Positions 1-64,000 of a stretch of 64,000 nucleotides of DNA are shown in pieces. This DNA is from Planctomycetota bacterium. GTDB taxonomy: Bacteria > Planctomycetota > UBA8108 > SXIK01. How positions within the stretch are numbered: the first letter of the stretch is position 1; each line of letters starts with the position of its first letter. The stretch covers positions 6,223,857 through 6,287,856 of the forward strand of contig CBDCXR010000004.1 of NCBI GenBank assembly GCA_965223845.1, given 5' to 3'. Under the pieces are notes generated by a model. The model made no database searches. It saw only the letters and a program-made list of their open reading frames with translations, and was not told the DNA's origin. The position numbers were made by a program, and so were the translations under genes.

Positions 1-384
1 GTCGATGATCCTCGCGAGATCCGTCGGCGGGGGCGCGCCGCGGGACGAAATGAGCTCACCCACCTTCTTCAGCCGCGCTTTCACTTCGTCGTGGAGAGCT
101 TCCGACGCCCAGCCATCGCGGGAGGGGTCATCGCGCTCGTCCCATCCCGGGACATCGTCCGACTCCGGGAGCGCGATCAGCTCGCGAACGAGCTCGACGC
201 TGCCTTCGGCGTTTTCGACCGGAGCGATCGACGGGGGCGGCGCGTCCGAGACCTTCTCTACCCCGCGGTCGCAGCCGCCGACGAGCGCAGCGCCGGCGAT
301 GAGGAGTCCGACCGTGCGCGCGACGCCGCCCCGACTCCTCAGAGGAAGTTCGAACGTATCGCCGGCTCGTCGTCTATCGCGCAT
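1..384 (-). CDS. Hypothetical lipoprotein, 3' end truncated by the window edge. The ORF track lacks it because it runs off the window
   Basis: Manual translation of the minus strand from the ATG at 384 gives MRDRRRAGDTFELPLRSRGGVARTVGLLIAGAALVGGCDRG..., a signal peptide with an LVGGC lipobox. The frame stays open to position 1. The overlapping plus-strand ORFs 5..967 and 91..750 are Arg/Ser-rich and look spurious. Confidence 0.45.
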   Translation of the reverse strand, partial: MRDRRRAGDTFELPLRSRGGVARTVGLLIAGAALVGGCDRGVEKVSDAPPPSIAPVENAEGSVELVRELIALPESDDVPGWDERDDPSRDGWASEALHDEVKARLKKVGELISSRGAPPPTDLARIID

Positions 385-568
385 GTCCCACCCGAACCGA
401 TTCTCGACCGTAGTCCCGAATCGAGCACGCCTCCGAAGGGGCTTCGCCCTCCTTCGATCTCACACCCTCGCTCTCTCCACTTCAATTCCGTTCTTCATTG
501 TCTCGCGTCGTGTTCGCGTCGCACACTTTCGGGTGAATGTCGACTCCCGCCTTCGCGAACGGTCGACG

Positions 569-610
569 AAAAAAAGGGCGGCTCCCGATTCCTCGGAAGC
601 CGCCCTTTTG
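569..610. terminator. Rho-independent terminator, probably bidirectional
   Basis: The 8-bp stem GGGCGGCT/AGCCGCCC has a 14-nt loop and is flanked by A7 on one side and T4 on the other. Read on the minus strand it is stem-loop then T7, 17 nt after the stop of the 629..3766 gene. Confidence 0.7.
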
Positions 611-628
611 CCGCTGCTTCGGATCAGC

Positions 629-3600
629 TCAGCACTTGTCGTAGAGATCGCAACCGAGCGAATCCGCGGGGCTCGGATCCGGGCCGCAGTCGGTTCCCTC
701 CGGTCCGTGGCCGCCGATCGGCGGGGGGCCGTCTCCGAAGAGGCGATTGAGGCCGAAAATCGGATCGGCGATGTTGTACGCCGCGTCGCCGTTCACGTCC
801 GCGGTCTCGGTACACGGCGGTGCACTGCCGTCGCCGAACAGGTCGTTCAGCATGAAGATCATGTCGGCGATGTTGACGGCGCCGTCGTTGTTGGCGTCGC
901 CGCGACGGAACTCTTGGCCGCCGCCGTCACCCGTCACGGTGTCCGCGCCGGCCTCGAAGTTCCCTAGGACTTCGCTCCAGCTGAGCGCGCGGTCGTACAG
1001 ACGAAACTCGTTGATCGATCCGTCGAGCATGGGATCGTCCCACTGCGAGCGCCCGAGCCAGTTGTTGAGCTCGAGCATGTCCGCGATCGAAAAGTGCGTA
1101 TCATTCTGGTCGACCCGCGAACCGTCGACGAAGAGCGCAACTCGACCTTCGTCGCCGTTCCAGACGACGACGATGTGCTGCTCGACGCCGTTCGGCATCG
1201 TCGCCGCGTTGAGTTGCCGCTCGACGCCCGTCGGGCCGTCACGATAGCCGAAACGAAGCGAGTTTCCGCCGCTTCTCGGCGTGAGGAAGAGGTTGTACGT
1301 CGTCGCACCGCCATCGGAGAAGTCTTCGCCGCCGACGGAATTGCCGAGATCGAAGAGGCGCTGCCAAGCGGGAGAGAACGCATTCCCGTTCCAGGTTGCC
1401 CACAGCTCGAACGTGACGTTGTTCCCGAGCGCCGAGATCATCTCGTTCGGAAGATCGACGTAGGCGCCGGGCGGATCCGCGGGCGGTGACTGACCGTTGT
1501 CGTTCGAGCTCTGAGCGCCGGGGTTGTTGGTGAACACGGCCTGACCGTCGAACGCGACCTCGCCGTAGCCTATCCCGTCCGCGCCGCCGTTCGCATCGGA
1601 CGCGTCGGCCGTGAACGAGTATCGGTGCGCCGGACCGCTCGAGAGATCGGCGGGCATCACCGCATTCACCGTCCAGTTGACTTCCGCGGTTCCCTCCGAG
1701 TTGGTCGCCCTGACGCGAACCTCGAACGAAGCCGGTCGGGGGTCGGGAATCGTGTAGTTCACGAGACCGCCCGGCGTGACCGTCGCGCCGTCCGGAGACA
1801 GAGCTTCGACCGTCGGAACGGGGACTCCCGAGATCGAAAGTTGCCGAGCATAGACCGTTTCGGTCGGTCCGATCTCGTCCTCTGCCGGAACGCCGGTGAT
1901 CTCGGGCGCGACGGGATCGAAGAAGTCACTGAACTCCGTATTGAAGTTGTGCTCGATCTCCGCGTCCCGGAGCGTGTCCGAGTGGATGCGGAGCCGCGCG
2001 ATGGAGAGCGAGCCCTTGAGCGGAATGTTGACCGCGACGCCGTCCGGCTCGAGCTGGCCCGCCACCGTGATGCGCGTGCAGCAATGGGTGTCGATGGCGC
2101 CGACGCCGAGCTCCTCCTCGTTCTGGAGAACGCCGTCGGCGTACACCCGTGTCGTCGTTCCGTCGTAGGTATAAACGAGGTAATGCCAGATTCCCGCCTC
2201 GGGTGCGCCCGGTGTGAAGTCATTGTCGACCCAGCCGATGTCAGCGGTCGCGCCGCCCCAGTGTCCGATGGCGCCGAAGTTGCCGTGGTCCCCGTAGTTG
2301 AAGCTCATGTTCGAACCGTCGGGACCGCCGCGCCGTCCCCAAGCGACGATGGTCTCCTCGCTCGCGATCTCTGGGTTGTACACCCAGGCCTCGATCGATC
2401 GTTTCGGATCGGGGCCGATGATGCTTTCGGGCGCATTCTCGATGCTCTGGTAGAAGTCGTCGGTGAATCCGTCCGGCGGATTGAAGGTCACGGCGGCGAC
2501 ACCCTCGACCGTCTCGAGGAAGGGCTCACCGACTCGCTCGAAGTCGCCGGCCTCGCTGTCTTCGGCGAGATTGGTCCAGAAATCTTCGCCCGCCGATTCG
2601 TCGTCGGCGTCGAGGTGGACGACGAGCTGACCGGCGACCGCGAGCTGGCCCACCGGGGGAAGTCCCTCGCGCGAGACCGTCCACGATGCTTCCGTTTCGC
2701 CGGCTGAGTTCGATGCCTTGATCGTGATCTCGAAGGAACCCGGCTGCGGATCGGGAAGTGGGACCGAGAGCGAGCCGCGTCGCGCGAATTTGCCCGACTC
2801 CGTCAGAGACGTATTCGCGGGTGCCGCGACGATCTCGACCGACGGCAGCGGGAAGCCATCGACCGCGAACGTCGCCGTGTACTCCGCCTCCCCGGCGAGG
2901 TAGGTCTCGTCGTCCGGCACGCCCACAAAGACGGGCGCGACCGGCGTGATCGGGAAGTCTTCGCGCTCGAGCTCGTAGTTGTTGGCGATTTGCTCATCGG
3001 TAAGGACGCCGTCGTGGATGCGGAGGCGTCCGATCGAGAGCGAGCCCTTGAGCGGCAGATTGATCGCGATGCCGTCCGGCTCGAGCTGTCCGGCGACGGT
3101 GATGCGCGTCTCGCCGTGAGTATTGATCACACCCGGTCCCAGGACCTCGTTGTTCGCGTCGCACTGCTCTTCGCTGATGCAACCATCGGCGTAGACGCGC
3201 GTCACCTCACCGTCGTAGGCGTAGACGAGGTGGTGCCACTGCCCCGCGACCGGCGCACCCGCGGTGAACGCGTTGTCGACCCAGCCGATGTCCGGGCCGT
3301 TGCCGCCCCAGTGGCCGATCGCGCCGAAGTTTCCGTGGAACCCGTAGTTGAAGCTCATGTTCGAGCCGTCGGGACCGCCGCGTCGTCCCCAGGAGACGAT
3401 CGTCTCTTCCGACGCGATCTCCGGGTTGAACACCCAAGCTTCGATCGTTCGCGTGGCGTCCACTCCAATGAGACCTTCCGACGCGAACTCGACGCTCTGA
3501 TAGAAGTCGTCGGTGAAGTCGAAGTTGAAGGTGACGGCCGTAGCGCCGTTGATGTCCTCGACAAACGGCTCGCCGACTTTCTCGAAGTCGCCGACGGGGC

Positions 3601-3766
3601 TGTCGTCGACGAGGTTGATCCAAAAATCTTCGCCGGCGGATTCATCTCCCGCGTCGAGGTCGACGACGAGATCTTCCGTCTCGAGCTGGGCGAAGGTGTC
3701 GCTCGGAACGAAGAACGTACCGAACGCGCACACTACGGCAATCGCGACCGCGCGATGTCGGTGCAT
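629..3766 (-). CDS. Secreted protein with three LamG/concanavalin-like (Laminin_G_3-type) domains and Ig-like linkers, ending in a double dockerin-like Cys-rich module
   Basis: The start was reset to the internal ATG (MHRHRAVAIAVVCAFGTFFVPSDTFAQ, a signal peptide) preceded by AGGAGG. Two ~350-aa near-identical repeats each carry the W..HLVY.YDG....VYADG LamG signature. A third, divergent LamG ends ...INEFRLYDRALSWSEV. The C-terminus reads RGDANNDGAVNIADMIFMLNDLFGDGSAPPCTETADVNGDAAYNIADPIFGLNRLFG...LGCDLYDKC. Confidence 0.7.
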   Translation of the reverse strand: MHRHRAVAIAVVCAFGTFFVPSDTFAQLETEDLVVDLDAGDESAGEDFWINLVDDSPVGDFEKVGEPFVEDINGATAVTFNFDFTDDFYQSVEFASEGLIGVDATRTIEAWVFNPEIASEETIVSWGRRGGPDGSNMSFNYGFHGNFGAIGHWGGNGPDIGWVDNAFTAGAPVAGQWHHLVYAYDGEVTRVYADGCISEEQCDANNEVLGPGVINTHGETRITVAGQLEPDGIAINLPLKGSLSIGRLRIHDGVLTDEQIANNYELEREDFPITPVAPVFVGVPDDETYLAGEAEYTATFAVDGFPLPSVEIVAAPANTSLTESGKFARRGSLSVPLPDPQPGSFEITIKASNSAGETEASWTVSREGLPPVGQLAVAGQLVVHLDADDESAGEDFWTNLAEDSEAGDFERVGEPFLETVEGVAAVTFNPPDGFTDDFYQSIENAPESIIGPDPKRSIEAWVYNPEIASEETIVAWGRRGGPDGSNMSFNYGDHGNFGAIGHWGGATADIGWVDNDFTPGAPEAGIWHYLVYTYDGTTTRVYADGVLQNEEELGVGAIDTHCCTRITVAGQLEPDGVAVNIPLKGSLSIARLRIHSDTLRDAEIEHNFNTEFSDFFDPVAPEITGVPAEDEIGPTETVYARQLSISGVPVPTVEALSPDGATVTPGGLVNYTIPDPRPASFEVRVRATNSEGTAEVNWTVNAVMPADLSSGPAHRYSFTADASDANGGADGIGYGEVAFDGQAVFTNNPGAQSSNDNGQSPPADPPGAYVDLPNEMISALGNNVTFELWATWNGNAFSPAWQRLFDLGNSVGGEDFSDGGATTYNLFLTPRSGGNSLRFGYRDGPTGVERQLNAATMPNGVEQHIVVVWNGDEGRVALFVDGSRVDQNDTHFSIADMLELNNWLGRSQWDDPMLDGSINEFRLYDRALSWSEVLGNFEAGADTVTGDGGGQEFRRGDANNDGAVNIADMIFMLNDLFGDGSAPPCTETADVNGDAAYNIADPIFGLNRLFGDGPPPIGGHGPEGTDCGPDPSPADSLGCDLYDKC

Positions 3767-4111
3767 GATCCAACCCTCCTTTGTTCGGCGCTGATTTCGC
3801 GCTTCCGGCAGAATCAGCGAAGAGATTTCAGCCCGCTTCGTTGCGTAGGCGACAAAGATCCTGGACCCTCGACCAGACCCGCCATCGTAGGCCCAGTCGG
3901 CGGGAGCCGTCAATCGACGGATTGTCCAGGGCGCAGGATCGCAGAGGCGGTCGGACGCCCGGTTCCGCGATTCCGTGTTCGATCCACGTGCGCTAAGCCC
4001 CGCGATCGGTGGTTCGTGAACTGTTTCGCGGCGTTGGGCCCCGCAGCTTCTCGAAGGGAAATCGTCCGTCTCGAGTTGCCGCGGATCGACGACCCCGACT
4101 CCGTCAGAAGA

Positions 4112-5101
4112 CTAAAACAACCGCAGCGACTCGGAGTAACGGAGATTCTCGCGGAGCTGTCGTGGGCTCCGCATTCCGACGAGAGCACTCGCCACTCCGG
4201 GGCGCGCGAGGGCGCCCGCGATCGCGACGGCCGCTGGCGGCAGCCCGTTCGCCTGAGCGCGCGCGATCGAGCCGCGGGCGCGTGCGACGATCTCCGCGTT
4301 GGCCTCGGCGTCGAAACGTCGGTCGCGCCGGCGAAGGTCCCGGCGACCGAGTCCCGCCACCGTCGTTCGTCCCGCGAGAAGCCCGCGAGCGAGGATGTCG
4401 AATGCGACGATCGGAATGCCTTCCCGTTCCGCGAGCGCGATCGTCTTCGACGAGTCTCGCGCGACGTTCTCGTACTCGGCGGCGTAAGCCTCGAGAGTGT
4501 TCACCGGATGCTGAATGATCGCGGGTCGGAGAGCCCGTTCGGGCGAACCGCTCTCTCCGAGCAAGACGCCGAGCTGCGCGGCGGTGACATTCGACACTCC
4601 CCACGCACCGACGAGCCCGCGAAGTCGCAAATCCTCGAGGGCGCCGCAGCTCTCGCTCACCGGTACGCCGGCATCGGGCCAGTGAAGGAGATAGAGCTCG
4701 ATCCGGTCGCGCCCGAGTCGACGGAGCGATTCCTCACACTGCCGCGAGAGCGACTCGGGACGTGCGTCGTGGCGGACGCGCCGGTGATCGTCCCAGGTGA
4801 GGCCGCCCTTCGAGACGACGACCGGCCCGGCTGCGCGACCGAGCGCCTTCCCCAAGAGTTCTTCTGACCGACCGAAGCCGTAGACCGGGGCGGTGTCGAA
4901 GAGGTTGATCCCGGCGTCGAGCGCCTCCGCGATCGCTTCGCGCGCGGGTGCGGCGGGCGTCTTCCCCCAGCCGTGACCGCCGAGTTGCCATCCGCCGAAA
5001 CCGAGCTCGGAGATGCGGAATTCAGTGCGTGGGACGGGGACGGTCTTCAAGGCGATCTCGAGGCTCGTTCGGTGAGCCCCGATTGTAACGAAGCGAGTCA
5101 C
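4112..5101 (-). CDS. Aldo/keto reductase family oxidoreductase
   Basis: Contains RISELGFGGWQLGGHGWG...AIAEALDAGINLFDTAPVYGFGRSEELLGKAL...LYLLHWPD, the AKR signature region. The start is assigned to the in-frame GTG (VTRFV...) preceded by GGGAGAG. The upstream Arg-rich part of the 453-aa ORF is unlikely to be coding. Confidence 0.75.
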   Translation of the reverse strand: MTRFVTIGAHRTSLEIALKTVPVPRTEFRISELGFGGWQLGGHGWGKTPAAPAREAIAEALDAGINLFDTAPVYGFGRSEELLGKALGRAAGPVVVSKGGLTWDDHRRVRHDARPESLSRQCEESLRRLGRDRIELYLLHWPDAGVPVSESCGALEDLRLRGLVGAWGVSNVTAAQLGVLLGESGSPERALRPAIIQHPVNTLEAYAAEYENVARDSSKTIALAEREGIPIVAFDILARGLLAGRTTVAGLGRRDLRRRDRRFDAEANAEIVARARGSIARAQANGLPPAAVAIAGALARPGVASALVGMRSPRQLRENLRYSESLRLF

Positions 5102-5222
5102 CCGTCGACTCTCCCGGAGAGCGGGCCCGAGCGGTCGCGCGCTTCGAGGCCGCGAGTCTCGGCGGGTAGGGCCGAGGGAGTGGGGGCGGGAGCGGCGCCA
5201 CGCGTCTTCTCCCAATCGATGC

Positions 5223-6140
5223 GTGCTCGACGGGGCTCGAGACGGCGAACGTCTCGAGCTCCATCGACTCGCCTCCTCGTCTGCCGACTCTGGTTTCATT
5301 CCGCATCCGAAGGAAAAGGGCGTGAACCTCGCGCACCTCGTCAGAGCTCGCGTGCGACTCGACCTGCGCGAAGGCGACTTCGACTCCGCTCTCCGGCGAA
5401 CGCGGCAAATCCTCGAATTCGGGAGGCGCGTTGCAGGCTGCGAATCGTTCGGAGATTCAATCGTGAGCGTCATCGTGCAGATCTGGGGACTCGCCGAACT
5501 CCGTCGCGTCGTCGAGCAGGGAACGCTCGGTTCCGACGTGTGTCGGGAATTGGTCGGCGATCTCGAAGCCTACGAATTCGATCGCCGTCGAGTCGATCGT
5601 CTCTGGGCGGCGGGTTACCGCGACGCCGTTCAGACGCTAGAGGAAAGCCCATGGCTCGGAGATTCGCGGTTCTATCTCCGGAACCGAACTCTCCAGCGCG
5701 TGGTGACCATCTATCGCGCGGAGCGAGCGTGGATGAAGGAGACCCAATGGACGGCCCCGCCGTTCCCCGAAAGCCGGGAGGCGTTTGTGCCCCCGACGCC
5801 ATCGAATTGGTTCAACTCTGACGGCGAGCACGTTTACTTCACCGAGCTGGTGAGTGGCGGTTGGTGGGTCGACCCGTAGAAACTCGACTTCCAGGTCCGA
5901 GCGACTCGCCTCGTCCTCGCCATGCGAGTCTATAGACTCGAACACGAGGTGCTCCCCGAGACGCTCGACGTCCTCGTCCCGGACTTCATCGATCAGGTGC
6001 CGATCGATCCCTTCTCCGCCGAGAAGAAACCGCTCAATTACTCGCGAAAAAATCGCGAAATCTGGTCGGTGGGCGCCGAGGATCCTCTGCACGTCCACCG
6101 TCCGGAAGAACTGGTCGTGCGGATTCCGCCGTCCTGGTGA
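5223..6140 (+). CDS. Hypothetical protein whose frame is interrupted by one in-frame TAG (5877-5879) and continues for 87 more codons
   Basis: ORFs 5223..5879 and 5922..6140 share one frame with a single TAG between them. Both halves have non-repetitive, protein-like composition (W/Y/F present), and GC is higher at codon position 3 than position 1 in this frame. It is more likely coding than the antisense ORF 5637..6308. No domain was recognised. Confidence 0.35.
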
Positions 6141-6216
6141 AACGACGGCCGCCGGGATCGGGGTTGTCCCGTCCCGGCGGTCTTTTGGTCGGACGCGCTC
6201 GTTCGCAGATACTTCC

Positions 6217-7896
6217 TTACTCGCAGCTCGAACTCTTCTCGCACCCGAGCCCGTCCGCCGTCGGATCCACCCCGCAGACCGCACCCGGCGCCGCGGGAGC
6301 CCGACCACTCGAGAAGAGGTAGTTGAGCATGTAGGACGGATCCGAGATGTTCACCGCGCCGTCGTCGTTCGCGTCGAGCGCGTCGAGACACTCGACGTCC
6401 GCGCTTCCCCCGAAGAGGTGCGAGAGACTGAGGATCGCATCGCTGATGTCCATCCGCCCGCTCGCGTTCGTGTCGCCGCGGCGGAAGCGCGGTTCAGACG
6501 GAGGCGGATCGACGGGGTCGACCGGGTCCTCTGGGTCCTCTGGGTCCTCGGGGTCGACGGGCTCGCAGCTCCGCACGAGATGGCCGTCGTAGCCGAGCAG
6601 CGCGAGGCCGTACCGGCTGTCGGATCGGACGACCTTTCCCGCGACGACGAGTCCGCGACCGGTTGCCGCGATCGCTCTACCGAACGAAGTCCCGTGCTCT
6701 CGCGCGAACTCGATCGACCGAATTCCTTTCGTCGCCCACGATGAATCGAGAACCCCGTCGTCGCCGTAGCGATAGACGACGGCGGCATCGGATTCCGACC
6801 CCACCGTGAAGAATCCATCGGTCATTCCGAGTGCGATACCCGCTACATCGTCCGGGACGAGCGCGTGTCCGAACCCCCCCGCGAAGTCTCGGTCGATTCC
6901 ACCGTCGGGATCCATCCGAAACACGCCGTTTCCCGTCAGGAGGAGGTAACTGCCGTCAGGGCGGCGAAGGACGTCCTTCGCGGAGAGGTGCGGAGCGAGG
7001 GGGAGGTACTTCTTCCCGCGACGTCCGAACGACTCGTCGAGTCGACCGTCGGGAAGATACCGAACGGCGACCGGACCATCGCCATCCCTCCCGAGGGCGA
7101 GGATCGAGCCGTCGCCGCTCACGTGCATCGCCGAAAGTTGGGCTCGGTCGCCGAGCTTCGTGACCACGACGCCGTCGCCCCCGAACGATCGATCGAAACT
7201 CCCGTCCGGGTGAATGCGCAGCAAGGAGAACTTGAGGTTGCAATGACCGAAGAACGGACAGTCTTCGTCGGAGAACCCTCCGAGCACAATCCGCCCGTCG
7301 AAGAGCACCGTCATCGCGTGGACCTCTTCCCAGTTGTCGGTCCGGTTGATCATGAGCTTCCCGCCGTCAGCGAAGGACTCGTTGAGTGTTCCGTCCATAT
7401 TGAGACAGACAAGCGCGCGGTTCGACCGATCGTTAGTCGTGAGAGCTACGTAGATGCGGCGAGAGATTCGTCCGCCCGTGACGGCGATCGCTCGCGGAAA
7501 CGCCTCCCCGCGACCGAAGCTCAGGCGCACCGTTCCTAAATGTCCGAAGTTCCCGTCGATCTGACCGTCGCGGAGGTAGCGCGTCACGACGCCTTCCCCA
7601 TCGATCTGACTGGCGAGGAGGATTCTCCCGTCCGATTGAACCGCGACTCGCGAAATGAACTTGCGACCTACGCCGGTCGGGTGGGAGATCGTTCCGGTGT
7701 GAGTCCCGTTCGGGTGGAGTGCGCCGAAACCGCACTCATCGGCGCGAGCGGCGTCGGGCCCGACAAACGAGAGTGCCGCGGCGAGGAACGTCGCCGCGGC
7801 GAGAGCTCGCGGTCGACGTTCGCGGGTTCGAGGCGAACGATCGCCGCTCCCCGACGCTCGAGTTCGAAGTCGAGACGGGGCCATCGCACCGGCCAT
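6217..7896 (-). CDS. Secreted delta-60-repeat (SBBP-like) beta-propeller protein with a C-terminal double dockerin-like Cys-rich module
   Basis: Start set at MAGAMAPSRLRT...RPRALAAATFLAAALSFVGPDAARA (signal peptide). It has repeated DGxLDxSFGxxG motifs (DGSFDRSFGGDG, DGRLDESFGRRG, DGGIDRDFAGGFG, DGVLDSSWATKG) and a (DPE)n linker. The C-terminus reads RGDTNASGRMDISDAILSLSHLFGGSADVECLDALDANDDGAVNISDPSYMLNYLFSSG...LGCEKSSSCE. Confidence 0.7.
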   Translation of the reverse strand: MAGAMAPSRLRTRASGSGDRSPRTRERRPRALAAATFLAAALSFVGPDAARADECGFGALHPNGTHTGTISHPTGVGRKFISRVAVQSDGRILLASQIDGEGVVTRYLRDGQIDGNFGHLGTVRLSFGRGEAFPRAIAVTGGRISRRIYVALTTNDRSNRALVCLNMDGTLNESFADGGKLMINRTDNWEEVHAMTVLFDGRIVLGGFSDEDCPFFGHCNLKFSLLRIHPDGSFDRSFGGDGVVVTKLGDRAQLSAMHVSGDGSILALGRDGDGPVAVRYLPDGRLDESFGRRGKKYLPLAPHLSAKDVLRRPDGSYLLLTGNGVFRMDPDGGIDRDFAGGFGHALVPDDVAGIALGMTDGFFTVGSESDAAVVYRYGDDGVLDSSWATKGIRSIEFAREHGTSFGRAIAATGRGLVVAGKVVRSDSRYGLALLGYDGHLVRSCEPVDPEDPEDPEDPVDPVDPPPSEPRFRRGDTNASGRMDISDAILSLSHLFGGSADVECLDALDANDDGAVNISDPSYMLNYLFSSGRAPAAPGAVCGVDPTADGLGCEKSSSCE

Positions 7897-8089
7897 TCGG
7901 TCGACGTCCGGCCAGCGAGCGAAACCGTGAGTCGGAGAGTAGGTTCGAGCTTCCATTCTGGGCCTCCTTGAGACGGGGTGGGTGACGAGCTGCGGATCCG
8001 TCCGCCCGGATCCACTCGCCCCCGCGCCGTCCCGCGCGAAGAGGGGCCAGAATTCTTCGTTTTTCTCAGGGTCGCGACGGAATGAGACC

Positions 8090-8722
8090 TCAGCCTCGCT
8101 CGCTTGGCGTCTCCCCCGCGCCGCCGAGGGCGTCGTAAAGCCAAGCGCGCGCAAAGCTCCAGTCGCGCTTCACCGTCCGCGTCGACGATCCGAGCACCGC
8201 GGCGGTCTCCTCGACACTCAAGCCGGCGAAGTAGCGAAGCCGCACGGTTTCCGCGAGTCGCGCATCGAACTCTTGTAGGCGATCGATCGCGTCGACGAGT
8301 GAGAGCGTGTCGTCGGGGTCGCTCGCCGCGAGGTCGGCGACGTCGAGAAACTCCCGCGCGTTCCCGCCCCCGCGCTTCTCGCGAGACCGTCGCCGCGCGT
8401 ACTCGATGAGGATACGCCGCATCGCATCGGCCGCCGCGTGAAAGAATTGCGCACGCCCGGTCATCGGACGCGCGCTGAGATCTCCGACCAGACGAAAGTA
8501 CGCCTCGTGGACGAGGTCGTCCGCCTGGAGCGTGTGTCCCGCGCGCTCACGGGCGATCCGGCCGCGAGCGATCGAGCGCAGCTCGCCATAGACGACTTCG
8601 ATGAGCCGATCCCTCGAGTCGACATCTCCGGCGCTCACCGCCTCGAGAAGCGACGTCACCTCGTGGGGCGGCGGTGTCGCGGGATCGGGTTCACCTCGAC
8701 TCGGTCGTGGAGGCTCGCTCAC
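8090..8722 (-). CDS. ECF-type RNA polymerase sigma-70 factor of the subgroup usually paired with Ser/Thr kinases
   Basis: N-terminal [35 protein letters not shown]. The region-4 helix-turn-helix is [34 protein letters not shown]. It overlaps the upstream kinase gene by 32 nt. Confidence 0.85.
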
Positions 8723-11700
8723 GCTCGAATTCCTCGAACCGCTTCTTCCACGCTCGCTCCCGCTTCTCGTCTCCTGCGGCCTGGTAGAGCCGCACGAGTC
8801 GGTCGAGCGTCAGCCGCAGCGTCCGCTCGAGCGTACGCGGATCGTCTTTCATGTTGCGGTAGCTTTCGATGAGGAGCGTTCGCGCTTCCTTCAATCGACC
8901 TTGGCCGAGCAGGCTGTCACCGAGAGCGCTTTCGGCGGCCCAGATCTGAATCGCGTTCTCGTCCGCGTTTTGCCTCAAGTATCCTAGGCACTCCTGCAAG
9001 ATCTTTTCGGCCTTCACGTGCTTCTCGTTCCCGACGAGGACGAGTCCGTACATCAAGAGAGCCGACGCGTTCCGCGGCATCTGTTCGGGCCGCGCCGCCG
9101 CGCGGATGATTTCGACGACGCGCTCGATGTGCGGGAGCGCCGCCTCGAAGCGTGCTTCGGACTCGAGGCACGTCGCCATCGCCGCGTGGGCCCGCGCTAT
9201 TCCGGCGCGAGTCGTGCCGATCCGCTCCTGCAGGTCGAACAGCTCCTTGAGGACAGTCTCCGCGCGATCGCATTCACCCGTCCGAACGTAGGCTTCCCCG
9301 AGATTGAGGAGCACGACGAGAATCGAAGGGTTTTCCGCGCCAACGGCTTCCTTCAGATCATCGATCGTTTCCTCGAGGAGCGCCTTGGCCTCCTCCGCGC
9401 GTCCGAGCGCGGTGTAGTTCGCCGCGAGGTTGGTCATCGACTCGAGCGTCCGGGCGTGCTCGGGACCGAGAGTGCGTTTTCGGATTTCGAGTGCCTTGCC
9501 GCTCCACTCGGCGCCTTCGGAGTGGTTTCCCTCGTAAGTGAAGGTCACTCCGAGCGCCGCGTGAACCTCCGCCGTCTGGCTATGATCCGCTCCGTAGATT
9601 TTCTCGTAGGCAGCGAGCGCACGGCGGAGGTTGTCCTTCGCCTTCTCGTAGCGAGCTTGCTGGCTGTGAATGACGCCGACGTTCATTCTCGCCCGTGCGA
9701 CGGGAGGAAAGTCCCCGCCGTAGACCCGTGTGCCGATTTCAATCACCTCCTCGAAGAGCGCGATGGCTTCATCGTGGCGCTCGAGCAACGGAAGAACGGC
9801 CGCCAGATCGTGCATCCCCCGGAGCGTCTTCGCGTGCTCCGGTCCGAGAACGCGGCGGCAAGCGGCGAGAGTCTCGCGAGAGAGCTTCTCCGATTCATCA
9901 ATTCGCCCGCTGTAGTGGAGCGCTCGCGCGCGATCGAAGGAGGCGGTGAGAACCTTCGGATGCTCGGCGCCGAGTTCCTTTCGCAACCGCGGAATGACCT
10001 CCGATGTCACTTTCTCGGATGCGACGAATCGTCCCGCCGCGCCTAAGACGGCGCCGAGGGTCGCGATCGCGGAGAGTGTCACGTCGTGGTCTTCGCCGCC
10101 GAGAAGTGCGGCTAGATCGCGCGTCTCCATGAGGAGGGATTCGGCTTCCTTGAGTCGGCCAAGCCTCGCCGACACCTCCGCCAAGTGGACGGTCATGCGA
10201 AGCGTCGTGAGGTCATCTTCACCGAGAACTCTCTCGCAGACTGCGCGCAGATCTCGAAACGTGGACTCGGCGTCCCGGAACCGCGCCATCTCGGAATACG
10301 TCTCGCCGAGTCCTTCGCGCGCGAGGATGGTCGGCAGAGCGTCGTCGCCGAGGCGCGCCGAACGAACCTCGATCGAACGCTCGAAGCTCGCCTCGGCGAG
10401 TTTGAAGCGACCGAGACCGAGGTGCGCTCGACCGACCGTGTGGCGGAGCGTCGCCTCGATTTCCGGTTCGTCCCGGAGAGCGTCCCAAAGGTCGGCTCGC
10501 GTGTAGTCGTCGAGGAGTTGGCGGACGGTGTAGGTCGGCCCGCGCGCGGTTTCCGGGTCGGCGGCGTGAAACATCTCGTCGATGAGCCCGAAGACGCGAC
10601 GGGCGGTGTCGGCCTCGCGGCGCGCGATCTTCGCGCTCTCTTCGGCTTTCGCCTGGGCGATGCGTGCGTTTTCCTTCTCGGCGCGCTCGCGCCCCTCGGC
10701 CTCCTGTGCCGTTGTCGCTGCGGTTTGCGCGAGATCGCGTTCGTCGGCCGCGACGATGAAACCCCAAATCGCGAGCAGGAGGCCGGTGATGAGCGCCCCG
10801 GCAACGACGCCCGCTCCAGCGACCGCGACGCGATTTCGACGGATGAACTTCTTCACCCGATACGCCGTCGAGGGCGGTCCCGCCGCGACGGGTTCGTGTT
10901 CGAGAAACCGTCCGATGTCGAGCGCGAAGGCCGCGGCGCTCTCGTACCGGCGCGACCGGTCCTTCTCGAGCGCCTTCATGATGATCCAGTCGAGATCGCC
11001 GCGGAGTAGTCGTCCGAGCTCGCGGGCGTCGACTTGGCGCGAACCGGCGACCACCGTTCGGCTCTCGTCGTCCATCGAACTCACCCGCGTCGACGGCTTC
11101 GGCGGCGTTTCCTCGCGAATGACTCGCTGGACCTCCTTGTAGCCTCGCTCGAAGAGTTCCTTCGTGTCGAACGGAGTCGTGCCCGTGAGCAACTCGTAGA
11201 GGAGGACTCCGAGCGAATAGATGTCGCTCCGCGTATCGATGTCGAGACTCGACATCTCGGCTTGCTCGGGACTCATGTACGCGGGCGTGCCGACCATCGC
11301 GTGAAAGCGCGTGAAGAAGGTCTTTTCGGTGAGCTTCTGGTGCGTCGCCTTCGCGATGCCGAAATCGATGATTTTCGGCACGGCGCGGCCGTCGTTGACC
11401 GTGACAAGGACGTTCGACGGCTTGAGATCGCGGTGGATGATCCCTTTTTGGTGCGCGTGCTGAACCGCGTCGCAGACCGGGATGAACAGCTCGAGACGCT
11501 CCCGCGGAGAGAGGTTGTTCGCGTCGCAATATTCAGAGATCGCCACGCCACGGACGAGCTCCATCACGAAGTAGGGACGACCCTCGCGCGTCGAACCCGC
11601 GTCGAGCACCCGGGCGATGTTGGGATGCTCCATCATCGCGAGCGCTTGTCGCTCGGCCTCGAACCGAGCGATCACCTCGCGCGTGTCCATGCCGAGCTTG

Positions 11701-12134
11701 ATCACCTTGACGGCGACGCGCCGGCGCACGGGCGCTTCTTGCTCGGCCATCCACACCGACCCGAATCCGCCTTCGCCGAGCTTCTGAAGAAGCTTGTAGG
11801 GGCCGATGCGAGAACTACGGGACGGATCGAAATCCGCCGACGCTTCGATCTCGCCCCCCGTCGAATCCGGCTCGGGCGCGACCGTTCCCCGCTCGACCGG
11901 AAGGGTGGGACCCGCGTCCGCTGCGGCGGCGACTCGCTGAGGTGTCTCCGAGGCGTCCGTCGCGAGAAATGAATCGGCGGCCGCGTGTGCAGCGAGGAGG
12001 CGTTCGATCTGCGCTTTGATCGCGTCGTCGTCTCCGCAAGCTTCGGCGAGAAACGATGCGCGCTTCTCTTCGGGAAGCCGTACGGCGTTCTCGAAGATCC
12101 GCTGCAACCGACTGCGCCCGTCGCGATCCGCCAT
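8691..12134 (-). CDS. Ser/Thr protein kinase with a transmembrane segment, coiled coil and a long TPR-repeat domain
   Basis: Kinase motifs: [14 protein letters not shown] (glycine loop), [37 protein letters not shown] helix ([28 protein letters not shown]) is followed by ~600 aa of TPR-like repeats. Confidence 0.9.
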
Positions 12135-12351
12135 CTCCGTCGTCCAAGTCCGGGTGATTCACGAGCTGTGTCTCGAGCCGATCATCGTAACCGGTTTGGG
12201 CGGAGGAGTCCGCCGTGCGGGATTTCCTCCGCATGCCGGGTCCGGTTGACTTGGTCGACGTTGGCCTACCGTTGGTCGTGCGTTCGGCGCAGGCGCGTAG
12301 TATGACTAAGATGCTCGACCCTGCGGACCTGGGGAGGCAGACGAGACCGAA

Positions 12352-15042
12352 ATGTACAAATGGCGCCAACGAATCGCGGCCGCGATCCTCGCCCTTCCGG
12401 CGTGCACGTTCGTTGGTTTTCTCGTGTACCGCCACGTCCGCGAACGCGTCGAGCTCGCGCGCGTTGTGAACGGCGATCGGGCGCGGAGTGAGGCTGCTGC
12501 GGCTTGGCTCGCGGAGACCAAGATTCCGGGTGCAGTCGAGGCTTTGCTCGCGCGAGGGAAGGCGGATATCGAGCGCACGATTTCCGAGCTGGGTCTCGGA
12601 GACCAGCCCTGGACGGGGCCGGATCTCGCGCCAGCCTACATTAACCGCGCGCTCGATTCGCTCCTCTGGCCTCCCTACGACCCTCTGGTTGCTGAGCTTC
12701 TCGCTGACTCGGAGCCTCGGGTCCGTGCGTGGGCGGCGAAAGTGCTCGGACGTCAGTCCTCGCGAAGTGAGGGCGCGCTGGTAGCGCTCGCTCGTGCGAC
12801 TCGAGACGAAGATTTCGAGACAGCTCGCTGGGCTAGCGAGGCGCTTCTCCGCGAGGGTCGGCGCGCCGCGAAGTTCCTCGTGGACGCGATCCCTATCGAG
12901 GACGCCCCAGTCACGGCACGGGACAACTTGACATGGGAGGAGTTCCTCGATCGAAGCTGGACTTATAAAGCGATTGTTCGATTGGGACCGAACGCCAAAG
13001 CGGTTCGCCATCGATTCCGCGAACGCATCGAGAGAATCGAGTCACGACTTACCGACACCGACCGCCGCGCGCACCGATCGCGCTACCTGGCGACGGGGTT
13101 TCACGCTCTCCTGATCCCCCTCAGCGACGAGATGGAGGCGGAGTTTATACGTCCATTGGAACGATCGCTCGCGCCCACGCCGACGCTCGGCGGCGGCAGA
13201 GGTCGACCGGAAACCGCGCGCTTCATCTCTCGTTTGCTAGACGCAATGGCCATGGCCTCGCAGGCCGTAGGTGAGACCCTGGACGCGCGCGTCTTCCGAC
13301 GAATTGCGCTCGGCCTCGAGGAGCGGCGGTCACGGATACCGATCGAGGAGCGTCACTTGGCTGTGAAACTGGAACCATTGAGAGACTCGGATCGGGAACG
13401 CCGAGTCGAAAGTTTCCTCTTCGCCCTCGATCGACTCGGCCCGAGGGCGGAATCCGCGATTCCGCGTGTCGTGAAGCTCGCGGATTCCGCCGCCGATTCG
13501 TGGTTCATTTTCCGAGAGGTTTTGAGGCCCGGGGCAAACGTATCGCGACCAGAGATTAGCGCCGCGGTCGCCGTTCCCCTCTTGCTCGAGTCCGGACTCG
13601 ATCGATTGGTGTCTCTGCAACAGCTTTCCCGGTATCCCGAGTACGCGTCCGAAATCGTGCCGGCGATCGAGCAGGACTTGATGGCCGATTCGCGCGAGAT
13701 TCGCTGCGAAGCGGCGCGCACATTGCGGGCGATGGGTGAGCTCGGAAGACGAACGACGGACGCCACGATCGCACGGTTCGGAAAGGAGAACCGCGTTTGG
13801 CTCGCTGAGGTGCTGTCGTATCTCGACCCAACCGATCCCCGAATGGCGGAGTACGTCGTTTCCGAACTCTCGCGGCCATCGGGCGAGCCTCGTCTAGAGA
13901 TTCTCCGACGAGTGGGCGCGGTCGAGTCGGCGATCGAAACTGTGCGTCCGAAGCTTCGGGCATGGCTCGGCCATGGGGATTCCGCCGTACGGCTGTGGGC
14001 CGCGGCCGCATTCTGCCTCCAGGATCCGGATACGACCGAGGCGATGCGAGCGCTCGAGGCTGCGTGCACAGATCAGGCGCTGGTGACGGAAGACCGCGAA
14101 ACACCGGAGCTGTTTCGGACGCTCGAGGAGTGCGGAGAACGAGGACTCGACGTCCTCGCGAGATTGTTCGAGAGTAGCCCGAAACGCCTGCATGAGGCTG
14201 CGTTCGAGAGTCTCCACCGAATGAATCCCGGCGAAGAGTCTCTTCCCGTACTCCGGCGGATGCTCGGCAACAGGAGCACGGAACTGCTTGCCGTCGCGCT
14301 CCACTTGACGGGGAAACTGGGCGTGAAGGCTCGGTCTCTACGCTCCACCGTCGAGGAGTTGACCGAGCATTCCCTCGTCGAGCTTCGAGAGCTCGCGTTC
14401 AGCACGCTCGGCAAGATCGCGCCGAACGCGGTGCTCCCCCGGCCGGCCGACCTCGAGCCGATCGAAAAACTCCTCGCGGCGCTGGAGACCGGCACCCCCA
14501 GTGAACGGCGCGACGCGCTGCTCACGCTCGCGTGGAACGACCAAGATGATCCGCGAACGCTCGACGCTCTTCTCGCCGGAATTCGCGATCCGTCCCTCGC
14601 GTACTCGTCATCGCGAGGACTCGTCGGGTTGGGCGCTCGATCGGTGGACGGGTTGATGCCACTTCTCGAGCACCCGTCCGAGGAGACGCGATCATGGGTG
14701 GCGTACACTCTCGGGCGAATCGGCATCGAAGCGAGCGCGTCGATTCCCGCGCTCGTTCGAGCTGCGCGGGACGAAGATTGGGTGACTCGCGCGAATGCGA
14801 TTCAGGCGCTCGGGCGCGTGGGTCGCGGGGACGAACGCGCCCGTGACGCTGTTCTCCGAGGATTGCTCGATCTCGAAGGAGACCTTCGCTGGTACGCGAT
14901 AGAGGCGAAGGCTCGGCTCCAATCTGACGAACCGATCCCAAGAGACGAGACCGACTGGCTCGATATCTTTAGTCGTTTCTATCCCTACTACGGTTCCCGG
15001 CGCGGGCGGTGCGACCACCGTACGTTTTGTACACGTGGATGA
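12352..15042 (+). CDS. Membrane-anchored HEAT/PBS-lyase-like repeat protein
   Basis: N-terminal TM segment (IAAAILALPACTFVGFLVY). Many HEAT-like repeats: PRVRAWAAKVLGR, SAVRLWAAAAFCL, EETRSWVAYTLGRIG, DWVTRANAIQALGRVG. It is transcribed divergently from the kinase gene. Confidence 0.6.
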   Translation: MYKWRQRIAAAILALPACTFVGFLVYRHVRERVELARVVNGDRARSEAAAAWLAETKIPGAVEALLARGKADIERTISELGLGDQPWTGPDLAPAYINRALDSLLWPPYDPLVAELLADSEPRVRAWAAKVLGRQSSRSEGALVALARATRDEDFETARWASEALLREGRRAAKFLVDAIPIEDAPVTARDNLTWEEFLDRSWTYKAIVRLGPNAKAVRHRFRERIERIESRLTDTDRRAHRSRYLATGFHALLIPLSDEMEAEFIRPLERSLAPTPTLGGGRGRPETARFISRLLDAMAMASQAVGETLDARVFRRIALGLEERRSRIPIEERHLAVKLEPLRDSDRERRVESFLFALDRLGPRAESAIPRVVKLADSAADSWFIFREVLRPGANVSRPEISAAVAVPLLLESGLDRLVSLQQLSRYPEYASEIVPAIEQDLMADSREIRCEAARTLRAMGELGRRTTDATIARFGKENRVWLAEVLSYLDPTDPRMAEYVVSELSRPSGEPRLEILRRVGAVESAIETVRPKLRAWLGHGDSAVRLWAAAAFCLQDPDTTEAMRALEAACTDQALVTEDRETPELFRTLEECGERGLDVLARLFESSPKRLHEAAFESLHRMNPGEESLPVLRRMLGNRSTELLAVALHLTGKLGVKARSLRSTVEELTEHSLVELRELAFSTLGKIAPNAVLPRPADLEPIEKLLAALETGTPSERRDALLTLAWNDQDDPRTLDALLAGIRDPSLAYSSSRGLVGLGARSVDGLMPLLEHPSEETRSWVAYTLGRIGIEASASIPALVRAARDEDWVTRANAIQALGRVGRGDERARDAVLRGLLDLEGDLRWYAIEAKARLQSDEPIPRDETDWLDIFSRFYPYYGSRRGRCDHRTFCTRG

Positions 15043-15107
15043 TGCGGCGACGACGGACGACCCAAACTCGCGGTCGGTAAGCGTCTGGGAGTCGGGCTGC
15101 CCCTCGT

Positions 15108-15704
15108 TTGAGGTCGTGGCGCGACTCACTCCCGAAGAAAGAAGGGCTTGGCGTGTTCGAGCGGCTGTTCCGGAGGCGGCCTTGGAGTCTCGTCGATCCC
15201 GATTGGGATCTGGAGATCGTCGAGTTTGCGATGGAGATGGAGGAGACGTTTGAGATCTCAATTCCAGACGAGCAGGCCGAGAGGATCCGCACGATCGGGG
15301 ACTTGAAAACGTATTTGACTGCGAACTGCTGGTCGCAGCCCGCGAGTTCCTGCGCGACTCAGGCTGCGTTCTGCCGCTTGAGATCTCGAGCCTGCAGTGT
15401 GCTCGGAGTGTCGAAGACCGCCGTGGTTCCACGGACGCGATGGCTCGTGCTCCTGCCTCCCGACGACACGTTTCGCCTCTGGTCGCAGATCGCTCGCGAA
15501 GCCGGAGTTCCGCCTCCGACCGTAAGGGACCCACGTCGAGGGCGCGACGGGTTGCCGCTGAATCGAACCACCGTTGGCGAGGTTGCGAAATTGCTCGCCG
15601 CGCTGGCCCCGCGGGTAGATGACATCTCAGCGCGGATAGATCGACTGGTAATGAACTTTTTCGACGTGACGGATTTTACGGACGAAGTGGGCTGGTGCGG
15701 CTGA
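15108..15704 (+). CDS. Hypothetical protein whose N-terminal region resembles an acyl-carrier-protein helix II-III but lacks the phosphopantetheine Ser
   Basis: LVDPDWDLEIVEFAMEMEETFEISIPDEQAERIRTIGDLKTYL aligns with ACP ...[33 protein letters not shown]..., with Asp in the Ser position. The C-terminal half is unrecognised. The start was not refined. Confidence 0.35.
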   Translation: MRSWRDSLPKKEGLGVFERLFRRRPWSLVDPDWDLEIVEFAMEMEETFEISIPDEQAERIRTIGDLKTYLTANCWSQPASSCATQAAFCRLRSRACSVLGVSKTAVVPRTRWLVLLPPDDTFRLWSQIAREAGVPPPTVRDPRRGRDGLPLNRTTVGEVAKLLAALAPRVDDISARIDRLVMNFFDVTDFTDEVGWCG

Positions 15705-15870
15705 GAGTTGAGCGTCGCGAGTCTCTTCTCTCGCGATCTCGCGCGTCCTCTGTGATGCGCGCTTCGTTCGCGGTTTCGCGCGGTCACGCGTCAGCTTTGG
15801 ATGCCCGGGCCACGATCCATTCGCGCGCCGAGCGTCGCGTCAACGCCGACGCTCGGCGCGTTCCAAGAAG

Positions 15871-16704
15871 CTACGGAGCGTGAACGTTCCAAGCCGGTGG
15901 CCACGGATCCGTGAGGGCGCCGTCCACGATATCGACCATCGCGACGGTCGGCGGAAGTGCTCCGAGATCGTTGTCCCCCGGGAGCGGCGGGAACGTGATC
16001 GCGGCCGACGGAACGCCGGGAGGAAGTTGCACCTTGAGAAGAAGGCGCGGCGCGAGGCCGAGGCTCGCCGCGGTACGCGACGGATGATTGTCCGACCAGA
16101 TCGATTTCTGAACGTTTAGCTCCGTCGGCGGGATGTACAGCACGAATCCTTCGTACGGCTCCGCGATTTCCGTCGTGATGTCTCGGGTACCGCACCAAGC
16201 CTGACTGCGGTACTTGATCGCGAAATCGCTGCCCCCCTGCGCGTGCGTCGAAGTCGGATCGCCCGTCAACGTGCACGGATTCCACGGGTCCGTGAGACGC
16301 TTCACGTGGACGTCGATGTCGTCGCTCGTCCCATCTCCCCGCGACGCGGGATTGAAGACGTTGAGACGCGCTTCCAAGATCTGCGAACCGGCCGGCAGAT
16401 TCGGCAGCACGAAATCGATGTAAGCGCAGCGAAGGGTGGACGGATTGACGACCCAACCGAAGTTGAGCTCGATGTCGCAGCCGTGCGTTCCAACGCCCGT
16501 TCCCGCGACCGTTTCAGCCCACGTGTCCTTGTAATCGGCCACCCAGAGAAACACGACACCGGTTCCGGATCCGCTGATGGTCCCCGTCAGGGCGACGCTT
16601 TGACAGCAGACGCGACATCCGGACGCGCTAAGCGCGAACAGGACCGTGACCGCGAGAGCGGGCGCGACGAGACGACGCGCGCGCTTTCGATGAGAGAACC
16701 GCAT
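15871..16704 (-). CDS. Secreted hypothetical protein
   Basis: Start set at MRFSHRKRARRLVAPALAVTVLFALSASGC (signal peptide). The mature part is Gly/Thr/Pro-rich with several Cys. No domain recognised. Confidence 0.45.
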   Translation of the reverse strand: MRFSHRKRARRLVAPALAVTVLFALSASGCRVCCQSVALTGTISGSGTGVVFLWVADYKDTWAETVAGTGVGTHGCDIELNFGWVVNPSTLRCAYIDFVLPNLPAGSQILEARLNVFNPASRGDGTSDDIDVHVKRLTDPWNPCTLTGDPTSTHAQGGSDFAIKYRSQAWCGTRDITTEIAEPYEGFVLYIPPTELNVQKSIWSDNHPSRTAASLGLAPRLLLKVQLPPGVPSAAITFPPLPGDNDLGALPPTVAMVDIVDGALTDPWPPAWNVHAP

Positions 16705-17034
16705 AACTGACCCCCTTTCTTCGGGAGAACCAACCACAACTAGAGAATTACGATTCACCTGAATGCTCGTACGCTAAGGGAGCGGCCGAGTTGCCGTCAA
16801 GCTGGGAATCCGACCCTGCCGCTCACGTGCCGCGATGCTCGCGAAGCCGACGCGCCCGGACCGATCCCGAGAACGGGGTTCGAGACCACGCCAAAACGCC
16901 GAGCGGTGATCGGAGACGAAAGGTCCGTGCGCGAGACGTTCCGCCGGCGCGGACGGAGATTCCGCCGACCGGTTCGATCACGGGAGTCGTTCCGCCGAGC
17001 TGCCAGCCCCTGATCACGGAAGCATGGGGCCGAT

Positions 17035-17907
17035 CTAAGGCAGCCCGATTCCCCCCGGAAGCATCACGCCCTCGAGTCCCGGCGTTTCCCCCGCGTACTC
17101 GTTCGCTGCCGTGATCAGCGCGTCCCAGCCGCCCGGGTCGCTCGCGCCGATCGCAACCGGCGAGCCGTCCACGTCCACCTCGATCGGATCGCCGTTCGCA
17201 TCGAGTCCGTCGAGCATCCCGTCGGCGAAATCGGTCGCGACGGCTTCGACGACGTCGAAGCGATGAGCGTCTTCGACCGCGTCGTACGCCGCGTCGCGTT
17301 CGATGAGCCGGGAGAGGCCTCCGACGAGCGCGGCGTACTGTTTCTCTTCCATCGTTCCACTAGCCTTGAAGCGCGGAGTGGTCGTCGTGAGATCGAAGCC
17401 GAACGCGGTCTCGAAATCGGCGACGGCGTCCGTGATCGCCGTCTCGAGATCTTCGTCTTGGCTCACGCGGTGACGCACGTTGACGAGGATCGCGTGCGTG
17501 AACGGCGTCACGGTCGCGACCGCTCCGAGCGAAAGATCGACGAGCCCGGTGAGCTCCTGACCAAACCCGAGCTCGACTTTCTCGCCCGTGTCCTCATCGA
17601 CGTAGCTGCCGCGGCGCGCCGTCGCGATGAAGCGTCCCGCGGTCCTCGGAACGAGTCCCGCCCACTCGCCCTTCGATGTCGAGAACGGTCCCGCGATCGC
17701 TCCCCCGCGATCGCCGTCGGCGAGAATGACGTGGATGCGAACCTCACCGCCCGAATGCGGTCCCTTGATGACGGAGCCGGAGACGCCCGTGTCTTCCGTG
17801 CCGTTTCCGCCGCCGCCGCCTTCGCACGCGACGGCGAGAATGCTCGCGCACGCGGCGAGGAACGTTCGCACTCGACGAGAATTCGCTCGGGGAGATGGTT
17901 CGGCCAT
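17035..17907 (-). CDS. Hypothetical lipoprotein
   Basis: Start set at MAEPSPRANSRRVRTFLAACASILAVACEGGGG (lipobox LAVAC). No domain recognised. Confidence 0.45.
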   Translation of the reverse strand: MAEPSPRANSRRVRTFLAACASILAVACEGGGGGNGTEDTGVSGSVIKGPHSGGEVRIHVILADGDRGGAIAGPFSTSKGEWAGLVPRTAGRFIATARRGSYVDEDTGEKVELGFGQELTGLVDLSLGAVATVTPFTHAILVNVRHRVSQDEDLETAITDAVADFETAFGFDLTTTTPRFKASGTMEEKQYAALVGGLSRLIERDAAYDAVEDAHRFDVVEAVATDFADGMLDGLDANGDPIEVDVDGSPVAIGASDPGGWDALITAANEYAGETPGLEGVMLPGGIGLP

Positions 17908-18026
17908 GACGGTGGTCCTCGAAGCGGCGTCCACCCTCTCTTCCTCTCGAAGGAAATCCTAACACTCGGGATCTGGGCGAGCTTCTAAAAACCTCGGGCG
18001 GGTGCCGGGACGGAAGAAGGAGGATT

Positions 18027-20095
<2,069 letters not shown>

Positions 20096-20099
<4 letters not shown>

Positions 20100-21676
20100 T
20101 GGTTCCCCCCGCGAGCGAACCGCTCGATGCGCAGCGATCGCTCGAATCGAAGAACGGCCTCGCGACCGGCTCGGCCGTCGAGATCGACGAGTCGCACTTC
20201 TTTCGGGTTCCCGATCCGAACTGCGAATTCACGCTCCTCCTCGTACCGCACGCCGCCGCCGAGGGCTCGGTGGAGTCGAAGCTGACCACCGCGGTCGACG
20301 AACAGTACGTCGGCGAGTCCATCCCCGGTCAGGTCCTCGCCCGCGTAAATCGAAGGCCGCGGCTCTTCGCGCGCGAGCCCGGCCGTGCGCAAACGAAAGC
20401 GCTCGCGTCCTGCCGGTCGCTTCGCGAACGGAGCGGGTCCCGGCGTCGACGGATAGACTTCGTAGCTGATCTCGAGCTCGTCGACGGTTTCCTCGCGAAG
20501 CTGATCGAGAAGATCGATGCGATACGAAGCGACGAGCAGGTCGGCGTGACCGTCTCCATCGACGTCGCCGAGCGCCGGGCGACGGAGGATGCCGCTCATT
20601 CGAAGCACCTGCCTCGGCGTCTGAAAGCTAGCGACGAGCGCGTCGGGATTTTGGACGAAGATGCGCACCTCCGCGCTCAGCTCGGAGACGAGGACGCGAG
20701 TCACCACGGCATCGAGTCGCCCGTCGCGCGTGACGTCCGCGAGAATGACGCTCGAGGCTTTGTCCGCCCACGGGAACGCGAGCGGCACGTCCGGCGAAGT
20801 CGGGAGCTCGCCGGATTCGCGCTGGAGAAAGACCGACACGCGATTCCCGAGCTGCTTCGCGATCACGTCGAGCCTGCCGTCGCCGTCGAAGTCGCGAAGC
20901 ACCGGGAGCGGAAACGCCGCGGAAGACTCGAGGAGGTCCGGCGTCTCGGCGGTCGGCTCGGCGAATGCGATGAGGTCGTTCTGAAGCACGATGCGGCCGC
21001 TGTCGACGAGCAGGTAATACTGAAGAGGGAGCGCGGTCTCGCTCCCCCAGCTGCCGTCGCCGCCTGCCGCGCTCACGCGTTTCGTCAGAACGCGGAGACC
21101 GCGCTTCTCGGGGAAGAGAAAGTCGTCGCGACCGTCGGCATCGAGATCGACACCACCGCCCGGCCAGAACGGGAGCGCAATCGGGCTCGGAACGTGGAAG
21201 AAAAAGTCGCCGCGAAGAAGTCGTGCGCCGCGAGCCGCGCCCGTTTCCCGGTAGCGGTACTCGATCGCGCTCGAGCGCGAGATGAGGACGAGCTCGAGAC
21301 CCGGCGCGGGTGAATAGTCGCCGAGGGTGAACATCACCGCCTGCGGGTCGACCGCGATCGTACGGCTCGGCGTCCGCGCGTACGACCCGTTTGCCGCGCG
21401 AAAGAGGGCGAGCCAGCGCTGCCCTCCTTCGTGGTACGAGACCCAGAGCTCGCGGGTGGCGTCGCCGTCGCCCGCGCTGTCGATGTCGCGCGCGACGAAG
21501 CCCGTGATCGATCCTTCGACGAAGATCTCCTCGGCCGAGGTGAGACTCGCGCCGATCGCGATCGCCGCGAGAACAGCCGCCGTGGGCGCAGCTCGAGCTC
21601 GCTTCGCGGGAAAACGCGGCGCAGCAGCTTCGTTCGCTCGCCTCACCGATCGGTCACTCCACGTCCCGCATTTCAT
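20096..21676 (-). CDS. Secreted FG-GAP-repeat protein
   Basis: DLDADGRDDFLF, DFDGDGRLDVIA, DVTRDGRLDAVV, DVDGDGHADLLVA, DLTGDGLADVLFV. The N-terminal PTAAVLAAIAIGASLTSA looks like a signal peptide. It is translationally coupled to the downstream FG-GAP gene. Confidence 0.7.
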
Positions 21677-22694
21677 CGCTCTCGTCGGAGCCGAACCGAA
21701 TCAGCCAGAGGAAGCGCCAGCTTTTTCGTCTCCCTTCGCGCTCGTACTTGATGAGATTGAAGGGAAGGATGCCGAACTCGGTCGCATCGCGCGTTCGGTC
21801 CGCTTCGTAGTCGACAATGAGCGGAACGAACACCGTCCGGACGTAGCGTCCGGGATCGAACGCGCTCAGACGAACGATGCGCATCCTTCCCGCGCGCTCG
21901 ACGATGAGCTCGACGCGCTCGCCCGGCTCGATCGCCTCGAGGAGAACGAGGAAGTCCTCGCCCCCGTGGATGAGTTCTCCATTGATCTGAAGAACGACGT
22001 CGCCCCGTGCGAGTCCCACCGCACCGGCCGGACTGCCGTCGAGAAAGCGCCGGATGCGCACGCCCGGCGCGCGTTCGACGCGAACTTCGAGGGGCGCGCG
22101 CGCCGCCGTCGGGAAGCGCGGTGACTCGTCTTCCCTCGCGGTCGCAGATACGCGGCTCGTGCGCGTCTCGCTCGCGCCGCCGGTCGTCCGCGTCCGGGCG
22201 GCGGGGATCTCGCGACCGACCTCCTCGACGACGACGCCGATGCGCCGCCGATCGACAAAGGCGCGCACGGTCGGCGGCGGATACGGAACGAGGCGTTCGA
22301 CCGTGACGGCTTCGAGCTCGAGCAGCTCGCCGCCGCGTTCGGCCTCGAGGCGCAGCGGCGAACCGGGCGCGAGCGCCGAGACGATCGCCGTCGCGTGGCG
22401 CGGACTCCGCACCGCAGCGCCGTTGATTCGCCGGAGAACGTCGCCCGGCTTCAATCCGGCCGCCTCGGCCGGCGAGTTCTCGACGACGGACGCGATCTCG
22501 ACTCCCCCACTCAGCGCGTCGTCTTCGACCTCGAATGCATCCTCGTCGGCGAAGAAGGACGGGAGTTCGGAGTGGATCCCGAGATAGCTCTCCTGCGCGG
22601 CGACGCCGCCGCCGATCGCGCCGAGCAATCCGGGGATGAGGGCGAGGCGAACGACCCGCTGGGCGAGACGATCGACTCTTCTCGGTGAGATCAC
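21654..22694 (-). CDS. Membrane-anchored or secreted protein with two PDZ domains
   Basis: N-terminal hydrophobic segment LALIPGLLGAIGGGVAA. Two PDZ-like cores: GVEIASVVENSPAEAAGLKPGDVLRRINGAAV and VRIRRFLDGSPAGAVGLARGDVVLQINGELI. It overlaps the downstream gene by 23 nt. Confidence 0.65.
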   Translation of the reverse strand: MISPRRVDRLAQRVVRLALIPGLLGAIGGGVAAQESYLGIHSELPSFFADEDAFEVEDDALSGGVEIASVVENSPAEAAGLKPGDVLRRINGAAVRSPRHATAIVSALAPGSPLRLEAERGGELLELEAVTVERLVPYPPPTVRAFVDRRRIGVVVEEVGREIPAARTRTTGGASETRTSRVSATAREDESPRFPTAARAPLEVRVERAPGVRIRRFLDGSPAGAVGLARGDVVLQINGELIHGGEDFLVLLEAIEPGERVELIVERAGRMRIVRLSAFDPGRYVRTVFVPLIVDYEADRTRDATEFGILPFNLIKYEREGRRKSWRFLWLIRFGSDESDEMRDVE

Positions 22695-22701
22695 GAATCC
22701 A

Positions 22702-23532
22702 TCACTCCGTGACGTCGCGACGGACGAAGAGCGCGATTCCGATCGCGGCGCATCCGAGCGCGGTGATGCCGGGCACCGCCCACACGCAGAGGTGCTCGAC
22801 GGAGTCGTCGAGCCAGAGCACGTCGGTCCGCCCGTCGGCGAACGCGATCACGCCGGCGAGGTAGGACGTTCGATCGAACAGCGCGGGCAGGTAACTGTTC
22901 CATAGATAACGCGTCGCGCCGGAGCTGCCAGGCAAAACCGACTTCACGATTTCGAAGAAGAAGAAGACGCCGATCGCGACGCCCGCCGCACCGGCCGCCG
23001 TTCGCGCCGTGCACGAGATGAGAAAGCCGACGCTCGCGAGCGCAAAGATCGCCGGAACGATGTACGCGATGGCGACGAACGAATAGCGACGGAGCTCGTC
23101 GCCGGCCGCGAGGGGTTCGATCGCATCGCCGTAAACGTCTCCGAACGAGAAGTGGATCGCCGTCGAGCCCCAGGCGCACGCGGCGACGAGGACGACGAGA
23201 AGGAAGGCGGTGAGGAGGAGCGCGACCCAGCGCGAGAGCGCGACTTCGAGTCGCGAGACGGGTCCGGAGAGCACATTGCGGAGTGTGCGATCGTGCCGCT
23301 CGGCTGCGACGGCGACCGCGGCGTGGACGATGACGAGCAGCGAGCCGAGCAGGTACGCGTGTCCGAGCGCGCGCGCGAAGACGTAGTATCCCGTTTCGGG
23401 AGCGTCGCCGGCGAGCCACGCGACCTGAGGGAAGACGACGGCGAGCCCGCCGGAAAAGGCGAGAGTCGATAGCGAGCTCTTCCGCCGGCGCGCTTTCGAC
23501 GATTCGACGGCGAGGAGCCTGAGCAGGTTCAC
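22702..23532 (-). CDS. ABC-2 family transporter permease
   Basis: A ~276-aa polytopic membrane protein with six hydrophobic segments. It overlaps the upstream ABC ATPase gene by 4 nt, the typical operon arrangement. Confidence 0.65.
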   Translation of the reverse strand: MNLLRLLAVESSKARRRKSSLSTLAFSGGLAVVFPQVAWLAGDAPETGYYVFARALGHAYLLGSLLVIVHAAVAVAAERHDRTLRNVLSGPVSRLEVALSRWVALLLTAFLLVVLVAACAWGSTAIHFSFGDVYGDAIEPLAAGDELRRYSFVAIAYIVPAIFALASVGFLISCTARTAAGAAGVAIGVFFFFEIVKSVLPGSSGATRYLWNSYLPALFDRTSYLAGVIAFADGRTDVLWLDDSVEHLCVWAVPGITALGCAAIGIALFVRRDVTE

Positions 23533-24506
23533 GCGACGTCCTCGTGCTCGGGCCCCGCCCGTGCGATCGCCGCGGCAAAGACGTCTTCGAGGCTGCGCTC
23601 GAGCCGCCGGAGCGAGTGGATCTCGACGCCCGCGCCGACGAGGACGCGCGCGAGAAGCGGCGCGCGCTCGGGATCGATCACGATGTCGATCTCACCGCGC
23701 CGGGGCTCCGGATCGTCTGGCGTAGCATCGGCGCGACGACTTTCGTCTGCGACGCGGCATTCCGGCTCCGCGTTGAGCGCGCGTTCTGCGCGGGCGACGT
23801 CACCCACCTCGATCCGGTACCGAGGCTCGGCGGACCCGGTCAGCTCCGCGATTGCGCCGTCCTTGAGGAGTCGCCCGCGATGGATGATGGCAACGCGGGA
23901 GCAGACGCGTTCCACCTCGGCGAGGATGTGACTCGAGAAGAAGACCGTCGTTCCGTGCTCGCGATTCAGCTCGCGAACGATCGCGCGAAAGTCGCGGATG
24001 CCCTCGGGGTCGAGTCCGTTCGTCGGCTCGTCGAGAAGGACGAGTCGCGGCGAGTGGACCAGCGCGCAGGCGAGGCCCAGCCGCCGGAGCATCCCGGACG
24101 AGTACCCCGCGATTCTCCGGTCGGCGGCCGGCGCGAGCCCGACACGCTCGAGCCAACGGGAGGCCTCGCGATCGGCCGCGGAGCGGTCGAGTCCGAAGAG
24201 ACGCGCGTGAAGTCGAAGGTGCTCGCGTCCGCGCAGATAAGTCGGCGCTGCGAAGTCTTCGAAGAGAACGCCGATGTCGCGATAGACCGCGCGCGACCGC
24301 GGCGACTTCCCGAAGAGCGCGATCGACCCGCCTCGCGGTCGGAGGAAGCCGAGGAGCGCGCGCAGCGTCGTCGTCTTTCCGGCGCCGTTCAGGCCGAGAA
24401 AGCCGTGGATCGACCCCTCGGCGACGCGGAGCCGGAGCCGGTCGATGGCACGGAACTTTCCGTAGCCGAGAGAGAGCTCGCTCGTTTCGATCGCGTGGGT
24501 CGACAT
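23529..24506 (-). CDS. ABC transporter ATP-binding protein
   Basis: Walker A GLNGAGKTTTLRAL, the ABC signature LSSGMLRRLGLACAL, and Walker B LVLLDEPTNGLD. Confidence 0.9.
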   Translation of the reverse strand: MSTHAIETSELSLGYGKFRAIDRLRLRVAEGSIHGFLGLNGAGKTTTLRALLGFLRPRGGSIALFGKSPRSRAVYRDIGVLFEDFAAPTYLRGREHLRLHARLFGLDRSAADREASRWLERVGLAPAADRRIAGYSSGMLRRLGLACALVHSPRLVLLDEPTNGLDPEGIRDFRAIVRELNREHGTTVFFSSHILAEVERVCSRVAIIHRGRLLKDGAIAELTGSAEPRYRIEVGDVARAERALNAEPECRVADESRRADATPDDPEPRRGEIDIVIDPERAPLLARVLVGAGVEIHSLRRLERSLEDVFAAAIARAGPEHEDVA

Positions 24507-24668
24507 GCGAAAAGCCCGCAGCGACGATCGCGCCGCGCTGGTACGATGGGCCGAAGATCCCCTCCACCCCGCGCGCCCTTCCCGTCTTGCCCGATGTGCT
24601 CACTCGCGTTGAATCGGCGGGCAGGAGGTGCGACTCGAACCGGTTTTCAGACAGACTCCCAGCGAGAG

Positions 24669-25775
24669 ATGACTATGCGCCGACCCATTCTTCGAACGGC
24701 ATCGCTTCGGATGGAACCGCTTCGAACGGCATCGCTTCGAACGGAACCGAGACCGGAGCCGTCCCGAGCGAGGTCGAGGGCCGTGGTCATCGCGATCGCG
24801 GCGATCGCGATGTGGATGGCCGGTCCGTTCACTGAGGCCGCGAGCGCGTCGGACTCTAGCGTCATCCTCGCGCAGGCTCAACCGAAAAACGATCGGTCGC
24901 GACTTCCTCTGAAGGTCAATCGGCCTGAGGCCGAGACGCGGCGGAGATCGGACTCGTCCACGAATGAATCGTCCGGAGGCGCGACGACGTCCGCGAACGT
25001 CTCTGCGGGCGACAAGAGCGAAGAATCCGGCGAAGCATCGTCCACGAAGTCGAAGAGTTTCATCGCGAGCCTCCGCGGCTGGATCAAGGACTATGCGATG
25101 TGGATCGTCGTCGTGCTCGTCGGCGCGGCGGCGGGACTCATCCTCTGGCTCTTTCTCGGGCGCTCGGCGGGGAGCGGCGAGCTCGTCGGGCTCGGGGAAG
25201 AAAAAGAAGAGAAGGGACGGCGACGCTACTCGACGACGAAGATCCGCGCGGGCGAGGTCGCCGAACGGCTCGAAATGGAAGAAACGGAAGTCGACGCCGA
25301 TCGCGAGTACGCTCTCGTCGTCGACGAGGACGCGCTCAAGAAACCGCCGCTTCCCGAAGAGATCGACGCGAACACCGGACAAGTGTACGCGGATGCTTCG
25401 ACAATCGAGGAGCTCCTCGATCGCGAGAGCTTCGACGATGCCTACGAGGAATACGAGCGGCGCATCGAAGAGGACGGGGAAGCGGAGTTTCAGAGCGGCG
25501 TCGAGGAGTCGCTCGGAGAGCAGCTCCTCCGGCGAAAGAGCTACGAGAAGGCCGCGCGCGTTCTCGAGCACCACGTCGCAACGCACGCGGCGGAGGACGT
25601 CGCGCCCGAGGTCTACTTCAATCTCGGCTACGTCCATTTCTTTCGGAACCAGCACAACAAGTCGAAGCGCTTTCTCAAGCTCTACGTCGAGCGGGAGACC
25701 GACGGTCAGCGGGCGACGCGAGCGAAGAAGATCCTGACGGTCCTCGACACCGTGAGCGGACCCGAGACGAACTGA
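24669..25775 (+). CDS. Hypothetical membrane-anchored protein with an acidic coiled region and a TPR-like C-terminus. Its N-terminus contains a 30-bp tandem duplication
   Basis: Start MTMRRPILRTASLRMEPLRTASLRTEPRPE... with the RTASLR(M/T)EP unit duplicated. TM helix MWIVVVLVGAAAGLILWLFLG. C-terminal ...YFNLGYVHFFRNQHNKSKRFLKLYVE. The first two thirds of the track's ORF 23544..25775 are antisense to the ABC genes and were discarded. Confidence 0.5.
   Translation: MTMRRPILRTASLRMEPLRTASLRTEPRPEPSRARSRAVVIAIAAIAMWMAGPFTEAASASDSSVILAQAQPKNDRSRLPLKVNRPEAETRRRSDSSTNESSGGATTSANVSAGDKSEESGEASSTKSKSFIASLRGWIKDYAMWIVVVLVGAAAGLILWLFLGRSAGSGELVGLGEEKEEKGRRRYSTTKIRAGEVAERLEMEETEVDADREYALVVDEDALKKPPLPEEIDANTGQVYADASTIEELLDRESFDDAYEEYERRIEEDGEAEFQSGVEESLGEQLLRRKSYEKAARVLEHHVATHAAEDVAPEVYFNLGYVHFFRNQHNKSKRFLKLYVERETDGQRATRAKKILTVLDTVSGPETN
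24691..24750 (+). repeat. 30-bp tandem direct repeat, 2 copies with 4 mismatches, inside the coding sequence
   Basis: ttcgaacggcatcgcttcggatggaaccgc followed by ttcgaacggcatcgcttcgaacggaaccga. Confidence 0.8.
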
Positions 25776-25809
25776 CGCCGCCCGGGGGGCGCTCGGATAC
25801 AATTCGGGC

Positions 25810-26760
25810 ATGCCCCGCGTCGTCGCGACGATCCGCAGTCACGTTCGAGATGCGAAGGCGCTCCTCGCCGACGCAGAGACGGCGCTCGACATCGGCTTCG
25901 ACGGCCTCGTGCTCGCGCCGCCGATCTTCGCGCGCGATCGGGAGAGCCTGAGTGGGATGCTCCCGCGGCGTTCCGTACTCGCCGTGGAGCTCCTTGCGTT
26001 CGCACCGCGCGGAGTCGCGCGCGCCGGCGGGGACGCGACTTCGCTCGGCGCGCTCGATCGGGCGGAGCGCCGCGAGGTGATCGAGCGCGGCGCGCGCGCA
26101 ATCGAGATCGCGGACTCGTACGAAGCGCGGCTCGTCCTAGTCCCGACCTCCGAGTTGGACCTCACCCTTCCGCCCAGAGGCACGTCGCGGGAGGACCAGA
26201 GGGCTTGGCTTCGACGGGCTCGGGACGCGCGCCGCGTCGAAGCCGCCGCGCGTCTCGACGGATACCTTTCGGTGATCGACGGGCTCCTCCGCGCGGCGGA
26301 TCGGTATAAGGTCCGCCTTTGTCTTCAGCCGACGACTGCGATCCGCGCATTACCCGCGCCGGACGAAACGGCGCGGTGCCTCGAGGAGTTTCGTGGGGCG
26401 CCGCTCGGCGTTTGGCCCGACACGGCGGCGGAGTTTGCGACCGCGGACCTAGCGAAGACACTCGGGCTCGAGCCGGGCGCGGGCGTCGAGTCGCAGTGCG
26501 AGCGATTCCGCTCGGAGCTCGCGGGCGTCACGCTGCGCGAGCTGGGCGAGTCGGGCGAACCGCGTCTCCCCGGCTCGGGGCGCATCGACCGCGACTGGCT
26601 CGCGGCCCTTCCTGCCGAGTGCGTCTGGCTCGTCGATCGCCGAGACGAGTCCGCCGACGAGCTCGCATCCGCGCACGCGTTTCTCCGCGGCGCGCTCGAG
26701 GGCGAGGCACCGGATCCGTTCAGCGCCAAGCTCTCACCCGGTTCCGATCCACCCTCGTGA
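25810..26760 (+). CDS. Putative sugar phosphate isomerase/epimerase (xylose-isomerase-like TIM barrel family)
   Basis: DIGFDGLVL and ...[11 protein letters not shown]... resemble the conserved lGfdgvEl and lvvhpg motifs of the AP-endonuclease-2 / xylose isomerase-like TIM barrel. This is a weak family-level call. Confidence 0.45.
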
Positions 26761-27052
26761 GGACGAGAACCGCGCGCTCGATGCGCCGCCGCCCCGGACT
26801 TCGCCGTGCCCAGAGCGCATTCCGGGGTCGATTCGGCGCCACTTACGGCGCGATCCACTCCCTACGTCGGCTCACCGCTTCCGCCGACAATCCGAGCGAG
26901 ACACTCGGCCGATCACGCCGAGAGCTTTTCTGCGCGGCGCGTCCTCGCGTATAGTGCGGAGCTCGGCGCGCTGCGCGTCTACCGCGATCCTCGCCGCGCC
27001 GCTGACTCGACCGCGAACGAAAGCTGAGCCGATCCCCGCGAGGGCCCGTTCC

Positions 27053-28999
27053 ATGACTGAACCGAGAGATGATCTGCGCTTTTCTCCGCCCGCCCAGTTC
27101 AGCGCGAAGGCGCACATCGGAAACATCGACGATTACCGCGAGCGCTACGGCCGCTCCGTCTCCGATCCCGAGGGATTCTGGGCCGAGGAGGCGAAGCGGC
27201 TCGACTGGATCGAGCCTTGGGATCAGGTTCTCGAGTGGAACTTCGAGGAGCCTCGCGTCGCGTGGTTTAAGGGCGGGAAGCTGAACGCGAGCGTCAATTG
27301 CCTCGACCGTCACGTCGAGGCGGGACGGGGGGATCGCCCCGCGATCATATGGGAGGGAAACGAGCCGACCGATTCGCTCTCCCTCTCCTACCGGGAGCTC
27401 CTCGCGGCGGTGTGTCGAGCCGGGAACGCGCTTCGCTCACTCGGCGTTGAGAAGGGCGACCGGGTCTGTATTTACATGCCGATGGTCCCCGAGCTCGCCG
27501 TCGCCGTGCTCGCATGTGCACGCATCGGGGCGGTGCACAGCGTGGTTTTCGGTGGGTTCAGCGCCGACTCGCTTCGTGACCGAATCCTCGACAGCTCCTG
27601 CAAGATCCTCATCACGGCCGACGAAGCGCTCCGCGGTCCGAAGTCGATCCCCCTCAAGGGAATCTCCGACCAAGCGCTCGAAGGCGCGCCGTGCATCGAA
27701 AAATGCATCGTCGTTCGCCGAACCGGTGGCGACATCGTGATGAAGGACGGACGCGACGTGTGGTGGCACGACGTCGTCGACAGCGCATCGCCAGAGTGCG
27801 AGCCGTCCGTTCAGGACGCCGAGGATCCGCTCTTCATCCTCTACACTTCCGGAAGCACCGGAAAGCCGAAGGGTGTTCTCCACACGACCGGCGGCTATCT
27901 CCTCTACGCGTCGCTCACGCACGAGCTCGTCTTCGATCACCGCGAGGACGACATCTATTGGTGTTCGGCGGACGTCGGCTGGATCACCGGCCACAGCTAC
28001 ATCATCTACGGTCCGCTCGCGAACGGTGCGACCACGCTCATGTTCGAGGGCGTGCCGAATTACCCCGACTTCGATCGCTTCTGGCAGGTCGTCGAAAAGC
28101 ACGAGGTCACGCTCTTCTACACCGCGCCGACGGCGATCCGGGCGCTCATGCGCGAAGGGACGGGACACACCGAGAAGCACGACATGCCGACCTTGCGTCT
28201 TCTCGGCACGGTCGGCGAGCCGATCAACCCGGAGGCGTGGCTCTGGTACCACCGAAACGTCGGCAAGGAACGCTGTCCGATCGTCGACACATGGTGGCAG
28301 ACGGAGACGGGCGGAATCCTCATCAGCCCGCTCCCCGGGGCGTTCGATCTGAAGCCGGGCTCGGCGACGCTTCCCTTCTTCGGGGTGCGTCCGGTGCTCG
28401 TCGATGGCGACGGGAACGCGCTCCCGGACGGCGCGGCGTCGGGAAACCTCTGCATCGAGTTTCCTTGGCCGGGGATGATGCGGACGGTCTACGGCGATCA
28501 CGAGCGCTTTCGAAAGACGTACTTCGTTCAGTATCCCGGGAAGTACTTCACGGGCGACGGCTGCCGCCGGGACGAGGACGGCTACTACTGGATCACCGGT
28601 CGCGTCGACGACGTGATCAATGTCTCGGGTCACCGCATCGGCACCGCGGAAGTCGAGAGCGCGCTCGTCGCACACGATACCGTGGCGGAGGCGGCGGTCG
28701 TCGGCATGCCTCACGAGATCAAGGGGCAGGGGATTTATGCGTACGTCACTCTGAGTGCTGAGAACGAACCATCGGAGGACCTCGCCAAGGACCTCGTCCG
28801 CCACGTTCGCACGGTCATCGGTCCGATCGCGACGCCCGACAAGCTTCAGTTCGCCGGCGGGCTCCCGAAGACGCGGAGCGGGAAGATCATGCGGCGCATC
28901 CTGCGAAAGATCGCGGCGGGAGAAACCTCGGAACTCGGCGACACCTCGACGCTCGCGGATCCGACGGTCGTCGATGCGCTCGTCGCGGGACGTCAGTAA
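27053..28999 (+). CDS. acs: Acetyl-coenzyme A synthetase (AMP-forming)
   Basis: Start [56 protein letters not shown]. Acs-specific regions: [85 protein letters not shown]. Confidence 0.95.
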
Positions 29000-29110
29000 A
29001 GCCCACCATCTCTCCGGCCGAACGGACTCTGTTCTCGTCGTGCCGCGCCGCATCGGTTCCAATGGGAGTCTGTGTCCCGGGATCGATCGCACTCGAGAGA
29101 GGTACGCCGA

Positions 29111-30310
29111 ATGAATCCGTCCCTTCGTTTGCTGTCTCCGGTCGGTGCTGTGGGGTTGGCGGTCGCTGCGCTCTCGCTGTCGACGCCTGCGTTCGGGGTC
29201 GACCTCTTCTGGTCGGGGAGAGTGGACGACGGCGATCGCGAGGGCGTGTTCGTGCGAGATCTTTCCGGGGGCGGCGAGGATCGCGTCCTCGCCCACGTGG
29301 AAGGCCAAGTGGGCGCGATCGCGATCGACGAGCCGAAACGAACGCTCTACTGGACGACGCGAGATGGCGCGAGCCGCGAGAGCGAAATCTGGCGGGCGGA
29401 CCTCGACGGCGATGGCGCGGAGCGATTCTGGACGTCGCCCGACGCCATCCCCGCGCTCGCGCTCGACTCCGTCCACGGTTTCTTGTACGCCGGCACGTCG
29501 GACGGCCTTCGGCGGTTCGATCTCGACACCGGCGAGATCGAACCGCTGAGCCGCGAGATTTGGACGGGCCAGGTCGCGGTCGATCCGGAGCGCGGAGCGC
29601 TCTTCTGGATCGCGCCCGCGCCGGTCGAGCCCGGTCGCTACGGACCGCCGTCGGTCTGGCGATCGAATCTCTTCGGCGAGGACCCCGAGCTCGTCGTTCG
29701 CCCGCAGTCGCTCACGGGCGACCTCGGTCTCGCGCTCGACACTCGAGCGGGAAAGGTGTACTGGGCAGCCGTCGACTACGCCGAGTGTTCCTTGGTGGAA
29801 CGCATCAGCCGCGCGAATTACGACGGCCGCGACGCGGAGGTCGTCTTCTGCGGCGGGCCGACGCTCGATGACTTTCCGAGCGAGATCGCAGTCGATCCGA
29901 ACTCGAGCCGCGTCTTCTGGCAGAACTCCGAGATCACGCCGGTCTTCGCGGTCGATTTCGCCGGTGCGAGAAACGTCGAGGTATTCCGCGTCGGCTCGCT
30001 ACGCTCGATGGTCGTCGGTCCTCCGGAGCCGGGTCTCGAGTTCCTCCGCGGAGACGCGAACGGAGACGGCGCGGTGCAGCTCGCCGACGCGCTGCGAATC
30101 CTCGGGTGGCTCTTTCAAGGGAGCGCGATCCCGCCCTGCCTCGCCGCCGCCGACTCGAACGCCGACGCGTCGATCAACCTGAGCGACGCCACGTTCGTTC
30201 TCTATCACCTTTTTCTCGGACGCGAAGCTCTGCCGCCGCCGTTTCCCGCGTGCGGCGGGTCGACGCGCGGTGGCGACGTCGAGCTCGGCTGCGCGGCGCC
30301 CGGCTGCTGA
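29111..30310 (+). CDS. Secreted YWTD-type (LDL-receptor class B-like) beta-propeller protein with a C-terminal double dockerin-like Cys-rich module
   Basis: Start MNPSLRLLSPVGAVGLAVAALSLSTPAFG (signal peptide). Repeated blades contain LYWTTRDG, LFWIAPAP, KVYWAAVDY, RVFWQNSE. The C-terminus reads RGDANGDGAVQLADALRILGWLFQGSAIPPCLAAADSNADASINLSDATFVLYHLFLG...PACGGSTRGGDVELGCAAPGC. Confidence 0.7.
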   Translation: MNPSLRLLSPVGAVGLAVAALSLSTPAFGVDLFWSGRVDDGDREGVFVRDLSGGGEDRVLAHVEGQVGAIAIDEPKRTLYWTTRDGASRESEIWRADLDGDGAERFWTSPDAIPALALDSVHGFLYAGTSDGLRRFDLDTGEIEPLSREIWTGQVAVDPERGALFWIAPAPVEPGRYGPPSVWRSNLFGEDPELVVRPQSLTGDLGLALDTRAGKVYWAAVDYAECSLVERISRANYDGRDAEVVFCGGPTLDDFPSEIAVDPNSSRVFWQNSEITPVFAVDFAGARNVEVFRVGSLRSMVVGPPEPGLEFLRGDANGDGAVQLADALRILGWLFQGSAIPPCLAAADSNADASINLSDATFVLYHLFLGREALPPPFPACGGSTRGGDVELGCAAPGC

Positions 30311-30734
30311 GGACGAGTTTTCCCTGGCGGCTTTGCGCCGACCTCTGGTACCTTCCGCGGCGCCAGAGAGGAGCGGGCGGCCGCGAGATTTCGTTGCCGT
30401 CCGATGCGAAGTTCCACCTTGAGCGACGAGGCGTCGGCTCTCGGTCGGACCGAGCAGCTGGCGCCTCGGAAGGAAAGTGGCGACGGCCGCGATCGGGTGC
30501 GATAGATGTCCGTACCACTCGGGTACGGCGTCGACCGCGGCCGCGGTCGAGCAGCGGTCCGAGGCGGAAAAGAAGATCCGGCGCCGACGGTGTCTCCGAC
30601 CTCGGTCGGGTGGCTGCCGGCGGCGCCTCGGTACGGCTCACGGCCTGGCGCCGTCGCCGCTCGCCGGTCGATCCGTCTGCGCTGTAGGCGCGACCGGAGA
30701 GTGAGTCGCCGCGAGGCCTTCGTGAGGAGGCTCC

Positions 30735-33700
30735 ATGCGAGCGATTACGTTCTTTCTCGTCGTCTTCGTCTCGACGCTCAGCATTTTTCTCCTGACGACG
30801 GGCGAGGTGCAGCGCTGGTTCAACCCGTCGCCCGCGAAGACGCTGAAGAGTTTCGACGCGCCGGAGACGCCGCCCGACGAGAAGAATCTTCTCTACTTCC
30901 CGTTCTACAACACCGACCGCGGGGTCCTCGGTTTCACGATCGCGGCGGAGCTCAGCCAGACGAATATCGGCGCCGGCGAGAAGATCGACCAGATCCGTCA
31001 GCTCACCCTGCGGAACGGGACGCTCGAGATTCCGGTGGAAGGCGGTCTCGAGCTCGCCGGCGGCGAGGGCTCGGCGCCCGCGACGGGCGGGCACATCGCG
31101 CTTCGGTTCGAGACGGCGGAGTGGGAGCAGGAGCAGAAGGCTGACGCCGGCGCCAAGCGCTCGAAAGAACCTGCGAGCGTCGTCCTTCACAACGGCCAGG
31201 GGCAGACCGCCGACGGCTATTCATTCGATTTCAAGAAGCTACTCTTTCACTACAGCGGCAGCGGAGTCGCCGAAAACGAGGTCTACGAAGTACGCTCTAC
31301 AGAATCTGTAGCAATTCGTAGCGACGCTTTTGAGCTGCGCAGTCAAAATGGACTACGCGGACGACTGAGCAGCGATGGGAACGGACTCGATTCCCTCACC
31401 TTCGCACCGCCCGTCGTCGCCGCGCTCGATCCGGAGCGCGCGCCCTTCTTCGGTGCGAACATCGAGGCCGCCGCGCCGGACGGAGTTGCGGATCGGGCGA
31501 GCGGCCGCCGACTGTGGATCGTGAGCGACGGACCGCTCGAGTTTCGGATGGAGGAGGGGAAGACGCGGCGAACGCGGATTCGCTTCACGAAGAGCGTCGC
31601 TCTGTATCCCCTCGCGGCCGGGGCGACGCTCGAGCCGAGCCGGCGCCCGGCCGGCGGGACGCGATTCGAGTGCGGCGACCTCGAGCTTGTCTTTCGCCAA
31701 GACGGTCGGCGGATGGTGCCAGAGTCGGCGCTCGCCGTGCGCGAGAACGGCCGCGTCCGCTCGGTCTTCGCGCACGAAAGTGGCGAGGAGTACGTAGTCG
31801 AGGCCGATCAACTCGAGTGGCGCGGGGACAACCCTGAGAAAGAGACTGCCGCGGGCGACGGGTCGAAGCGTGCGATCGCGGGGGAAGCGATCCTCTCCGG
31901 TCGACCGACGCTGCGGGGCGGCGGGAGCGATTTCGTCGCCAAGGACGCACGGCTGCGCCTGAGCGAGGGCCGACTCACGCTGCGCGACGTGGAAGGCACG
32001 ATGGCGCTCCCGAAGCGGCGGGGGAAGGAGGCCGAGTCGCCGCGAATCGCTCCGCTCGACGGCTCTCGGGCGACCGAAGAGACCCTCGCGCGGGCGCGGC
32101 TCCCAGATGAGTGGACCATGCGCGCCGAAGAGGCGACGTTCCGGTTCGCCGAGGGAGAGGACGGCGAGCGAGAGTTCTCGGAGTTCGTTGCGGTGTCGCC
32201 GCAGTCCGGGCTCGTCGAGGTGCTGAGCGCGGCGAGCGACGACCGTTCGATCTCTCTCAAGTCGGAGAAGATCCGCTACGACCGAGACGCGCGTGAGCTT
32301 CGGTTCGAGGGCGTTCGGCAGCCGGTCCTTTCGGACGGGAGGAATACGATCGAAGCGGATCGCATCCGGCTCCTCCTCGAGAAGGATCGAGAGTTGGCTC
32401 TGTTCGAGGGGGCCGTGCGCGCGCAAATCGCCGACGTGAGCGAGCTGCCGGCGGGGGTGGATGCGAGTGCCGGGGCGCTCAAGGGTCGTCTCGGCGGGGG
32501 GCGCGGCTTCGAGTTGACTTCGAACGAGCTTCAGGTCGGGTTCGATCCGGAGCTGAACGGGGTCGGCTACTTGCGGGCGAACGGTACGGCGCGCGTTCCG
32601 GCGCGCGTGATCGAGCTTCCCGAAGAGGGTGAGAAGGTTCCGGGGCTCGTGCTCGAGGGGGCTCAGCTCGAGCTCGACCAGCTCAAGCAGCGCGCGTCGG
32701 TGTGGGGCACGGTGAGTGAAGACGCGGGCGGCGCGTCTCGCCCGCGGCTCGCGGTTCTTCGCCGGGGGCGAGAGACGCTGCGCGCCGAGCAGATCACGTT
32801 CGCGGGCGAGACGGGGATCGTCAAGCTCGACCGGACCGTGAGTCTCCAGAGCGAACAGGATCGGGGCGAGCTGACGATCGAGATGGCGACGGCGGTCGTC
32901 GTGCTGCGGAAGAAGAACGGTTCCACCACCGAGCCCCCGAGCGACGGTCAGGCCGCGAAATCCGGACCGCCGGACGGGGGGATCCTGTTCGAGGCGCTGC
33001 GAGACGTCGACACCATGACGGCCGAGGGAGACGTCGATCGCCCGATCGTGATCACCGCGAAATCAGACGGCGGTCGCTCGATCGTCGCGCGCTCGCAGCG
33101 CGCCGAGTGGAGCGGGGACAAGCTCGAGCTGCGGCTCTTCGGTGACGAGCGCCAGCAGATCGATCTCGCCGACGATCGCTTCGCCGGGCCGATTCACGCG
33201 CGGGAGATCGTCTACGAGGAGACGACGCGGCGGGTCGTGCTGCGGGGCGACGTCAAGGGCGAGCTGCGGCAGCGCCACGAGGCGAAGGAGAATCTCGAGC
33301 ACGTCTGGACCTTTGCGACGACGCGGTTCGATCTCCACCTCGAGCGGGGGGAGAAGGGGCCGGAGCTCAAGTCCGCCCACGCTCGGGGCGACGTCCACCT
33401 CACCGACCGTCGGTTCGGGCTCCAGCTCCTCGGCGACGCGCTCGACTTCGACGAGGCCACGCGCCGGGTGCGGATTTTTTCTCCGAACGGGCGGCCGCAG
33501 ACGTTTTATCGGCTGGCCCCCACCGCCGAAGGCTCGGAGGCGACGCGCGAGACTCCGGACAAGATCACGGCCCAGGAGATCGTTCTCCAGCCGCACGAAG
33601 ATCCCGACGCGCGCTTCGGCCAGCCGAGCCACTGGCTGCTCGTCCGCTTCCGCAACGACGTGAAGGCCGTGTTCCACCCGCCGCCTTCCGTCGCCCGCCG

Positions 33701-34040
33701 CACTCGCGGAAAGTCGCGCGGTCGGCGGTTTCCCCTCCCCGACGAAGCGTGGAAGCTCGACACGGACGAGATCGTCCTCTACGTCGATCCGTCCCAGGGC
33801 TGGGGCCCGAAGTCGGTGCCGTGGGCGATCTGTGAGGGGAGCGTCGTCTTCCAGTCCGGGGACTACACCGGAACCGCAGCGAGCGCGCGGTACGAGGAGG
33901 GGCTTCAGAAGCTGACGCTGCGCGGCCGTCCCGTCCGCCTCACAGTCGCGGCGGAGACGTTCGAGGGGCGTTCGATCACGGTGCGCCGGGAGAGCGACCA
34001 CGTTCTCATCGAGGTCGAGGACGACGGGCGAAACCGCTGA
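30735..34040 (+). CDS. Large (1101 aa) membrane-anchored hypothetical protein with repeated beta-rich segments, possibly LptA/OstA-like jellyroll repeats
   Basis: N-terminal anchor MRAITFFLVVFVSTLSIFLLTTG. Recurring motifs recall the OstA/LptA fold: GDV.....R, AD.A.YD / A..A.YEE, L.L.G.PV.L. Examples are RAEWSGDKLELRLFGDERQ, HARGDVHLTDRRFGLQLLGDALDFDEATRRVRIF, ASARYEEGLQKLTLRGRPVRLTV. No C-terminal beta-barrel signature, so this is a weak family-level guess. Confidence 0.3.
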   Translation: MRAITFFLVVFVSTLSIFLLTTGEVQRWFNPSPAKTLKSFDAPETPPDEKNLLYFPFYNTDRGVLGFTIAAELSQTNIGAGEKIDQIRQLTLRNGTLEIPVEGGLELAGGEGSAPATGGHIALRFETAEWEQEQKADAGAKRSKEPASVVLHNGQGQTADGYSFDFKKLLFHYSGSGVAENEVYEVRSTESVAIRSDAFELRSQNGLRGRLSSDGNGLDSLTFAPPVVAALDPERAPFFGANIEAAAPDGVADRASGRRLWIVSDGPLEFRMEEGKTRRTRIRFTKSVALYPLAAGATLEPSRRPAGGTRFECGDLELVFRQDGRRMVPESALAVRENGRVRSVFAHESGEEYVVEADQLEWRGDNPEKETAAGDGSKRAIAGEAILSGRPTLRGGGSDFVAKDARLRLSEGRLTLRDVEGTMALPKRRGKEAESPRIAPLDGSRATEETLARARLPDEWTMRAEEATFRFAEGEDGEREFSEFVAVSPQSGLVEVLSAASDDRSISLKSEKIRYDRDARELRFEGVRQPVLSDGRNTIEADRIRLLLEKDRELALFEGAVRAQIADVSELPAGVDASAGALKGRLGGGRGFELTSNELQVGFDPELNGVGYLRANGTARVPARVIELPEEGEKVPGLVLEGAQLELDQLKQRASVWGTVSEDAGGASRPRLAVLRRGRETLRAEQITFAGETGIVKLDRTVSLQSEQDRGELTIEMATAVVVLRKKNGSTTEPPSDGQAAKSGPPDGGILFEALRDVDTMTAEGDVDRPIVITAKSDGGRSIVARSQRAEWSGDKLELRLFGDERQQIDLADDRFAGPIHAREIVYEETTRRVVLRGDVKGELRQRHEAKENLEHVWTFATTRFDLHLERGEKGPELKSAHARGDVHLTDRRFGLQLLGDALDFDEATRRVRIFSPNGRPQTFYRLAPTAEGSEATRETPDKITAQEIVLQPHEDPDARFGQPSHWLLVRFRNDVKAVFHPPPSVARRTRGKSRGRRFPLPDEAWKLDTDEIVLYVDPSQGWGPKSVPWAICEGSVVFQSGDYTGTAASARYEEGLQKLTLRGRPVRLTVAAETFEGRSITVRRESDHVLIEVEDDGRNR

Positions 34041-34205
34041 GCGGGTAGAATTCGGCCTACGTTTTCCGCGCTGGGGTGACGCGGCCGCGGATCTCGTGTG
34101 AGAATCTCCTCGTCCTGCCGAAGATGGTGAGGATGGATGAACCTCCCGATCCCGACCCGCCCGCCCGGCGCCTCACGGCAGCCGATCCCCGTGAAAGGAC
34201 CCTCG

Positions 34206-34898
34206 ATGCTCCCCCTCCCGCGAGCCGCTGACTCGAGCGGCGCGTCCGCCGCCCCGTCGTGCCGTCCGTCCGTCTTCCTGCACCGTTCGATTTGCTCGGC
34301 GGCGTTCGTCCTCGTTTCGCTCGCCGCCGGCTGCAGCTCCCCCACCCCGGCGCTCTTCAACCGCGGCGACGGGCTGCGCGAAAAGACCGTGCTGATCGTG
34401 CCGTTCAGCGAGCTGACGCAAAACCGCTGGTACGGCGAGTCCGGCCGCGGGGTGTTCCTCGCCGGTGCGCTCAGAGGCTGGGTCGCACGCGAGTGGGAGG
34501 CGGGCTTCGCCGACTCGCAGGACGAGGACATGATCATCGATCGCGTCCGCGATTGGCCCCGCGAAACGATCAGCTCCGCGGAGTGGCGGTCGCTCGTCCG
34601 AAAGACGAACGTCGAGTACGTCGTCGTCGGCGATCTGAAGTCGGTTCGGCTCAAGAGCACGCACCGGATCAATCTCCTCGACGCCGAAGCCACCGTGCGC
34701 TACCGCGTGATCGACGCGGTCCGCGGGAAGGAGGTCTTCGTTCAGCGGAACAAATCGGTCACGCTCGGCGGCCGAACGGACGAGATCGATATCCCGATTC
34801 TCGAGATGGGGTCAGACGAGAAGAAGGTGGAGATGCGACTTCTCGCGACGACGGCGAAGCAGATCGGGAAGGAATTGTATGGATACCACCGCGATTGA
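34206..34898 (+). CDS. Hypothetical lipoprotein
   Basis: MLPLPRAADSSGASAAPSCRPSVFLHRSICSAAFVLVSLAAGCSS has an LAAGC lipobox. It is followed by a soluble ~180-aa domain with no recognised motif. It lies directly downstream of the 1101-aa gene. Confidence 0.45.
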   Translation: MLPLPRAADSSGASAAPSCRPSVFLHRSICSAAFVLVSLAAGCSSPTPALFNRGDGLREKTVLIVPFSELTQNRWYGESGRGVFLAGALRGWVAREWEAGFADSQDEDMIIDRVRDWPRETISSAEWRSLVRKTNVEYVVVGDLKSVRLKSTHRINLLDAEATVRYRVIDAVRGKEVFVQRNKSVTLGGRTDEIDIPILEMGSDEKKVEMRLLATTAKQIGKELYGYHRD

Positions 34899-35231
34899 GC
34901 GTAGAATTTCGGACGGGTCCGTACGTTTCCGAGGGTGATTCCGATCGCCTTCGAGCCGCCGTGAGTTCGCTCCGAGGACCTCACGTGCGCCGATCGGGCC
35001 GAGCTACTTTCGAGTGAGAGATCGCGGGGCAGATCGAAGCTTCGATCGGGCGTCATTCGCGCAACTGGTTGCTATATAAGGCTTTAGGTCCGCGCGGGAC
35101 GACAGAGATCTCTCCCCCCTCTGGTCGGAGGGTGCCGGGCGGCTAGGAGCCGGCGGCTCCCTCTCGCGTTGACCGGACGGGAGCTTGTCCATGCGAACGC
35201 GTCTGCGTTCTCTCAATTCTCGAGTGCAGCC

Positions 35232-35531
35232 ATGCTCACTGTCTCCAGCCTAGCTGTCGTCGATTCGTGGATTTCGGGATTCTTCGTGGCGTGGGCCCCC
35301 GGCCCACTCGAGCTCGTCATTATCGGGATTGTCGGCTTGCTGATCTTCGGCAAGCGTCTGCCCGAGATCGCCCGCAATCTCGGGCGAGGTGTCGTCGAGT
35401 TCAAGAAGGGGATCCGAAACGTCGAGGACGACATCGATACCGCCGGCGAGTATCAGCCTCCTTCCCCGCCGAAGCAGGTCGGCGACGGAAGCCGGCGGGA
35501 CGACGAAGTCGGCGCGGCCCGAAACGACTGA
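35232..35531 (+). CDS. tatA: Twin-arginine translocase subunit TatA/E family
   Basis: GPLELVIIGIVGLLIFGKRLPEIARNLGRGVVEFKKGIRNVEDD matches the TatA TM helix plus amphipathic helix (..LLIFG.KKLP..G..LG.....FKK.). The start may instead be the GTG at VAWAPGP. Confidence 0.7.
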   Translation: MLTVSSLAVVDSWISGFFVAWAPGPLELVIIGIVGLLIFGKRLPEIARNLGRGVVEFKKGIRNVEDDIDTAGEYQPPSPPKQVGDGSRRDDEVGAARND

Positions 35532-35541
35532 CCGAGTCGTC

Positions 35542-36264
35542 TCAGCGACCGTGACGAAGACGCTCGCCGAGGGCGAGCGGAAGTCCGGCTTTCTGGAACT
35601 TGTGTACCGCCGCGTCGATGTCGTACGGGAAGCGGCAGAGACGAACGTGCGCCTGATCCGTGTCGAACAGTGCACAGGATGCCCGCGGGTCGCGATCGCG
35701 CGGTTGCCCCACGCTCCCGACGTTCACGATCGTCTGATCCGCTGCGCGTAGCGAGATCTCCGTCTCCAGCGTGTACGAGATCACCTCGGTCTGAACGAAG
35801 GTCACCGGCACGTGAGAGTGGCCGATGAAGCAGACGGCGTTCTGCATATACGCCATCGAAAGCGACGCGTCGTACGTCGTCTGCACGTAATCGAAAAGCT
35901 CGGGCGAGCAGAGAGTTCCGTGCACGACGTCGAGCCCGTCCAGGTGGTGGACGAGCGGGAGGCTTCCCAGGTAGTTCACGTCGTCGCTCGAGAGCTTGTC
36001 GCGTGTCCAGATCGTCGCCTCGCGGGCCAGCGCGTTGAAGTTCGCGATGCTGAGCTTATCTGCGACGGCGAGGTCGTGATTCCCGGCGACCACGTAGCTC
36101 GAGATCTTGCGCACGCGGTTCAGGCATTCCGCCGGCTCGGGGCCGTAGCCAACGATGTCACCGAGGCAGATGAACTCGTCGACCCCTTCTCGTTCGAGGC
36201 CGGCGACAACGGCCTCGAGCGCATCGAGGTTGCCGTGAACGTCTGAAATGATGCCGTAGCGCAC
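35542..36264 (-). CDS. Calcineurin-like metallophosphoesterase
   Basis: ISDVHGNLDALEAVV, GDIVGYGPEP and GNHD motifs. The start is assigned to the GTG (VRYGIISDVHGN) preceded by GAGAGG. The longer N-terminal extension in the ORF track runs into the parS array and is rejected. Confidence 0.7.
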   Translation of the reverse strand: MRYGIISDVHGNLDALEAVVAGLEREGVDEFICLGDIVGYGPEPAECLNRVRKISSYVVAGNHDLAVADKLSIANFNALAREATIWTRDKLSSDDVNYLGSLPLVHHLDGLDVVHGTLCSPELFDYVQTTYDASLSMAYMQNAVCFIGHSHVPVTFVQTEVISYTLETEISLRAADQTIVNVGSVGQPRDRDPRASCALFDTDQAHVRLCRFPYDIDAAVHKFQKAGLPLALGERLRHGR

Positions 36265-36462
36265 CGTGCTGATCCTCTCGCGTCCGACTTCAGCTGGAGT
36301 CCTTTGGTCAGGAAAGTATAGGACACGACTTCGATCCGCGCCGGTTTCCGTGCCGAATCGATGGATTGATGCGGAGGCGAGCACGTAAGGCACTATCCTA
36401 AAGCGAGATAGGTGTCTTCCGCGAACGTCCCCCGCGTGCGCGCCGCCGAACTGAGTTCGCCG

Positions 36463-37047
36463 GCGCGATGCGATGTTCCACGTGGAACATTTTGGGCCGC
36501 AGTCGGGCGTTTTCAGCTTCGTTCGAATCGCGTCAGTCAAACTCATGCGTTTCTCCGGCAGAGGTTGACGCGCGAGCGGGGCCCCCAAATCCGTTCGACA
36601 GGATGTTCCACGTGGAACATCGGCCGATCCACGGCCGTCGGATGCGTTTCCAGGTTGGCTCAGTCGCGGGTGAGCGCCAAGCGCGCTCGTCCCCGGGTGG
36701 ATTCAGATGTTCCACGTGGAACATTCCGTCTCCTGGGATCTTCGGGGCTCCGCGATCGGCGCCGCGGATGTTCCACGTGGAACATTCCTTCATCCGGGAC
36801 CTCCCGGTGTCCCGCGATCAGCGCGATGCGATGTTCCACGTGGAACATTCCTTCATCCGGGACCTCCCGGCGTCCCGCGATCAGCGCGAGGCGATGTTCC
36901 ACGTGGAACATTCCTTCATCCGGGACCTCCCGGCGTCCCGCGATCAGCGCGCCGCGGATGTTCCACGTGGAACATCTGAGGCGGGATCCACGATGTTCCA
37001 CGTGGAACATCGTCCGCTGAGTAAGTTCGATGTTCCACGTGGAACAT
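36463..37047. promoter_or_regulatory. parS: Array of nine identical 18-bp perfect palindromes ATGTTCCACGTGGAACAT, a parS-like centromere cluster upstream of parAB
   Basis: Copies at 36463, 36603, 36707, 36768, 36831, 36894, 36958, 36993 and 37030, each 18 bp and all identical. The core TGTTCCACGTGGAACA differs from the ParB-binding parS consensus TGTTNCACGTGAAACA only by a symmetric A-to-G change. Copies 4-6 are embedded in a ~63-bp higher-order repeat, with a degenerate fourth copy around site 3. Confidence 0.8.
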
Positions 37048-37139
37048 CCAGGCCCGTGACCCGCCTTCCCGTTGAAACGCGATTCGAAGGCCCCTATGAT
37101 CGCCGTCTGGATCCCCGGAAGTGGAGGAATGCGAGGATC

Positions 37140-37916
37140 TTGGTAGAGTGCATCACGATCGCAAGTCAGAAGGGCGGAGTGGGGAAGACCACCACCGCGG
37201 TGAATCTCGCCGCTAGCCTGGCGCTTGCTGAGCGACGGGTGCTCCTCGTGGATCTCGACCCGCAAGGAAACGCGGCGAGCGGGATAGGCCTCGCTGAGGG
37301 TGAAGTCCCGGATCGTGGGGGATTCGTGTCGGCGGCGCTTGCAGAGGAGGATCTCTCGCCGTTCGCCGTGGGGACCCGGTACGAAAACCTCTCGGGTTTG
37401 TGTTCCCCCGCTGAGTTGTCTCAACTCCCGCTGATCCACAGCTTGCAGCAGGAGGACGGGCTCGATCGGTTCCGAAAAAGCCTACGGGCGGTCGCCGAGC
37501 AGTTCGATTTCCTCCTCTTCGACTGCCCGCCGTCCCTCGCGGGGCTTCCGAGCGTGGCTCTGTCCTGCAGCGACAAGGTGCTGATCCCGGTGCAGTGCGA
37601 GTACTACGCGATGGAAGGGCTGAGTCAGATTTTGCCAATAATACAGAAATTGCAGAAAACTACAAATCGGGATCTGCGCGTTGGGGGCCTACTCCTCACG
37701 ATGTTTTGCGAGGAGCTCGAGCTCGCGCGCGAAGTCGCGGGCGAAGTACGCGGGTATTTTGCTGCCGAGGTGTTCGAGAGTGTGATCCCGCGGGACGTCG
37801 TTCTCGCCGAGGCGTCGAGTCACGGCGTCCCGGCGTTTCACTACTCCCCGCTTGCACGGGGGACTTGGGCGTACTTGGAGTTGGCGCGAGAGGTACTCGA
37901 TCATGGCCGGGCGTAA
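37140..37916 (+). CDS. parA: Chromosome partitioning ATPase ParA/Soj
   Basis: ITIASQKGGVGKTTTAVNLAASLA (deviant Walker A), LLVDLDPQGN, DFLLFDCPPS. The start is tentatively the TTG 11 nt after GGAGGA; no in-frame ATG lies near the conserved N-terminus. The stop overlaps the parB start. Confidence 0.85.
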   Translation: MVECITIASQKGGVGKTTTAVNLAASLALAERRVLLVDLDPQGNAASGIGLAEGEVPDRGGFVSAALAEEDLSPFAVGTRYENLSGLCSPAELSQLPLIHSLQQEDGLDRFRKSLRAVAEQFDFLLFDCPPSLAGLPSVALSCSDKVLIPVQCEYYAMEGLSQILPIIQKLQKTTNRDLRVGGLLLTMFCEELELAREVAGEVRGYFAAEVFESVIPRDVVLAEASSHGVPAFHYSPLARGTWAYLELAREVLDHGRA

Positions 37917-38907
37917 ATTGGGCCGGGGGCTCGACATGCTGATCCGAAAGCGCGAGGCGGATTCGGATCTCGAAGGCGGGACTCGGCTTCCGCCCGTCGC
38001 GGACGCGGAGCAGGAACCTTCGGCGCCGACGACGGAGCCCGTCGCCGAGCCGGAGCCGGAACCCGAGCCTGAGGCCCAAGCCGAGGACGATCCCGTCCTG
38101 CGCGTGGTTGCGGTCGATCCAGCGAGCGTCGATGCGAACCCCGAGCAGCCACGTAAAGTATTTGAGCGAGGTGAGTTAGATAACCTCAAGGCGTCGATCG
38201 GCCGCGACGGCTTGCTGCAGCCGATCCTCGTTCGCCGGCTCGGGACGGGCCGCCTGCAACTCGTGGCGGGCGAGCGCCGTCTGCGGGCGGCGCAAGAGCT
38301 CGAGCTCGAGGAGATCCCCGCGATCGTCGCTGAGGTCACCGACGATCGGCTGCTCGAAGTCGCGCTCATCGAAAACATTCAGCGCCAGGACCTGAACCCG
38401 ATCGAGACGGCGGCTGCCTACCGCAATCTCATGCGGGCGAAGCGGTGGACGCAGGAGGAGCTCGCGCGCGCGCTCGGAGTCGGTCGACCGAGCGTCTCGA
38501 ACACGCTTCGCCTTCTCGATCTCCCCGCGGAGATGCAAAAGGCGCTCGCCGCCGGGCACATCAACATGGGGCACGCGAAAGTGCTCCTCGCCGTTGAGGA
38601 CGACGAGGATCGCCGCGAGCTCTTCGAGCGTATCGCCGAGGAACGTCTCTCGGTCCGTCAGCTCGAGGACGCCCGCGAGGAGGCGATGGCCGCCCGTTCG
38701 GACGGGGAGTCCGGCGGGCGACCGGAACGGCCCCGCCGGCGTCGCGATCCAAAGATCGCCGCCCTCGAGGAGGAGCTCCGCGCGTCGCTCGGGACGAAAG
38801 TCGTAATTCAGGAAGGCGCGCGAAAGGGGCGGGGACGCGTCACCATCGAATTCTATTCCGCTGACGATTTTGAGCGGATCCGAACGCGGTTGCTCGCGCG
38901 GAGTTGA
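37903..38907 (+). CDS. parB: Chromosome partitioning protein ParB/Spo0J
   Basis: MAGRKLGRGLDMLI..., the ParB box LQPILVRR...QLVAGERRLRAAQ, and the HTH EELARALGVGRPSVSNTLRLL. Confidence 0.9.
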   Translation: MAGRKLGRGLDMLIRKREADSDLEGGTRLPPVADAEQEPSAPTTEPVAEPEPEPEPEAQAEDDPVLRVVAVDPASVDANPEQPRKVFERGELDNLKASIGRDGLLQPILVRRLGTGRLQLVAGERRLRAAQELELEEIPAIVAEVTDDRLLEVALIENIQRQDLNPIETAAAYRNLMRAKRWTQEELARALGVGRPSVSNTLRLLDLPAEMQKALAAGHINMGHAKVLLAVEDDEDRRELFERIAEERLSVRQLEDAREEAMAARSDGESGGRPERPRRRRDPKIAALEEELRASLGTKVVIQEGARKGRGRVTIEFYSADDFERIRTRLLARS

Positions 38908-39443
38908 CGGCGATTCGCGCGCGGGTTATCGGCCTCGATGGCGGGCCGGTTCTTCAGTTGACTCGGGGAGAAAAGGGTTCACACTGACCACTCTGTCGCG
39001 GTTTCAGGACGGCTGCGAGAGAGAAGCCGGCGGTCGCCGGCCCAGGAGCTCGAGTCGCCCGCGGTCCACTTTTGGGATGCCTCGTTCTTCGGCTCGAACC
39101 GGTTTTTTCGGACCGGCTCCTACCACGACGTGAATCGTCCGGAAGCCCGAAGTGGAGTGTTCAGAGGAGTCATCGACGAGCGGCGCGTGAGGGCCGTTCG
39201 TTCGTTCCATCGGGCCCGGGGGATGATCGATCGGACGCGAAGGCCGCGTCTCGGCGCTCGCGTTTCTCTCGCGAGCGAACCCGGGGTCGTCCCGCCGCGC
39301 GTGTTCCCCGTCCGGGCGAGGCCGGGTGATCGTTCAGACCCTTGCAGCCGCCCTGCAGCGAGCGAGGGCCGACGCGGGTCGGTCCCCCGACGGTCGGGAC
39401 CGAGCTTCGCCTCGGCGCCGCGACTCCGACGCGACGAAGCCGC

Positions 39444-41129
39444 ATGATGAGATTACCGAAGTCGGCCGCCGCCCTGTCCGCCGCGGCGATGCTCTTCTGG
39501 GTTTCCACGGCGGTAGCGCAGCCGAGTGCCGAGCCTCCGACGGGGGAGGTCTCCGCGCAGCCGGCGCCGCCCACCGGGGAGGACGAGGGCGAGGAGCCGG
39601 AGCCGCTCACGACTCGCATCGAGAACGGGATCACGGACGGTGGGACCGAGCTCTCGCTCTCGCTCGAAGACGCCATCCGAATGGCGGTCGAGAACAATCT
39701 CAACGTGCGCATCGCGCGGCTGGATGACGCGATCCGCCAGCGGGACGTCGTCTTCGCGCGGTCGGCCTTCGATCCGTTCTTCAACGTCTCCGCGACGTAC
39801 GCGAAGAATCGCGACCCGACGGTGAGCTTCCTCGACGTCGGTACCGGCGCCCAGGGCGTTACGGTCAACCCGTCCGAGATCACGACGTACTCGACCGGCG
39901 TCTCCGGGCTCTTCGTTCTCGGAACTTCCTACGACTTCCGCGTCGAGCAGAACGAGTTCGACCGGCCGGCGGCGGCGAGCGGAGGAATCACCGTCCTCAA
40001 CCCGGTGACCCGCACCCAAGCGGTCGCCGACCTCCGCCAGCCGCTCCTTCGCGGCGCGTGGTACGCGGTCAACTCCGCCGACCTCCGCATCGCGCTCAAC
40101 CAGCTCGATTGGTCGAGGGAGGCCTTCGAGCTCGTCGTGATCGACACCGTCTACCAGGTGGAGGCGGCCTACTGGGACCTCGTCTTCGCCGTTCAGAACT
40201 ACCGTTCGATCGGGAAGAGCCTCGAGGTCGATCTGGAGAATCTCGAAAACGCCCGCAAGCGGCTGGAGGTCGGCAAGTACTCGCCGAACGACGTCACCGT
40301 CGCCGAGGCGCAGTGGGTCCTCCGCAAAGTAACCCGCGAGCAGGCCGTCCTCGAACTCCTCGTGGCTCGCGACCGACTGCTCGATCTCGTCAACTACTCC
40401 GGCGAGCGATCGCTCGTCGAAGGGTGGCGGGCCGGAGGTGGCAAGGGATCGTACGATGACGTCGAGATCATCCTCGAGACCCCGCCCGACTCGGAGCTGC
40501 CCGACCTCGATATCGACACGGCTCTCGCGAACGCGATGAAGCACCGCGCGGATTACCGGCAGGTTCTCGTCGAGCTCCGAAACCAGAAGATCCGCGTCGA
40601 GGTCGCGCGGAACAATCTTCTTCCGCAGCTCGATCTCCTCGGCCGCTGGACGCAGCTCGGACTCGACGACACCTATCACGAGTCCTACTCGAGCGTCGGC
40701 GACGGAGATTTCTACGACTGGTTCGTCGGCGTGGAGCTCTCGGTTCCGCTGTCCAACCGCGGACCGCGAAGCCGTTACCGAAACGCCCGCGAGGAGCACC
40801 GCAAGCTCGCGCTCCAGAAACACAGCCTTGAGAACCAAGTCGCGCTCGAGGTGGCGGCGGCGGTGCGCGAGATCGAGAATCTCCGGCGGCGAGTCGTCGA
40901 CCGCGCCCGGCACGTCGAGCTTCAAACCCAGCTCGTCGTGGACGAGCGAAACAAGCTCGAGGCCGGTCGAACCATCGCGTACACGGTGAGCATCATCGAG
41001 AACGATCTCGTCACGGCCGAGACGGATGCCCTGCGCGCGCAGGCGGATCTTCAGAAGGCCAAGGCGGAGTACTACCGCGCCACCGGCACGCTGCTCCAGG
41101 AGCGGCGGATCTGGGTGGGGGAGCCGTAG
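39444..41129 (+). CDS. TolC-family outer membrane efflux protein
   Basis: Start MMRLPKSAAALSAAAMLFWVSTAVAQ (signal peptide). LSLEDAIRMAVENNLNVRIARL is the typical OEP opening. Two OEP repeats with coiled-coil segments. Confidence 0.8.
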   Translation: MMRLPKSAAALSAAAMLFWVSTAVAQPSAEPPTGEVSAQPAPPTGEDEGEEPEPLTTRIENGITDGGTELSLSLEDAIRMAVENNLNVRIARLDDAIRQRDVVFARSAFDPFFNVSATYAKNRDPTVSFLDVGTGAQGVTVNPSEITTYSTGVSGLFVLGTSYDFRVEQNEFDRPAAASGGITVLNPVTRTQAVADLRQPLLRGAWYAVNSADLRIALNQLDWSREAFELVVIDTVYQVEAAYWDLVFAVQNYRSIGKSLEVDLENLENARKRLEVGKYSPNDVTVAEAQWVLRKVTREQAVLELLVARDRLLDLVNYSGERSLVEGWRAGGGKGSYDDVEIILETPPDSELPDLDIDTALANAMKHRADYRQVLVELRNQKIRVEVARNNLLPQLDLLGRWTQLGLDDTYHESYSSVGDGDFYDWFVGVELSVPLSNRGPRSRYRNAREEHRKLALQKHSLENQVALEVAAAVREIENLRRRVVDRARHVELQTQLVVDERNKLEAGRTIAYTVSIIENDLVTAETDALRAQADLQKAKAEYYRATGTLLQERRIWVGEP

Positions 41130-41154
41130 CGCCGGTCGATCGCGCTCGAACGCC

Positions 41155-43605
41155 CTAACGCGCTTTCAGCTCGACCTCGAGTGTGACGCGCTCCTCGCCG
41201 CGGAGAACGGTGATCTCCACCTTGTCGCCGGGCTTGTGCTCCCGCAAGAAACCCGTCCAGTGCTGGACGTTTTCCACTTCCTTGCCGCCCCACTCGACGA
41301 GGACGTCCCCGGCCTTCACGCCGGCCGCCGCCGCCGCCGATCCGTCCCGAATGTCCTCGAAACGAACCCCTCGCGACTCGAAGGCGTAGTCCGGTACCGA
41401 GCCGAACGACACGCCGAACCCGCGCCGGGCGGGAAACTTCGCCGTCAGCGAGACGCTCTCGTCCCCCCGGGTGACCTCGATCTCGATCTCGCTCCCGGCT
41501 TCGACGGCGCGCACCGCGCGGACGAGATCGGCGACCGAGCGGACCGTCGTCTTCCCGAAGCGGTGGACGAGATCCCCCGCGCGGACGCCCGCTTTCTCGG
41601 CGACGGAATCGGTGACGACTTCGCGGACGAGGGCGCCGCGGCGAGCGTCGGCCGGCTGGAGGAGGACGCCGAGCTGCGGCCGATTGGAGCCCGAGGATGC
41701 GACCTGCGAGTGCGGGTTGAACACCGGGGCGGTGGGGGATGCGGCCAAGTTCTCCACCGTTGCGCGCACGAGATCCACGATCTTGGTGAGGCCATCGAGA
41801 TTGAGCGTCTCGAGGTCGTCCGTCGGACGATTGTAGTCGCGGTGCATCCCGGTGAAGAAGAAGAGCACGGGAATCTGCTCCGAGAGAAAAGGCGCGTGGT
41901 CCGAGCCGCCCCCGCCGGGTCCGCGCGCCGGCCGGGCCTCGATGCCCCCGACCGCTGCGGTGGCCTTGGCGAGGAGACCATCGAAGGCGGGCGAGCTGTC
42001 GGCGCCGATCACGCTCACGCCCACTGGGTCCGAGCCCTTGGCTCGGCCGATCATGTCGAGATTCACCATGGCCTTCACCTGGTGGAGCGGCGCGGGGCCG
42101 GCGGCGAGCTCGAGAGATTCGAGCGGGAGCCAACCGGAGCGCCCGGCGCTCGGCGCTTCGACCTCGAGCGAGCCGTGGGCGGGGCTCCGTGTCGCGACGA
42201 CCGTCGTCCCGGCGGAGAGCTCGACGCCCTCCTCCGCACCCGGGTGAGCGACGAGCTTCGCCGCCGAACGGAGGCGATAGCGCCGGGGCGAACGAACCCA
42301 GTGACGGCTTCCGAGGAGACCGATCTCCTCGCCGGAGAAGCAGAGAAAGAGCACGGATCGCCGCTCCTCGGCGCTCGCTCCGTCCGCCGCCGCGCCCGCG
42401 AGGACGCGCGCGACCTCGAGGATGCCGGCGGTCCCGCTCGCGTTGTCGTCGGCGCCATTGTGGATCGCACCGAAGTTCGATCGCTGCACTTGGTTTCCGA
42501 ACCGCCCGATGTGGTCGTAGTGCCCCCCGACGACGATCGTCTCGTCGGCGAGCTTGCCCGCGCCGGGTAGACGCGCCGCGACGTTTCGAAGGACGCGGTG
42601 GGCGGGGCGCGTTCCGAAGCGAAGCCGCACCCCGTCGAGCACGAAGCTGTTCGGCTTGGCCGAGGAGTCGATTCCCGCGACGACCGCCCCGAGGTCGTGC
42701 CCGCGCCCGCGAAAGAGTTCCGCGGCGACCTCGAAGGGGACGAGGATCGACGGCACGGTCGGGTGTCGTGGCGAGGCTCGACGGACGAATCCCTGGAGGT
42801 TCTGCACGCTATCGACTTCGCGTCCGGCGGAATCGTGGCCCGGCGGAGTCACGAAGACGACCCCGGCCGCCCCGCGCTGCCGCGCCGCCGCGAGTTTCGC
42901 GACGAACGGCGCGTGCGGACTGCGATTCCCGCCAAACTTCTCTCCGGGCGGAACGAAACGAAGAACGACGAGGATCTTTCCGGCGACGTCGAGCCCCGCG
43001 AAATCGTCGTACTCGCCGCCGTCGAGGCTCACGCCGTACCCGGCGAAGGCGAGCGGCGCGTCGACACTCGCGGATTCCCCGAACGCGATCGGGAACGCGT
43101 CCACCCACGCTTCCCAGGTGGTCTCGTCCTCCGTCTCGAAGTCGATCGCGACGCCGCGTCCGTCCGCGAACTCCGTCCCGTAGGGCGCAGTGAAGTAGTC
43201 GAAGTAGCTGCCGCGATCGCCGGCCGGCTCGAGACCGTAGGAGCGAAAGGTCTCGGCGAGATACTCCGCCGCGATCTCGAGCCCCGGTTCGCCGCTGTCG
43301 CGACCCGCGAGGAGATCGGCGGCGAGAAACTCGACGTGACGAGCGAGCTCGGCTCGCGCTACGGCCGGCGGGGGAGCGGGGGATGGCTCGTCGTCGGCGA
43401 ACGAGCGAGGGCTCGGGAGCGAGAGGAGCGAGCCGAGGGCAACGGCGACCGCGCACCGGCGCGAGACTGAAGCGCACGATGAGGGTGAGCGAATGACATC
43501 GCGGCGAGACGAGACGATCGATCGGTACACGTTGAATCCTCGCGAGGGAGCGGTGGGGATCGCCGCCGCGGGGCGGGGCGATTCCGCGGTACTTTGGCGG
43601 TACAT
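41155..43605 (-). CDS. M28-family peptidase (PA domain) with two C-terminal PDZ domains
   Basis: ETIVVGGHYDHIG, HNGADDNASGTAGILEVARVL and GGGSDHAPF are M28 Zn-ligand motifs. C-terminal PDZ cores: GALVREVVTDSVAEKAGVRAGDLV and GSAAAAAGVKAGDVLVEWGG. The exact start is uncertain, with a signal peptide around RRCAVAVALGSLLSLPSPRSFA. Confidence 0.75.
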   Translation of the reverse strand: MYRQSTAESPRPAAAIPTAPSRGFNVYRSIVSSRRDVIRSPSSCASVSRRCAVAVALGSLLSLPSPRSFADDEPSPAPPPAVARAELARHVEFLAADLLAGRDSGEPGLEIAAEYLAETFRSYGLEPAGDRGSYFDYFTAPYGTEFADGRGVAIDFETEDETTWEAWVDAFPIAFGESASVDAPLAFAGYGVSLDGGEYDDFAGLDVAGKILVVLRFVPPGEKFGGNRSPHAPFVAKLAAARQRGAAGVVFVTPPGHDSAGREVDSVQNLQGFVRRASPRHPTVPSILVPFEVAAELFRGRGHDLGAVVAGIDSSAKPNSFVLDGVRLRFGTRPAHRVLRNVAARLPGAGKLADETIVVGGHYDHIGRFGNQVQRSNFGAIHNGADDNASGTAGILEVARVLAGAAADGASAEERRSVLFLCFSGEEIGLLGSRHWVRSPRRYRLRSAAKLVAHPGAEEGVELSAGTTVVATRSPAHGSLEVEAPSAGRSGWLPLESLELAAGPAPLHQVKAMVNLDMIGRAKGSDPVGVSVIGADSSPAFDGLLAKATAAVGGIEARPARGPGGGGSDHAPFLSEQIPVLFFFTGMHRDYNRPTDDLETLNLDGLTKIVDLVRATVENLAASPTAPVFNPHSQVASSGSNRPQLGVLLQPADARRGALVREVVTDSVAEKAGVRAGDLVHRFGKTTVRSVADLVRAVRAVEAGSEIEIEVTRGDESVSLTAKFPARRGFGVSFGSVPDYAFESRGVRFEDIRDGSAAAAAGVKAGDVLVEWGGKEVENVQHWTGFLREHKPGDKVEITVLRGEERVTLEVELKAR

Positions 43606-43912
43606 TCCGAGGGGAAGATTTCAGTCGAACTCGGCGCGCGAATCGAAACTCCTCGCCGCGGTCCGAGCTCCTCGACAGATTGTAGTCGAGCGGTTCGGCC
43701 GGCGCTTCGAATCTAGTCTCTTCGAGAAGCGCGGTGCTCGTCTTGAGAGACCGCGCCGCGGGCGGCGGTCGGCGCGCCCGACGGGCCGGAAACTCTCGCC
43801 GATCGGAGCTCGCGGAAGCACCTCCCTGTATGATGCCATCGCTCGAAGCTGCCGCTATTCTTCGGCTGTCCGCCGCGTGGATGCCGACCCTTCCTCTTCC
43901 CCGAATCGCCCT

Positions 43913-44881
43913 GTGACCGTCGTTGCCGTCCACAATCCGAGCTCTCGGCGGGGACGCGAGGTCGCCGAGCGATTCCGCCGCCGCGCGGGCGAGCTGGAGG
44001 TCGAAGTCCAGTGGATCGAGATCGCCGCGCTCGCCAGCGCCTCTCCGCCGGCCGAGCGGGTGGTCGCCATCGGGGGAGACGGAACGGTCAACGCGGCCTG
44101 CGATTGGCTGCGGCGAACGGGCGGGGCGGGGCCGGTCGCGATCGTGCCGGCCGGCACGGGGAACAACCTCGCCCGCGGTCTCGCGATCCCGCTCGAGGTT
44201 GATGCCGCCTTCGACGTCGCGCTCACGAGCGCTGCGACGGCGCCGATCGATGCGATTCTCTACCGCCTCGCCGCGACCGGGGAAGAACGCATCGCGATTC
44301 AGATCACGGCTCTCGGGTTTCCGGCGGAGGTCGCCGAGCGGTACGACGAGCTGCGCGCGCGCCCGTGGTTTCGTCGGCTCGCCGCGCCGCTCGGTCCCTA
44401 CGTCTACCGCTTGCTCGCGCTCGGCGCGATCCGGCGGCAACGCCGGCGCGAGCGCGCAGGCGAGCTCGCGCGCGTCACGGCGACGTTTCCCGAGGGGTCG
44501 TTCGAGGGGACGGCCGCGGCGGTGTTCGCGGGAAACGAGTGCTCGCTCGGGGGCAATTTCATCCCTTGCCCTCGCGCGAGGCTCGACGACGGCCGACTCG
44601 ACCTCTGCATCCTCCGCTCGGGCACCGAAGTGGGATACTTGAAGCTGTTCGGTGCGGTCGCGAAGGGCGAGCACCTCCGCTACAAGGACGCCGTCTTCTA
44701 CGCCCAGAGCACCGGACCGGTGACGATCGCGACCGACCGCGCGGGACCGCTCCTCAGTGACGGCGATCTCTGGCTCCGCGGCGATGCGTTCGAACTCGAA
44801 GTTCTCCCGCGCGCGTTCGCGATCGTCGTACCTCCGGTCGCGAAGGAGCCGACGACCGGGACATCTCGAGCGGAGAATTGA
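43913..44881 (+). CDS. DAGK-catalytic-domain lipid kinase (YegS/BmrU-like)
   Basis: VTVVAVHNPSS...VVAIGGDGTVNAACDWL...VAIVPAGTGNNLAR is the diacylglycerol-kinase catalytic signature. The start is assigned to the GTG. Upstream, the track ORF overlaps the 5' end of the M28 gene on the other strand. Confidence 0.6.
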   Translation: MTVVAVHNPSSRRGREVAERFRRRAGELEVEVQWIEIAALASASPPAERVVAIGGDGTVNAACDWLRRTGGAGPVAIVPAGTGNNLARGLAIPLEVDAAFDVALTSAATAPIDAILYRLAATGEERIAIQITALGFPAEVAERYDELRARPWFRRLAAPLGPYVYRLLALGAIRRQRRRERAGELARVTATFPEGSFEGTAAAVFAGNECSLGGNFIPCPRARLDDGRLDLCILRSGTEVGYLKLFGAVAKGEHLRYKDAVFYAQSTGPVTIATDRAGPLLSDGDLWLRGDAFELEVLPRAFAIVVPPVAKEPTTGTSRAEN

Positions 44882-44981
44882 ACGGCGGTCGCGCGCAGGT
44901 CGGCAGACGGCGTTTCGGGTACAATTCCCCCGCGCTGGAGCCACGCGATTCATTCTCTTCGTTCGATTCTGCGGAGCGATC

Positions 44982-45515
44982 GTGACCGATCTTCCCGTTC
45001 CCCGAGAGCTGACCGCCGACGAGCGCCGTCTCGTCGAGGCAGCGCGAGAGAAGGCTCGCGTTCTCTACGAGGGCCGCCGCGTCCCGCACCGGAGCTGCGG
45101 CATCGCGCTCGCCGAAACCTTCAATCTCCCGGCGAGTCCCTACCAATCGCTCCGCCGCGGAGGAATCACGGGCGCGGGTGAATGCGGGGCGATCAAGGCG
45201 GGGGAGCTCGTCCTCGGCGAGTACTTCGGCGATCCGGATCCCGCCGGTCCCGTGACGCCATCTCTCCGCGCCGCCGCTTCCCACTACCGTTCGCTCTGGG
45301 AGAGCGGACTCGACCGGGGGCCGGGCGGAGCAAAGGGCAGCATCGTTTGTAACGACCTCACCGCGCCGCACGGCGAATTCACCGGCTCGGCGCGTCAGTC
45401 GTTTTGCACGTCGCTCGCCGCCGGAGTGGCCGCGGCGGTCGCCGAGACTCTCCTCGCGTTCGGCGCGGAGTTCGACGTGACACCGATCCCGGAGCTCGCC
45501 GACGAACCCGGGTGA
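44982..45515 (+). CDS. C_GCAxxG_C_C family putative redox-active protein
   Basis: RSCGIALAETF...GGITGAGECGAIKAGELVLG...CNDLT fits the family's Cys pattern. The GTG start is preceded by GGAG. Confidence 0.6.
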   Translation: MTDLPVPRELTADERRLVEAAREKARVLYEGRRVPHRSCGIALAETFNLPASPYQSLRRGGITGAGECGAIKAGELVLGEYFGDPDPAGPVTPSLRAAASHYRSLWESGLDRGPGGAKGSIVCNDLTAPHGEFTGSARQSFCTSLAAGVAAAVAETLLAFGAEFDVTPIPELADEPG

Positions 45516-45641
45516 TCGATTCCTGCGCCGACCGAGGACCGCCGAGCCCCGCGTACCGCTTCCGCCGCGGCCCGCCCCTTCCCGACCTCTTTCAACGAAA
45601 GATCCGAGCATGAGCGTCTCGACGATGCAGCGGCGACGGCC

Positions 45642-46886
45642 ATGAACATTCGTGCGAACTCCCGCGAAGCGAACGGAATGCGCGCGGCGGCCGTCGTCAG
45701 CACTGAAGCGGACACGCTCGCCGCCGGAGTCGAGGTTGCGAGTGCGATCCGTGCGGCCTTCCCTTCCGCGCCGATCGATCTCGCCTGCCTCTTCATCACG
45801 CCTCAGCATGCGCGTCGTCTCGAGGAGGTCGTCGCCGCGATTCACCGCGATGTCGCTCCCCGCCACCTCATCGGCTGCACCGCCGAGAGCGTCGTCGCCG
45901 GCGAGCGGGAGTTCGAGCAGTGCGCGGCGATCTCTCTCTGGGCCGCGAGTTTTCCGCCGGGTGCCGTCGTCGAGACCGCGCACGTTCGTGCGGAGGAGAC
46001 GCCGGACGGCCTCGCGTTCGTCGGCCTTCCGAGCTTGGACCCTCCCGACCGGTCGGCGCTCCTCCTCTTCGGCGAGCCGTTTTCGTTTCGCATCGATGAA
46101 TGGCTCCGGCGCTTCGGGGAAGACCACGCCGGCGTGCCCGTCTTCGGCGGGATGGCCAGCGGATCGCGGCGACCCGGCGAGAACCGCCTCTTCCTCGGCG
46201 GTCGAGTGGCCGTCCACGGTGCCGTCGTCGCCAAGCTCGGAGGAACCGTGTCGGTGCGAGGGGTGGTCTCGCAAGGTTGCCGCCCGTTCGGCGAAAAGTT
46301 CGTCGTCACACGCGCGGACGGATCCCTCGTCTTCGAGATCGGAGGCGTCCCGGCGCTCGAGCGGCTGAAGGAGCAAGCCTCGCGCCTCTCGCCGACGGAG
46401 CTCGACCGACTGAGCGGCGGCGTTCACCTCGGCATCGCGATCGACCCGAGAAAGTCGCGGCCGACGCGGGGCGACTTCCTCGTCCGCAACATCGTCGGCT
46501 GGGATGACGAGCGAGGCCTCATCGCGGTAGCGGACGCCGTGCGGCCGGGAGCGACCGTTCAGTTTCACTTGCGCGACGCCGAGGCGGCATCCGAAGATCT
46601 CGCCGATCTCCTCGACGTCGCCTCGACGGGTGGCGACCCCGTCGGGGGCCTGCTCTTCAGCTGCAACGGTCGCGGATCCCGGCTCTTCGACGCCCCGGAT
46701 CACGATGCCGGTCATGTGAGCCGGCGCTTCGATGCGCTCCCGCTCGGCGGTTTTTTCGCGGCGGGCGAGCTCGGTCCGATCGCGGGGCGGAACTTTCTTC
46801 ATGGCTTTACGGCGAGTGCGGCGCTCTTCGAGCCGTTGGTCGCGCCGACGTCATCGCCGAAACCCCCCGGAACTTCGAACGAATGA
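45642..46886 (+). CDS. FIST (N- and C-domain) sensory protein
   Basis: Two-part architecture ending ...GGFFAAGELGPIAGRNFLHGFTAS, typical of the FIST_C domain. Its stop overlaps the next start as ATGA. Confidence 0.55.
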   Translation: MNIRANSREANGMRAAAVVSTEADTLAAGVEVASAIRAAFPSAPIDLACLFITPQHARRLEEVVAAIHRDVAPRHLIGCTAESVVAGEREFEQCAAISLWAASFPPGAVVETAHVRAEETPDGLAFVGLPSLDPPDRSALLLFGEPFSFRIDEWLRRFGEDHAGVPVFGGMASGSRRPGENRLFLGGRVAVHGAVVAKLGGTVSVRGVVSQGCRPFGEKFVVTRADGSLVFEIGGVPALERLKEQASRLSPTELDRLSGGVHLGIAIDPRKSRPTRGDFLVRNIVGWDDERGLIAVADAVRPGATVQFHLRDAEAASEDLADLLDVASTGGDPVGGLLFSCNGRGSRLFDAPDHDAGHVSRRFDALPLGGFFAAGELGPIAGRNFLHGFTASAALFEPLVAPTSSPKPPGTSNE

Positions 46887-48064
46887 ATCACCTCGAACCA
46901 CGCGGTCGGCTTCTTCTCGGGCCCGGACCGTCCTCCGTTCACCCGCGAGTCTCCGAAGCGCTCGCCAAGCCGCTCGTCGGGCACCTCGACCCGCAGTTTC
47001 TCGCGATCATGAACGAGACGCAGGCGCTGCTTCGCCAGACGTTTCGGACCGAAAATCGGCTGACGATTTCGGTCTCCGGGACGGGAAGCGCCGGCATGGA
47101 GGCTGCCTTCGTCAATCTCGTCGAGCCGGGGGACACCGTGCTCGTCTGCGTCAACGGCGTTTTCGGAAACCGGATGAGCGACATCGTCGAGCGGATCGGC
47201 GGTCGGCTCGAACGGATCGATCGTCCGTGGGGTGAGGTGTTCGATCCCGCCGAGGTCGAGAGCGCGCTCGAACGAAATCCGTCGATTAGCGTAGTTGCTA
47301 TCGTCCACGCAGAAACCTCTACGGGTGCACATCAACCCCTCGAAGCCATCGCGACTCTCTGTCGCGAGCGCGGCGTGCTCCTTCTCGTCGACGCGGTGAC
47401 GTCGCTCGGAGGAGAAGAGCTCGACATCGACGGGTGGGGGATCGACGTCTGTTACAGTGGCACGCAGAAGTGCCTCAGTTGTCCGCCGGGGCTGGCGCCC
47501 GTGACGTTCGGGCCGCGCGCCGAGGAGAAGCTCGCGGCGCGGAAGTCGAAGGTCGTGAGCTGGTATCTCGACTTGACGATGATCCAGAAGTACTGGACGG
47601 ACGGCGAGCGCGTCTACCACCACACCGCACCGATCGCGATGAACTACGGGCTCCACGCGGCGCTTCAGCTCGTCGCGGAGGAAGGGCTCGACGCGCGGAT
47701 CGCTCGACATCGCCGCAATAGCGCCGCTCTCCTGAGCGGGCTCACCGCGCTCGGTTTTCGCATGTTCGCGGCGGAGGGATATCGGCTGCCGATGCTGAAT
47801 TCGGTTTGGCTCCCCGAGGGCGTCGAGGATGCGCCTACGCGAAAGCGGCTTCTCGAGACGCACAATATCGAGGTCGGCGCCGGCCTCGGGGATCTCGCCG
47901 GGAAGATCTGGCGCATCGGGCTCATGGGTGAGTCGAGCCGGCGCGAACACGTGCTTCGATTCCTCGCTGCGCTCGAGAGCGAGCTCTACGAGGCGGGGCA
48001 CTCGGACCGAGTGGGCGCGGGGATCGAGGCGGCGGTGGCGTCGTATCGTAGCGCCGGGAATTGA
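46883..48064 (+). CDS. Class V aminotransferase (alanine-glyoxylate / serine-pyruvate aminotransferase family)
   Basis: LLLGPGPSSVHPRV, SGTGSAGMEAA, and the PLP region ...DVCYSGTQKCLSCPPGLAPVTF with the Lys in SGTQK. Confidence 0.9.
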   Translation: MNHLEPRGRLLLGPGPSSVHPRVSEALAKPLVGHLDPQFLAIMNETQALLRQTFRTENRLTISVSGTGSAGMEAAFVNLVEPGDTVLVCVNGVFGNRMSDIVERIGGRLERIDRPWGEVFDPAEVESALERNPSISVVAIVHAETSTGAHQPLEAIATLCRERGVLLLVDAVTSLGGEELDIDGWGIDVCYSGTQKCLSCPPGLAPVTFGPRAEEKLAARKSKVVSWYLDLTMIQKYWTDGERVYHHTAPIAMNYGLHAALQLVAEEGLDARIARHRRNSAALLSGLTALGFRMFAAEGYRLPMLNSVWLPEGVEDAPTRKRLLETHNIEVGAGLGDLAGKIWRIGLMGESSRREHVLRFLAALESELYEAGHSDRVGAGIEAAVASYRSAGN

Positions 48065-48191
48065 ATCGATTCTGGTGAGGGACGGCGGGGCGGGCGTAGA
48101 CTCTAAGCGATGTCCGCCGGAGCTCCGCCGACACTCGGATCGGACTTCCTCCGGCGAGCTCGAGTTACGCGATCTTCCGGAAAGGAATTCC

Positions 48192-48917
48192 ATGACGACG
48201 ATCGAGACGAGACCCGCGCGGTGGCTCACCGCGGCCCTCGCGATCGCGCTCGCCGCTCCCGCGGCGTGGGCGGGCGACGAGAAGGAGGGTAAGGCGAAGG
48301 GAAAAGACAAAACGAAGACCGCCGCGACCGTCCACGGCTTCAAAGTGAAGACGATCGACGGGAAGAAGTTCGATCTGCGGACGCTCAAGGGTCGCGTCCT
48401 CATGCTCGTCAACGTCGCGAGCCGGTGAGGCCTCACGGACAAGCAGTACTCGAGTCTCGAGTCGCTCCACCGCAAGTACAAAGATCGTGGCCTCGATGTC
48501 CTCGCCTTCCCCGCCAACAACTTCGGCGGGCAGGAGCCGGGAACGAACCTCCAGATCAGGGAGTTCTGCGCGAAGAAGAACGTTTCCTTCCGTCTCTTCG
48601 AGAAGATCTCCGTGAAGGGCGAGGACGCGCATCCGCTCTATAGGTTCATCACCAACGAGAAGATGCACCCGAAGACGGGCGGCGACGTGAGGTGGAACTT
48701 TCAAAAGTTCCTCGTCGGTGCGGACGGTAAGGTCCTCGCTCGCTTCGAGCCGCGTGAAGATCCCCTCGGCGAGAAAGTGCTCGCGAAGCTCGAGGACGCG
48801 CTGAAGAGCGTTCCGGAAGAGAAGCGCCCGGCCGACAGCGTTAAGCCCAAGAAAGCCGAGGGAAAGGACAAGAAGAAGGCGGAGAAGGAGAAGACGGCCG
48901 GCGGGAAGAAGGACTAG
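48192..48917 (+). CDS. Secreted glutathione peroxidase with an in-frame TGA at the catalytic Cys/Sec position: a probable selenoprotein
   Basis: Start MTTIETRPARWLTAALAIALAAPAAWA (signal peptide, AAGGA RBS). One frame is open from 48192 to 48917 apart from a single TGA at 48426-48428. The residues around it, LMLVNVASR-[TGA]-GLTDKQYSSLESLHRKYKDRGLDVLAFPANNFGGQEPG...FCAKKNVSFRLFEKISVKGEDAHPLYRFI, match GPx NVAS(K/R)(C/U)G(L/F)T. The C-terminal tail is Lys-rich. Confidence 0.75.
48429..48480 (+). ncRNA. Candidate bacterial SECIS-like stem-loops just downstream of the in-frame UGA
   Basis: The palindrome GUGAGGCCUCAC overlaps the UGA. 17-30 nt further on is the hairpin ACUCGAG-UC-UCGAGU. It is unknown which, if either, functions as a SECIS. 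Confidence 0.3.
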
Positions 48918-49003
48918 ACCGAGGGAGATCGGTCCCGGGGGCGAGCGGTGCTGCGAAGGCACGGTTCGCCCCCGGTTTTTCGTTCAAGAGTGGAGCCGGA
49001 TCG

Positions 49004-49480
49004 ATGACTGAGACGCGGCTCACGCGCTCCGCCTACGAGGCGATGGCGGCCCGCGCGCGCGCGGACTACCCGGAAGAGACCTGTGGTTTCGTGTTCTCGA
49101 GCGGCGACGAGCTCCTCGTCGTCCCGATGGAGAATATTCAGAACCGCCTCCACGCCGAGGATCCGGAGACCCACCCGCGCACGGCGCGGCGAGCGTACTG
49201 CTTCGACCCGGTCGAAATGCAGCGTGTCATGGACGCGCACGAGGCGGCGGAACGGCCGCTCCGCTGCATCTACCATTCGCATCCGGACGAAGACTCCTAC
49301 TTCTCCGAAACGGACAGCGCCGCGGCCGCTCCATTCGGCGAGCCGAGCTACCCGGACGTCGTCCACCTCGTCTTCAGCGTGCGCGAAGGCAAGGTCGTCG
49401 ATCTGAAAGCGTTCGACTGGTCGGCGGACGAGGAGAGGTTCGTCGAGGCTCCGCTCGTCGTGACCGACGCGCCCGACTGA
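49004..49480 (+). CDS. Mov34/MPN/PAD-1 (JAMM metalloprotease) family protein
   Basis: EETCGFVFS...CIYHSHPDEDSYFSETD matches the JAMM motif E-x(n)-H-x-H-x(7)-S-x(2)-D. Confidence 0.7.
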   Translation: MTETRLTRSAYEAMAARARADYPEETCGFVFSSGDELLVVPMENIQNRLHAEDPETHPRTARRAYCFDPVEMQRVMDAHEAAERPLRCIYHSHPDEDSYFSETDSAAAAPFGEPSYPDVVHLVFSVREGKVVDLKAFDWSADEERFVEAPLVVTDAPD

Positions 49481-49817
49481 CGACCGACTCGACGCGAGAG
49501 CGTTGTCTCGAATTCGTGCATCCGGGCGACATGACGTGTCGGCTGCCTGGCGTCCGGCGAGACGCCGCCGCGACCTAAATCGCGGCGAGCGCACCGTTAT
49601 CGACACTCGAGTCCCGCCGTGCCGATTCTCCGGGACCGTCCGAGTTCTACCCGACGCGCCCTGGGGAACTTACGTCGACCGCGCGGGTGCCTTCAGGTCG
49701 GTTGGCAGCATCGCGTCGGCGATGGAACACTTGACGGGGAAACGTGATCGAGTGGTCGATTCGTTTGCGCGAGCACTCTCGTCGCGCGGGGTAGGCATCG
49801 AATTGAGGACCGCGATC

Positions 49818-50492
49818 ATGAACCGAATCCGTTTTCGTCTCGAGCGCGAGAGGGGCTTCACGCTGATCGAGACCACTATCGTGTTCGGCGTCTCCATCGT
49901 GTTCCTCGCCGGGGTCGTCACCGCGTTCTCTGGCCTTCAGGGCGCGGTGGTCGAAGGCCAGACAATCTCGGAGCTTCAGCTTCGCTCCCAGCGCGCGCTC
50001 GATCGGATCGTGACGGCGGCGAGCCAAGCGCTGACGACCGACAGCGAGTTCTCGGCGCTCAAGCCGAACACCGGAGTCGACTCCCACTGCTTGCGATTCC
50101 GGCTTCTCGACTCCGTCGATCCGCTGACCGGCGCCCTCGTCTTCAACGGCGACAACGTCTACATCTACGGCCCCGACAGCGGCGCGAACCCCTCGGCCGG
50201 CCTCGTGATGGGCCGCGGCACGAGCCTCGCAAACGTCCACGGAAACGGGAGCGGGTCGGACGGCGTTCTCGGAACGAGGGACGACAACACCGGAGCGATG
50301 ACGAACGGTGTCCCGGTCGTCGAACTCCTCATCCCCGATACGTTCGCACCGCAGACGGGGACGATGTTCGAGGTCGACGTGAACGGGCGCCTGCTCACGT
50401 TCACGCTTCGTGTGAACGCCCAAGACGCGAACGGGCAGTTCATTCTCCCCCAAGATCTCGTCTTTACCGAGCGCGTCGCGCTTCGACGCTAA
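49818..50492 (+). CDS. Type II secretion / type IV pilin-like pseudopilin with a prepilin N-terminal cleavage/methylation domain
   Basis: Start MNRIRFRLERERGFTLIETTIVFGVSIVFLAGVV: G-F-T-L-I-E with Glu at +5 and a hydrophobic helix. GAGGA RBS. Confidence 0.65.
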   Translation: MNRIRFRLERERGFTLIETTIVFGVSIVFLAGVVTAFSGLQGAVVEGQTISELQLRSQRALDRIVTAASQALTTDSEFSALKPNTGVDSHCLRFRLLDSVDPLTGALVFNGDNVYIYGPDSGANPSAGLVMGRGTSLANVHGNGSGSDGVLGTRDDNTGAMTNGVPVVELLIPDTFAPQTGTMFEVDVNGRLLTFTLRVNAQDANGQFILPQDLVFTERVALRR

Positions 50493-50522
50493 ACGTAGGT
50501 TCATCGTCGCGGAGGCAATTCT

Positions 50523-51050
50523 GTGAGCACCAGCCCGTTCCGAGCACGATTCGACTCCACGACCGGCCTCACTCTGGTCGAGGTGACGGTCGCGATCACC
50601 GTGTTCGTCGTTACGGCGCTCGGGGTCGGAGCCGCGCTTACGGACGGGATCCAGCACCGGCAGCAGTCGTTTCAGATCTACCAGGGGCTGAACGTTCTCC
50701 GCGACATCGTCGCCGAGGTGCAAAACACCGCGAACCTTCCGCAGAACCTCGTCGCCCAGGAGGGCATCGGTGCGATCTACGACGTCTATCAAGGTCAGAC
50801 GCGCGCCGTGCCGAATCTGCCCAACGCTCAGGTCGTCATCACCTGCTTTCCGAGCGAAGCTTCCGTTCCACTCGAGCTCGGCGGTCCGCAGGATCTCAAC
50901 TTCGATGGCGACGCCGTCGACGACCTCGGCAACATCTCGAACGGAAGTGATCTCAAGATCGTCCCGATGATGTTCACGCTCACGATGGGCACGGGAAAGA
51001 CGAGCCAGACGATCACGTTTCACCGATTGATTACGAAGACGACCGATTGA
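50523..51050 (+). CDS. Pseudopilin (prepilin-type N-terminal domain)
   Basis: GTG start. ...FDSTTGLTLVEVTVAITVFVVTALGV: G-L-T-L-V-E with Glu at +5. Confidence 0.6.
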   Translation: MSTSPFRARFDSTTGLTLVEVTVAITVFVVTALGVGAALTDGIQHRQQSFQIYQGLNVLRDIVAEVQNTANLPQNLVAQEGIGAIYDVYQGQTRAVPNLPNAQVVITCFPSEASVPLELGGPQDLNFDGDAVDDLGNISNGSDLKIVPMMFTLTMGTGKTSQTITFHRLITKTTD

Positions 51051-51081
51051 CGAATCGAAGCGAGAGAGAGGGGGCCATCCG

Positions 51082-52536
51082 ATGATCAAGTTCCACCCGA
51101 TGGCGCGGGGGGCGAAGAGCGACCGACCGACTCGTCTCGGCCCGTTCGACTCCGACCTCCGACAGCGCGGCGCAGCTCTTCTCGTGGCCGTGGTGTTCGG
51201 GATCGGACTCCTGTCCATCGCCGCGCTCACGCTCCAGCTCTCGCTCGCGCACGCCGCGACGGGCAAGGGGCAGCGTGAGCTCTTCTTCGCCCGGCAGATC
51301 GCCGATTCCGGGGCGGCGCAGGCGCTCGCTCTGATGAAGGAAGGCGGGGCGGTTGCCCCGACTTCGGGCGGCTGGGTGTCGTTCTCGATCGGCGACTTTC
51401 TCTACGACACCTCGACGGATCCCGCGACGCGGATGAGCGTCGTCCGCGCGTGGGGACGAGTCGCGGTCGAGGCGTCGACGAGCTCGAGCACGGTCGCACC
51501 GGACGATCCGAGCTGGGATGGAACGGGATGGCTCGTGCGCGGCGTCGAGGTTACGGTCCAGGGCGTCGCGTTCATCCCGGAGTCGGCCGTGTACTTCGGG
51601 AACGGCGGCGTCGAGCGACCCCAGAACGGATTCGAGTGGACCGGAGGGTCCGACCTCACCGATCCGTCGACCTGGGGTACGGTGACGAGCTCGCCCTCGT
51701 CGTGGCAGGCGGCTTCGGTTCCCTTCGAAGCGAGTGCGCTCGATCACCCGATCGACTACCTGACGACTCTCGCCGCGCCGCCGCCGGCCACGTCGAATCC
51801 GCACCCGTATCAAGTGTGGTCGTCGCAGACGACGATCGGCCAGGCGAACACCGAGGCCTGGTTCAATTCCTCGGCCGGAGGTGGCTCGGCAATGTCGGGA
51901 GTCGCGCCTTCGACCGCGTACTACTCGAGCGATCCGACGTCGCCCGATTACGCGTTCCCCGTCGACTCGTCCGTACCGGACGTTCAGGATTTCGGCTGGA
52001 CGCTCTGGAACGAGAACTCGACGAATCCGAGTGCGACCATGCTATCGAGTGGAAGCCACAGCGGCACCTTCGGCGATTTGACGAGTCCGGGCGTGACCTT
52101 CGTCACCGGCGAGCTCGATGTCGCCTCGGGTACGACGTTCGAGGGCGCGGGGATCCTCGTCATCCGCGACGACTACGATCCGAACGTCGATACGAACAAC
52201 ACGCCGTCGGACCGCGCCCTCATGACGATCTCCGGGACGTTCAAGTGGACGGGGCTCGTCATCATCGCGGGGTGGGCGCCGAACATCACCGTCAACCCGG
52301 GCGGCGACGCGACGATCGTCGGGTCTCTCTTCGGCGAAGACAGCGTGCAGTCCGGAGGCGAGATCAGCCTCGACAGCGCCACGATCATTTTCCGCGTCGA
52401 AGATTCGATGAAAGTCCTCTACTCGAACGCACTCTTTGCGCCGGGAGGACCGATCAACCAGTTTCTTCCCGCGGTGACGAAGCAGATCCGCGGCGTCCGC
52501 GAAATCACGTCCACGTCGTTCGCGAGCACGTATTGA
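51082..52536 (+). CDS. PilX-N-like minor pilin / pilus assembly protein (large, 484 aa)
   Basis: RQRGAALLVAVVFGIGLLSIAALTLQ resembles the PilX N-terminal domain. The remainder is Ser/Thr/Gly-rich and beta-type. The start may be the downstream MARGAK. Confidence 0.5.
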   Translation: MIKFHPMARGAKSDRPTRLGPFDSDLRQRGAALLVAVVFGIGLLSIAALTLQLSLAHAATGKGQRELFFARQIADSGAAQALALMKEGGAVAPTSGGWVSFSIGDFLYDTSTDPATRMSVVRAWGRVAVEASTSSSTVAPDDPSWDGTGWLVRGVEVTVQGVAFIPESAVYFGNGGVERPQNGFEWTGGSDLTDPSTWGTVTSSPSSWQAASVPFEASALDHPIDYLTTLAAPPPATSNPHPYQVWSSQTTIGQANTEAWFNSSAGGGSAMSGVAPSTAYYSSDPTSPDYAFPVDSSVPDVQDFGWTLWNENSTNPSATMLSSGSHSGTFGDLTSPGVTFVTGELDVASGTTFEGAGILVIRDDYDPNVDTNNTPSDRALMTISGTFKWTGLVIIAGWAPNITVNPGGDATIVGSLFGEDSVQSGGEISLDSATIIFRVEDSMKVLYSNALFAPGGPINQFLPAVTKQIRGVREITSTSFASTY

Positions 52537-52603
52537 AGCAGCCGGGGACCGACGGTCCGAAGACCTCCGCGTCGTGATCTACCAAGCGATGGAACGAACG
52601 TAC

Positions 52604-53770
52604 ATGATCCGCCGAAAAGCCGTGTTTGCTGCTCTGATCGTCAGTGCTTTCGCCGTGGTGCCCGCTACTGCGCAAGTGAAGATCGACTCGACGCTCGCCG
52701 AGCTCGAGCGGGTGGTTCAGGGACTCGAGAATGTCGAGTCGGCGATCGCGAAGGCGTGGCCGACGCGGGACCGGGACACGGCGAACGAGCTGACGAGGCC
52801 GCCCCAAACCGACGAATTGTTCACGAAGCTGGACCGGCTGAATGTGCGCCGAAGCGCGTTGATCCTCAGACTCCAGTACGCAGCGAACGACCGTCGCTCG
52901 ATCAAGTCACAGGCGCGCGGAGCCGTGCCGGGGGAATTGATCGCGGCGCTGAGACGAGCGCGGGATCTAGCGTTCGTCGAAGCGCTCGTCGAAGCGGCTG
53001 GTCCGGACGCGATCAAGTCGCCGGAGTTCGTCGCCGTTCTCTTGCGGCAAGCGAAGCGCCACGCGCCGTGCCCAGGGTTCCTCGCCGACCTGCTCGCGAA
53101 AGCGCGATCGCGCGAGGCGGGTGCGTTTCTCGCGGCGGAAGGGGCTCGCACGAAGAGTCTCCGGCTCCTCAAGTCGGCCGGAGATACCGGCGATCCCGCG
53201 GTGATCGGAAGTCTCATCCGGTGTGCGAAGAGCCGGGATCGAGAACTTTCTCGTGCGGCGCTGGACGCCCTCGCCCGCATCGTGCCGCCTGCCGCTCGGG
53301 ATCCGGAGCTCGAGCCGCTCGTTCGGAGAGCCGTCCAAACGACTCGTTCTCCGGAGCTGAAGGCCACGCTCGTCGCCTATCTCGCGCAGACGCGGAATCC
53401 CGAGAACGCCGGTTTCTTCCGCCAACTCTACGAGCGGGAGAGGGGAACGACGATCGGGCTCGCCGCGGTCGGAGCACTCGGCATGCTCGGCGAGACCGAA
53501 GCGAGCTTTCTCCTCGAGGAATGCCGCCGGCTCGACACTCCACCCCGCGCCCGCGAGGCCTGCATTCGGGCGCTCGGGGCGGCGCGCTACAAGCTCGCGG
53601 TGCCGCATCTCATCGATTGCCTCGCGGATCCCGACGTCGAGCGGGCGGCGCGGCGATCGCTCCGGCAGATCGCCGGCCGCGACATCGGGCCGGGAGTCGG
53701 ACCTTGGCTTCGCTGGTGGCGTACTCAACCCGAGGCCGGGCCCGACGCGCGGGATCCCGACGATCTCTGA
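52604..53770 (+). CDS. Secreted HEAT-repeat protein
   Basis: Start MIRRKAVFAALIVSAFAVVPATAQ (signal peptide). HEAT/PBS-lyase-like repeats: RSRELSRAALDALARI, REACIRALGAARYKLAVPHLIDCLADPDVERAARRSLRQI. Confidence 0.55.
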   Translation: MIRRKAVFAALIVSAFAVVPATAQVKIDSTLAELERVVQGLENVESAIAKAWPTRDRDTANELTRPPQTDELFTKLDRLNVRRSALILRLQYAANDRRSIKSQARGAVPGELIAALRRARDLAFVEALVEAAGPDAIKSPEFVAVLLRQAKRHAPCPGFLADLLAKARSREAGAFLAAEGARTKSLRLLKSAGDTGDPAVIGSLIRCAKSRDRELSRAALDALARIVPPAARDPELEPLVRRAVQTTRSPELKATLVAYLAQTRNPENAGFFRQLYERERGTTIGLAAVGALGMLGETEASFLLEECRRLDTPPRAREACIRALGAARYKLAVPHLIDCLADPDVERAARRSLRQIAGRDIGPGVGPWLRWWRTQPEAGPDARDPDDL

Positions 53771-53788
53771 GAGATCTCCAGCCTACGC

Positions 53789-54463
53789 CTAGGCCGTGAC
53801 GGGTTCCGCCGGCTCCGCTTCCGCGACGGGGGTCGTCGCGGCGACCTCGACGGGACCGAATCGCCGCTGGTACTCGGCGTCGCACGCTTCGATCTCGGCG
53901 AGGACGCGGTCGACGTGGTCGTGGTCGGCAAAGCTCGACGTCGGCGCGCTCAGAATCGCTCGCGCCTCCTCGAGGACCGTCTGCTGCGCCTTCACGCGGC
54001 CGGTGAAGGTTTCGACGGCGCGGCTGACCTGGTCGGCTACGTCTTGAAGCTCGTCGTTCGCTCGGACCTGACATTTCCGGTCCCAGCGTCCGTCGACGAG
54101 ACCGGTCAGGAACTGACTGATGCGATGGAGAGGGCCGCAAAACTTGAACGACTGGTAGATCGCGACCGCGATGCAGATCGGAATCGCGATGACGAGCGTC
54201 TGCGCGAAGGACTTGAGAAGGATCGAAGGGATGCGATCCATCTGGTTCGCCGGGCCCTGCTGAACGAGAAGCCAATGGTTTACGAGGGCGAGCTGAAAGC
54301 TGATGAGGAGCGCGAAGATCGTCACGAACAGCGTTTGCAGCACCGTCTTCAGCTGTAGGTCCGGCCGGATCCACTTCCGGTTGCGTCGGGGACCTCGGTA
54401 TCTTCTCGTGTCACTCACGGTGGTGCGCCCTCGGGGGTCGGTAGCGTTGGGGTTGTGGGGCAA
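53789..54463 (-). CDS. Hypothetical membrane protein with a HAMP-like segment
   Basis: Two TM helices (LQTLFVTIFALLISFQLALV and LVIAIPICIAVAIYQSF) are followed by an amphipathic region with DELQDVADQVSRAVETF (HAMP-like). The N-terminal extent is uncertain. Confidence 0.4.
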   Translation of the reverse strand: MPHNPNATDPRGRTTVSDTRRYRGPRRNRKWIRPDLQLKTVLQTLFVTIFALLISFQLALVNHWLLVQQGPANQMDRIPSILLKSFAQTLVIAIPICIAVAIYQSFKFCGPLHRISQFLTGLVDGRWDRKCQVRANDELQDVADQVSRAVETFTGRVKAQQTVLEEARAILSAPTSSFADHDHVDRVLAEIEACDAEYQRRFGPVEVAATTPVAEAEPAEPVTA

Positions 54464-54575
54464 GTAGACAGCATTCGTCTATCGGCGTTTGCTCTGTCGT
54501 CTATTCAGTGGACGAGCGCCCCAACGTGCCGCAGGAACGTTTCCGGCCCTGCGGCGATGGTGCTCGCGATCGCCC

Positions 54576-57500
54576 TCAACGCGTCCTACGAGCGAGCTCT
54601 TCCTTCCAGGAATAGAGCGTCGGCACGATGAAGACCGTAATGAGGGCGACCAGCATCCCCCCGAAGGTCGGGATCGCCATCGGCACCATGACGTCCGATC
54701 CACGCCCGGTCGACGTGAGTATCGGAACGAGCGCGAGGATCGTCGTGCCGACGGTCATGAGGCACGGGCGGATCCGCCGCTTCCCGGCTTCGACGACCGC
54801 TTCGCGGATCTGGTCGCGAGTCTGAGGATCCCGGGCGTCGAAAACTTGCTTCAGGTAAGTACCGTTGATGACGCCGTCGTCGGTCGCGATGCCGAAGAGC
54901 GCGAGGAATCCGACCCACACCGCGACCGAGAGGTTGTAGGGACGGACGTGAAAGAGCTCGCGCAGGTTGGCGCCGAAGACCGAAACGTCGAGGAACCAAT
55001 CCTCGCCGTAGAGCCAGAGCAGGAGAAAGCCGCCGCTCCAGGCGACGAAAACGCCGCTGAAGACGATGAGGCTCGTCGCGACGGACCGAAACTGGAGATA
55101 GAGGATGAGGAGGATGATCGCGAGCGCGACCGGGATGACGAGGCGGAGGCGTCGCTCGGAGCGGATCTGGTGCTCGTAGCTCCCGGCGAAGCGGTAGGTG
55201 ACTCCCTGCGGGCGCGTAAGGCGACCCTCGCGCTCCGCCGCGGCGAGGTGGGCCTTCGCCTCCTCGACAACGTCGACCTCCGCCGCGCCGTCGATCTTGT
55301 CGAAGGTGACGTAGGCGACGAGCTGGGTGTCTTCGCCCTTGATCACCATGGGGCCGGGTCGGTACTCGATGCGCGCGAGCTGGCCGATCGGGATGTGCGC
55401 ACCGGTGGGCGTCGGAACGAGGATCTTCGCCATCGACTCGATGCTGTCGCGGAGCTCGCGGAGGTATCGAACACGTACGGGATAGCGTTCGCGTCCTTCG
55501 AACGTCGTCGTAAGCGCCCGCCCTCCGATCGCGACCTCGACGACGTCCTGAATCTGCCGCACGGAGATGCCGTAACGTGCAATCGCTTTTCGGTCGATCT
55601 CGAACTCGAGGTAGGGCTTCCCGATCACACGGTCGGCGTTCACCGTTCCCGGGCGAATCGACGGGACGCGGCGGAGGAGGGCCTCGATTTCGAGCGCGGC
55701 CGACGAGAGCGCCGCGAGATCCGGACCGAACACCTTGACGCCGAGCGGCGCACGCATCCCGGTCTGAAGCATGACGAGGCGCGTTTCGATGGGCTGGAGC
55801 TTCGGCGCAGACGTCGAGCCCGGGATCTTCGCGACGCGCTCGATCTCGCGCCAAATATCGTCTTCCGTGCGGATCTCATCCCGCCACTGGCGGTAGGGCT
55901 TCCCCTCCGGATCCTCGATCAGCTCTCCGCGTGAATCCCGGACGAATTCGCCCTCGTGCGTGACCTTGAATCGGCGGGGTCGTCCGTCGCCGTCGAGCGC
56001 GTACTCCGGCTTGTACGTGATGATCGTCTCCACCATCGAGAGCGGCGCGGGATCGAGTGCGCTCTCGGCGCGGCCGATCTTTCCGACCACGAGCTCGACC
56101 TCGGGGAGGCTTCGGATCGCGAGGTCTTGCTTGCGGAGCGCGTCCATCGCTTCGCCGATCGAAGCGTGCGGCATCGTCGTCGGCATGTAGAGGAAGGATC
56201 CCTCCGAGAGGCGCGGCATGAATTCTTCGCCGAGACCGGGGAAGGTTCGCTCGAGGAAACGCCACGGCGCCGACCCGCGCGCCGCGTCTTCGTCGACTCC
56301 GACGAGCGCGAGCGCGCGCGGTACGAATCCGAAAACGGCCGGCGCCCCGAGCCAGATCGTGACACCGAGAAGAGCGACCGCGGCCGGCAGAGAGAGAAAG
56401 AGGAGCTTGTGCCGGAGGCACCACCGCAGGATCGGCTCGTAGAAGCGCGAAAAGATCGCGATCACGAAGTACACCGAACCGAGGATGAGCGCGACGAAGA
56501 CGAGATTCCGCGCGAATCCGCGCCCGACTCCGAGCGGGAGCCAGTGCTCGGTGAGGAACGCGAGGCCGATCGCGATCGCCCCGGCGACAGCCGCGCGCGG
56601 TCCCCAGCGCCGAACGAACGCGGGAAGCCGGCGCTCGACCAGAAACCAGAGACCGAACGCGCTCGCAACGACGCCGAGCGGGAGCGAAACGCGAAGCGCG
56701 AGCCAGGCGCCTCCGACGAGTGTCGCGAGCGAAAGCCCCGCCCGGATCGCGGGGCGTCGTACCCGTCCCGCAAACAGTAGATGCGCGAGCGGCGGAAGAA
56801 CGAAGACGGCGACGACGACCGAGCTCGCGAGGGCGAACGTCTTCGTGAACGCGAGCGGCCGGAAGAGCTTCCCCTCCGCCGCTTCCATCGTGAAAACAGG
56901 GAGAAAGCTGACGACCGTCGTGAGCACTGCGGTGAGGACCGCGCCGGCGACTTCGGTAGACGCACGGTACACCACCTCGAGCCGGCTCTCGTCGGGGGGA
57001 GCCTCCTCGAGTCGGCGGAGGACGTTCTCCGCGAGAACGACCCCCATGTCGACCATGGTGCCGATGGCGATCGCGATCCCGGAGAGCGCGACGATGTTCG
57101 CATCGACGCCGAATTCCTTCATCGCGATGAAGGAGAGCAGCACGGCGAGCGGGAGAACGCCCGAGATGAGGAGCGAGCTTCGGAGATGGAGCGCCATGAG
57201 AAGGACGACGATCATCGTCACTAAGATCTCGTCGGCGAGCGCCGAGCTCAGCGTTTCGAGCGTCTCGTAGATGAGTTCCGTCCGGTCGTAGAACGGGACG
57301 ATCGTCACCTGGCTCACGGTGCCGTCGTCGAGGACCTTCGAGGGAAGCGCGGCCGAAATCTCGGCGATCCTTTCCTTGAGGCGCTGGATCGTTGCGAGGG
57401 GATTTTCGCCGTAGCGAACGGTGACGATGCCTCCGACCGCCTCGGTGCCCTCCTTGTCGAGCGCGCCGCGCCGAAACGCCGGTCCCTCGCTCACGAACGC

Positions 57501-58370
57501 GACGTCGCGGATGCTGATCGGGACGTTCTCGTTGACCTTGATCACCGTGTCGCGAATGTCTTCGAGGCTCTCGAGAAAGCCGACTCCGCGGATGATGTAC
57601 TCGACGCGGTTGATCTCGATCGTCCGTGCGCCCACGTCGACGTTCGACATCCGCACGGCGCGAAAGACCTGCTCGAGCGTCACTCCGTGCGCGCGCATCG
57701 CGTCGGGGTCGACGTCGATTTGATACTCGCGCACGAACCCGCCGACGGACGCGACCTCGCTCACGCCCTCGACGGGCGCGAGCGCGAGGCGGACCTGCCA
57801 GTCCTGGATCGCGCGGAGCTCCTCGAGGTCCCAGCCGCCTGCGGGCCGGCCGTGCCGGTCGCGCCCCTCGAGCGTGTACTGATAGATTTGCCCGAGCGGC
57901 GTCGCGTCGGGCCCGAGCCGCGGCTGAACTCCCGGCGGGAGCGTCGAGCGCGGCAGGCTGCTCAGCTTCTCGAGTATGCGGACCCGCGACCAGTCGAACT
58001 CGGCGTCGTCGCGGAAGATCACGTAGACGCTCGAAAACCCGAAGTACGAGTAGCTCCGAACGGTCTTCACCTTCGGGATCCCGAGGAGCGACACGGTGAG
58101 GGGATAGGTGATCTGATCCTCGACGTCTTCCGGCGAGCGACCGGGCCACTCGGTGAAGACGATCTGCTGGTTCTCCCCGTAGTCGGGGATGGCGTCGACG
58201 GGGACGGGGTCGCGAGGGAGTCCGGCGACATCCCAGTCGAACGGCGCGACGAGTGCGCCCCAGAGCACGAAACCGGCGGTCACGAGCGCGACGACGAGCT
58301 TGTTCTCGAGGGCGAAGCGGATCGCGCGATCGAGTGGACCGCGCGCAGGCGCGTTATTCATTGCGATCAC
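54576..58370 (-). CDS. cusA: CusA/CzcA-family heavy-metal efflux RND transporter
   Basis: A 1264-aa polytopic protein with the RND hallmarks MNNAPARGPLDRAIRFALENKLVVALVTAG at the N-terminus and GIAIAIGTMVDMGVVLAENV in TM4. It carries an extra hydrophobic insertion relative to canonical CusA. It overlaps cusB by 17 nt. Confidence 0.85.
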   Translation of the reverse strand: MIAMNNAPARGPLDRAIRFALENKLVVALVTAGFVLWGALVAPFDWDVAGLPRDPVPVDAIPDYGENQQIVFTEWPGRSPEDVEDQITYPLTVSLLGIPKVKTVRSYSYFGFSSVYVIFRDDAEFDWSRVRILEKLSSLPRSTLPPGVQPRLGPDATPLGQIYQYTLEGRDRHGRPAGGWDLEELRAIQDWQVRLALAPVEGVSEVASVGGFVREYQIDVDPDAMRAHGVTLEQVFRAVRMSNVDVGARTIEINRVEYIIRGVGFLESLEDIRDTVIKVNENVPISIRDVAFVSEGPAFRRGALDKEGTEAVGGIVTVRYGENPLATIQRLKERIAEISAALPSKVLDDGTVSQVTIVPFYDRTELIYETLETLSSALADEILVTMIVVLLMALHLRSSLLISGVLPLAVLLSFIAMKEFGVDANIVALSGIAIAIGTMVDMGVVLAENVLRRLEEAPPDESRLEVVYRASTEVAGAVLTAVLTTVVSFLPVFTMEAAEGKLFRPLAFTKTFALASSVVVAVFVLPPLAHLLFAGRVRRPAIRAGLSLATLVGGAWLALRVSLPLGVVASAFGLWFLVERRLPAFVRRWGPRAAVAGAIAIGLAFLTEHWLPLGVGRGFARNLVFVALILGSVYFVIAIFSRFYEPILRWCLRHKLLFLSLPAAVALLGVTIWLGAPAVFGFVPRALALVGVDEDAARGSAPWRFLERTFPGLGEEFMPRLSEGSFLYMPTTMPHASIGEAMDALRKQDLAIRSLPEVELVVGKIGRAESALDPAPLSMVETIITYKPEYALDGDGRPRRFKVTHEGEFVRDSRGELIEDPEGKPYRQWRDEIRTEDDIWREIERVAKIPGSTSAPKLQPIETRLVMLQTGMRAPLGVKVFGPDLAALSSAALEIEALLRRVPSIRPGTVNADRVIGKPYLEFEIDRKAIARYGISVRQIQDVVEVAIGGRALTTTFEGRERYPVRVRYLRELRDSIESMAKILVPTPTGAHIPIGQLARIEYRPGPMVIKGEDTQLVAYVTFDKIDGAAEVDVVEEAKAHLAAAEREGRLTRPQGVTYRFAGSYEHQIRSERRLRLVIPVALAIILLILYLQFRSVATSLIVFSGVFVAWSGGFLLLWLYGEDWFLDVSVFGANLRELFHVRPYNLSVAVWVGFLALFGIATDDGVINGTYLKQVFDARDPQTRDQIREAVVEAGKRRIRPCLMTVGTTILALVPILTSTGRGSDVMVPMAIPTFGGMLVALITVFIVPTLYSWKEELARRTR

Positions 58371-60405
58371 CGTCGCGGTGCGAGTGCTCGTCGCCCGGCT
58401 TCGCGGGCGACGAGGACGTGGAGCCAGCGTCCCGCGGGGCGTGCGTGCTTCTCTTCACCCCGCAGCGAAGCATCGCCGCGCCGAAGTACGGATTGCGCAC
58501 GGTCTCGTCGCTTTGGAGCCAAAGCGCGCCGCGATTCTTGAACGCCATCGGACAGTGCACCTCGTGAACGGGCGCCGTCGATTCGTGGCCGTACCGCGCG
58601 ATTGCGCGCTGAAGCTCGAGCGAGAGCGACTCGAACGCGCTCCGCTGAACTACGATCGAATCGGCACGCGCGAGGCGTTCCGACGCGCGCGCGAGCGCTT
58701 GCCGCGCAGCCGCCCACTGCGCATCGGCGCTCTCTTCGCCTTCCCGGCGGGGCGGAAGCGCGGCCGCCGCTTTCGTCGCCGCCGCGCGGGCGCCTTCGGA
58801 TTTGTCGGACGCCAGCGCATCGCCGATTTCACGGTAGAGATCGTAGAACGCGGTCAGCTCGCGGCGGATCTCTGGATCGTCCGCGGTCGGAGCGGGCGGT
58901 GGCGACGTGTCCGCGCCGCCGGCGGGGTCTCCGCTCGCGCGCTCCTCCGCGTGTGAATGTCCGTGGAGATGGCCTCCGCCTCCCGGCCCGCCGCCCTCGG
59001 GCTGCATCATGCTCGGCTTCGCTTCGATCTGAAGGGCGCTGTCGATCTTGAATCCTCCGCGAACGACCACCTCCTCGCCTTCGTCGAGTCCGCGCGTGAC
59101 GACGTAGTGCTCTCCCGCGCGCGGCCCGAGAACGACGCTACGCCCTTCGAAGATCGACGTGTCGGGCCTTCGCACATAGACGACCGCGCGCCGGCCGGTG
59201 ATGAGCGGCGCTGAGGCGGGAATGACGAGCGGCGGCGTCTCGCTCGTAGCGCCGACGCGAAAGAGCTTCTCCGACGGCACGAGGTCCATGCCGCAGATAT
59301 CGCAGGAGCCGGGTCCGTCCTTCACGATCTCGGGATGCATCGGGCTGATCCACTTCCCGGCGAGCGCGGGATCCATCACGCGACCGCCCGCGGCGAGCGT
59401 CGATCGCGCCTGGGCGCGGACGAACATCCCCGGCTTCAGTCGATGGTCGGCGTTGTCGACGTTCAGCCGGACCTTTACCGTGCGCGTGTTCGGGTCGACC
59501 ACCCAATCTTCAAACGTCACTCGGCCGTGAAACGTCTCGCCCGGATAGGCCGGAGTTTCGAACGTGACGTCCTGACCGTAGCGGAGCCAAGGGAGATCCG
59601 ACTCGTAGGCATCGAGCTTCACCCAGAGGCGAGTGAGATCGGCGACCTTGTAGATCGGCGTACCCGTGGAGACGTAGTCGCCTTCGCTCGCGAGTTTCTC
59701 GACGACGACACCCTCGACGGGAGACGGAATCATGAGGTGCTGGCTCGGCGTGCGCCGCCGCTCGATCTCCGCGATCTGCTCCTCGGCGAGCCCGAGGAGG
59801 GCGAGCTTCGTTCGCACCGCATCGAGGTTGCCCGAGGGAAAGCGGCTCGAGAGACTCTCGTTCGTGGGCTCGGTTCGCTCGACGGCGTTCAGCGCCTCGA
59901 CGAGCTGCTGCTGCGCCGCGTAGAGCTTCGGACTGTAGATGTCGACGAGGTGGTCGCCGACGGCGACCGGGACCCCGGTGTAGTTGACGAACAGCCGGTC
60001 GAGCCGGCCGTCGACCCACGCGGTGATCGTCTTCACTTCGGTCTCGTCGAATTCGATCTTCCCCACCATCGCGATCGTCGCCTCGACGAACTTCCGCTCG
60101 ACGGGTCGCGTCTCGACTTCGGCGAGGCGCATCGCGGCTTCGGAGAGCTCGAGCGCTCGCGGGCCCGGGTCGTCCGCACGCTCGGCGAGAGGGATCAGAT
60201 CCATTTCGCAGATCGAGCACTTCCCTTCGTAGGGAAGCGTGATGTGAGGATGCATCGAACAGTAGTACGTCGTCGCGCCGCCCGCGGACGGTTCGCTCGA
60301 CGGGTCGCGATCGGCCTCGTCGCGCGAGAGCGTCCCGGCCCAGTACGAGAGGCCGGCAACCACCGCGAGCACGATGGCGAACAGGGCGATGGCTCGGAGG
60401 TTCAT
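58354..60405 (-). CDS. cusB: Efflux RND periplasmic adaptor (CusB-like) with duplicated N-terminal metal-binding motifs, a His/Gly-rich stretch and a C-terminal DUF3347-like domain
   Basis: Start MNLRAIALFAIVLAVVAG after AGGGAGGAA. YYCSMHPHI..CSICEMDL and ISPMHPEIV..CDICGMDL are heavy-metal-binding motifs. GGGPGGGGHLHGHSH. The C-terminal HCPMAFKNRGALWLQ...NPYFGAAMLRCG matches DUF3347. The track's 1063-aa ORF extends spuriously upstream into cusC. Confidence 0.8.
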   Translation of the reverse strand: MNLRAIALFAIVLAVVAGLSYWAGTLSRDEADRDPSSEPSAGGATTYYCSMHPHITLPYEGKCSICEMDLIPLAERADDPGPRALELSEAAMRLAEVETRPVERKFVEATIAMVGKIEFDETEVKTITAWVDGRLDRLFVNYTGVPVAVGDHLVDIYSPKLYAAQQQLVEALNAVERTEPTNESLSSRFPSGNLDAVRTKLALLGLAEEQIAEIERRRTPSQHLMIPSPVEGVVVEKLASEGDYVSTGTPIYKVADLTRLWVKLDAYESDLPWLRYGQDVTFETPAYPGETFHGRVTFEDWVVDPNTRTVKVRLNVDNADHRLKPGMFVRAQARSTLAAGGRVMDPALAGKWISPMHPEIVKDGPGSCDICGMDLVPSEKLFRVGATSETPPLVIPASAPLITGRRAVVYVRRPDTSIFEGRSVVLGPRAGEHYVVTRGLDEGEEVVVRGGFKIDSALQIEAKPSMMQPEGGGPGGGGHLHGHSHAEERASGDPAGGADTSPPPAPTADDPEIRRELTAFYDLYREIGDALASDKSEGARAAATKAAAALPPRREGEESADAQWAAARQALARASERLARADSIVVQRSAFESLSLELQRAIARYGHESTAPVHEVHCPMAFKNRGALWLQSDETVRNPYFGAAMLRCGVKRSTHAPRDAGSTSSSPAKPGDEHSHRDGDRNE

Positions 60406-61871
60406 CGGGATTCCTCCCTTTGAGTTAGAGGGATGACGAAGCGTCCGAGGAGTCGATCGAGCTCCGCTTCGGCGCGCACACGATCGGCGCGGGCGCGCTC
60501 GCGCGCGAGTTGAAACTCGAGGTAGACGCGCTCGGCGTCGATGAGATCGAGGAAGTCCGAGCCGCCCGACTCGAACGAGCTCTCGGTCGAGCCGAGTGAC
60601 TCTTCCGCCTTCGGGATCAGTGTCTCCTCGTAGAGCGTGATCCTCCGCTCGGCATCGCGAAGGTGAAAGAGCGCGAGCTCCACGCTCGCGCGGAGTCGAT
60701 CCCGCGCGCCGGCGTGACGCTCGCGCGCCGATCGCCAGAGCGCGTCCGCTTCGCGCTCGCCGGCCCGGTACTTCTGCCACCAAATCGGCAGCTCGATCGA
60801 GAAGGAGAGCATCCACGGATCCTCGCCGCTGTCGCGTGTTCCGGGTGCGCGCGCGCTTCCGGTCGCGATCGTCTGGACGCCGACCGTGAGATCGGGAACG
60901 TACTCGCGCGCCGCGAGCTTCTTTTGCATGGCTGCGCCCTCGATCTCCTCGCGGAGGGCGAGAAGCTCCGGGTTGTTCGCGTCGACGAACGCGAGGACGG
61001 AGTCGGCGTCGATCTCCGCCGCGCTCGTCAGGAGTTCGCGCGGCCACTCGATCGCGCGTTCGACCGGGAGATGGAGGAGCGAGTTCAGCTTCGCCCGGAG
61101 CGGGCGCTCCGTATCGAGCAGCGTTCGTAGGCCGTCCTCGAGGCGGCCGATCTCGACCTGAAGCCGGAGTAGATCCGGATGGTTCTCCGCTCCGGCGGCG
61201 AGCCGCCTCCGCGCGACGCGTTCGAGTCGCGCGAGGAGGTCGAGGTTCTCGCGCGTGATCGTGACCGAGCGACCGAGGTAGTAGTATTCGGCGAGGGTCG
61301 AGCGGAGCTCGCGGTCGAGGTCGAGCTGGGCGGCGAGGAAGCGTTGCCACGCCGCTGCCGCCTTTGCCTCCTCGATCGAGCCGCGGAGGCGCAGCTTCTC
61401 GAACCACGGGAACGATTGCGTGAGCGCGAAGCTTCTCTCCTGCGGACCGGTTCGCGTCTCCACCGAACGCAGGTACTCGACGTAGGTGAAGCGGGCCTCC
61501 GGTAGCGCCCGGGCCTGCGGCGCGCGTTCGGCCTGAGCGCGCCACGCTTCGTAGAGAGCGCTGAGGCCGGGATTGTTCTCGGCGGCGTAGAGACGCATCG
61601 CGTCGAGGGGCGCGTCAGCGGGGAGTGCAGGCGCGGCGCGGCGCCCGCGACGATCCTCTGACCCAGTGCTCGATGGCGATGGCTCAGTCGGTGTGGGCGA
61701 CGCGGGGGGATCGTCTCGCGAGCGTTCGACGAGCGGGACGGGAAACGGCGCTGTCGGCGCGCGGGCGGGCGAAGCGCAGCCGCCGAACGAGAGAGCCGCC
61801 GCCGCGGCGACGAAGAGCCGCGATCGGGAGGGGTGGAACTCGAGCGAGGGGAAGGGGCGCCGGGAAAACAA
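60402..61871 (-). CDS. cusC: Outer membrane efflux lipoprotein (CusC/TolC family)
   Basis: LFVAAAAALSFGGCASP (lipobox). LDAMRLYAAENNPGLSALYEAW and two OEP repeats. It overlaps the cusB start by 4 nt. Confidence 0.75.
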   Translation of the reverse strand: MFSRRPFPSLEFHPSRSRLFVAAAAALSFGGCASPARAPTAPFPVPLVERSRDDPPASPTPTEPSPSSTGSEDRRGRRAAPALPADAPLDAMRLYAAENNPGLSALYEAWRAQAERAPQARALPEARFTYVEYLRSVETRTGPQERSFALTQSFPWFEKLRLRGSIEEAKAAAAWQRFLAAQLDLDRELRSTLAEYYYLGRSVTITRENLDLLARLERVARRRLAAGAENHPDLLRLQVEIGRLEDGLRTLLDTERPLRAKLNSLLHLPVERAIEWPRELLTSAAEIDADSVLAFVDANNPELLALREEIEGAAMQKKLAAREYVPDLTVGVQTIATGSARAPGTRDSGEDPWMLSFSIELPIWWQKYRAGEREADALWRSARERHAGARDRLRASVELALFHLRDAERRITLYEETLIPKAEESLGSTESSFESGGSDFLDLIDAERVYLEFQLARERARADRVRAEAELDRLLGRFVIPLTQREESR

Positions 61872-62072
61872 GGCGAGTCCTCCTCGGGGACTTTGTCGAA
61901 GAACGGCTTCGACGACGGCGAACGAGCGAGGCGAGAGACCGCGAGAGCAGACCGTCCTCGAACGGCGAGTCCGCTCGCAGAATCCGCGCGCGGTAACGCG
62001 AGAACCGGACGGATTCCGGAGGGTGGCAGAACCGACGAGCGAGAGGCTCTGCGGAATGGCGCGTCCGGACGA

Positions 62073-62492
62073 CTAGCGGACGCGGGGAGGAGCTCGAGCG
62101 CGAGCGGGTCCCGAAGGGGGAGTGACCGGGACGCGGTCGCTCCGGGCCGCGATAGACGCGACCGCATCGAGCGCGGGTGCGCGTCGAGCGGAATTCGCGA
62201 GTGCAGCGGCGACCGGCGCCTCCTGCGTCGACCCGATCCCGAGGATCTCGTCCGTGCACGCACAGAGCCGACTCGGTCCTTCGAGTTCCGGTCGCGATTC
62301 CGGGCTCGCGCTCGCGCGGGGCGCCTCGTCGTTTGCCGCCGACTGGGCGCAGCAGCCGCGCGGGGACTCGGAGGACTCGAGCGCGCTGGCGCTGCAGCAC
62401 TGCACACTCCCGAGACACAAGTGCGGCGCCGCGCCGACGACGAGGGCGGCGACGATGGTGACCCCAGCCGTGAAACGGTGTGCACGCTTCAT
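62073..62492 (-). CDS. Small secreted Cys-rich hypothetical protein just upstream of cusC
   Basis: MKRAHRFTAGVTIVAALVVGAAPHLCLGSVQCCSASALESSESPRGCCAQSAANDE...CACTDE has a clear signal peptide and very high GC3. The C-terminal half is Ala/Pro/Arg-rich and may be over-extended. Confidence 0.35.
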   Translation of the reverse strand: MKRAHRFTAGVTIVAALVVGAAPHLCLGSVQCCSASALESSESPRGCCAQSAANDEAPRASASPESRPELEGPSRLCACTDEILGIGSTQEAPVAAALANSARRAPALDAVASIAARSDRVPVTPPSGPARARAPPRVR

Positions 62493-62603
62493 GATGAAAG
62501 AGTATCAGCGCGAAACGGACGTCGCAAAGTGATCCTTCGCGAAACAGGCCGGCGATGGGAGCGCTCTTGGCTGCGTCCCGGCCTCCTCGCCGTTTGAGTT
62601 CGA

Positions 62604-63722
62604 CTAGGACACGACGGGCGCGCGCTCTTCGAAGAACCAGTCCCAATCGGCGATGAGCTCCGGATCGGGCGCGGACGAATACGTCACCTCGAACGATCCG
62701 TCGTCCGCGCGGCGCGCCCGGGTCGGCTCGGCGAGAAGAAGCCGAGTCTCCTGCTGCGTCACCACGGGGAAGCCGTAGTGCTCGTTCCGGTAACCGAACG
62801 GGCCGGACGAGGCATGACGCGCTCGCACGAACTCACCGTGCGCGCGAATCCGTGCGGCAACTCGCTCGCGCCCCGTCTCGACGACGCGGCCCAGGTCGTC
62901 CCCGAGCGCTCGAGGAAGAGTGTCGTCGAGCTCGTAGCCGATCGAGTTTCGCCCCGAGGCCATCGCCGCGGCGGCCGTCGTTCCGAGCCCGAGGAACGGG
63001 TCGAGGACGGTGTCGCCCTTCGCAGAGAACATGTGGACGAGCCGGTAGGGGAGCTCGAAGGGAAACGCCGCGCTCCGCGTTCGTTCTTCGCGATCGAGCG
63101 CGCGCAGAGAGAGAGCTTGTTTCACCGGATTCAAGTCGGACCACACGTCCGAGAACCACTGGTTTCGCTCCTCCCAGAAGTAGGCGCTTTCTCGACGATT
63201 CGCCTTCTCCGCTGCGCTCGGAAAGTGACGGCGGCCGCCCTTTCGAAAAATGAGCACGTGCTCGTGCTCGAGCGTGACGTACGCGCCGGGAGGGAGCATG
63301 CCCGATCCCATGAACTTGTTCGGCGCGTTGGTCGGCTTGCGCCAGAGGACGGGCGGCAGCGCGACGAAGCCGAGGTCGAGGAACGCGCGGAGGACGCGCG
63401 AGTGGTTCGGGTAGAGCGCGAAGCGTCCGTCGAGGGTGCGCGTCGCATCACCGACGTTGATGCACGCGATGCCGCCGTCGACGAGGACGCGCGCGAGCTC
63501 TCGCCACACGAGGTCGAGAACGCGGTGCATCGCTTCGAAGGCAGCGACACCGTCGCTTCGCTCGAGCGCTGCTCGGACGTCGCCCGACTGCGACGCGAAG
63601 AGATCGTCCCACATCTCGATCATCGGATAAGGGGGCGACGTGACGACAAGCTCGACCGCGGCGCCCGGGACCTCCGTCATGCTGCGGGCATCGCCAATGT
63701 GGATTCGGTGACGGGTGCGCAT
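62604..63722 (-). CDS. DNA methyltransferase (N6-adenine / N4-cytosine beta-class, SPPY motif) with a ~120-aa C-terminal extension
   Basis: RIHIGDARSMTEVPGAAVELVVTSPPYPM carries motif IV SPPY. ...DTVLDPFLGLGTTAAAAMASGRNSIGYELD is the AdoMet motif I region. It follows the DNA_methylase N-4/N-6 domain order. Confidence 0.8.
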   Translation of the reverse strand: MRTRHRIHIGDARSMTEVPGAAVELVVTSPPYPMIEMWDDLFASQSGDVRAALERSDGVAAFEAMHRVLDLVWRELARVLVDGGIACINVGDATRTLDGRFALYPNHSRVLRAFLDLGFVALPPVLWRKPTNAPNKFMGSGMLPPGAYVTLEHEHVLIFRKGGRRHFPSAAEKANRRESAYFWEERNQWFSDVWSDLNPVKQALSLRALDREERTRSAAFPFELPYRLVHMFSAKGDTVLDPFLGLGTTAAAAMASGRNSIGYELDDTLPRALGDDLGRVVETGRERVAARIRAHGEFVRARHASSGPFGYRNEHYGFPVVTQQETRLLLAEPTRARRADDGSFEVTYSSAPDPELIADWDWFFEERAPVVS

Positions 63723-64000
63723 GATCGAAATCGTCCGGGCTCAGGCGGAAGGGCGAGCGAGTGCGCGCGGATTCTACTCGAGTCGGCACCGGCGGGGGCC
63801 CGGAATCCGGACGCGCGACGGGATCGGCGCGATCGTCTCGAAACGGGACAGGCGGGAGCGTTGAACCGGGGATCCGTCGCTTCGAGTTCTTGCCGATTTG
63901 GTCGCGAAACCGGCTCTCGACGAGGCTTCGCCGCGCAATCTCAACCGTCCGGCGGCCCGCGCCGGCATGCGAGTTGCCGTTAGGAAGGGTGACCGATCGA

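Follow-up and report, generated by a model that had tools for sequence, protein, structure and literature searches.

Chromosomal parS sites are typically origin-proximal; C. crescentus carries 7 of them and C. glutamicum 10. Most species have 1-4 and a few have 20 or more (PMC10786196), with about 10 known in B. subtilis and 10 in P. aeruginosa (PMC7022226, PMC5961200). The closest described chromosomal system is that of M. xanthus, where 22-24 parS with the consensus TGTTCCACGTGGAACG occupy about 3 kb and precede parA by about 4 kb (PMC3899335; Harms et al. 2013, PMC3778016), and where ParB binds the 22-parS cluster in vitro (Iniesta 2014, PMC3899335). Among plasmid centromeres, sopC of the F plasmid consists of 12 direct 43-bp repeats, and SopB binds a 16-bp inverted repeat present in each of them (PMC3177203). 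We found no published work on parS or ParB in the Planctomycetota, a phylum with atypical cell division, for which the locus analysed here provides a first centromere prediction.

A pattern search of the window (the whole 64-kb stretch of DNA analysed) identified nine exact copies of the 18-bp palindrome ATGTTCCACGTGGAACAT. They lie in the 872 bp that separate a divergent metallophosphoesterase gene from a canonical parA-parB operon of chromosomal type. The features of this region are as follows:

35542-36267, minus strand: metallophosphoesterase gene (Metallophos_2, 2.5e-21), the left border of the intergenic region
36473-37047, no strand assigned: parS array, nine identical 18-bp palindromes ATGTTCCACGTGGAACAT with the 16-bp core TGTTCCACGTGGAACA
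36473-36490, 36603-36620, 36707-36724, 36768-36785 and 36831-36848: parS copies 1-5, exact ATGTTCCACGTGGAACAT
36894-36911, 36958-36975, 36993-37010 and 37030-37047: parS copies 6-9, exact ATGTTCCACGTGGAACAT
36706-36975, no strand assigned: 63-bp tandem repeat of 4.3 units, each with one parS and a 45-bp spacer (TRF period 63, 90% matches)
37072-37100, plus strand: candidate parAB promoter of sigma70-like type, TTGAAA-17 nt-TATGAT (10 of 12 positions matched)
37140-37916, plus strand: parA, 258 aa, Soj-type Walker ATPase with TTG start and KGGVGKT motif (AAA_31, 7.7e-47; CbiA)
37903-38907, plus strand: parB, 334 aa (ParB_N, 1.5e-29; HTH_ParB, 1.6e-34; ParB_C, 1.3e-12)

The core TGTTCCACGTGGAACA is a 16-bp palindrome that fits the canonical parS consensus tGTTNCACGTGAAACa and, in all nine sites, matches 14 of the 14 specified positions of the degenerate consensus TGTTNCACGTGNAACA. 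All nine copies are preceded by G, and copies 2, 7, 8 and 9 are also followed by C, which extends the palindrome to 20 bp there. The sites are confined to the array: with up to three mismatches allowed, ATGTTCCACGTGGAACAT had no match in the 64-kb window beyond the nine, and TGTTNCACGTGNAACA with up to two mismatches recovered the same nine only, none of them outside 36473-37047. The 8-bp half-site TGTTCCAC occurs once outside the array in the window versus 0.62 occurrences expected. A REP/BIME-like dispersed repeat is not supported, as all copies in the window fall in a single intergenic region. Structured RNA was rejected, Rfam yielding sub-threshold matches to miRNA hairpin models on both strands, an artefact of the palindromes.

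The sequence-only reading of this DNA had claimed nine exact parS-like palindromes in one cluster, and the count stands, with no match to ATGTTCCACGTGGAACAT in 100 dinucleotide-preserving shuffles of the window. The start-to-start distances are 130, 104, 61, 63, 63, 64, 35 and 37 bp, in agreement with its estimates of about 63 bp for copies 3-7 and about 36 bp for copies 7-9. The true extent of the array is 575 bp (36473-37047), the start given earlier (36463) being 10 bp ahead of copy 1, and its density is one parS per 64 bp. Between the last copy and the start of parA there are 92 bp, where about 90 bp had been proposed; the coordinates of parB were also correct. Across 90 parS spacings from seven arrays (the window and six relatives) no 10-11-bp periodicity was detected (Rayleigh p > 0.3); the minimum was 28 bp and the modes were 35-45 and 55-65 bp. 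Given this minimum and the lack of helical periodicity, neighbouring sites could be occupied simultaneously, though they are unphased.

The array is of a known kind, the clustered chromosomal parS of Myxococcus, at its dense extreme, fused to a putative parAB promoter and with lineage-specific repeat turnover. It shares with the M. xanthus cluster many near-identical canonical parS in one short cluster upstream of chromosomal parAB, as well as a large GC-rich genome (9.1 Mb in M. xanthus). The myxobacterial cluster is, however, sparser, with one site per roughly 140 bp, whereas the arrays of the window and of the related planctomycete locus L001 are 2-3 times denser, with minimum spacings of 28-35 bp. 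It also lies about 4 kb off, while the planctomycete array fills the gap directly upstream of the parAB promoter candidate. The window further differs by its nine identical perfect palindromes and by its phylum (Planctomycetota), and the planctomycete arrays as a group by recent tandem or higher-order amplification. About 20 or more parS within a few kb beside parAB, the Myxococcus-type arrangement, are found in the related loci L001 and L208, but not in the window (9 in 575 bp).

With sopC, the array has in common short tandem units, each with one 16-bp palindromic site of the ParB family, beside a partition operon and at spacings of tens of bp. However, sopC is plasmid-borne, lies downstream of sopB and is built of a strictly regular 43-bp unit with a SopB-specific sequence, whereas the window represents a chromosome of about 7.9 Mb with the universal chromosomal parS upstream of parA and only 4.3 regular units. 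A plasmid centromere of the F sopC type was rejected on the grounds of the 7,869,199-bp contig, the regularity of copies 3-7 only and the chromosomal parS sequence. A type Ib or type II iteron centromere (e.g., R1 parC, with a ribbon-helix-helix adaptor) was rejected as well, the ParB here being a helix-turn-helix protein and the 16-bp palindromes lying outside the -35 hexamer. Ordinary chromosomal parS share the 16-bp consensus, the ParB family and presumed CTP-clamp loading with the array, but are scattered across distances from several kb to hundreds of kb, leave kb-scale gaps and often differ in sequence. The sequence-only reading had set the dense cluster apart from the usually few and scattered chromosomal sites: it is indeed at the dense extreme, but not unprecedented on a chromosome, in view of M. 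xanthus (PMC3899335) and of the arrays in other phyla described below.

Both partition proteins are of chromosomal type. The TTG start of parA at 37140 is preceded by a ribosome-binding site, GGAGGA (37125-37130), and is supported by alignment with the N-termini of ParA from relatives. The parA and parB genes overlap by 14 bp and form one operon. ParB contains the N-terminal peptide KLGRGLDML and the motifs NPEQPR, GERRLRA and ENIQRQDLNPIE; in the alignment of ParB from the clade, GERRxRA, NPxQPR, ENxxRxxL and the N-terminal KLGRGL peptide are invariant. By established work on ParB CTPases, KLGRGL is the ParA-activating peptide, and NPEQPR, GERRLRA and ENIQRQDLNPIE are CTP-binding/hydrolysis motifs. 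Solved structures of Spo0J, ParB and Noc were matched with E = 1e-40 to 1e-45, Noc being top by score. Residues at about 20-66 (window 37960-38100) form an acidic, Pro/Glu-rich low-complexity linker, which includes EPVAEPEPEPEPEAQAEDD and joins the KLGRGLDML peptide to the CTP-binding domain; its length is highly variable among relatives (293 to 350 aa for the total ParB). Another side observation concerns the DNA directly 3' of parB: in three other loci (L206:2669-3475, L209:2072-2830 and L211:7009-7779) it holds a gene whose product, of about 250-270 aa, has no Pfam domain and might be a lineage-specific partner in partitioning. No such gene is present at the corresponding position of the window (38908-39341).

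The promoter candidate is a consensus match only, with one found versus 0.2 expected. Its -35 hexamer begins 25 bp past the last parS, so that the sites lie upstream of the hexamer and do not overlap it. Hexamers at the same position were seen in relatives: TTGAAA/TAAGAT in L001, TTGCAA/TATGAT in L002 and, by eye, TTGCAA/TACAGT in L208. To our knowledge, planctomycete promoters are poorly characterised. The divergent metallophosphoesterase gene is also found in L001, L205, L208 and L211, and is a conserved neighbour, probably not a functional part of the array.

To place the array in its clade, we compared loci around ParB homologues 56-63% identical by alignment to that of the window (50-59% by BLASTP). 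These show the gene order of the window: a large LptD_N-like protein, TatA, the metallophosphoesterase, the array, parA-parB, OEP and an M28 peptidase. In each of the six relatives whose upstream region is retained, a parS array occupies this position:

L001 (9.18-Mb contig): 26 sites in 1.1 kb, one per 43 bp
L002: 5 sites in 0.46 kb
L205: 9 sites in 0.74 kb
L206: at least 9 sites, the first 58 bp from the contig end (array possibly truncated)
L207: 12 sites in 1.3 kb
L208: 27 sites in 1.9 kb

The distance from the last parS to parA is 56-106 bp in all seven loci (the window and six relatives), and no parS was found outside the arrays in the six related loci (8-21 kb each). The 16-bp cores are almost always perfect, and degenerate copies with two mismatches account for 6 of 97 sites, while the spacers differ in both length and sequence. 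The repeat units are lineage-specific: the window has one of 63 bp, L001 one of 177 bp that holds four sites, and L208 one of 246 bp. Fewer sites are present in loci that are more distant or truncated. L211 (ParB 48% identical by alignment) has two sites at the same position, L209 (ParB 47%) has one site within the 307 bp before its contig end, and L210 (ParB 56%), whose contig ends 147 bp before parA, has at least two. Altogether, the array is a conserved, dynamically expanding feature of one planctomycete clade and no accident of one genome; the synteny comparison that the sequence-only reading had proposed thus yielded conservation across the clade together with recent lineage-specific amplification.

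The window itself bears traces of this amplification. Copies 3-7 fall inside the 63-bp tandem repeat (36706-36975), of which three units are 95-100% identical (95-97% to the reference unit), which points to recent duplicates and not to independent events. Recent local amplification gave rise to copies 4-6, and possibly copy 7. The flanks of copies 1, 2, 8 and 9 are unrelated. Each amplified 45-bp spacer (36786-36830 and its repeats) holds a short palindrome of its own, CCGGGACCTCCCGG, and a CGCGATCAGCGCG motif, either of which could be a passenger of duplication or a second binding site.

As a background for parS density, we took 80 diverse metagenomic parB loci among the matches listed, with ParB at most 46% identical to that of the window. 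The most parS in any 600 bp was 0 in 44 of these loci, 1 in 22, 2 in 9 and 3-5 in 5, so that 75 of the 80 had no more than two and the maximum was five. The earlier statement that chromosomal parS are usually few is therefore correct, on these counts and on the literature (PMC10786196). When one genome per species was scanned for triplets of parS with gaps of 14-44 bp, at least 120 stretches from many phyla were obtained, and most of those listed hold exactly three sites. A few stretches among the matches listed rival the array of the window (the first four below); the last line gives shorter arrays placed directly upstream of parAB:

L029, Lachnospiraceae, 1014-1353: 8 sites spaced 46-47 bp, with parA-parB about 270 bp downstream
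L044, Bacilli MAG (GC 27%), 5384-5894: 10 sites with a period of exactly 55 bp, flanked by dnaX and a deaminase gene, the latter followed by gyrA
L018, Parcubacteria, 7008-7813: array adjoining gyrA
L016, Bacilli, 5922-7979: array adjoining gyrA
L173 and L202, metagenomic, 3894-4060 and 3889-4031: 4-5 sites at 35-43 bp directly upstream of parAB

Dense tandem architecture is thus not unique to the window and recurs, sporadically, in several phyla. Like the window, the arrays of L029, L044, L018 and L173/L202 are dense, head-to-tail series of canonical parS on chromosomal contigs, several of them just upstream of parA-parB; unlike it, they have the TGTTTCACGTGAAACA variant and a strictly regular period, and some lie beside gyrA or dnaX instead of parAB. 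For these arrays (L029, L044, L018 and L173/L202) we found no published description.

The replicon is most probably the main chromosome. A protein 100% identical to the ParB of the window is on record on a single 7,869,199-bp contig, and the named ParB homologues are from Planctomycetota. The genes nearby, coding for acetyl-CoA synthetase, the large protein with an LptD_N-like domain, TatA, an outer-membrane efflux protein and an M28 peptidase, are ordinary chromosomal ones in conserved order; together with the contig size this favours the main chromosome over a megaplasmid. The array had no blastn match at E <= 0.01 among 72,556 plasmids and 50,697 phage records, a threshold that an 18-bp match cannot reach. 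The secondary chromosome or megaplasmid considered in the sequence-only reading is consequently unlikely. Its observation that dnaA is not nearby was borne out: no dnaA, dnaN or gyrB was identified by Pfam among about 30 ORFs of the 64-kb window, and DnaA boxes are neither enriched (3 versus 1.47 expected) nor clustered. Cumulative GC skew climbs through the window with no clear minimum, and AT-rich tracts gave no origin signal.

The ORFs examined between 0.6 and 25.8 kb (600-25811) are all on the minus strand and most of those between 25.8 and 52.5 kb (25756-52536) on the plus strand, with a divergent switch near 25.8 kb. This switch has no DnaA boxes, AT-rich tract or replication genes and so is not evidence for oriC; the apparent intergenic gap there is filled by a 403-aa ORF. 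Other genes of the window encode an N6/N4 DNA methyltransferase (62604-63740, minus strand), a large Ser/Thr kinase with TPR repeats (8691-12158, minus strand) and secreted dockerin type I/LamG/PKD proteins (629-4111, minus strand; 29072-30310, plus strand), a gene content that looks, we presume, typical of Planctomycetota.

Four observations bear on the function of the array: the sites are parS by sequence, ParA and ParB are cognate and have intact motifs, within the 64-kb window the sites are localised exclusively at this place, and the arrangement is conserved in the clade. We consider it likely that the array serves a planctomycete ParABS system as its chromosomal centromere, in the form of a dense platform with many sites at which ParB-CTP clamps are loaded. 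That a clustered parS centromere lies directly upstream of parAB had been proposed in the sequence-only reading; the consensus match, the chromosomal-type ParA and ParB and the clade conservation support this prediction well.

By analogy with established ParB biology, a ParB dimer would recognise each 16-bp parS through its helix-turn-helix domains. Contact with parS would bring the CTP-bound N-terminal domains into engagement and shut the dimer into a clamp, which would then quit parS and slide along the flanking DNA until CTP hydrolysis opens it. Nine such gates in 575 bp, or 26-27 in relatives, would multiply the rate of ParB loading at a single chromosomal position and give rise to a single compact partition complex with a high density of ParB. 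This complex would stimulate nucleoid-bound ParA-ATP and thereby drive segregation, and would probably recruit SMC too. In vitro, a larger number of parS (7, 13 and 26 copies) led to a higher clamp loading rate and a higher condensation force with B. subtilis ParB (PMC8299390). That many copies are needed in this clade is suggested by their conservation. Copy number would shift through local tandem duplication and deletion of units with one to four sites, while selection would hold the 16-bp cores perfect. Further parS may exist elsewhere in the 7.87-Mb genome, and part of the multiplicity could be neutral, a product of very recent duplication.

Since the putative parAB promoter has its -35 hexamer right next to the array, occupancy of this promoter by ParB would be expected: bound and sliding ParB would sit on or cross it, resulting in negative feedback that ties the supply of ParB to the occupancy of the centromere. 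Such feedback is a probable secondary role, less certain than that of the centromere. The ParB-titrating or regulatory element considered in the sequence-only reading is possible as a secondary role, given the promoter-like site next to the array. We think it unlikely that the array is mainly an operator, with ParB on the nine sites repressing or tuning the parAB promoter and perhaps the metallophosphoesterase gene, segregation relying on one site or on parS elsewhere, and the multiplicity serving cooperative regulation or ParB titration. Chromosomal and plasmid ParB do repress parS-adjacent promoters (PMC5521831, PMC7022226), and both the 25 bp that separate the last parS from the -35-like hexamer and the distance from the last site to parA, kept within 56-106 bp in all seven loci, would suit an operator. 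However, the 26-27 sites over 1.1-1.9 kb upstream of the promoter are unnecessary for regulation, for which the promoter-proximal sites alone are well placed, and an operator is compatible with the centromere, as the same ParB-parS complex would serve both. Distinctly unlikely, in our view, is an array in which one or two parS are functional and the rest are neutral, satellite-like by-products of slippage or unequal recombination, its size having no selected function. A single parS is sufficient in model organisms (PMC8299390), the 95-100% identity of the 63-bp units of the window speaks for their recent origin, and copy number varies five-fold among related species, with higher-order repeats of 177 and 246 bp. 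Nevertheless, every member of the clade with an intact upstream region has at least five sites, and cores are perfect or near-perfect despite unrelated flanks (copies 1, 2, 8 and 9 of the window and most of those in L207 and L205), the few two-mismatch copies (6 of 97) notwithstanding. With cores intact and spacers diverged beyond recognition, purifying selection or conversion seems to act on each site.

It is extremely improbable that the palindromes are bound by another protein, such as a CACGTG regulator or a Noc-like ParB paralogue, or that they represent a generic REP-like repeat. The CACGTG core is a common regulatory palindrome, and the top structural matches of ParB by score are Noc proteins; the 16-mer, however, is the canonical parS and not the Noc-binding site, and the ParB of the window has Spo0J-like residues where Noc and Spo0J differ (e.g., aRalg in the query versus aQrlg in Noc), at positions that we take to set parS/NBS specificity. 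Dispersed copies are absent from the 64-kb window and from the flanks in relatives, the association with parAB is strict in the clade and in unrelated phyla (L029, L173 and L202), and sub-threshold hairpin noise was all that Rfam returned.

The centromere reading leaves the current picture of ParABS function unchanged. The locus represents a natural extreme of parS multiplicity, with 9 to 27 perfect sites spaced 28-65 bp apart and fused to the putative parAB promoter, and the clade, with copy numbers from 5 to 27, is a ready comparative series. It makes testable the question of why there are many ParB loading sites where one suffices in model species; loading rate, condensate size, SMC recruitment and autoregulation are candidate reasons. 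A bolder and rather unlikely proposal is that the centromere of this clade is 'regional' and satellite-like, with tens of perfect parS turning over via 63-, 177- and 246-bp units. Selection on its copy number would match the size of the partition complex to very large genomes (7.9-9.2 Mb) or to the unusual planctomycete division, and this complex would assemble mostly through direct occupancy of packed sites, as at sopC, and not through long-range spreading of ParB; the tandem arrays of several phyla would then form an unrecognised class of high-capacity centromeres.

On the practical side, parS arrays break short-read assemblies and draw spurious gene calls, and annotators should expect both. 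Short-read contigs of relatives reach no more than a few hundred bp beyond parA on its upstream side and stop where the array lies or close to it (L206:1-500, L209:1-310 and L210:1-150), which suggests that the repeats break assemblies and that MAGs give minimum values for array size. ORFs of 58-321 aa without a Pfam hit are predicted in the interval from the metallophosphoesterase gene to parA, lying in part or entirely over the parS arrays (L001:7890-8279 and 8598-8774; L205:3463-3933; L208:3595-4560; window 36412-37020), and are probably spurious. Two ORFs across the array of the window (202 and 482 aa) were rejected as genes, their translations being parS-derived MFHVEH and CSTWNI repeats.

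Follow-up and report, generated by a model that had tools for sequence, protein, structure and literature searches.

A 63-bp higher-order repeat in a Planctomycetota parS array very probably arose by local tandem duplication. The repeat lies within a cluster of nine parS sites in the window (i.e. the whole 64,000-nt stretch of DNA that was analyzed, part of a 7.87-Mb contig), and each of its units comprises one parS site together with the spacer that follows it. Slippage or unequal crossing-over is the mechanism that we infer. A palindrome shared by the repeated spacers looks incidental from sequence comparisons: it appears to have been carried along with the duplication and not to be a second protein-binding site. 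These results partly support an earlier, sequence-only reading of the locus, in which the palindrome was proposed to bind a second factor or, alternatively, the repeat to reflect recent unequal-crossover amplification.

Exact copies of TGTTCCACGTGGAACA were found nine times at 36474-37046, 5′ of parA-parB (0.09 expected from shuffles). This 16-mer matches the conserved chromosomal parS consensus tGTTNCACGTGNAACa, a 16-bp palindrome, and the 19-mer GATGTTCCACGTGGAACAT is invariant at all nine sites. When up to three mismatches were allowed, no further copies of TGTTCCACGTGGAACA appeared across the 64-kb window, and the array itself holds no degenerate sites. The sites, to which no strand was assigned, are parS 1 (36474..36489, a perfect 16-mer); parS 2 (36604..36619, within a 20-bp perfect palindrome); the exact copies parS 3-6, starting at 36708, 36769, 36832, and 36895; parS 7 (36959..36974), followed by a short unique spacer; parS 8 (36994..37009), which contains an ATG; and parS 9 (37031..37046). 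The array thus packs nine sites into 573 bp. We also noted that some non-adjacent sites share their left flanks: GCGCGATGCG is common to parS 1 and parS 5 (36461-36473 vs. 36821-36831) and GCGCCGCGG to parS 4 and parS 7 (36758-36768 vs. 36948-36958). This sharing, which extends over 9-10 nt, suggests that, besides simple tandem duplication, the sites have undergone conversion or recombination with each other.

The genes downstream form a cognate parA-parB operon with canonical ParA and ParB motifs. parA (37140..37916, + strand) encodes, from a TTG start, a 258-aa ATPase of the ParA type (Pfam AAA_31/CbiA), and parB (37903..38907, + strand; reading frame open from 37852) encodes a protein with the canonical Pfam domains ParB_N, HTH_ParB, and ParB_C. 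The ParB sequence contains the N-terminal ParA-interaction motif LGRGLDMLI as well as the CTP-binding motif GERRLRA and ENIQRQDL; these motifs mark it as an ordinary ParB of the CTP-dependent clamp type. A CTP-independent ParB needing the array was also considered and was ruled out by the intact GERRLRA and ENIQRQDL. Short tandem repeats of 6 bp and 18 bp inside parB (38033-38085) encode an EPEPEPEP/AEPE low-complexity linker in the N-terminal region, ahead of the ParB_N domain. Taken with the nine sites, this gene content makes the region most likely the chromosomal centromere of a Planctomycetota-type ParABS system, at whose sites ParB would bind and load. Gene annotation covered 30.7-42.6 kb of the window, and no GC-skew switch was found in the full 64 kb.

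On the other side of the array lies a divergent metallophosphoesterase gene (35542..36264, − strand), whose start was placed by alignment to a 240-aa homologue. Since this start is near 36264, the array falls within an 875-bp divergent intergenic region. A single promoter-like site was predicted, 25 bp 3′ of the last parS site: a sigma-70-type parAB promoter at 37072..37100 (+ strand; TTGAAA-17-TATGAT, 10 of 12 matches), whose −35 hexamer is thus 25 bp from parS 9. Hexamer pairs of the kind TTGAAA/TTGCAA ... TAAGAT/TATCAT were likewise predicted after the last parS site in three related loci (L001, L007, and L009). Apart from parS, the only intergenic stretch shared with L007 was the 12-mer AGTATAGGACAC (36315-36326; 2153-2164 in L007; E = 0.23), which, read on the minus strand as GTGTCCTATACT, may be the −10 element of the divergent metallophosphoesterase gene.

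Tandem Repeats Finder detected a period of 63 bp with 4.3 copies and 90% matches at 36706-36975, as the sequence-only reading had described; its spacer sequence and its numbering of the copies were correct as well. Three units, all on the + strand, are 95-97% identical to each other in the one assembly: unit 4 (36767..36829; parS 4 and a 45-nt spacer, 63 bp), unit 5 (36830..36892; parS 5 and a 45-nt spacer, 63 bp), and unit 6 (36893..36956; parS 6 and a 46-nt spacer, 64 bp). Ahead of them lies unit 3 (36706..36766, + strand; parS 3 and a 43-nt spacer, 61 bp), which shares 63% ungapped identity with the near-identical units. With gaps, its spacer agreed with the consensus spacer at 32 of 43 positions. 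Because this score exceeded those of all 5000 shuffles and of all random genomic 43-mers tested, we regard unit 3 as a copy of the 63-bp unit that arose earlier and has since diverged, which bears out the claim of a degenerate spacer after the third site. The tandem duplication had been put at about four copies; three of these are near-identical, and the fourth is the older copy. In all, only three to four of the nine parS sites belong to the repeat.

Other kinds of repetitive or structured element were considered for the array. A dispersed element such as a REP or MITE was ruled out, as neither spacer half was found elsewhere in the 64 kb beyond chance-level matches with three mismatches. Searches against Rfam returned only miRNA-hairpin matches far below threshold, which were caused by the palindromes, and no terminator-like site was present within the array, so that an RNA element was rejected as well.

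To place the repeat in a wider context, we compared the locus with related ones. Among the matches listed from 5.8 billion proteins, only the source itself matched the window's ParA at 100% identity, and the next match was at 64%. An exact-spacer scan of metagenome contigs gave no match. The relatives, which are Planctomycetota where named and whose ParA is at most 64% identical to that of the window, share the gene order TatA, metallophosphoesterase, array, parA, parB, and OEP, and carry 9-26 parS sites with the same perfect 16-mer in the same slot. Their arrays differ in internal structure. These arrays comprise (i) L001, with 26 parS sites in 1.1 kb, and a 177-bp higher-order repeat composed of several spacer classes; (ii) L007, with 15 sites and one recurring spacer class; (iii) L009, with at least seven sites in 66/67-bp units nested in a 133-bp repeat that an assembly gap interrupts; (iv) L133, with nine sites and three copies of a 55-bp unit; (v) L137, with nine sites and no higher-order repeat noted; and (vi) L151, with 15 sites, no repeat, and every spacer unique. 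Two relatives with identical ParA (P0033) were identical at all 15 site positions.

Spacers resembled each other within arrays and not between them. A partner at least 80% identical was present in the same array for 26 of 66 spacers, and in another lineage for none of the 66. The maximum between-lineage identity was 0.69, with a background of ~0.6, and blastn between arrays with parS masked gave nothing below E = 0.2. Spacer sequences, flanking bases, and repeat periods of the relatives were all lineage-specific. Relatives with ParA at most 64% identical to the window's therefore keep the parS palindromes and leave the spacers unconserved, which is the pattern that the sequence-only reading had itself associated with an incidental spacer palindrome. 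The within-array repeats across the clade are consistent with concerted, lineage-specific amplification, in agreement with its suggestion of unequal crossover.

Several of the related contigs end inside the parS array (L130, L131, L132/L134-L136, and L148-L150, with the contigs of the P0022 set, identical in ParA, among those breaking off within the array), and L009 contains a run of N at 3431-3529. Because contigs end or gap there, the sizes of parS arrays in metagenome-assembled genomes are probably underestimated. Directly 5′ of its array, L009 carries genes for a Mu-type transposase and an IstB-like ATPase and a DnaG zinc-ribbon ORF (123-3103), where TatA and metallophosphoesterase genes usually stand; the L009 parABS locus may lie on or beside a mobile element. 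In a further population (P0070; ParA 55% identical to the window's), the slot (L138-L142, ~1400-2830) holds only two parS-like sites, together with a 192-bp tandem repeat without parS (e.g. L139, 1775-2440). The copy number of this repeat differed between samples (2.5 vs. 3.5), with site-to-site distances of 1207, 1400, and 1555 bp, and it may represent a repeat-containing ORF. The TGTTCCACGTGGAACA variant was widespread in a metagenome scan (L010-L129), with 85 loci having two sites and 16 having three. Arrays of seven or more sites were rare in this set and belonged mostly to parA-linked Planctomycetota loci, with a few others (L091/L112, L092, L074, and L108). A literature search on parS in Planctomycetes returned no description of such arrays in the library searched, which is not proof of novelty.

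Short direct repeats separated by tens of base pairs lend themselves ideally to slipped-strand misalignment and unequal sister recombination. In the history that we favor, a unit of parS plus spacer would have been copied head to tail, giving the 63-bp higher-order repeat, and the likely mechanism would be replication slippage or unequal sister-strand recombination between neighboring perfect parS repeats of 19-20 bp. One earlier round would have produced unit 3 and one or more later rounds units 4-6. Each duplication would have carried along whatever the spacer held, including its 6+2+6 inverted repeat. Selection would then keep only the parS palindromes, with the spacers free to drift; the decay of unit 3 and the uniqueness of every spacer in L151 are what is expected if selection holds parS while spacers decay. 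Functionally, each extra unit could give the CTP-dependent ParB clamp an additional place to load. Sites separated by 45 bp could all be occupied, which would raise the local density of ParB beside parAB, and ParB might, as a further step, dampen the adjacent promoter. Placing parS sites side by side in an array is a recognized way of concentrating centromere-binding protein locally (PMC12260392).

Selection could alternatively have acted on the period itself, with sites six helical turns apart aligning ParB dimers along the same side of the helix, so that a defined higher-order partition complex could form, and the spacer serving as a ruler only. The spacings within the repeat (61, 63, 63, and 64 bp) fit this possibility, and the arithmetic behind the periodicity of about six turns proposed earlier is right (63/10.5 = 6.0). 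Related arrays also contain similar lengths: the 66/67-bp units of L009, recurrent spacings of 64-65 bp in L001, and one of 63 bp in L148. Across 66 spacings from seven arrays, however, a Rayleigh test detected no preferred phase for periods of 10, 10.5, or 11 bp (p of about 0.6, range 0.46-0.83). Most spacings measured 35-55 bp, the last sites of the window's own array are 35 and 37 bp apart, and the periods found in relatives are 55 bp (5.2 turns), 66/67 bp (6.3-6.4 turns), and 177 bp. Moreover, tandem duplication yields equal spacing as an automatic by-product. We consider a selected period very unlikely. Broader still is the proposal of a selected composite module, in which the palindrome and/or the six-turn phasing would recruit a young, lineage-specific protein or organize ParB clamps beside the parAB promoter, in a clade with satellite-like chromosomal centromeres of 9-26 perfect parS sites and higher-order repeats, whose rapid turnover would have functional consequences; this we hold to be very unlikely.

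The palindrome needs closer consideration. CCGGGACCTCCCGG occurs exactly three times in the window, starting at 36794, 36857, and 36920, i.e. once per near-identical spacer, so the claim of an inverted repeat in each of these spacers holds; the motif GCGatcaGCG is a direct and not an inverted repeat. The three copies of the inverted repeat (36794..36807, 36857..36870, and 36920..36933, no strand assigned) read CCGGGA-CC-TCCCGG, with two 6-bp arms around 2 bp. A second dimeric protein (e.g. a ParB paralogue, a nucleoid protein, or a regulator of parAB) might bind here, making the 63-bp unit a composite module. The palindrome is perfect and identical in the three units, and within the 64 kb it is confined to the array. 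None of the substitutions among units 4-6 falls inside it: all 4-5 variable columns lie outside, which has a chance probability of ~0.16-0.23 given that the palindrome covers 14 of 45 spacer columns and is not significant. As the units are duplicates, however, the three copies count as a single event. Inverted repeats of this kind are also common by chance. Of random 47-mers drawn from the window, 13.9% contained a perfect one with arms of at least 6 bp when loops of up to 6 were allowed, and 7.5% did so with loops of up to 2; shuffles of the spacer itself held such a perfect inverted repeat in 9.5% of cases.

The older unit provides a further comparison. In unit 3, the palindrome is degraded to CTGGGATCT-TCGG, with arms CTGGGA and T-TCGG and no compensatory change; the best inverted repeat in this spacer has 4-bp arms, and the adjoining parS 3 is perfect. 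CCGGGANNTCCCGG was found nowhere else in the window and in none of 133 other loci, essentially all parS-bearing, of which 120 were collected by scanning metagenomes for parS sites in pairs. Spacers across the clade arrays, unrelated between lineages, showed no enrichment of inverted repeats either (8.8% vs. 6% in controls for arms of at least 6 bp; 17.5% vs. 18.5% for arms of at least 5 bp). No regulator gene was evident beside the locus. A second protein-binding site in the spacer is accordingly very unlikely, and the earlier proposal of a second factor was not sustained, although a very young, lineage-specific factor would escape comparison with relatives whose ParA is at most 64% identical. 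A resemblance to the Noc-binding site was set aside. The core of this site is TCCCGGGA and Noc is a Firmicutes protein; the spacer reads TCCGGGA..TCCCGG, which is not the Noc-binding palindrome.

Least credible, and by our estimate extremely improbable, is that the repeat is an assembly artefact or a coding sequence, i.e. a 21-codon unit in a 90-aa ORF (36707-36979) or in an extended ParA (ORF 36468-37916): the arrays do break or gap the assemblies of relatives, reading frames are open across the array (36993-37916 and 36468-37916), and a public annotation of ParA (307 aa, P0001) starts at the ATG inside parS 8, but the units differ at several positions, which argues against a collapsed or duplicated read artefact, and the array sits on a 7.87-Mb contig, whereas a coding role is contradicted by the lengths of 250-300 aa of the great majority of 120 listed ParA homologues, by the best ParA matches, which align over 97-100% of the 258-aa query starting at 37140, by the predicted promoter between array and parA, and by the spacings of 61, 64, 35, and 37 bp, which shift the reading frame. 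Open frames are expected in any case, given a parS sequence free of stop codons in every frame and a genomic G+C content of 65%. In L007, a 271-aa gene was called over the whole array (2128-2943, − strand); this call and the 307-aa ParA start look like annotation artefacts. As a practical warning, arrays of this kind fragment assemblies and give rise to wrongly called ORFs and start codons.

Among known systems, the best match for local tandem duplication of parS and spacer is sopC of the F plasmid, in which a 43-bp sequence containing a 16-bp inverted repeat is directly repeated 12 times; relatives have anywhere from 3 to 17 such repeats, and a single copy is enough for function (PMC3177203). 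Like the SopB-bound sopC, the repeat described here is built of head-to-tail direct units, each with one 16-bp inverted-repeat site for the binding protein and a co-duplicated spacer without known separate role. The number of sites likewise varies widely among relatives (9-26), with unrelated spacers. In contrast, sopC lies 3′ of sopAB on a plasmid, belongs to type Ia, and has a site sequence of its own, whereas the present array has canonical chromosomal parS sites and a ParB of the chromosomal type, lies 5′ of parAB on the 7.87-Mb contig, and has a period of 63 instead of 43 bp. By analogy, the array would work like sopC, its closest counterpart in mechanism, without belonging to the Sop family.

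The closest chromosomal case is that of Myxococcus xanthus, for which passages of two reports describe 22-24 parS sites in ~3 kb 5′ of parAB (PMC3899335, PMC3778016) and in vitro binding of the consensus TGTTCCACGTGGAACG by ParB (PMC3899335). The parS of the window differs from this consensus, as given there, by one base. Both loci have many sites clustered 5′ of parAB on a large, G+C-rich chromosome, but in M. xanthus ~4 kb separate the cluster from parA, and its sites are on average ~140 bp apart. The present array is denser, abuts the promoter, and holds a 63-bp tandem repeat; the passages on M. xanthus mention no higher-order repeat.

A precedent for a centromere with a site for a second protein is parS of P1, a composite centromere in which ParB box A and box B motifs flank an IHF site. 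Two classes of repeat are present in P1 parS (PMC3177203). The second site of P1 is functionally defined and conserved; unlike it, the candidate second motif here is not statistically distinct from background, is not retained in the diverged unit, and is not conserved in related arrays.

A second binding site in the spacer, if true, would be a new layer of chromosomal centromere organization. As the evidence speaks against such a site, the repeat is chiefly a record of parS array growth. The finding is thus ordinary in kind, with the dense arrays and higher-order repeats across the clade as a modestly interesting side result. This Planctomycetota lineage keeps 9-26 perfect parS sites immediately 5′ of parAB, in arrays that would evolve by local amplification and spacer drift, in a manner resembling plasmid sopC or, by analogy, satellite centromeres. 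These arrays may offer natural material for studying ParB-CTP clamp loading as a function of parS number and spacing.

Follow-up and report, generated by a model that had tools for sequence, protein, structure and literature searches.

Glutathione peroxidase (GPx)-like proteins of Pfam family PF00255, with selenocysteine (Sec) in a U-x-x-T motif, form a selenoprotein family that is established in prokaryotes (PMC1088965; PMC13188914). In the described bacterial members (from the Sargasso Sea, and WP_010957027.1) the SECIS follows the UGA directly and its small apical loop includes a G, and Cys homologues are far more numerous than Sec forms (PMC1088965; PMC13188914). The gene described here, located in a 64-kb stretch of planctomycete DNA (hereafter the window), is alike in all these respects, its motif reading U-G-L-T. 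It differs from them in belonging to a planctomycete clade with FPANNF in place of the canonical FPCNQF, in the addition of a predicted signal peptide and, in one branch of the clade, in Lys-rich termini. An earlier note on this DNA called bacterial Sec-GPx uncommon, which is fair as a description, yet of a bacterial family already on record in both studies. Complete selA/selB/selC/selD sets have been reported from several Planctomycetes (PMC4807772, Table S8), and the planctomycete selenoprotein candidates of the same work (Table S9) do not include a GPx.

Mammalian GPX4 is likewise a short GPx of the monomer type; the window protein matches many GPX4 chains at E values of about 1e-40, and the two share a nearly identical local motif (VNVAS-x-U-G-x-T), Sec as the peroxidatic residue and the same spacing of the catalytic tetrad (Sec, Gln at +35, W-N-F). 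GPX4 depends on a eukaryotic SECIS in the 3' untranslated region, uses glutathione as the reductant and has no resolving Cys. The window protein, unlike GPX4, has a Cys (Cys126) at the resolving position, a SECIS candidate within the coding region and a predicted export signal. Among solved structures the best match is poplar GPX5 (2p5q), which aligns at the peroxidatic position as well as at the resolving Cys. The mechanism implied is that of the thioredoxin-dependent 2-Cys GPx (poplar GPX5; yeast Gpx3/HYR1, 3cmi), in which an intramolecular bond is formed and then reduced by thioredoxin. However, those enzymes are intracellular and use Cys, while the window protein would form a selenenylsulfide and require an extracytoplasmic reductant. 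E. coli BtuE and other bacterial Cys-GPx (NCBIfam NF007900) belong to the same family (E = 1.9e-44), but with 151 bits against an equivalog cutoff of 270 the window protein is, by this threshold, not a BtuE equivalog; BtuE is a Cys enzyme, whereas the window gene specifies Sec at that position (as we read it), a signal peptide and basic tails. For the recoding signal, the closest model is the SECIS of E. coli fdhF, the paradigm for bacteria, likewise a coding-region hairpin shortly after the UGA with G-U in a small apical loop. The fdhF loop is GGUC and that of the window clade GUC or GUU, and in both a U may be bulged on the 5' side below the stem.

From sequence comparison, we consider this gene to encode a genuine selenoprotein, a monomeric GPX4-like thiol peroxidase of the GPx family with Sec at position 79, with a probability of roughly 0.87.

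Open frame and catalytic residues

One forward frame of 241 codons, closed by a TAG at 48915-48917, runs through the locus with exactly one internal stop, the TGA of codon 79 (Table 1). The earlier note had read a single frame with one TGA at the catalytic residue and had proposed an alignment as a check; translation and an alignment with 18 Cys homologues bear this out, with the TGA in the invariant catalytic Cys column (NVAS-x-C-G-x-T). With Cys substituted for the TGA, the translation matches the Pfam profile GSHPx (PF00255) with E = 1.7e-35 and 121.3 bits (cutoff, 27) over positions 2 to 107 of 108, and its membership in the GPx family is unambiguous. Identity to the solved GPx chains in the PDB is ca. 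45% (E = 7e-44 for poplar GPX5), from which a thioredoxin-type GPx fold would be expected. The catalytic tetrad is complete, with U79 in the Cys column and Q114, W168, and N169 all invariant, and the distance of 35 residues from Sec to Gln equals that between Sec46 and Gln81 of GPX4. Cys126, ca. 47 residues after the peroxidatic residue, aligns across a one-residue gap with Cys92 of poplar GPX5, the resolving Cys of that enzyme.

Table 1. Features of the GPx locus, in window coordinates
Feature	Positions	Strand	Remarks
Shine-Dalgarno-like purine-rich GGAAAGGAA	48179..48187	+	4 nt 5' of the ATG; read from the sequence
Sec-GPx coding sequence (candidate)	48192..48917	+	complete; UGA is codon 79
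Predicted Sec-type signal peptide, aa 1-27	48192..48272	+	basic n-region (R7, R10); hydrophobic core LTAALAIALAAPAA; A-W-A before the predicted cleavage site
Lys-rich low-complexity linker GDEKEGKAKGKDKTKTAA	48273..48326	+	directly after the signal peptide
Stop-proximal palindrome GUGAGGCCUCAC	48425..48436	+	judged a coding by-product
UGA-79, putative selenocysteine codon, peroxidatic residue	48426..48428	+	in the column of the invariant catalytic Cys; also TGA in 22 other genomes
Bacterial-type SECIS candidate	48446..48463	+	6-bp stem 48448-48453/48457-48462; GUC loop 48454-48456
Gln114 codon, catalytic-tetrad Gln	48531..48533	+	invariant in the alignment; 35 residues after Sec; aligned with GPX4-derived chains
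Cys126 codon (TGC), predicted resolving Cys of 2-Cys GPx	48567..48569	+	F125-C126 invariant
Trp168-Asn169 codons, catalytic tetrad, WNF motif	48693..48698	+	W168, N169, and F170 invariant
Lys-rich C-terminal tail ADSVKPKKAEGKDKKKAEKEKTAGGKKD, aa 214-241	48831..48914	+	11 K+R and 6 D+E of 28
Intrinsic terminator	48935..48980	+	long G+C-rich hairpin 48935-48975, then UUUUU 48976-48980

Of the 23 Pfam-supported genes in the window, 17 terminate with TGA, so that the codon has not been reassigned, a possibility that we rejected. A scan for other TGA-interrupted genes gave nothing convincing within the 64-kb window or the loci of the relatives; its recurrent 'LE*LE' matches come from the GPx hairpin read in antisense.

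Conservation of the TGA codon

We searched DNA with a 42-nt degenerate pattern requiring TGA in the catalytic Cys column, for which ca. 0.14 matches would be expected by chance (our own estimate, assuming uniform base composition). The pattern matched 22 other genomes, 21 of them planctomycete-type MAGs, and in every one of the 22 relatives the frame stays open beyond the TGA and leads into conserved GPx sequence. Among them is a syntenic orthologue (L006) on a complete 9.18-Mb Planctomycetota chromosome (OZ244999.1), where genes for M28-PDZ, DAGK, FIST, and class-V aminotransferase (72% identity) proteins are followed by the GPx with its TGA. The codon has thus been seen in independent assemblies. 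All 22 TGA genes surfaced only in the DNA-level search; among the best 120 matches in a database of 5.8 billion proteins there was no read-through Sec form, and all 18 aligned and all 111 motif-parsed proteins from these best 120 carried Cys. Standard gene callers split or truncate the gene at the TGA.

Downstream of the TGA, 162 codons follow with no further stop or frameshift and with a GC3 of 0.85. Against 16 relatives, pN in this part was 0.25 to 0.32 versus a pS of 0.49 to 0.72, giving dN/dS values of 0.17 to 0.46, which indicate that the region is under purifying selection. These results bear on the reading of the gene as a pseudogene, in which a recent nonsense mutation of TGC or TGT to TGA has inactivated a Cys-GPx and the downstream frame has not yet decayed. 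Only one base separates TGC from TGA, Cys forms (L103 with TGC and L104 with TGT) are the two relatives closest in protein distance, and no gene of the Sec machinery was seen in the 64-kb window. Against this stand the same TGA in 22 other genomes, the syntenic L006 included, the intact downstream frame with its dN/dS well below 1, and a hairpin (see below) that is intact in the window and missing from 79 of 80 Cys genes. We regard inactivation as very unlikely. A sequencing or assembly error, with TGC or TGT as the true codon, is in our judgment even less likely; although one wrong base would suffice, it would have to strike the one codon that is TGA in 22 independent assemblies, and to do so in a gene that also carries the Sec-specific hairpin and the YSSLES peptide.

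The hairpin downstream of the UGA

The selenoprotein reading also calls for a recoding signal, and the candidate is a hairpin with the core ACUCGA-GUC-UCGAGU (48448-48462), starting 22 nt after the U of the UGA. Its loop G lies 28 nt after the same U, farther than in fdhF by a few nucleotides, and the loop is 3 nt long where that of fdhF has 4; G48446 and C48463 could form a closing pair, with U48447 bulged. The earlier note had placed this second hairpin correctly but drew it with 7 bp and a UC loop, for which a 6-bp stem and a 3-nt GUC loop have to be substituted.

Across the planctomycete TGA genes the hairpin keeps the same register, with 94% of cells paired versus 16 to 49% in slid controls, and its loop always starts with GU. 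Stem pair 39-45 covaries: 11 sequences have GC and 8 have CG, and the sites involved are synonymous third positions. Covariation is limited to this one pair, since the encoded amino acids leave four of the six no freedom to vary. The consensus for the clade, ACUC-N-R-GUY-U-N-GAGU, encodes Y-S-[S/G]-L-E-S (Y-S-S-L-E-S in the window gene), a peptide that occurs solely in Sec forms and in one Cys gene, while the segment varies freely in the other Cys forms. A full stem with a GU loop was found in 18 of 21 TGA genes versus 1 of 80 Cys genes (Fisher p = 6.5e-16, or 1e-11 once close relatives were collapsed). The central proposal of the earlier note, a Sec-GPx in which a hairpin after the UGA directs its recoding, gains support from the retention of the TGA in 22 other genomes together with the dN/dS values, the covariation, the association of hairpin with TGA and the ordinary use of TGA as a stop.

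The single Cys gene with the hairpin is L103, the closest Cys relative of the window gene and also the one whose product has the peptide. In L103 the hairpin is likely a fossil SECIS, and the hairpin alone is thus no proof of ongoing Sec insertion.

The support for the hairpin is comparative, not thermodynamic. When the sequence after the UGA was folded, as suggested in the earlier note, the hairpin did not stand out by its energy (z = +0.49 for 65 nt and -1.3 for 26 nt). Applied to a 78-nt alignment, RNAalifold gave a different structure (-4.45 kcal/mol), which was unconvincing. No Rfam family was matched at gathering thresholds, and at E values up to 10 the recoding region gave one chance match of 7.8 bits, to an unrelated snoRNA family on the opposite strand.

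The palindrome next to the stop, GUGAGGCCUCAC, to which the earlier note had also given a structural role, is present, but that role has no comparative support. We rejected it as a recoding signal: there is no covariation, and the only free site (the third position of the Leu codon) breaks a pair in 5 of 20 sequences. The palindrome arises because U-G-L-T is encoded there.

Selenocysteine machinery, cell envelope and proposed function

No selA, selB, selD, or tRNA-Sec gene lies within the 64-kb window or in the 8-kb loci of the relatives, and neither the window nor L001 to L022 yielded a tRNA with ARAGORN. The neighbors of the GPx are heterogeneous across the loci of the relatives; among ca. 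30 ORFs of the window and 20 flanking ORFs of 11 relatives' loci there was no sel gene or conserved redox partner beside the GPx, and in the window and the same 11 loci no gene for thioredoxin, DsbD, or CcdA adjoined it.

The gene could also represent a fossil state, with the Sec machinery lost or unexpressed and the UGA weakly suppressed by near-cognate Cys or Trp insertion, or mostly terminating, on the way to a Sec-to-Cys replacement such as that of L103. In a rough neighbor-joining tree of the subclade, Sec forms lie interleaved with Cys forms, L103 is a case of the hairpin outliving the TGA, and PMC1794560 describes Sec loss as frequent in bacteria. However, without SelB a UGA at the catalytic position would be strongly deleterious, and fixation of Cys or decay of the gene would be expected, while in the window the TGA is retained, the hairpin is perfect and the ORF is intact, a condition found again in the syntenic L006. 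We hold this state to be improbable, if ahead of inactivation and of sequencing error.

In the mechanism that we favor for a functional selenoprotein, UGA-79 would be recoded by SelB with Sec-tRNA(Sec), SelB being recruited by the coding-sequence hairpin, and the signal peptide would direct the product through the Sec translocon to the planctomycete periplasm. There, Sec79 would reduce a hydroperoxide with the aid of Gln114, Trp168, and Asn169; the selenenic acid would be resolved by Cys126, giving a selenenylsulfide that would be reduced by a thioredoxin-fold partner and not by glutathione.

Export is predicted from the N terminus, MTTIETRPARWLTAALAIALAAPAAWA|GD, which by inspection fits a signal-peptide pattern that lacks both a twin-arginine motif and a lipobox Cys. 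Similar hydrophobic N termini are found in the Cys homologues and, among the planctomycete Sec homologues, in all those with a complete 5' end. The K/E/D-rich linker behind it has counterparts in two Sec relatives (L002 and L014) and in P0003, P0006, and P0008. As for the Lys-rich tail, the earlier note, which called it unusual, was right about its presence, but the tail is not unique to this gene and recurs in Sec and Cys relatives: tails of like composition are found in L002, L014, and L019 and in the Cys homologues P0005 and P0006, and the L003 group has a short one, KKKG/KKKS. None was seen in the Phycisphaerae-type Sec-GPx. Linker and tail may both be disordered basic appendages that hold the enzyme on anionic surfaces of the envelope.

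That bacteria have Sec-GPx of the UxxT type was already known, and the current understanding of selenoprotein biology is unchanged by this gene. Recognition of the clade and of its regular SECIS would allow correct annotation across Planctomycetota MAGs, and the planctomycete envelope redox toolkit would gain a selenoenzyme predicted to be exported. The close Sec and Cys orthologues, with one Cys form that retains the hairpin, offer material for studies of Sec/Cys exchange. More speculatively, the protein might be an exported GPX4-like Sec 2-Cys peroxidase, tethered electrostatically to the anionic membrane or envelope by its Lys-rich disordered termini, that repairs lipid hydroperoxides and is recycled by an extracytoplasmic thioredoxin-like reductant, in a subclade where repeated Sec-to-Cys replacements have left fossil SECIS hairpins, as in L103. 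We consider this full picture doubtful; if true, it would provide a bacterial, envelope-located functional analogue of GPX4 and natural pairs of Sec and Cys orthologues for asking why selenium is kept.

Two observations concern the flanks of the gene. On the 3' side, the terminator was not picked up by a simple consensus scan, probably due to its internal loop; the region 48915-48990 folds at -47.1 kcal/mol (z = -6.4), and none of 200 shuffles was as good. Upstream, the class-V aminotransferase (46883-48064) was considered as a GPx-linked selenocysteine lyase or cysteine desulfurase and rejected, as NCBIfam assigns it to the AGXT/PhnW-type transaminases with E values of about 1e-62 to 1e-66, against a match of just 18 bits to the Sec lyase SclA. 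Its adjacency to the GPx is common only to the window and the close relative L006.

Reading frame and catalytic site

The glutathione peroxidase (GPx) gene spans 241 codons in one frame that closes with TAG; its sole internal stop is one TGA (residue 79). When this codon was read as Cys, the product matched Pfam GSHPx (PF00255, E=1.7e-35), and the best match among solved structures was poplar GPX5 (2p5q, E=7e-44), with many GPX4 chains ranking next. Searching 5.8 billion predicted proteins gave at least 120 full-length matches (top identity 67-68% among the matches listed), with Cys at the catalytic motif in every listed match whose motif was inspected. Alignment with 18 listed Cys-type homologues placed the TGA exactly in the column of the invariant catalytic Cys (NVAS-x-C-G-x-T). 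The earlier note's claim of one open frame with a TGA at the redox-active position was thus borne out by translation and alignment, and the two RNA motifs, signal-peptide-like N terminus, and Lys-rich tail that it described were all found in place.

The catalytic tetrad (U79, Q114, W168, and N169) is complete and invariant in the alignment, and selenocysteine (Sec) and Gln114 are 35 residues apart, the spacing seen in GPX4. C126 is also invariant and aligned, across a one-residue gap, with Cys92 of poplar GPX5, a thioredoxin-dependent enzyme in which Cys92 is the resolving residue. In the proposed cycle, a hydroperoxide would oxidize Sec79, Cys126 would then pair with it in a selenenylsulfide, and reduction of this bond would fall to a thioredoxin-fold partner. 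Throughout the subfamily, in Sec and Cys forms alike, FPANNF replaces the canonical FPCNQF; the Cys and first Gln of that motif are missing, while the catalytic Gln, in GGQEPG, is kept and the tetrad is unaffected.

Coordinates of the features discussed
Feature	Sequence	Positions	Strand	Remark
GPx frame	window	48192-48917	+	
In-frame TGA	window	48426-48428	+	
SECIS candidate hairpin ACUCGA-GUC-UCGAGU	window	48448-48462	+	same register across planctomycete TGA genes
FPANNF	window	48510-48527	+	
Terminator, very strong	window	48935-48980		just after GPx stop; fold -47 kcal/mol, z=-6.4
Class-V aminotransferase	window	46883-48064	+	directly upstream of GPx
Three consecutive ORFs	window	49503-52536	+	329, 175, and 484 aa
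Ser/Thr kinase + TPR proteins	window	8691-12158	-	
Ser/Thr kinase + TPR proteins	L008	2928-5828	+	beside Sec-GPx
Weak TGA-interrupted candidate	window	5636-5022	-	no redox motif
No ORF past simple coding filter	window	4111-6217, 12158-13894, 14337-15871, 58454-60402		
TGA-GPx, second type	L017	2082-2741	-	JBLGAR010000031.1
Cysteine-desulfurase-like protein	L003	2957-4393	-	
Cys-type GPx contig	L103	1-1112		ENA ERZ27271284 k119_1232665

TGA-containing relatives

Sec relatives are invisible in protein databases because gene callers end at the TGA; therefore, we scanned 185,579 species-representative genomes at the DNA level with a 42-nt degenerate pattern encoding VNVAS-x-[TGA]-G-x-T-x-x-QY. The scan retrieved 22 loci, versus ca. 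0.14 chance matches estimated under uniform base composition. Planctomycete-type MAGs were the source of 21, 19 of them titled Planctomycetota, Planctomycetia, or Phycisphaerae and the other two only “uncultured bacterium,” with GPx near-identical to titled planctomycete ones. In all 22 loci, conserved GPx sequence continues in frame beyond the TGA, and 19 reach full length (two end with the fetched stretch, one at a run of N). Downstream of the TGA, the window gene compared with 16 TGA relatives gave pN of 0.25-0.32, pS of 0.49-0.72, and dN/dS of 0.17-0.46, which shows that this segment was translated with the TGA in place. Alongside these values, a pseudogene is very improbable. Still less credible is a sequencing error; the identical TGA is seen in an independent assembly, at locus L006 on a complete 9.18-Mb Planctomycetota chromosome. 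Gene order at L006 matches that of the window (M28-PDZ peptidase, DAGK, FIST, class-V aminotransferase with 72% identity, and TGA-GPx), a synteny that assigns the window to a related planctomycete.

The remaining locus, L017, from a Cryomorphaceae MAG, encodes a second, unrelated TGA-GPx type, in which the FPCNQF motif is canonical. This gene carries a hairpin of its own (GUACGC-GGGCCU-GCGUAC) at close to the same distance from the UGA; Sec-GPx with a similarly placed SECIS (the hairpin directing Sec insertion at UGA) is therefore found in Bacteroidota as well.

The proposed recoding hairpin

TGA is the stop of 17 of the 23 Pfam-supported genes in the window; UGA being an ordinary stop here, read-through must need a local signal. 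The loop G of the candidate hairpin is 28 nt downstream of the U in UGA, and a closing pair (G48446-C48463, with U48447 bulged) is possible. In the planctomycete TGA genes, without exception, a hairpin follows the UGA in this register. Across a 20-sequence alignment, 94% of cells are paired, versus 16-49% with the partner shifted by 1 to 3 columns. At pair 39-45, 11 sequences have G-C and 8 have C-G, the lone mismatch being the outlier L017, whose own hairpin is in a shifted register; each side of the pair is a synonymous third position (Ser UCG/UCC and Leu CUC/CUG/UUG). The adjoining pair is either A-U (Ser AGU) or G-U (Gly GGU), and GU opens the loop in all cases. Most of the stem being fixed by coding, the covariation comes down to one pair.

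With Sec and Cys genes anchored at the invariant QY, 18 of 21 TGA genes had the complete 6-bp stem and GU loop, versus 0 of 78 Cys genes from a metagenome scan. Adding the two closest Cys relatives gave 1 of 80 Cys genes (Fisher p = 6.5e-16, or 1e-11 once near-identical Sec sequences were collapsed). Among genes encoding Y-S-x-L-E, the synonymous pair was matched in 20/20 Sec genes and mismatched in 5/12 Cys genes. The peptide Y-S-[S/G]-L-E-S is restricted to Sec forms (15 of the 17 listed, the exceptions being L016 with YSSLEP and L017 with YAGLRT) and one Cys gene, and the segment varies freely in the remaining Cys forms; the protein sequence is therefore constrained by RNA structure. By folding energy alone the hairpin is unremarkable, and an Rfam search of the recoding region matched no family. 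The case for a recoding signal is comparative: register conservation, one covarying pair, and association with TGA genes argue for the possible bacterial SECIS proposed earlier. The palindrome GUGAGGCCUCAC over the UGA was rejected as a recoding element, given that it shows no covariation and its one free site unpairs in 5/20 sequences; we judge it a by-product of encoding U-G-L-T.

A 2005 paper described GPx as a selenoprotein family of bacteria, marked by a UxxT motif and a bacterial SECIS (PMC1088965), and in a 2026 review “GPX-like protein, PF00255, UxxT” is one of the high-confidence predictions among prokaryotic selenoproteins (PMC13188914); GPx is not among the planctomycete candidates of PMC4807772 (Table S9). 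The window gene agreed with this family wherever it could be tested, its particulars being the planctomycete FPANNF subclade, a very regular putative SECIS inside YSSLES, a putative export signal, basic tails, and an adjacent Cys orthologue with an apparent fossil SECIS. That it is a genuine Sec-GPx, exported and with a functional SECIS in its coding region, has a probability of about 0.87. The case is solidly supported and of use for annotation, and would not surprise a selenoprotein specialist.

Evolution, export, and gene neighborhood

In a rough NJ tree (218 sequences, 160 columns, without bootstrap), planctomycete Sec forms fell into four groups interleaved with Cys forms, in one subclade of 57 of the 218 sequences, and all Sec groups have the same hairpin, in one register. 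We infer an ancestral Sec state followed by repeated Sec-to-Cys replacements; movement of the Sec form by horizontal transfer is an alternative account. By protein distance, the nearest relative of the window GPx is the Cys-type gene L103 (encoding P0002), which shares its downstream JAB-domain neighbor. Its catalytic codon is TGC, and it is the sole Cys gene, of the 80 compared, with the hairpin, a complete Sec-type one (ACTCGAGTCTCGAGT) with the YSSLES peptide. L103 looks like a recent Sec-to-Cys change retaining a fossil SECIS; in L104, the next closest, the codon is TGT and the hairpin is lost.

No tRNA was found in the 64-kb window, no selA, selB, or selD among the ca. 30 window ORFs scanned, and no sel genes or tRNA-Sec in the relatives' loci. 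Complete selA/selB/selC/selD sets are present in Gemmata obscuriglobus, Isosphaera pallida, and two Porphyra-associated strains (PMC4807772, Table S8), and thus the Sec trait is known in the phylum. A decaying fossil state, in which active Sec insertion is absent, seems quite unlikely, if marginally less so than a pseudogene.

The N terminus MTTIETRPARWLTAALAIALAAPAAWA, before GD at the predicted cleavage site, is laid out as n-, h-, and c-regions, as in a Sec-type signal peptide, with neither twin-arginine motif nor lipobox. An equivalent segment is present in the Cys homologues and in every planctomycete Sec homologue complete at its 5' end, and absent from the Cryomorphaceae protein, which has no signal peptide. 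Judged from these features, export is likely. Both mature termini are Lys-rich. The tail described as unusual is present, with similar ones in L002, L014, L019, and the Cys homologues P0005 and P0006 and a short version in the L003 group; Phycisphaerae-type Sec-GPx do not have it. The tails keep their composition but not their sequence, a pattern suggestive of disordered basic appendages that, speculatively, might tether the protein electrostatically to anionic envelope surfaces.

The GPx is a stand-alone gene, with a Shine-Dalgarno-like GGAAAGGAA upstream; neighbors differ between relatives, with no sel gene or redox partner among them in the window or the relatives' loci. The class-V aminotransferase shares start-codon nucleotides with the stop of the FIST gene before it (ATGA), and its adjacency to GPx is common only to the window and L006. 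It was rejected as a cysteine desulfurase or Sec lyase, since NCBIfam groups it with the AGXT/PhnW/BhcA-type transaminases. The L003 group has a cysteine-desulfurase-like protein (TIGR01976, 475 bits versus a cutoff of 352; partial match to the Sec lyase SclA) ca. 1.7 kb downstream of Sec-GPx on the opposite strand; it is not conserved at other Sec-GPx loci, and any link to selenium metabolism is putative. The three ORFs downstream of the JAB-domain gene had no Pfam or NCBIfam match. Large Ser/Thr kinases with TPR proteins, found in the window and at L008, probably co-occur merely as a common planctomycete gene type.
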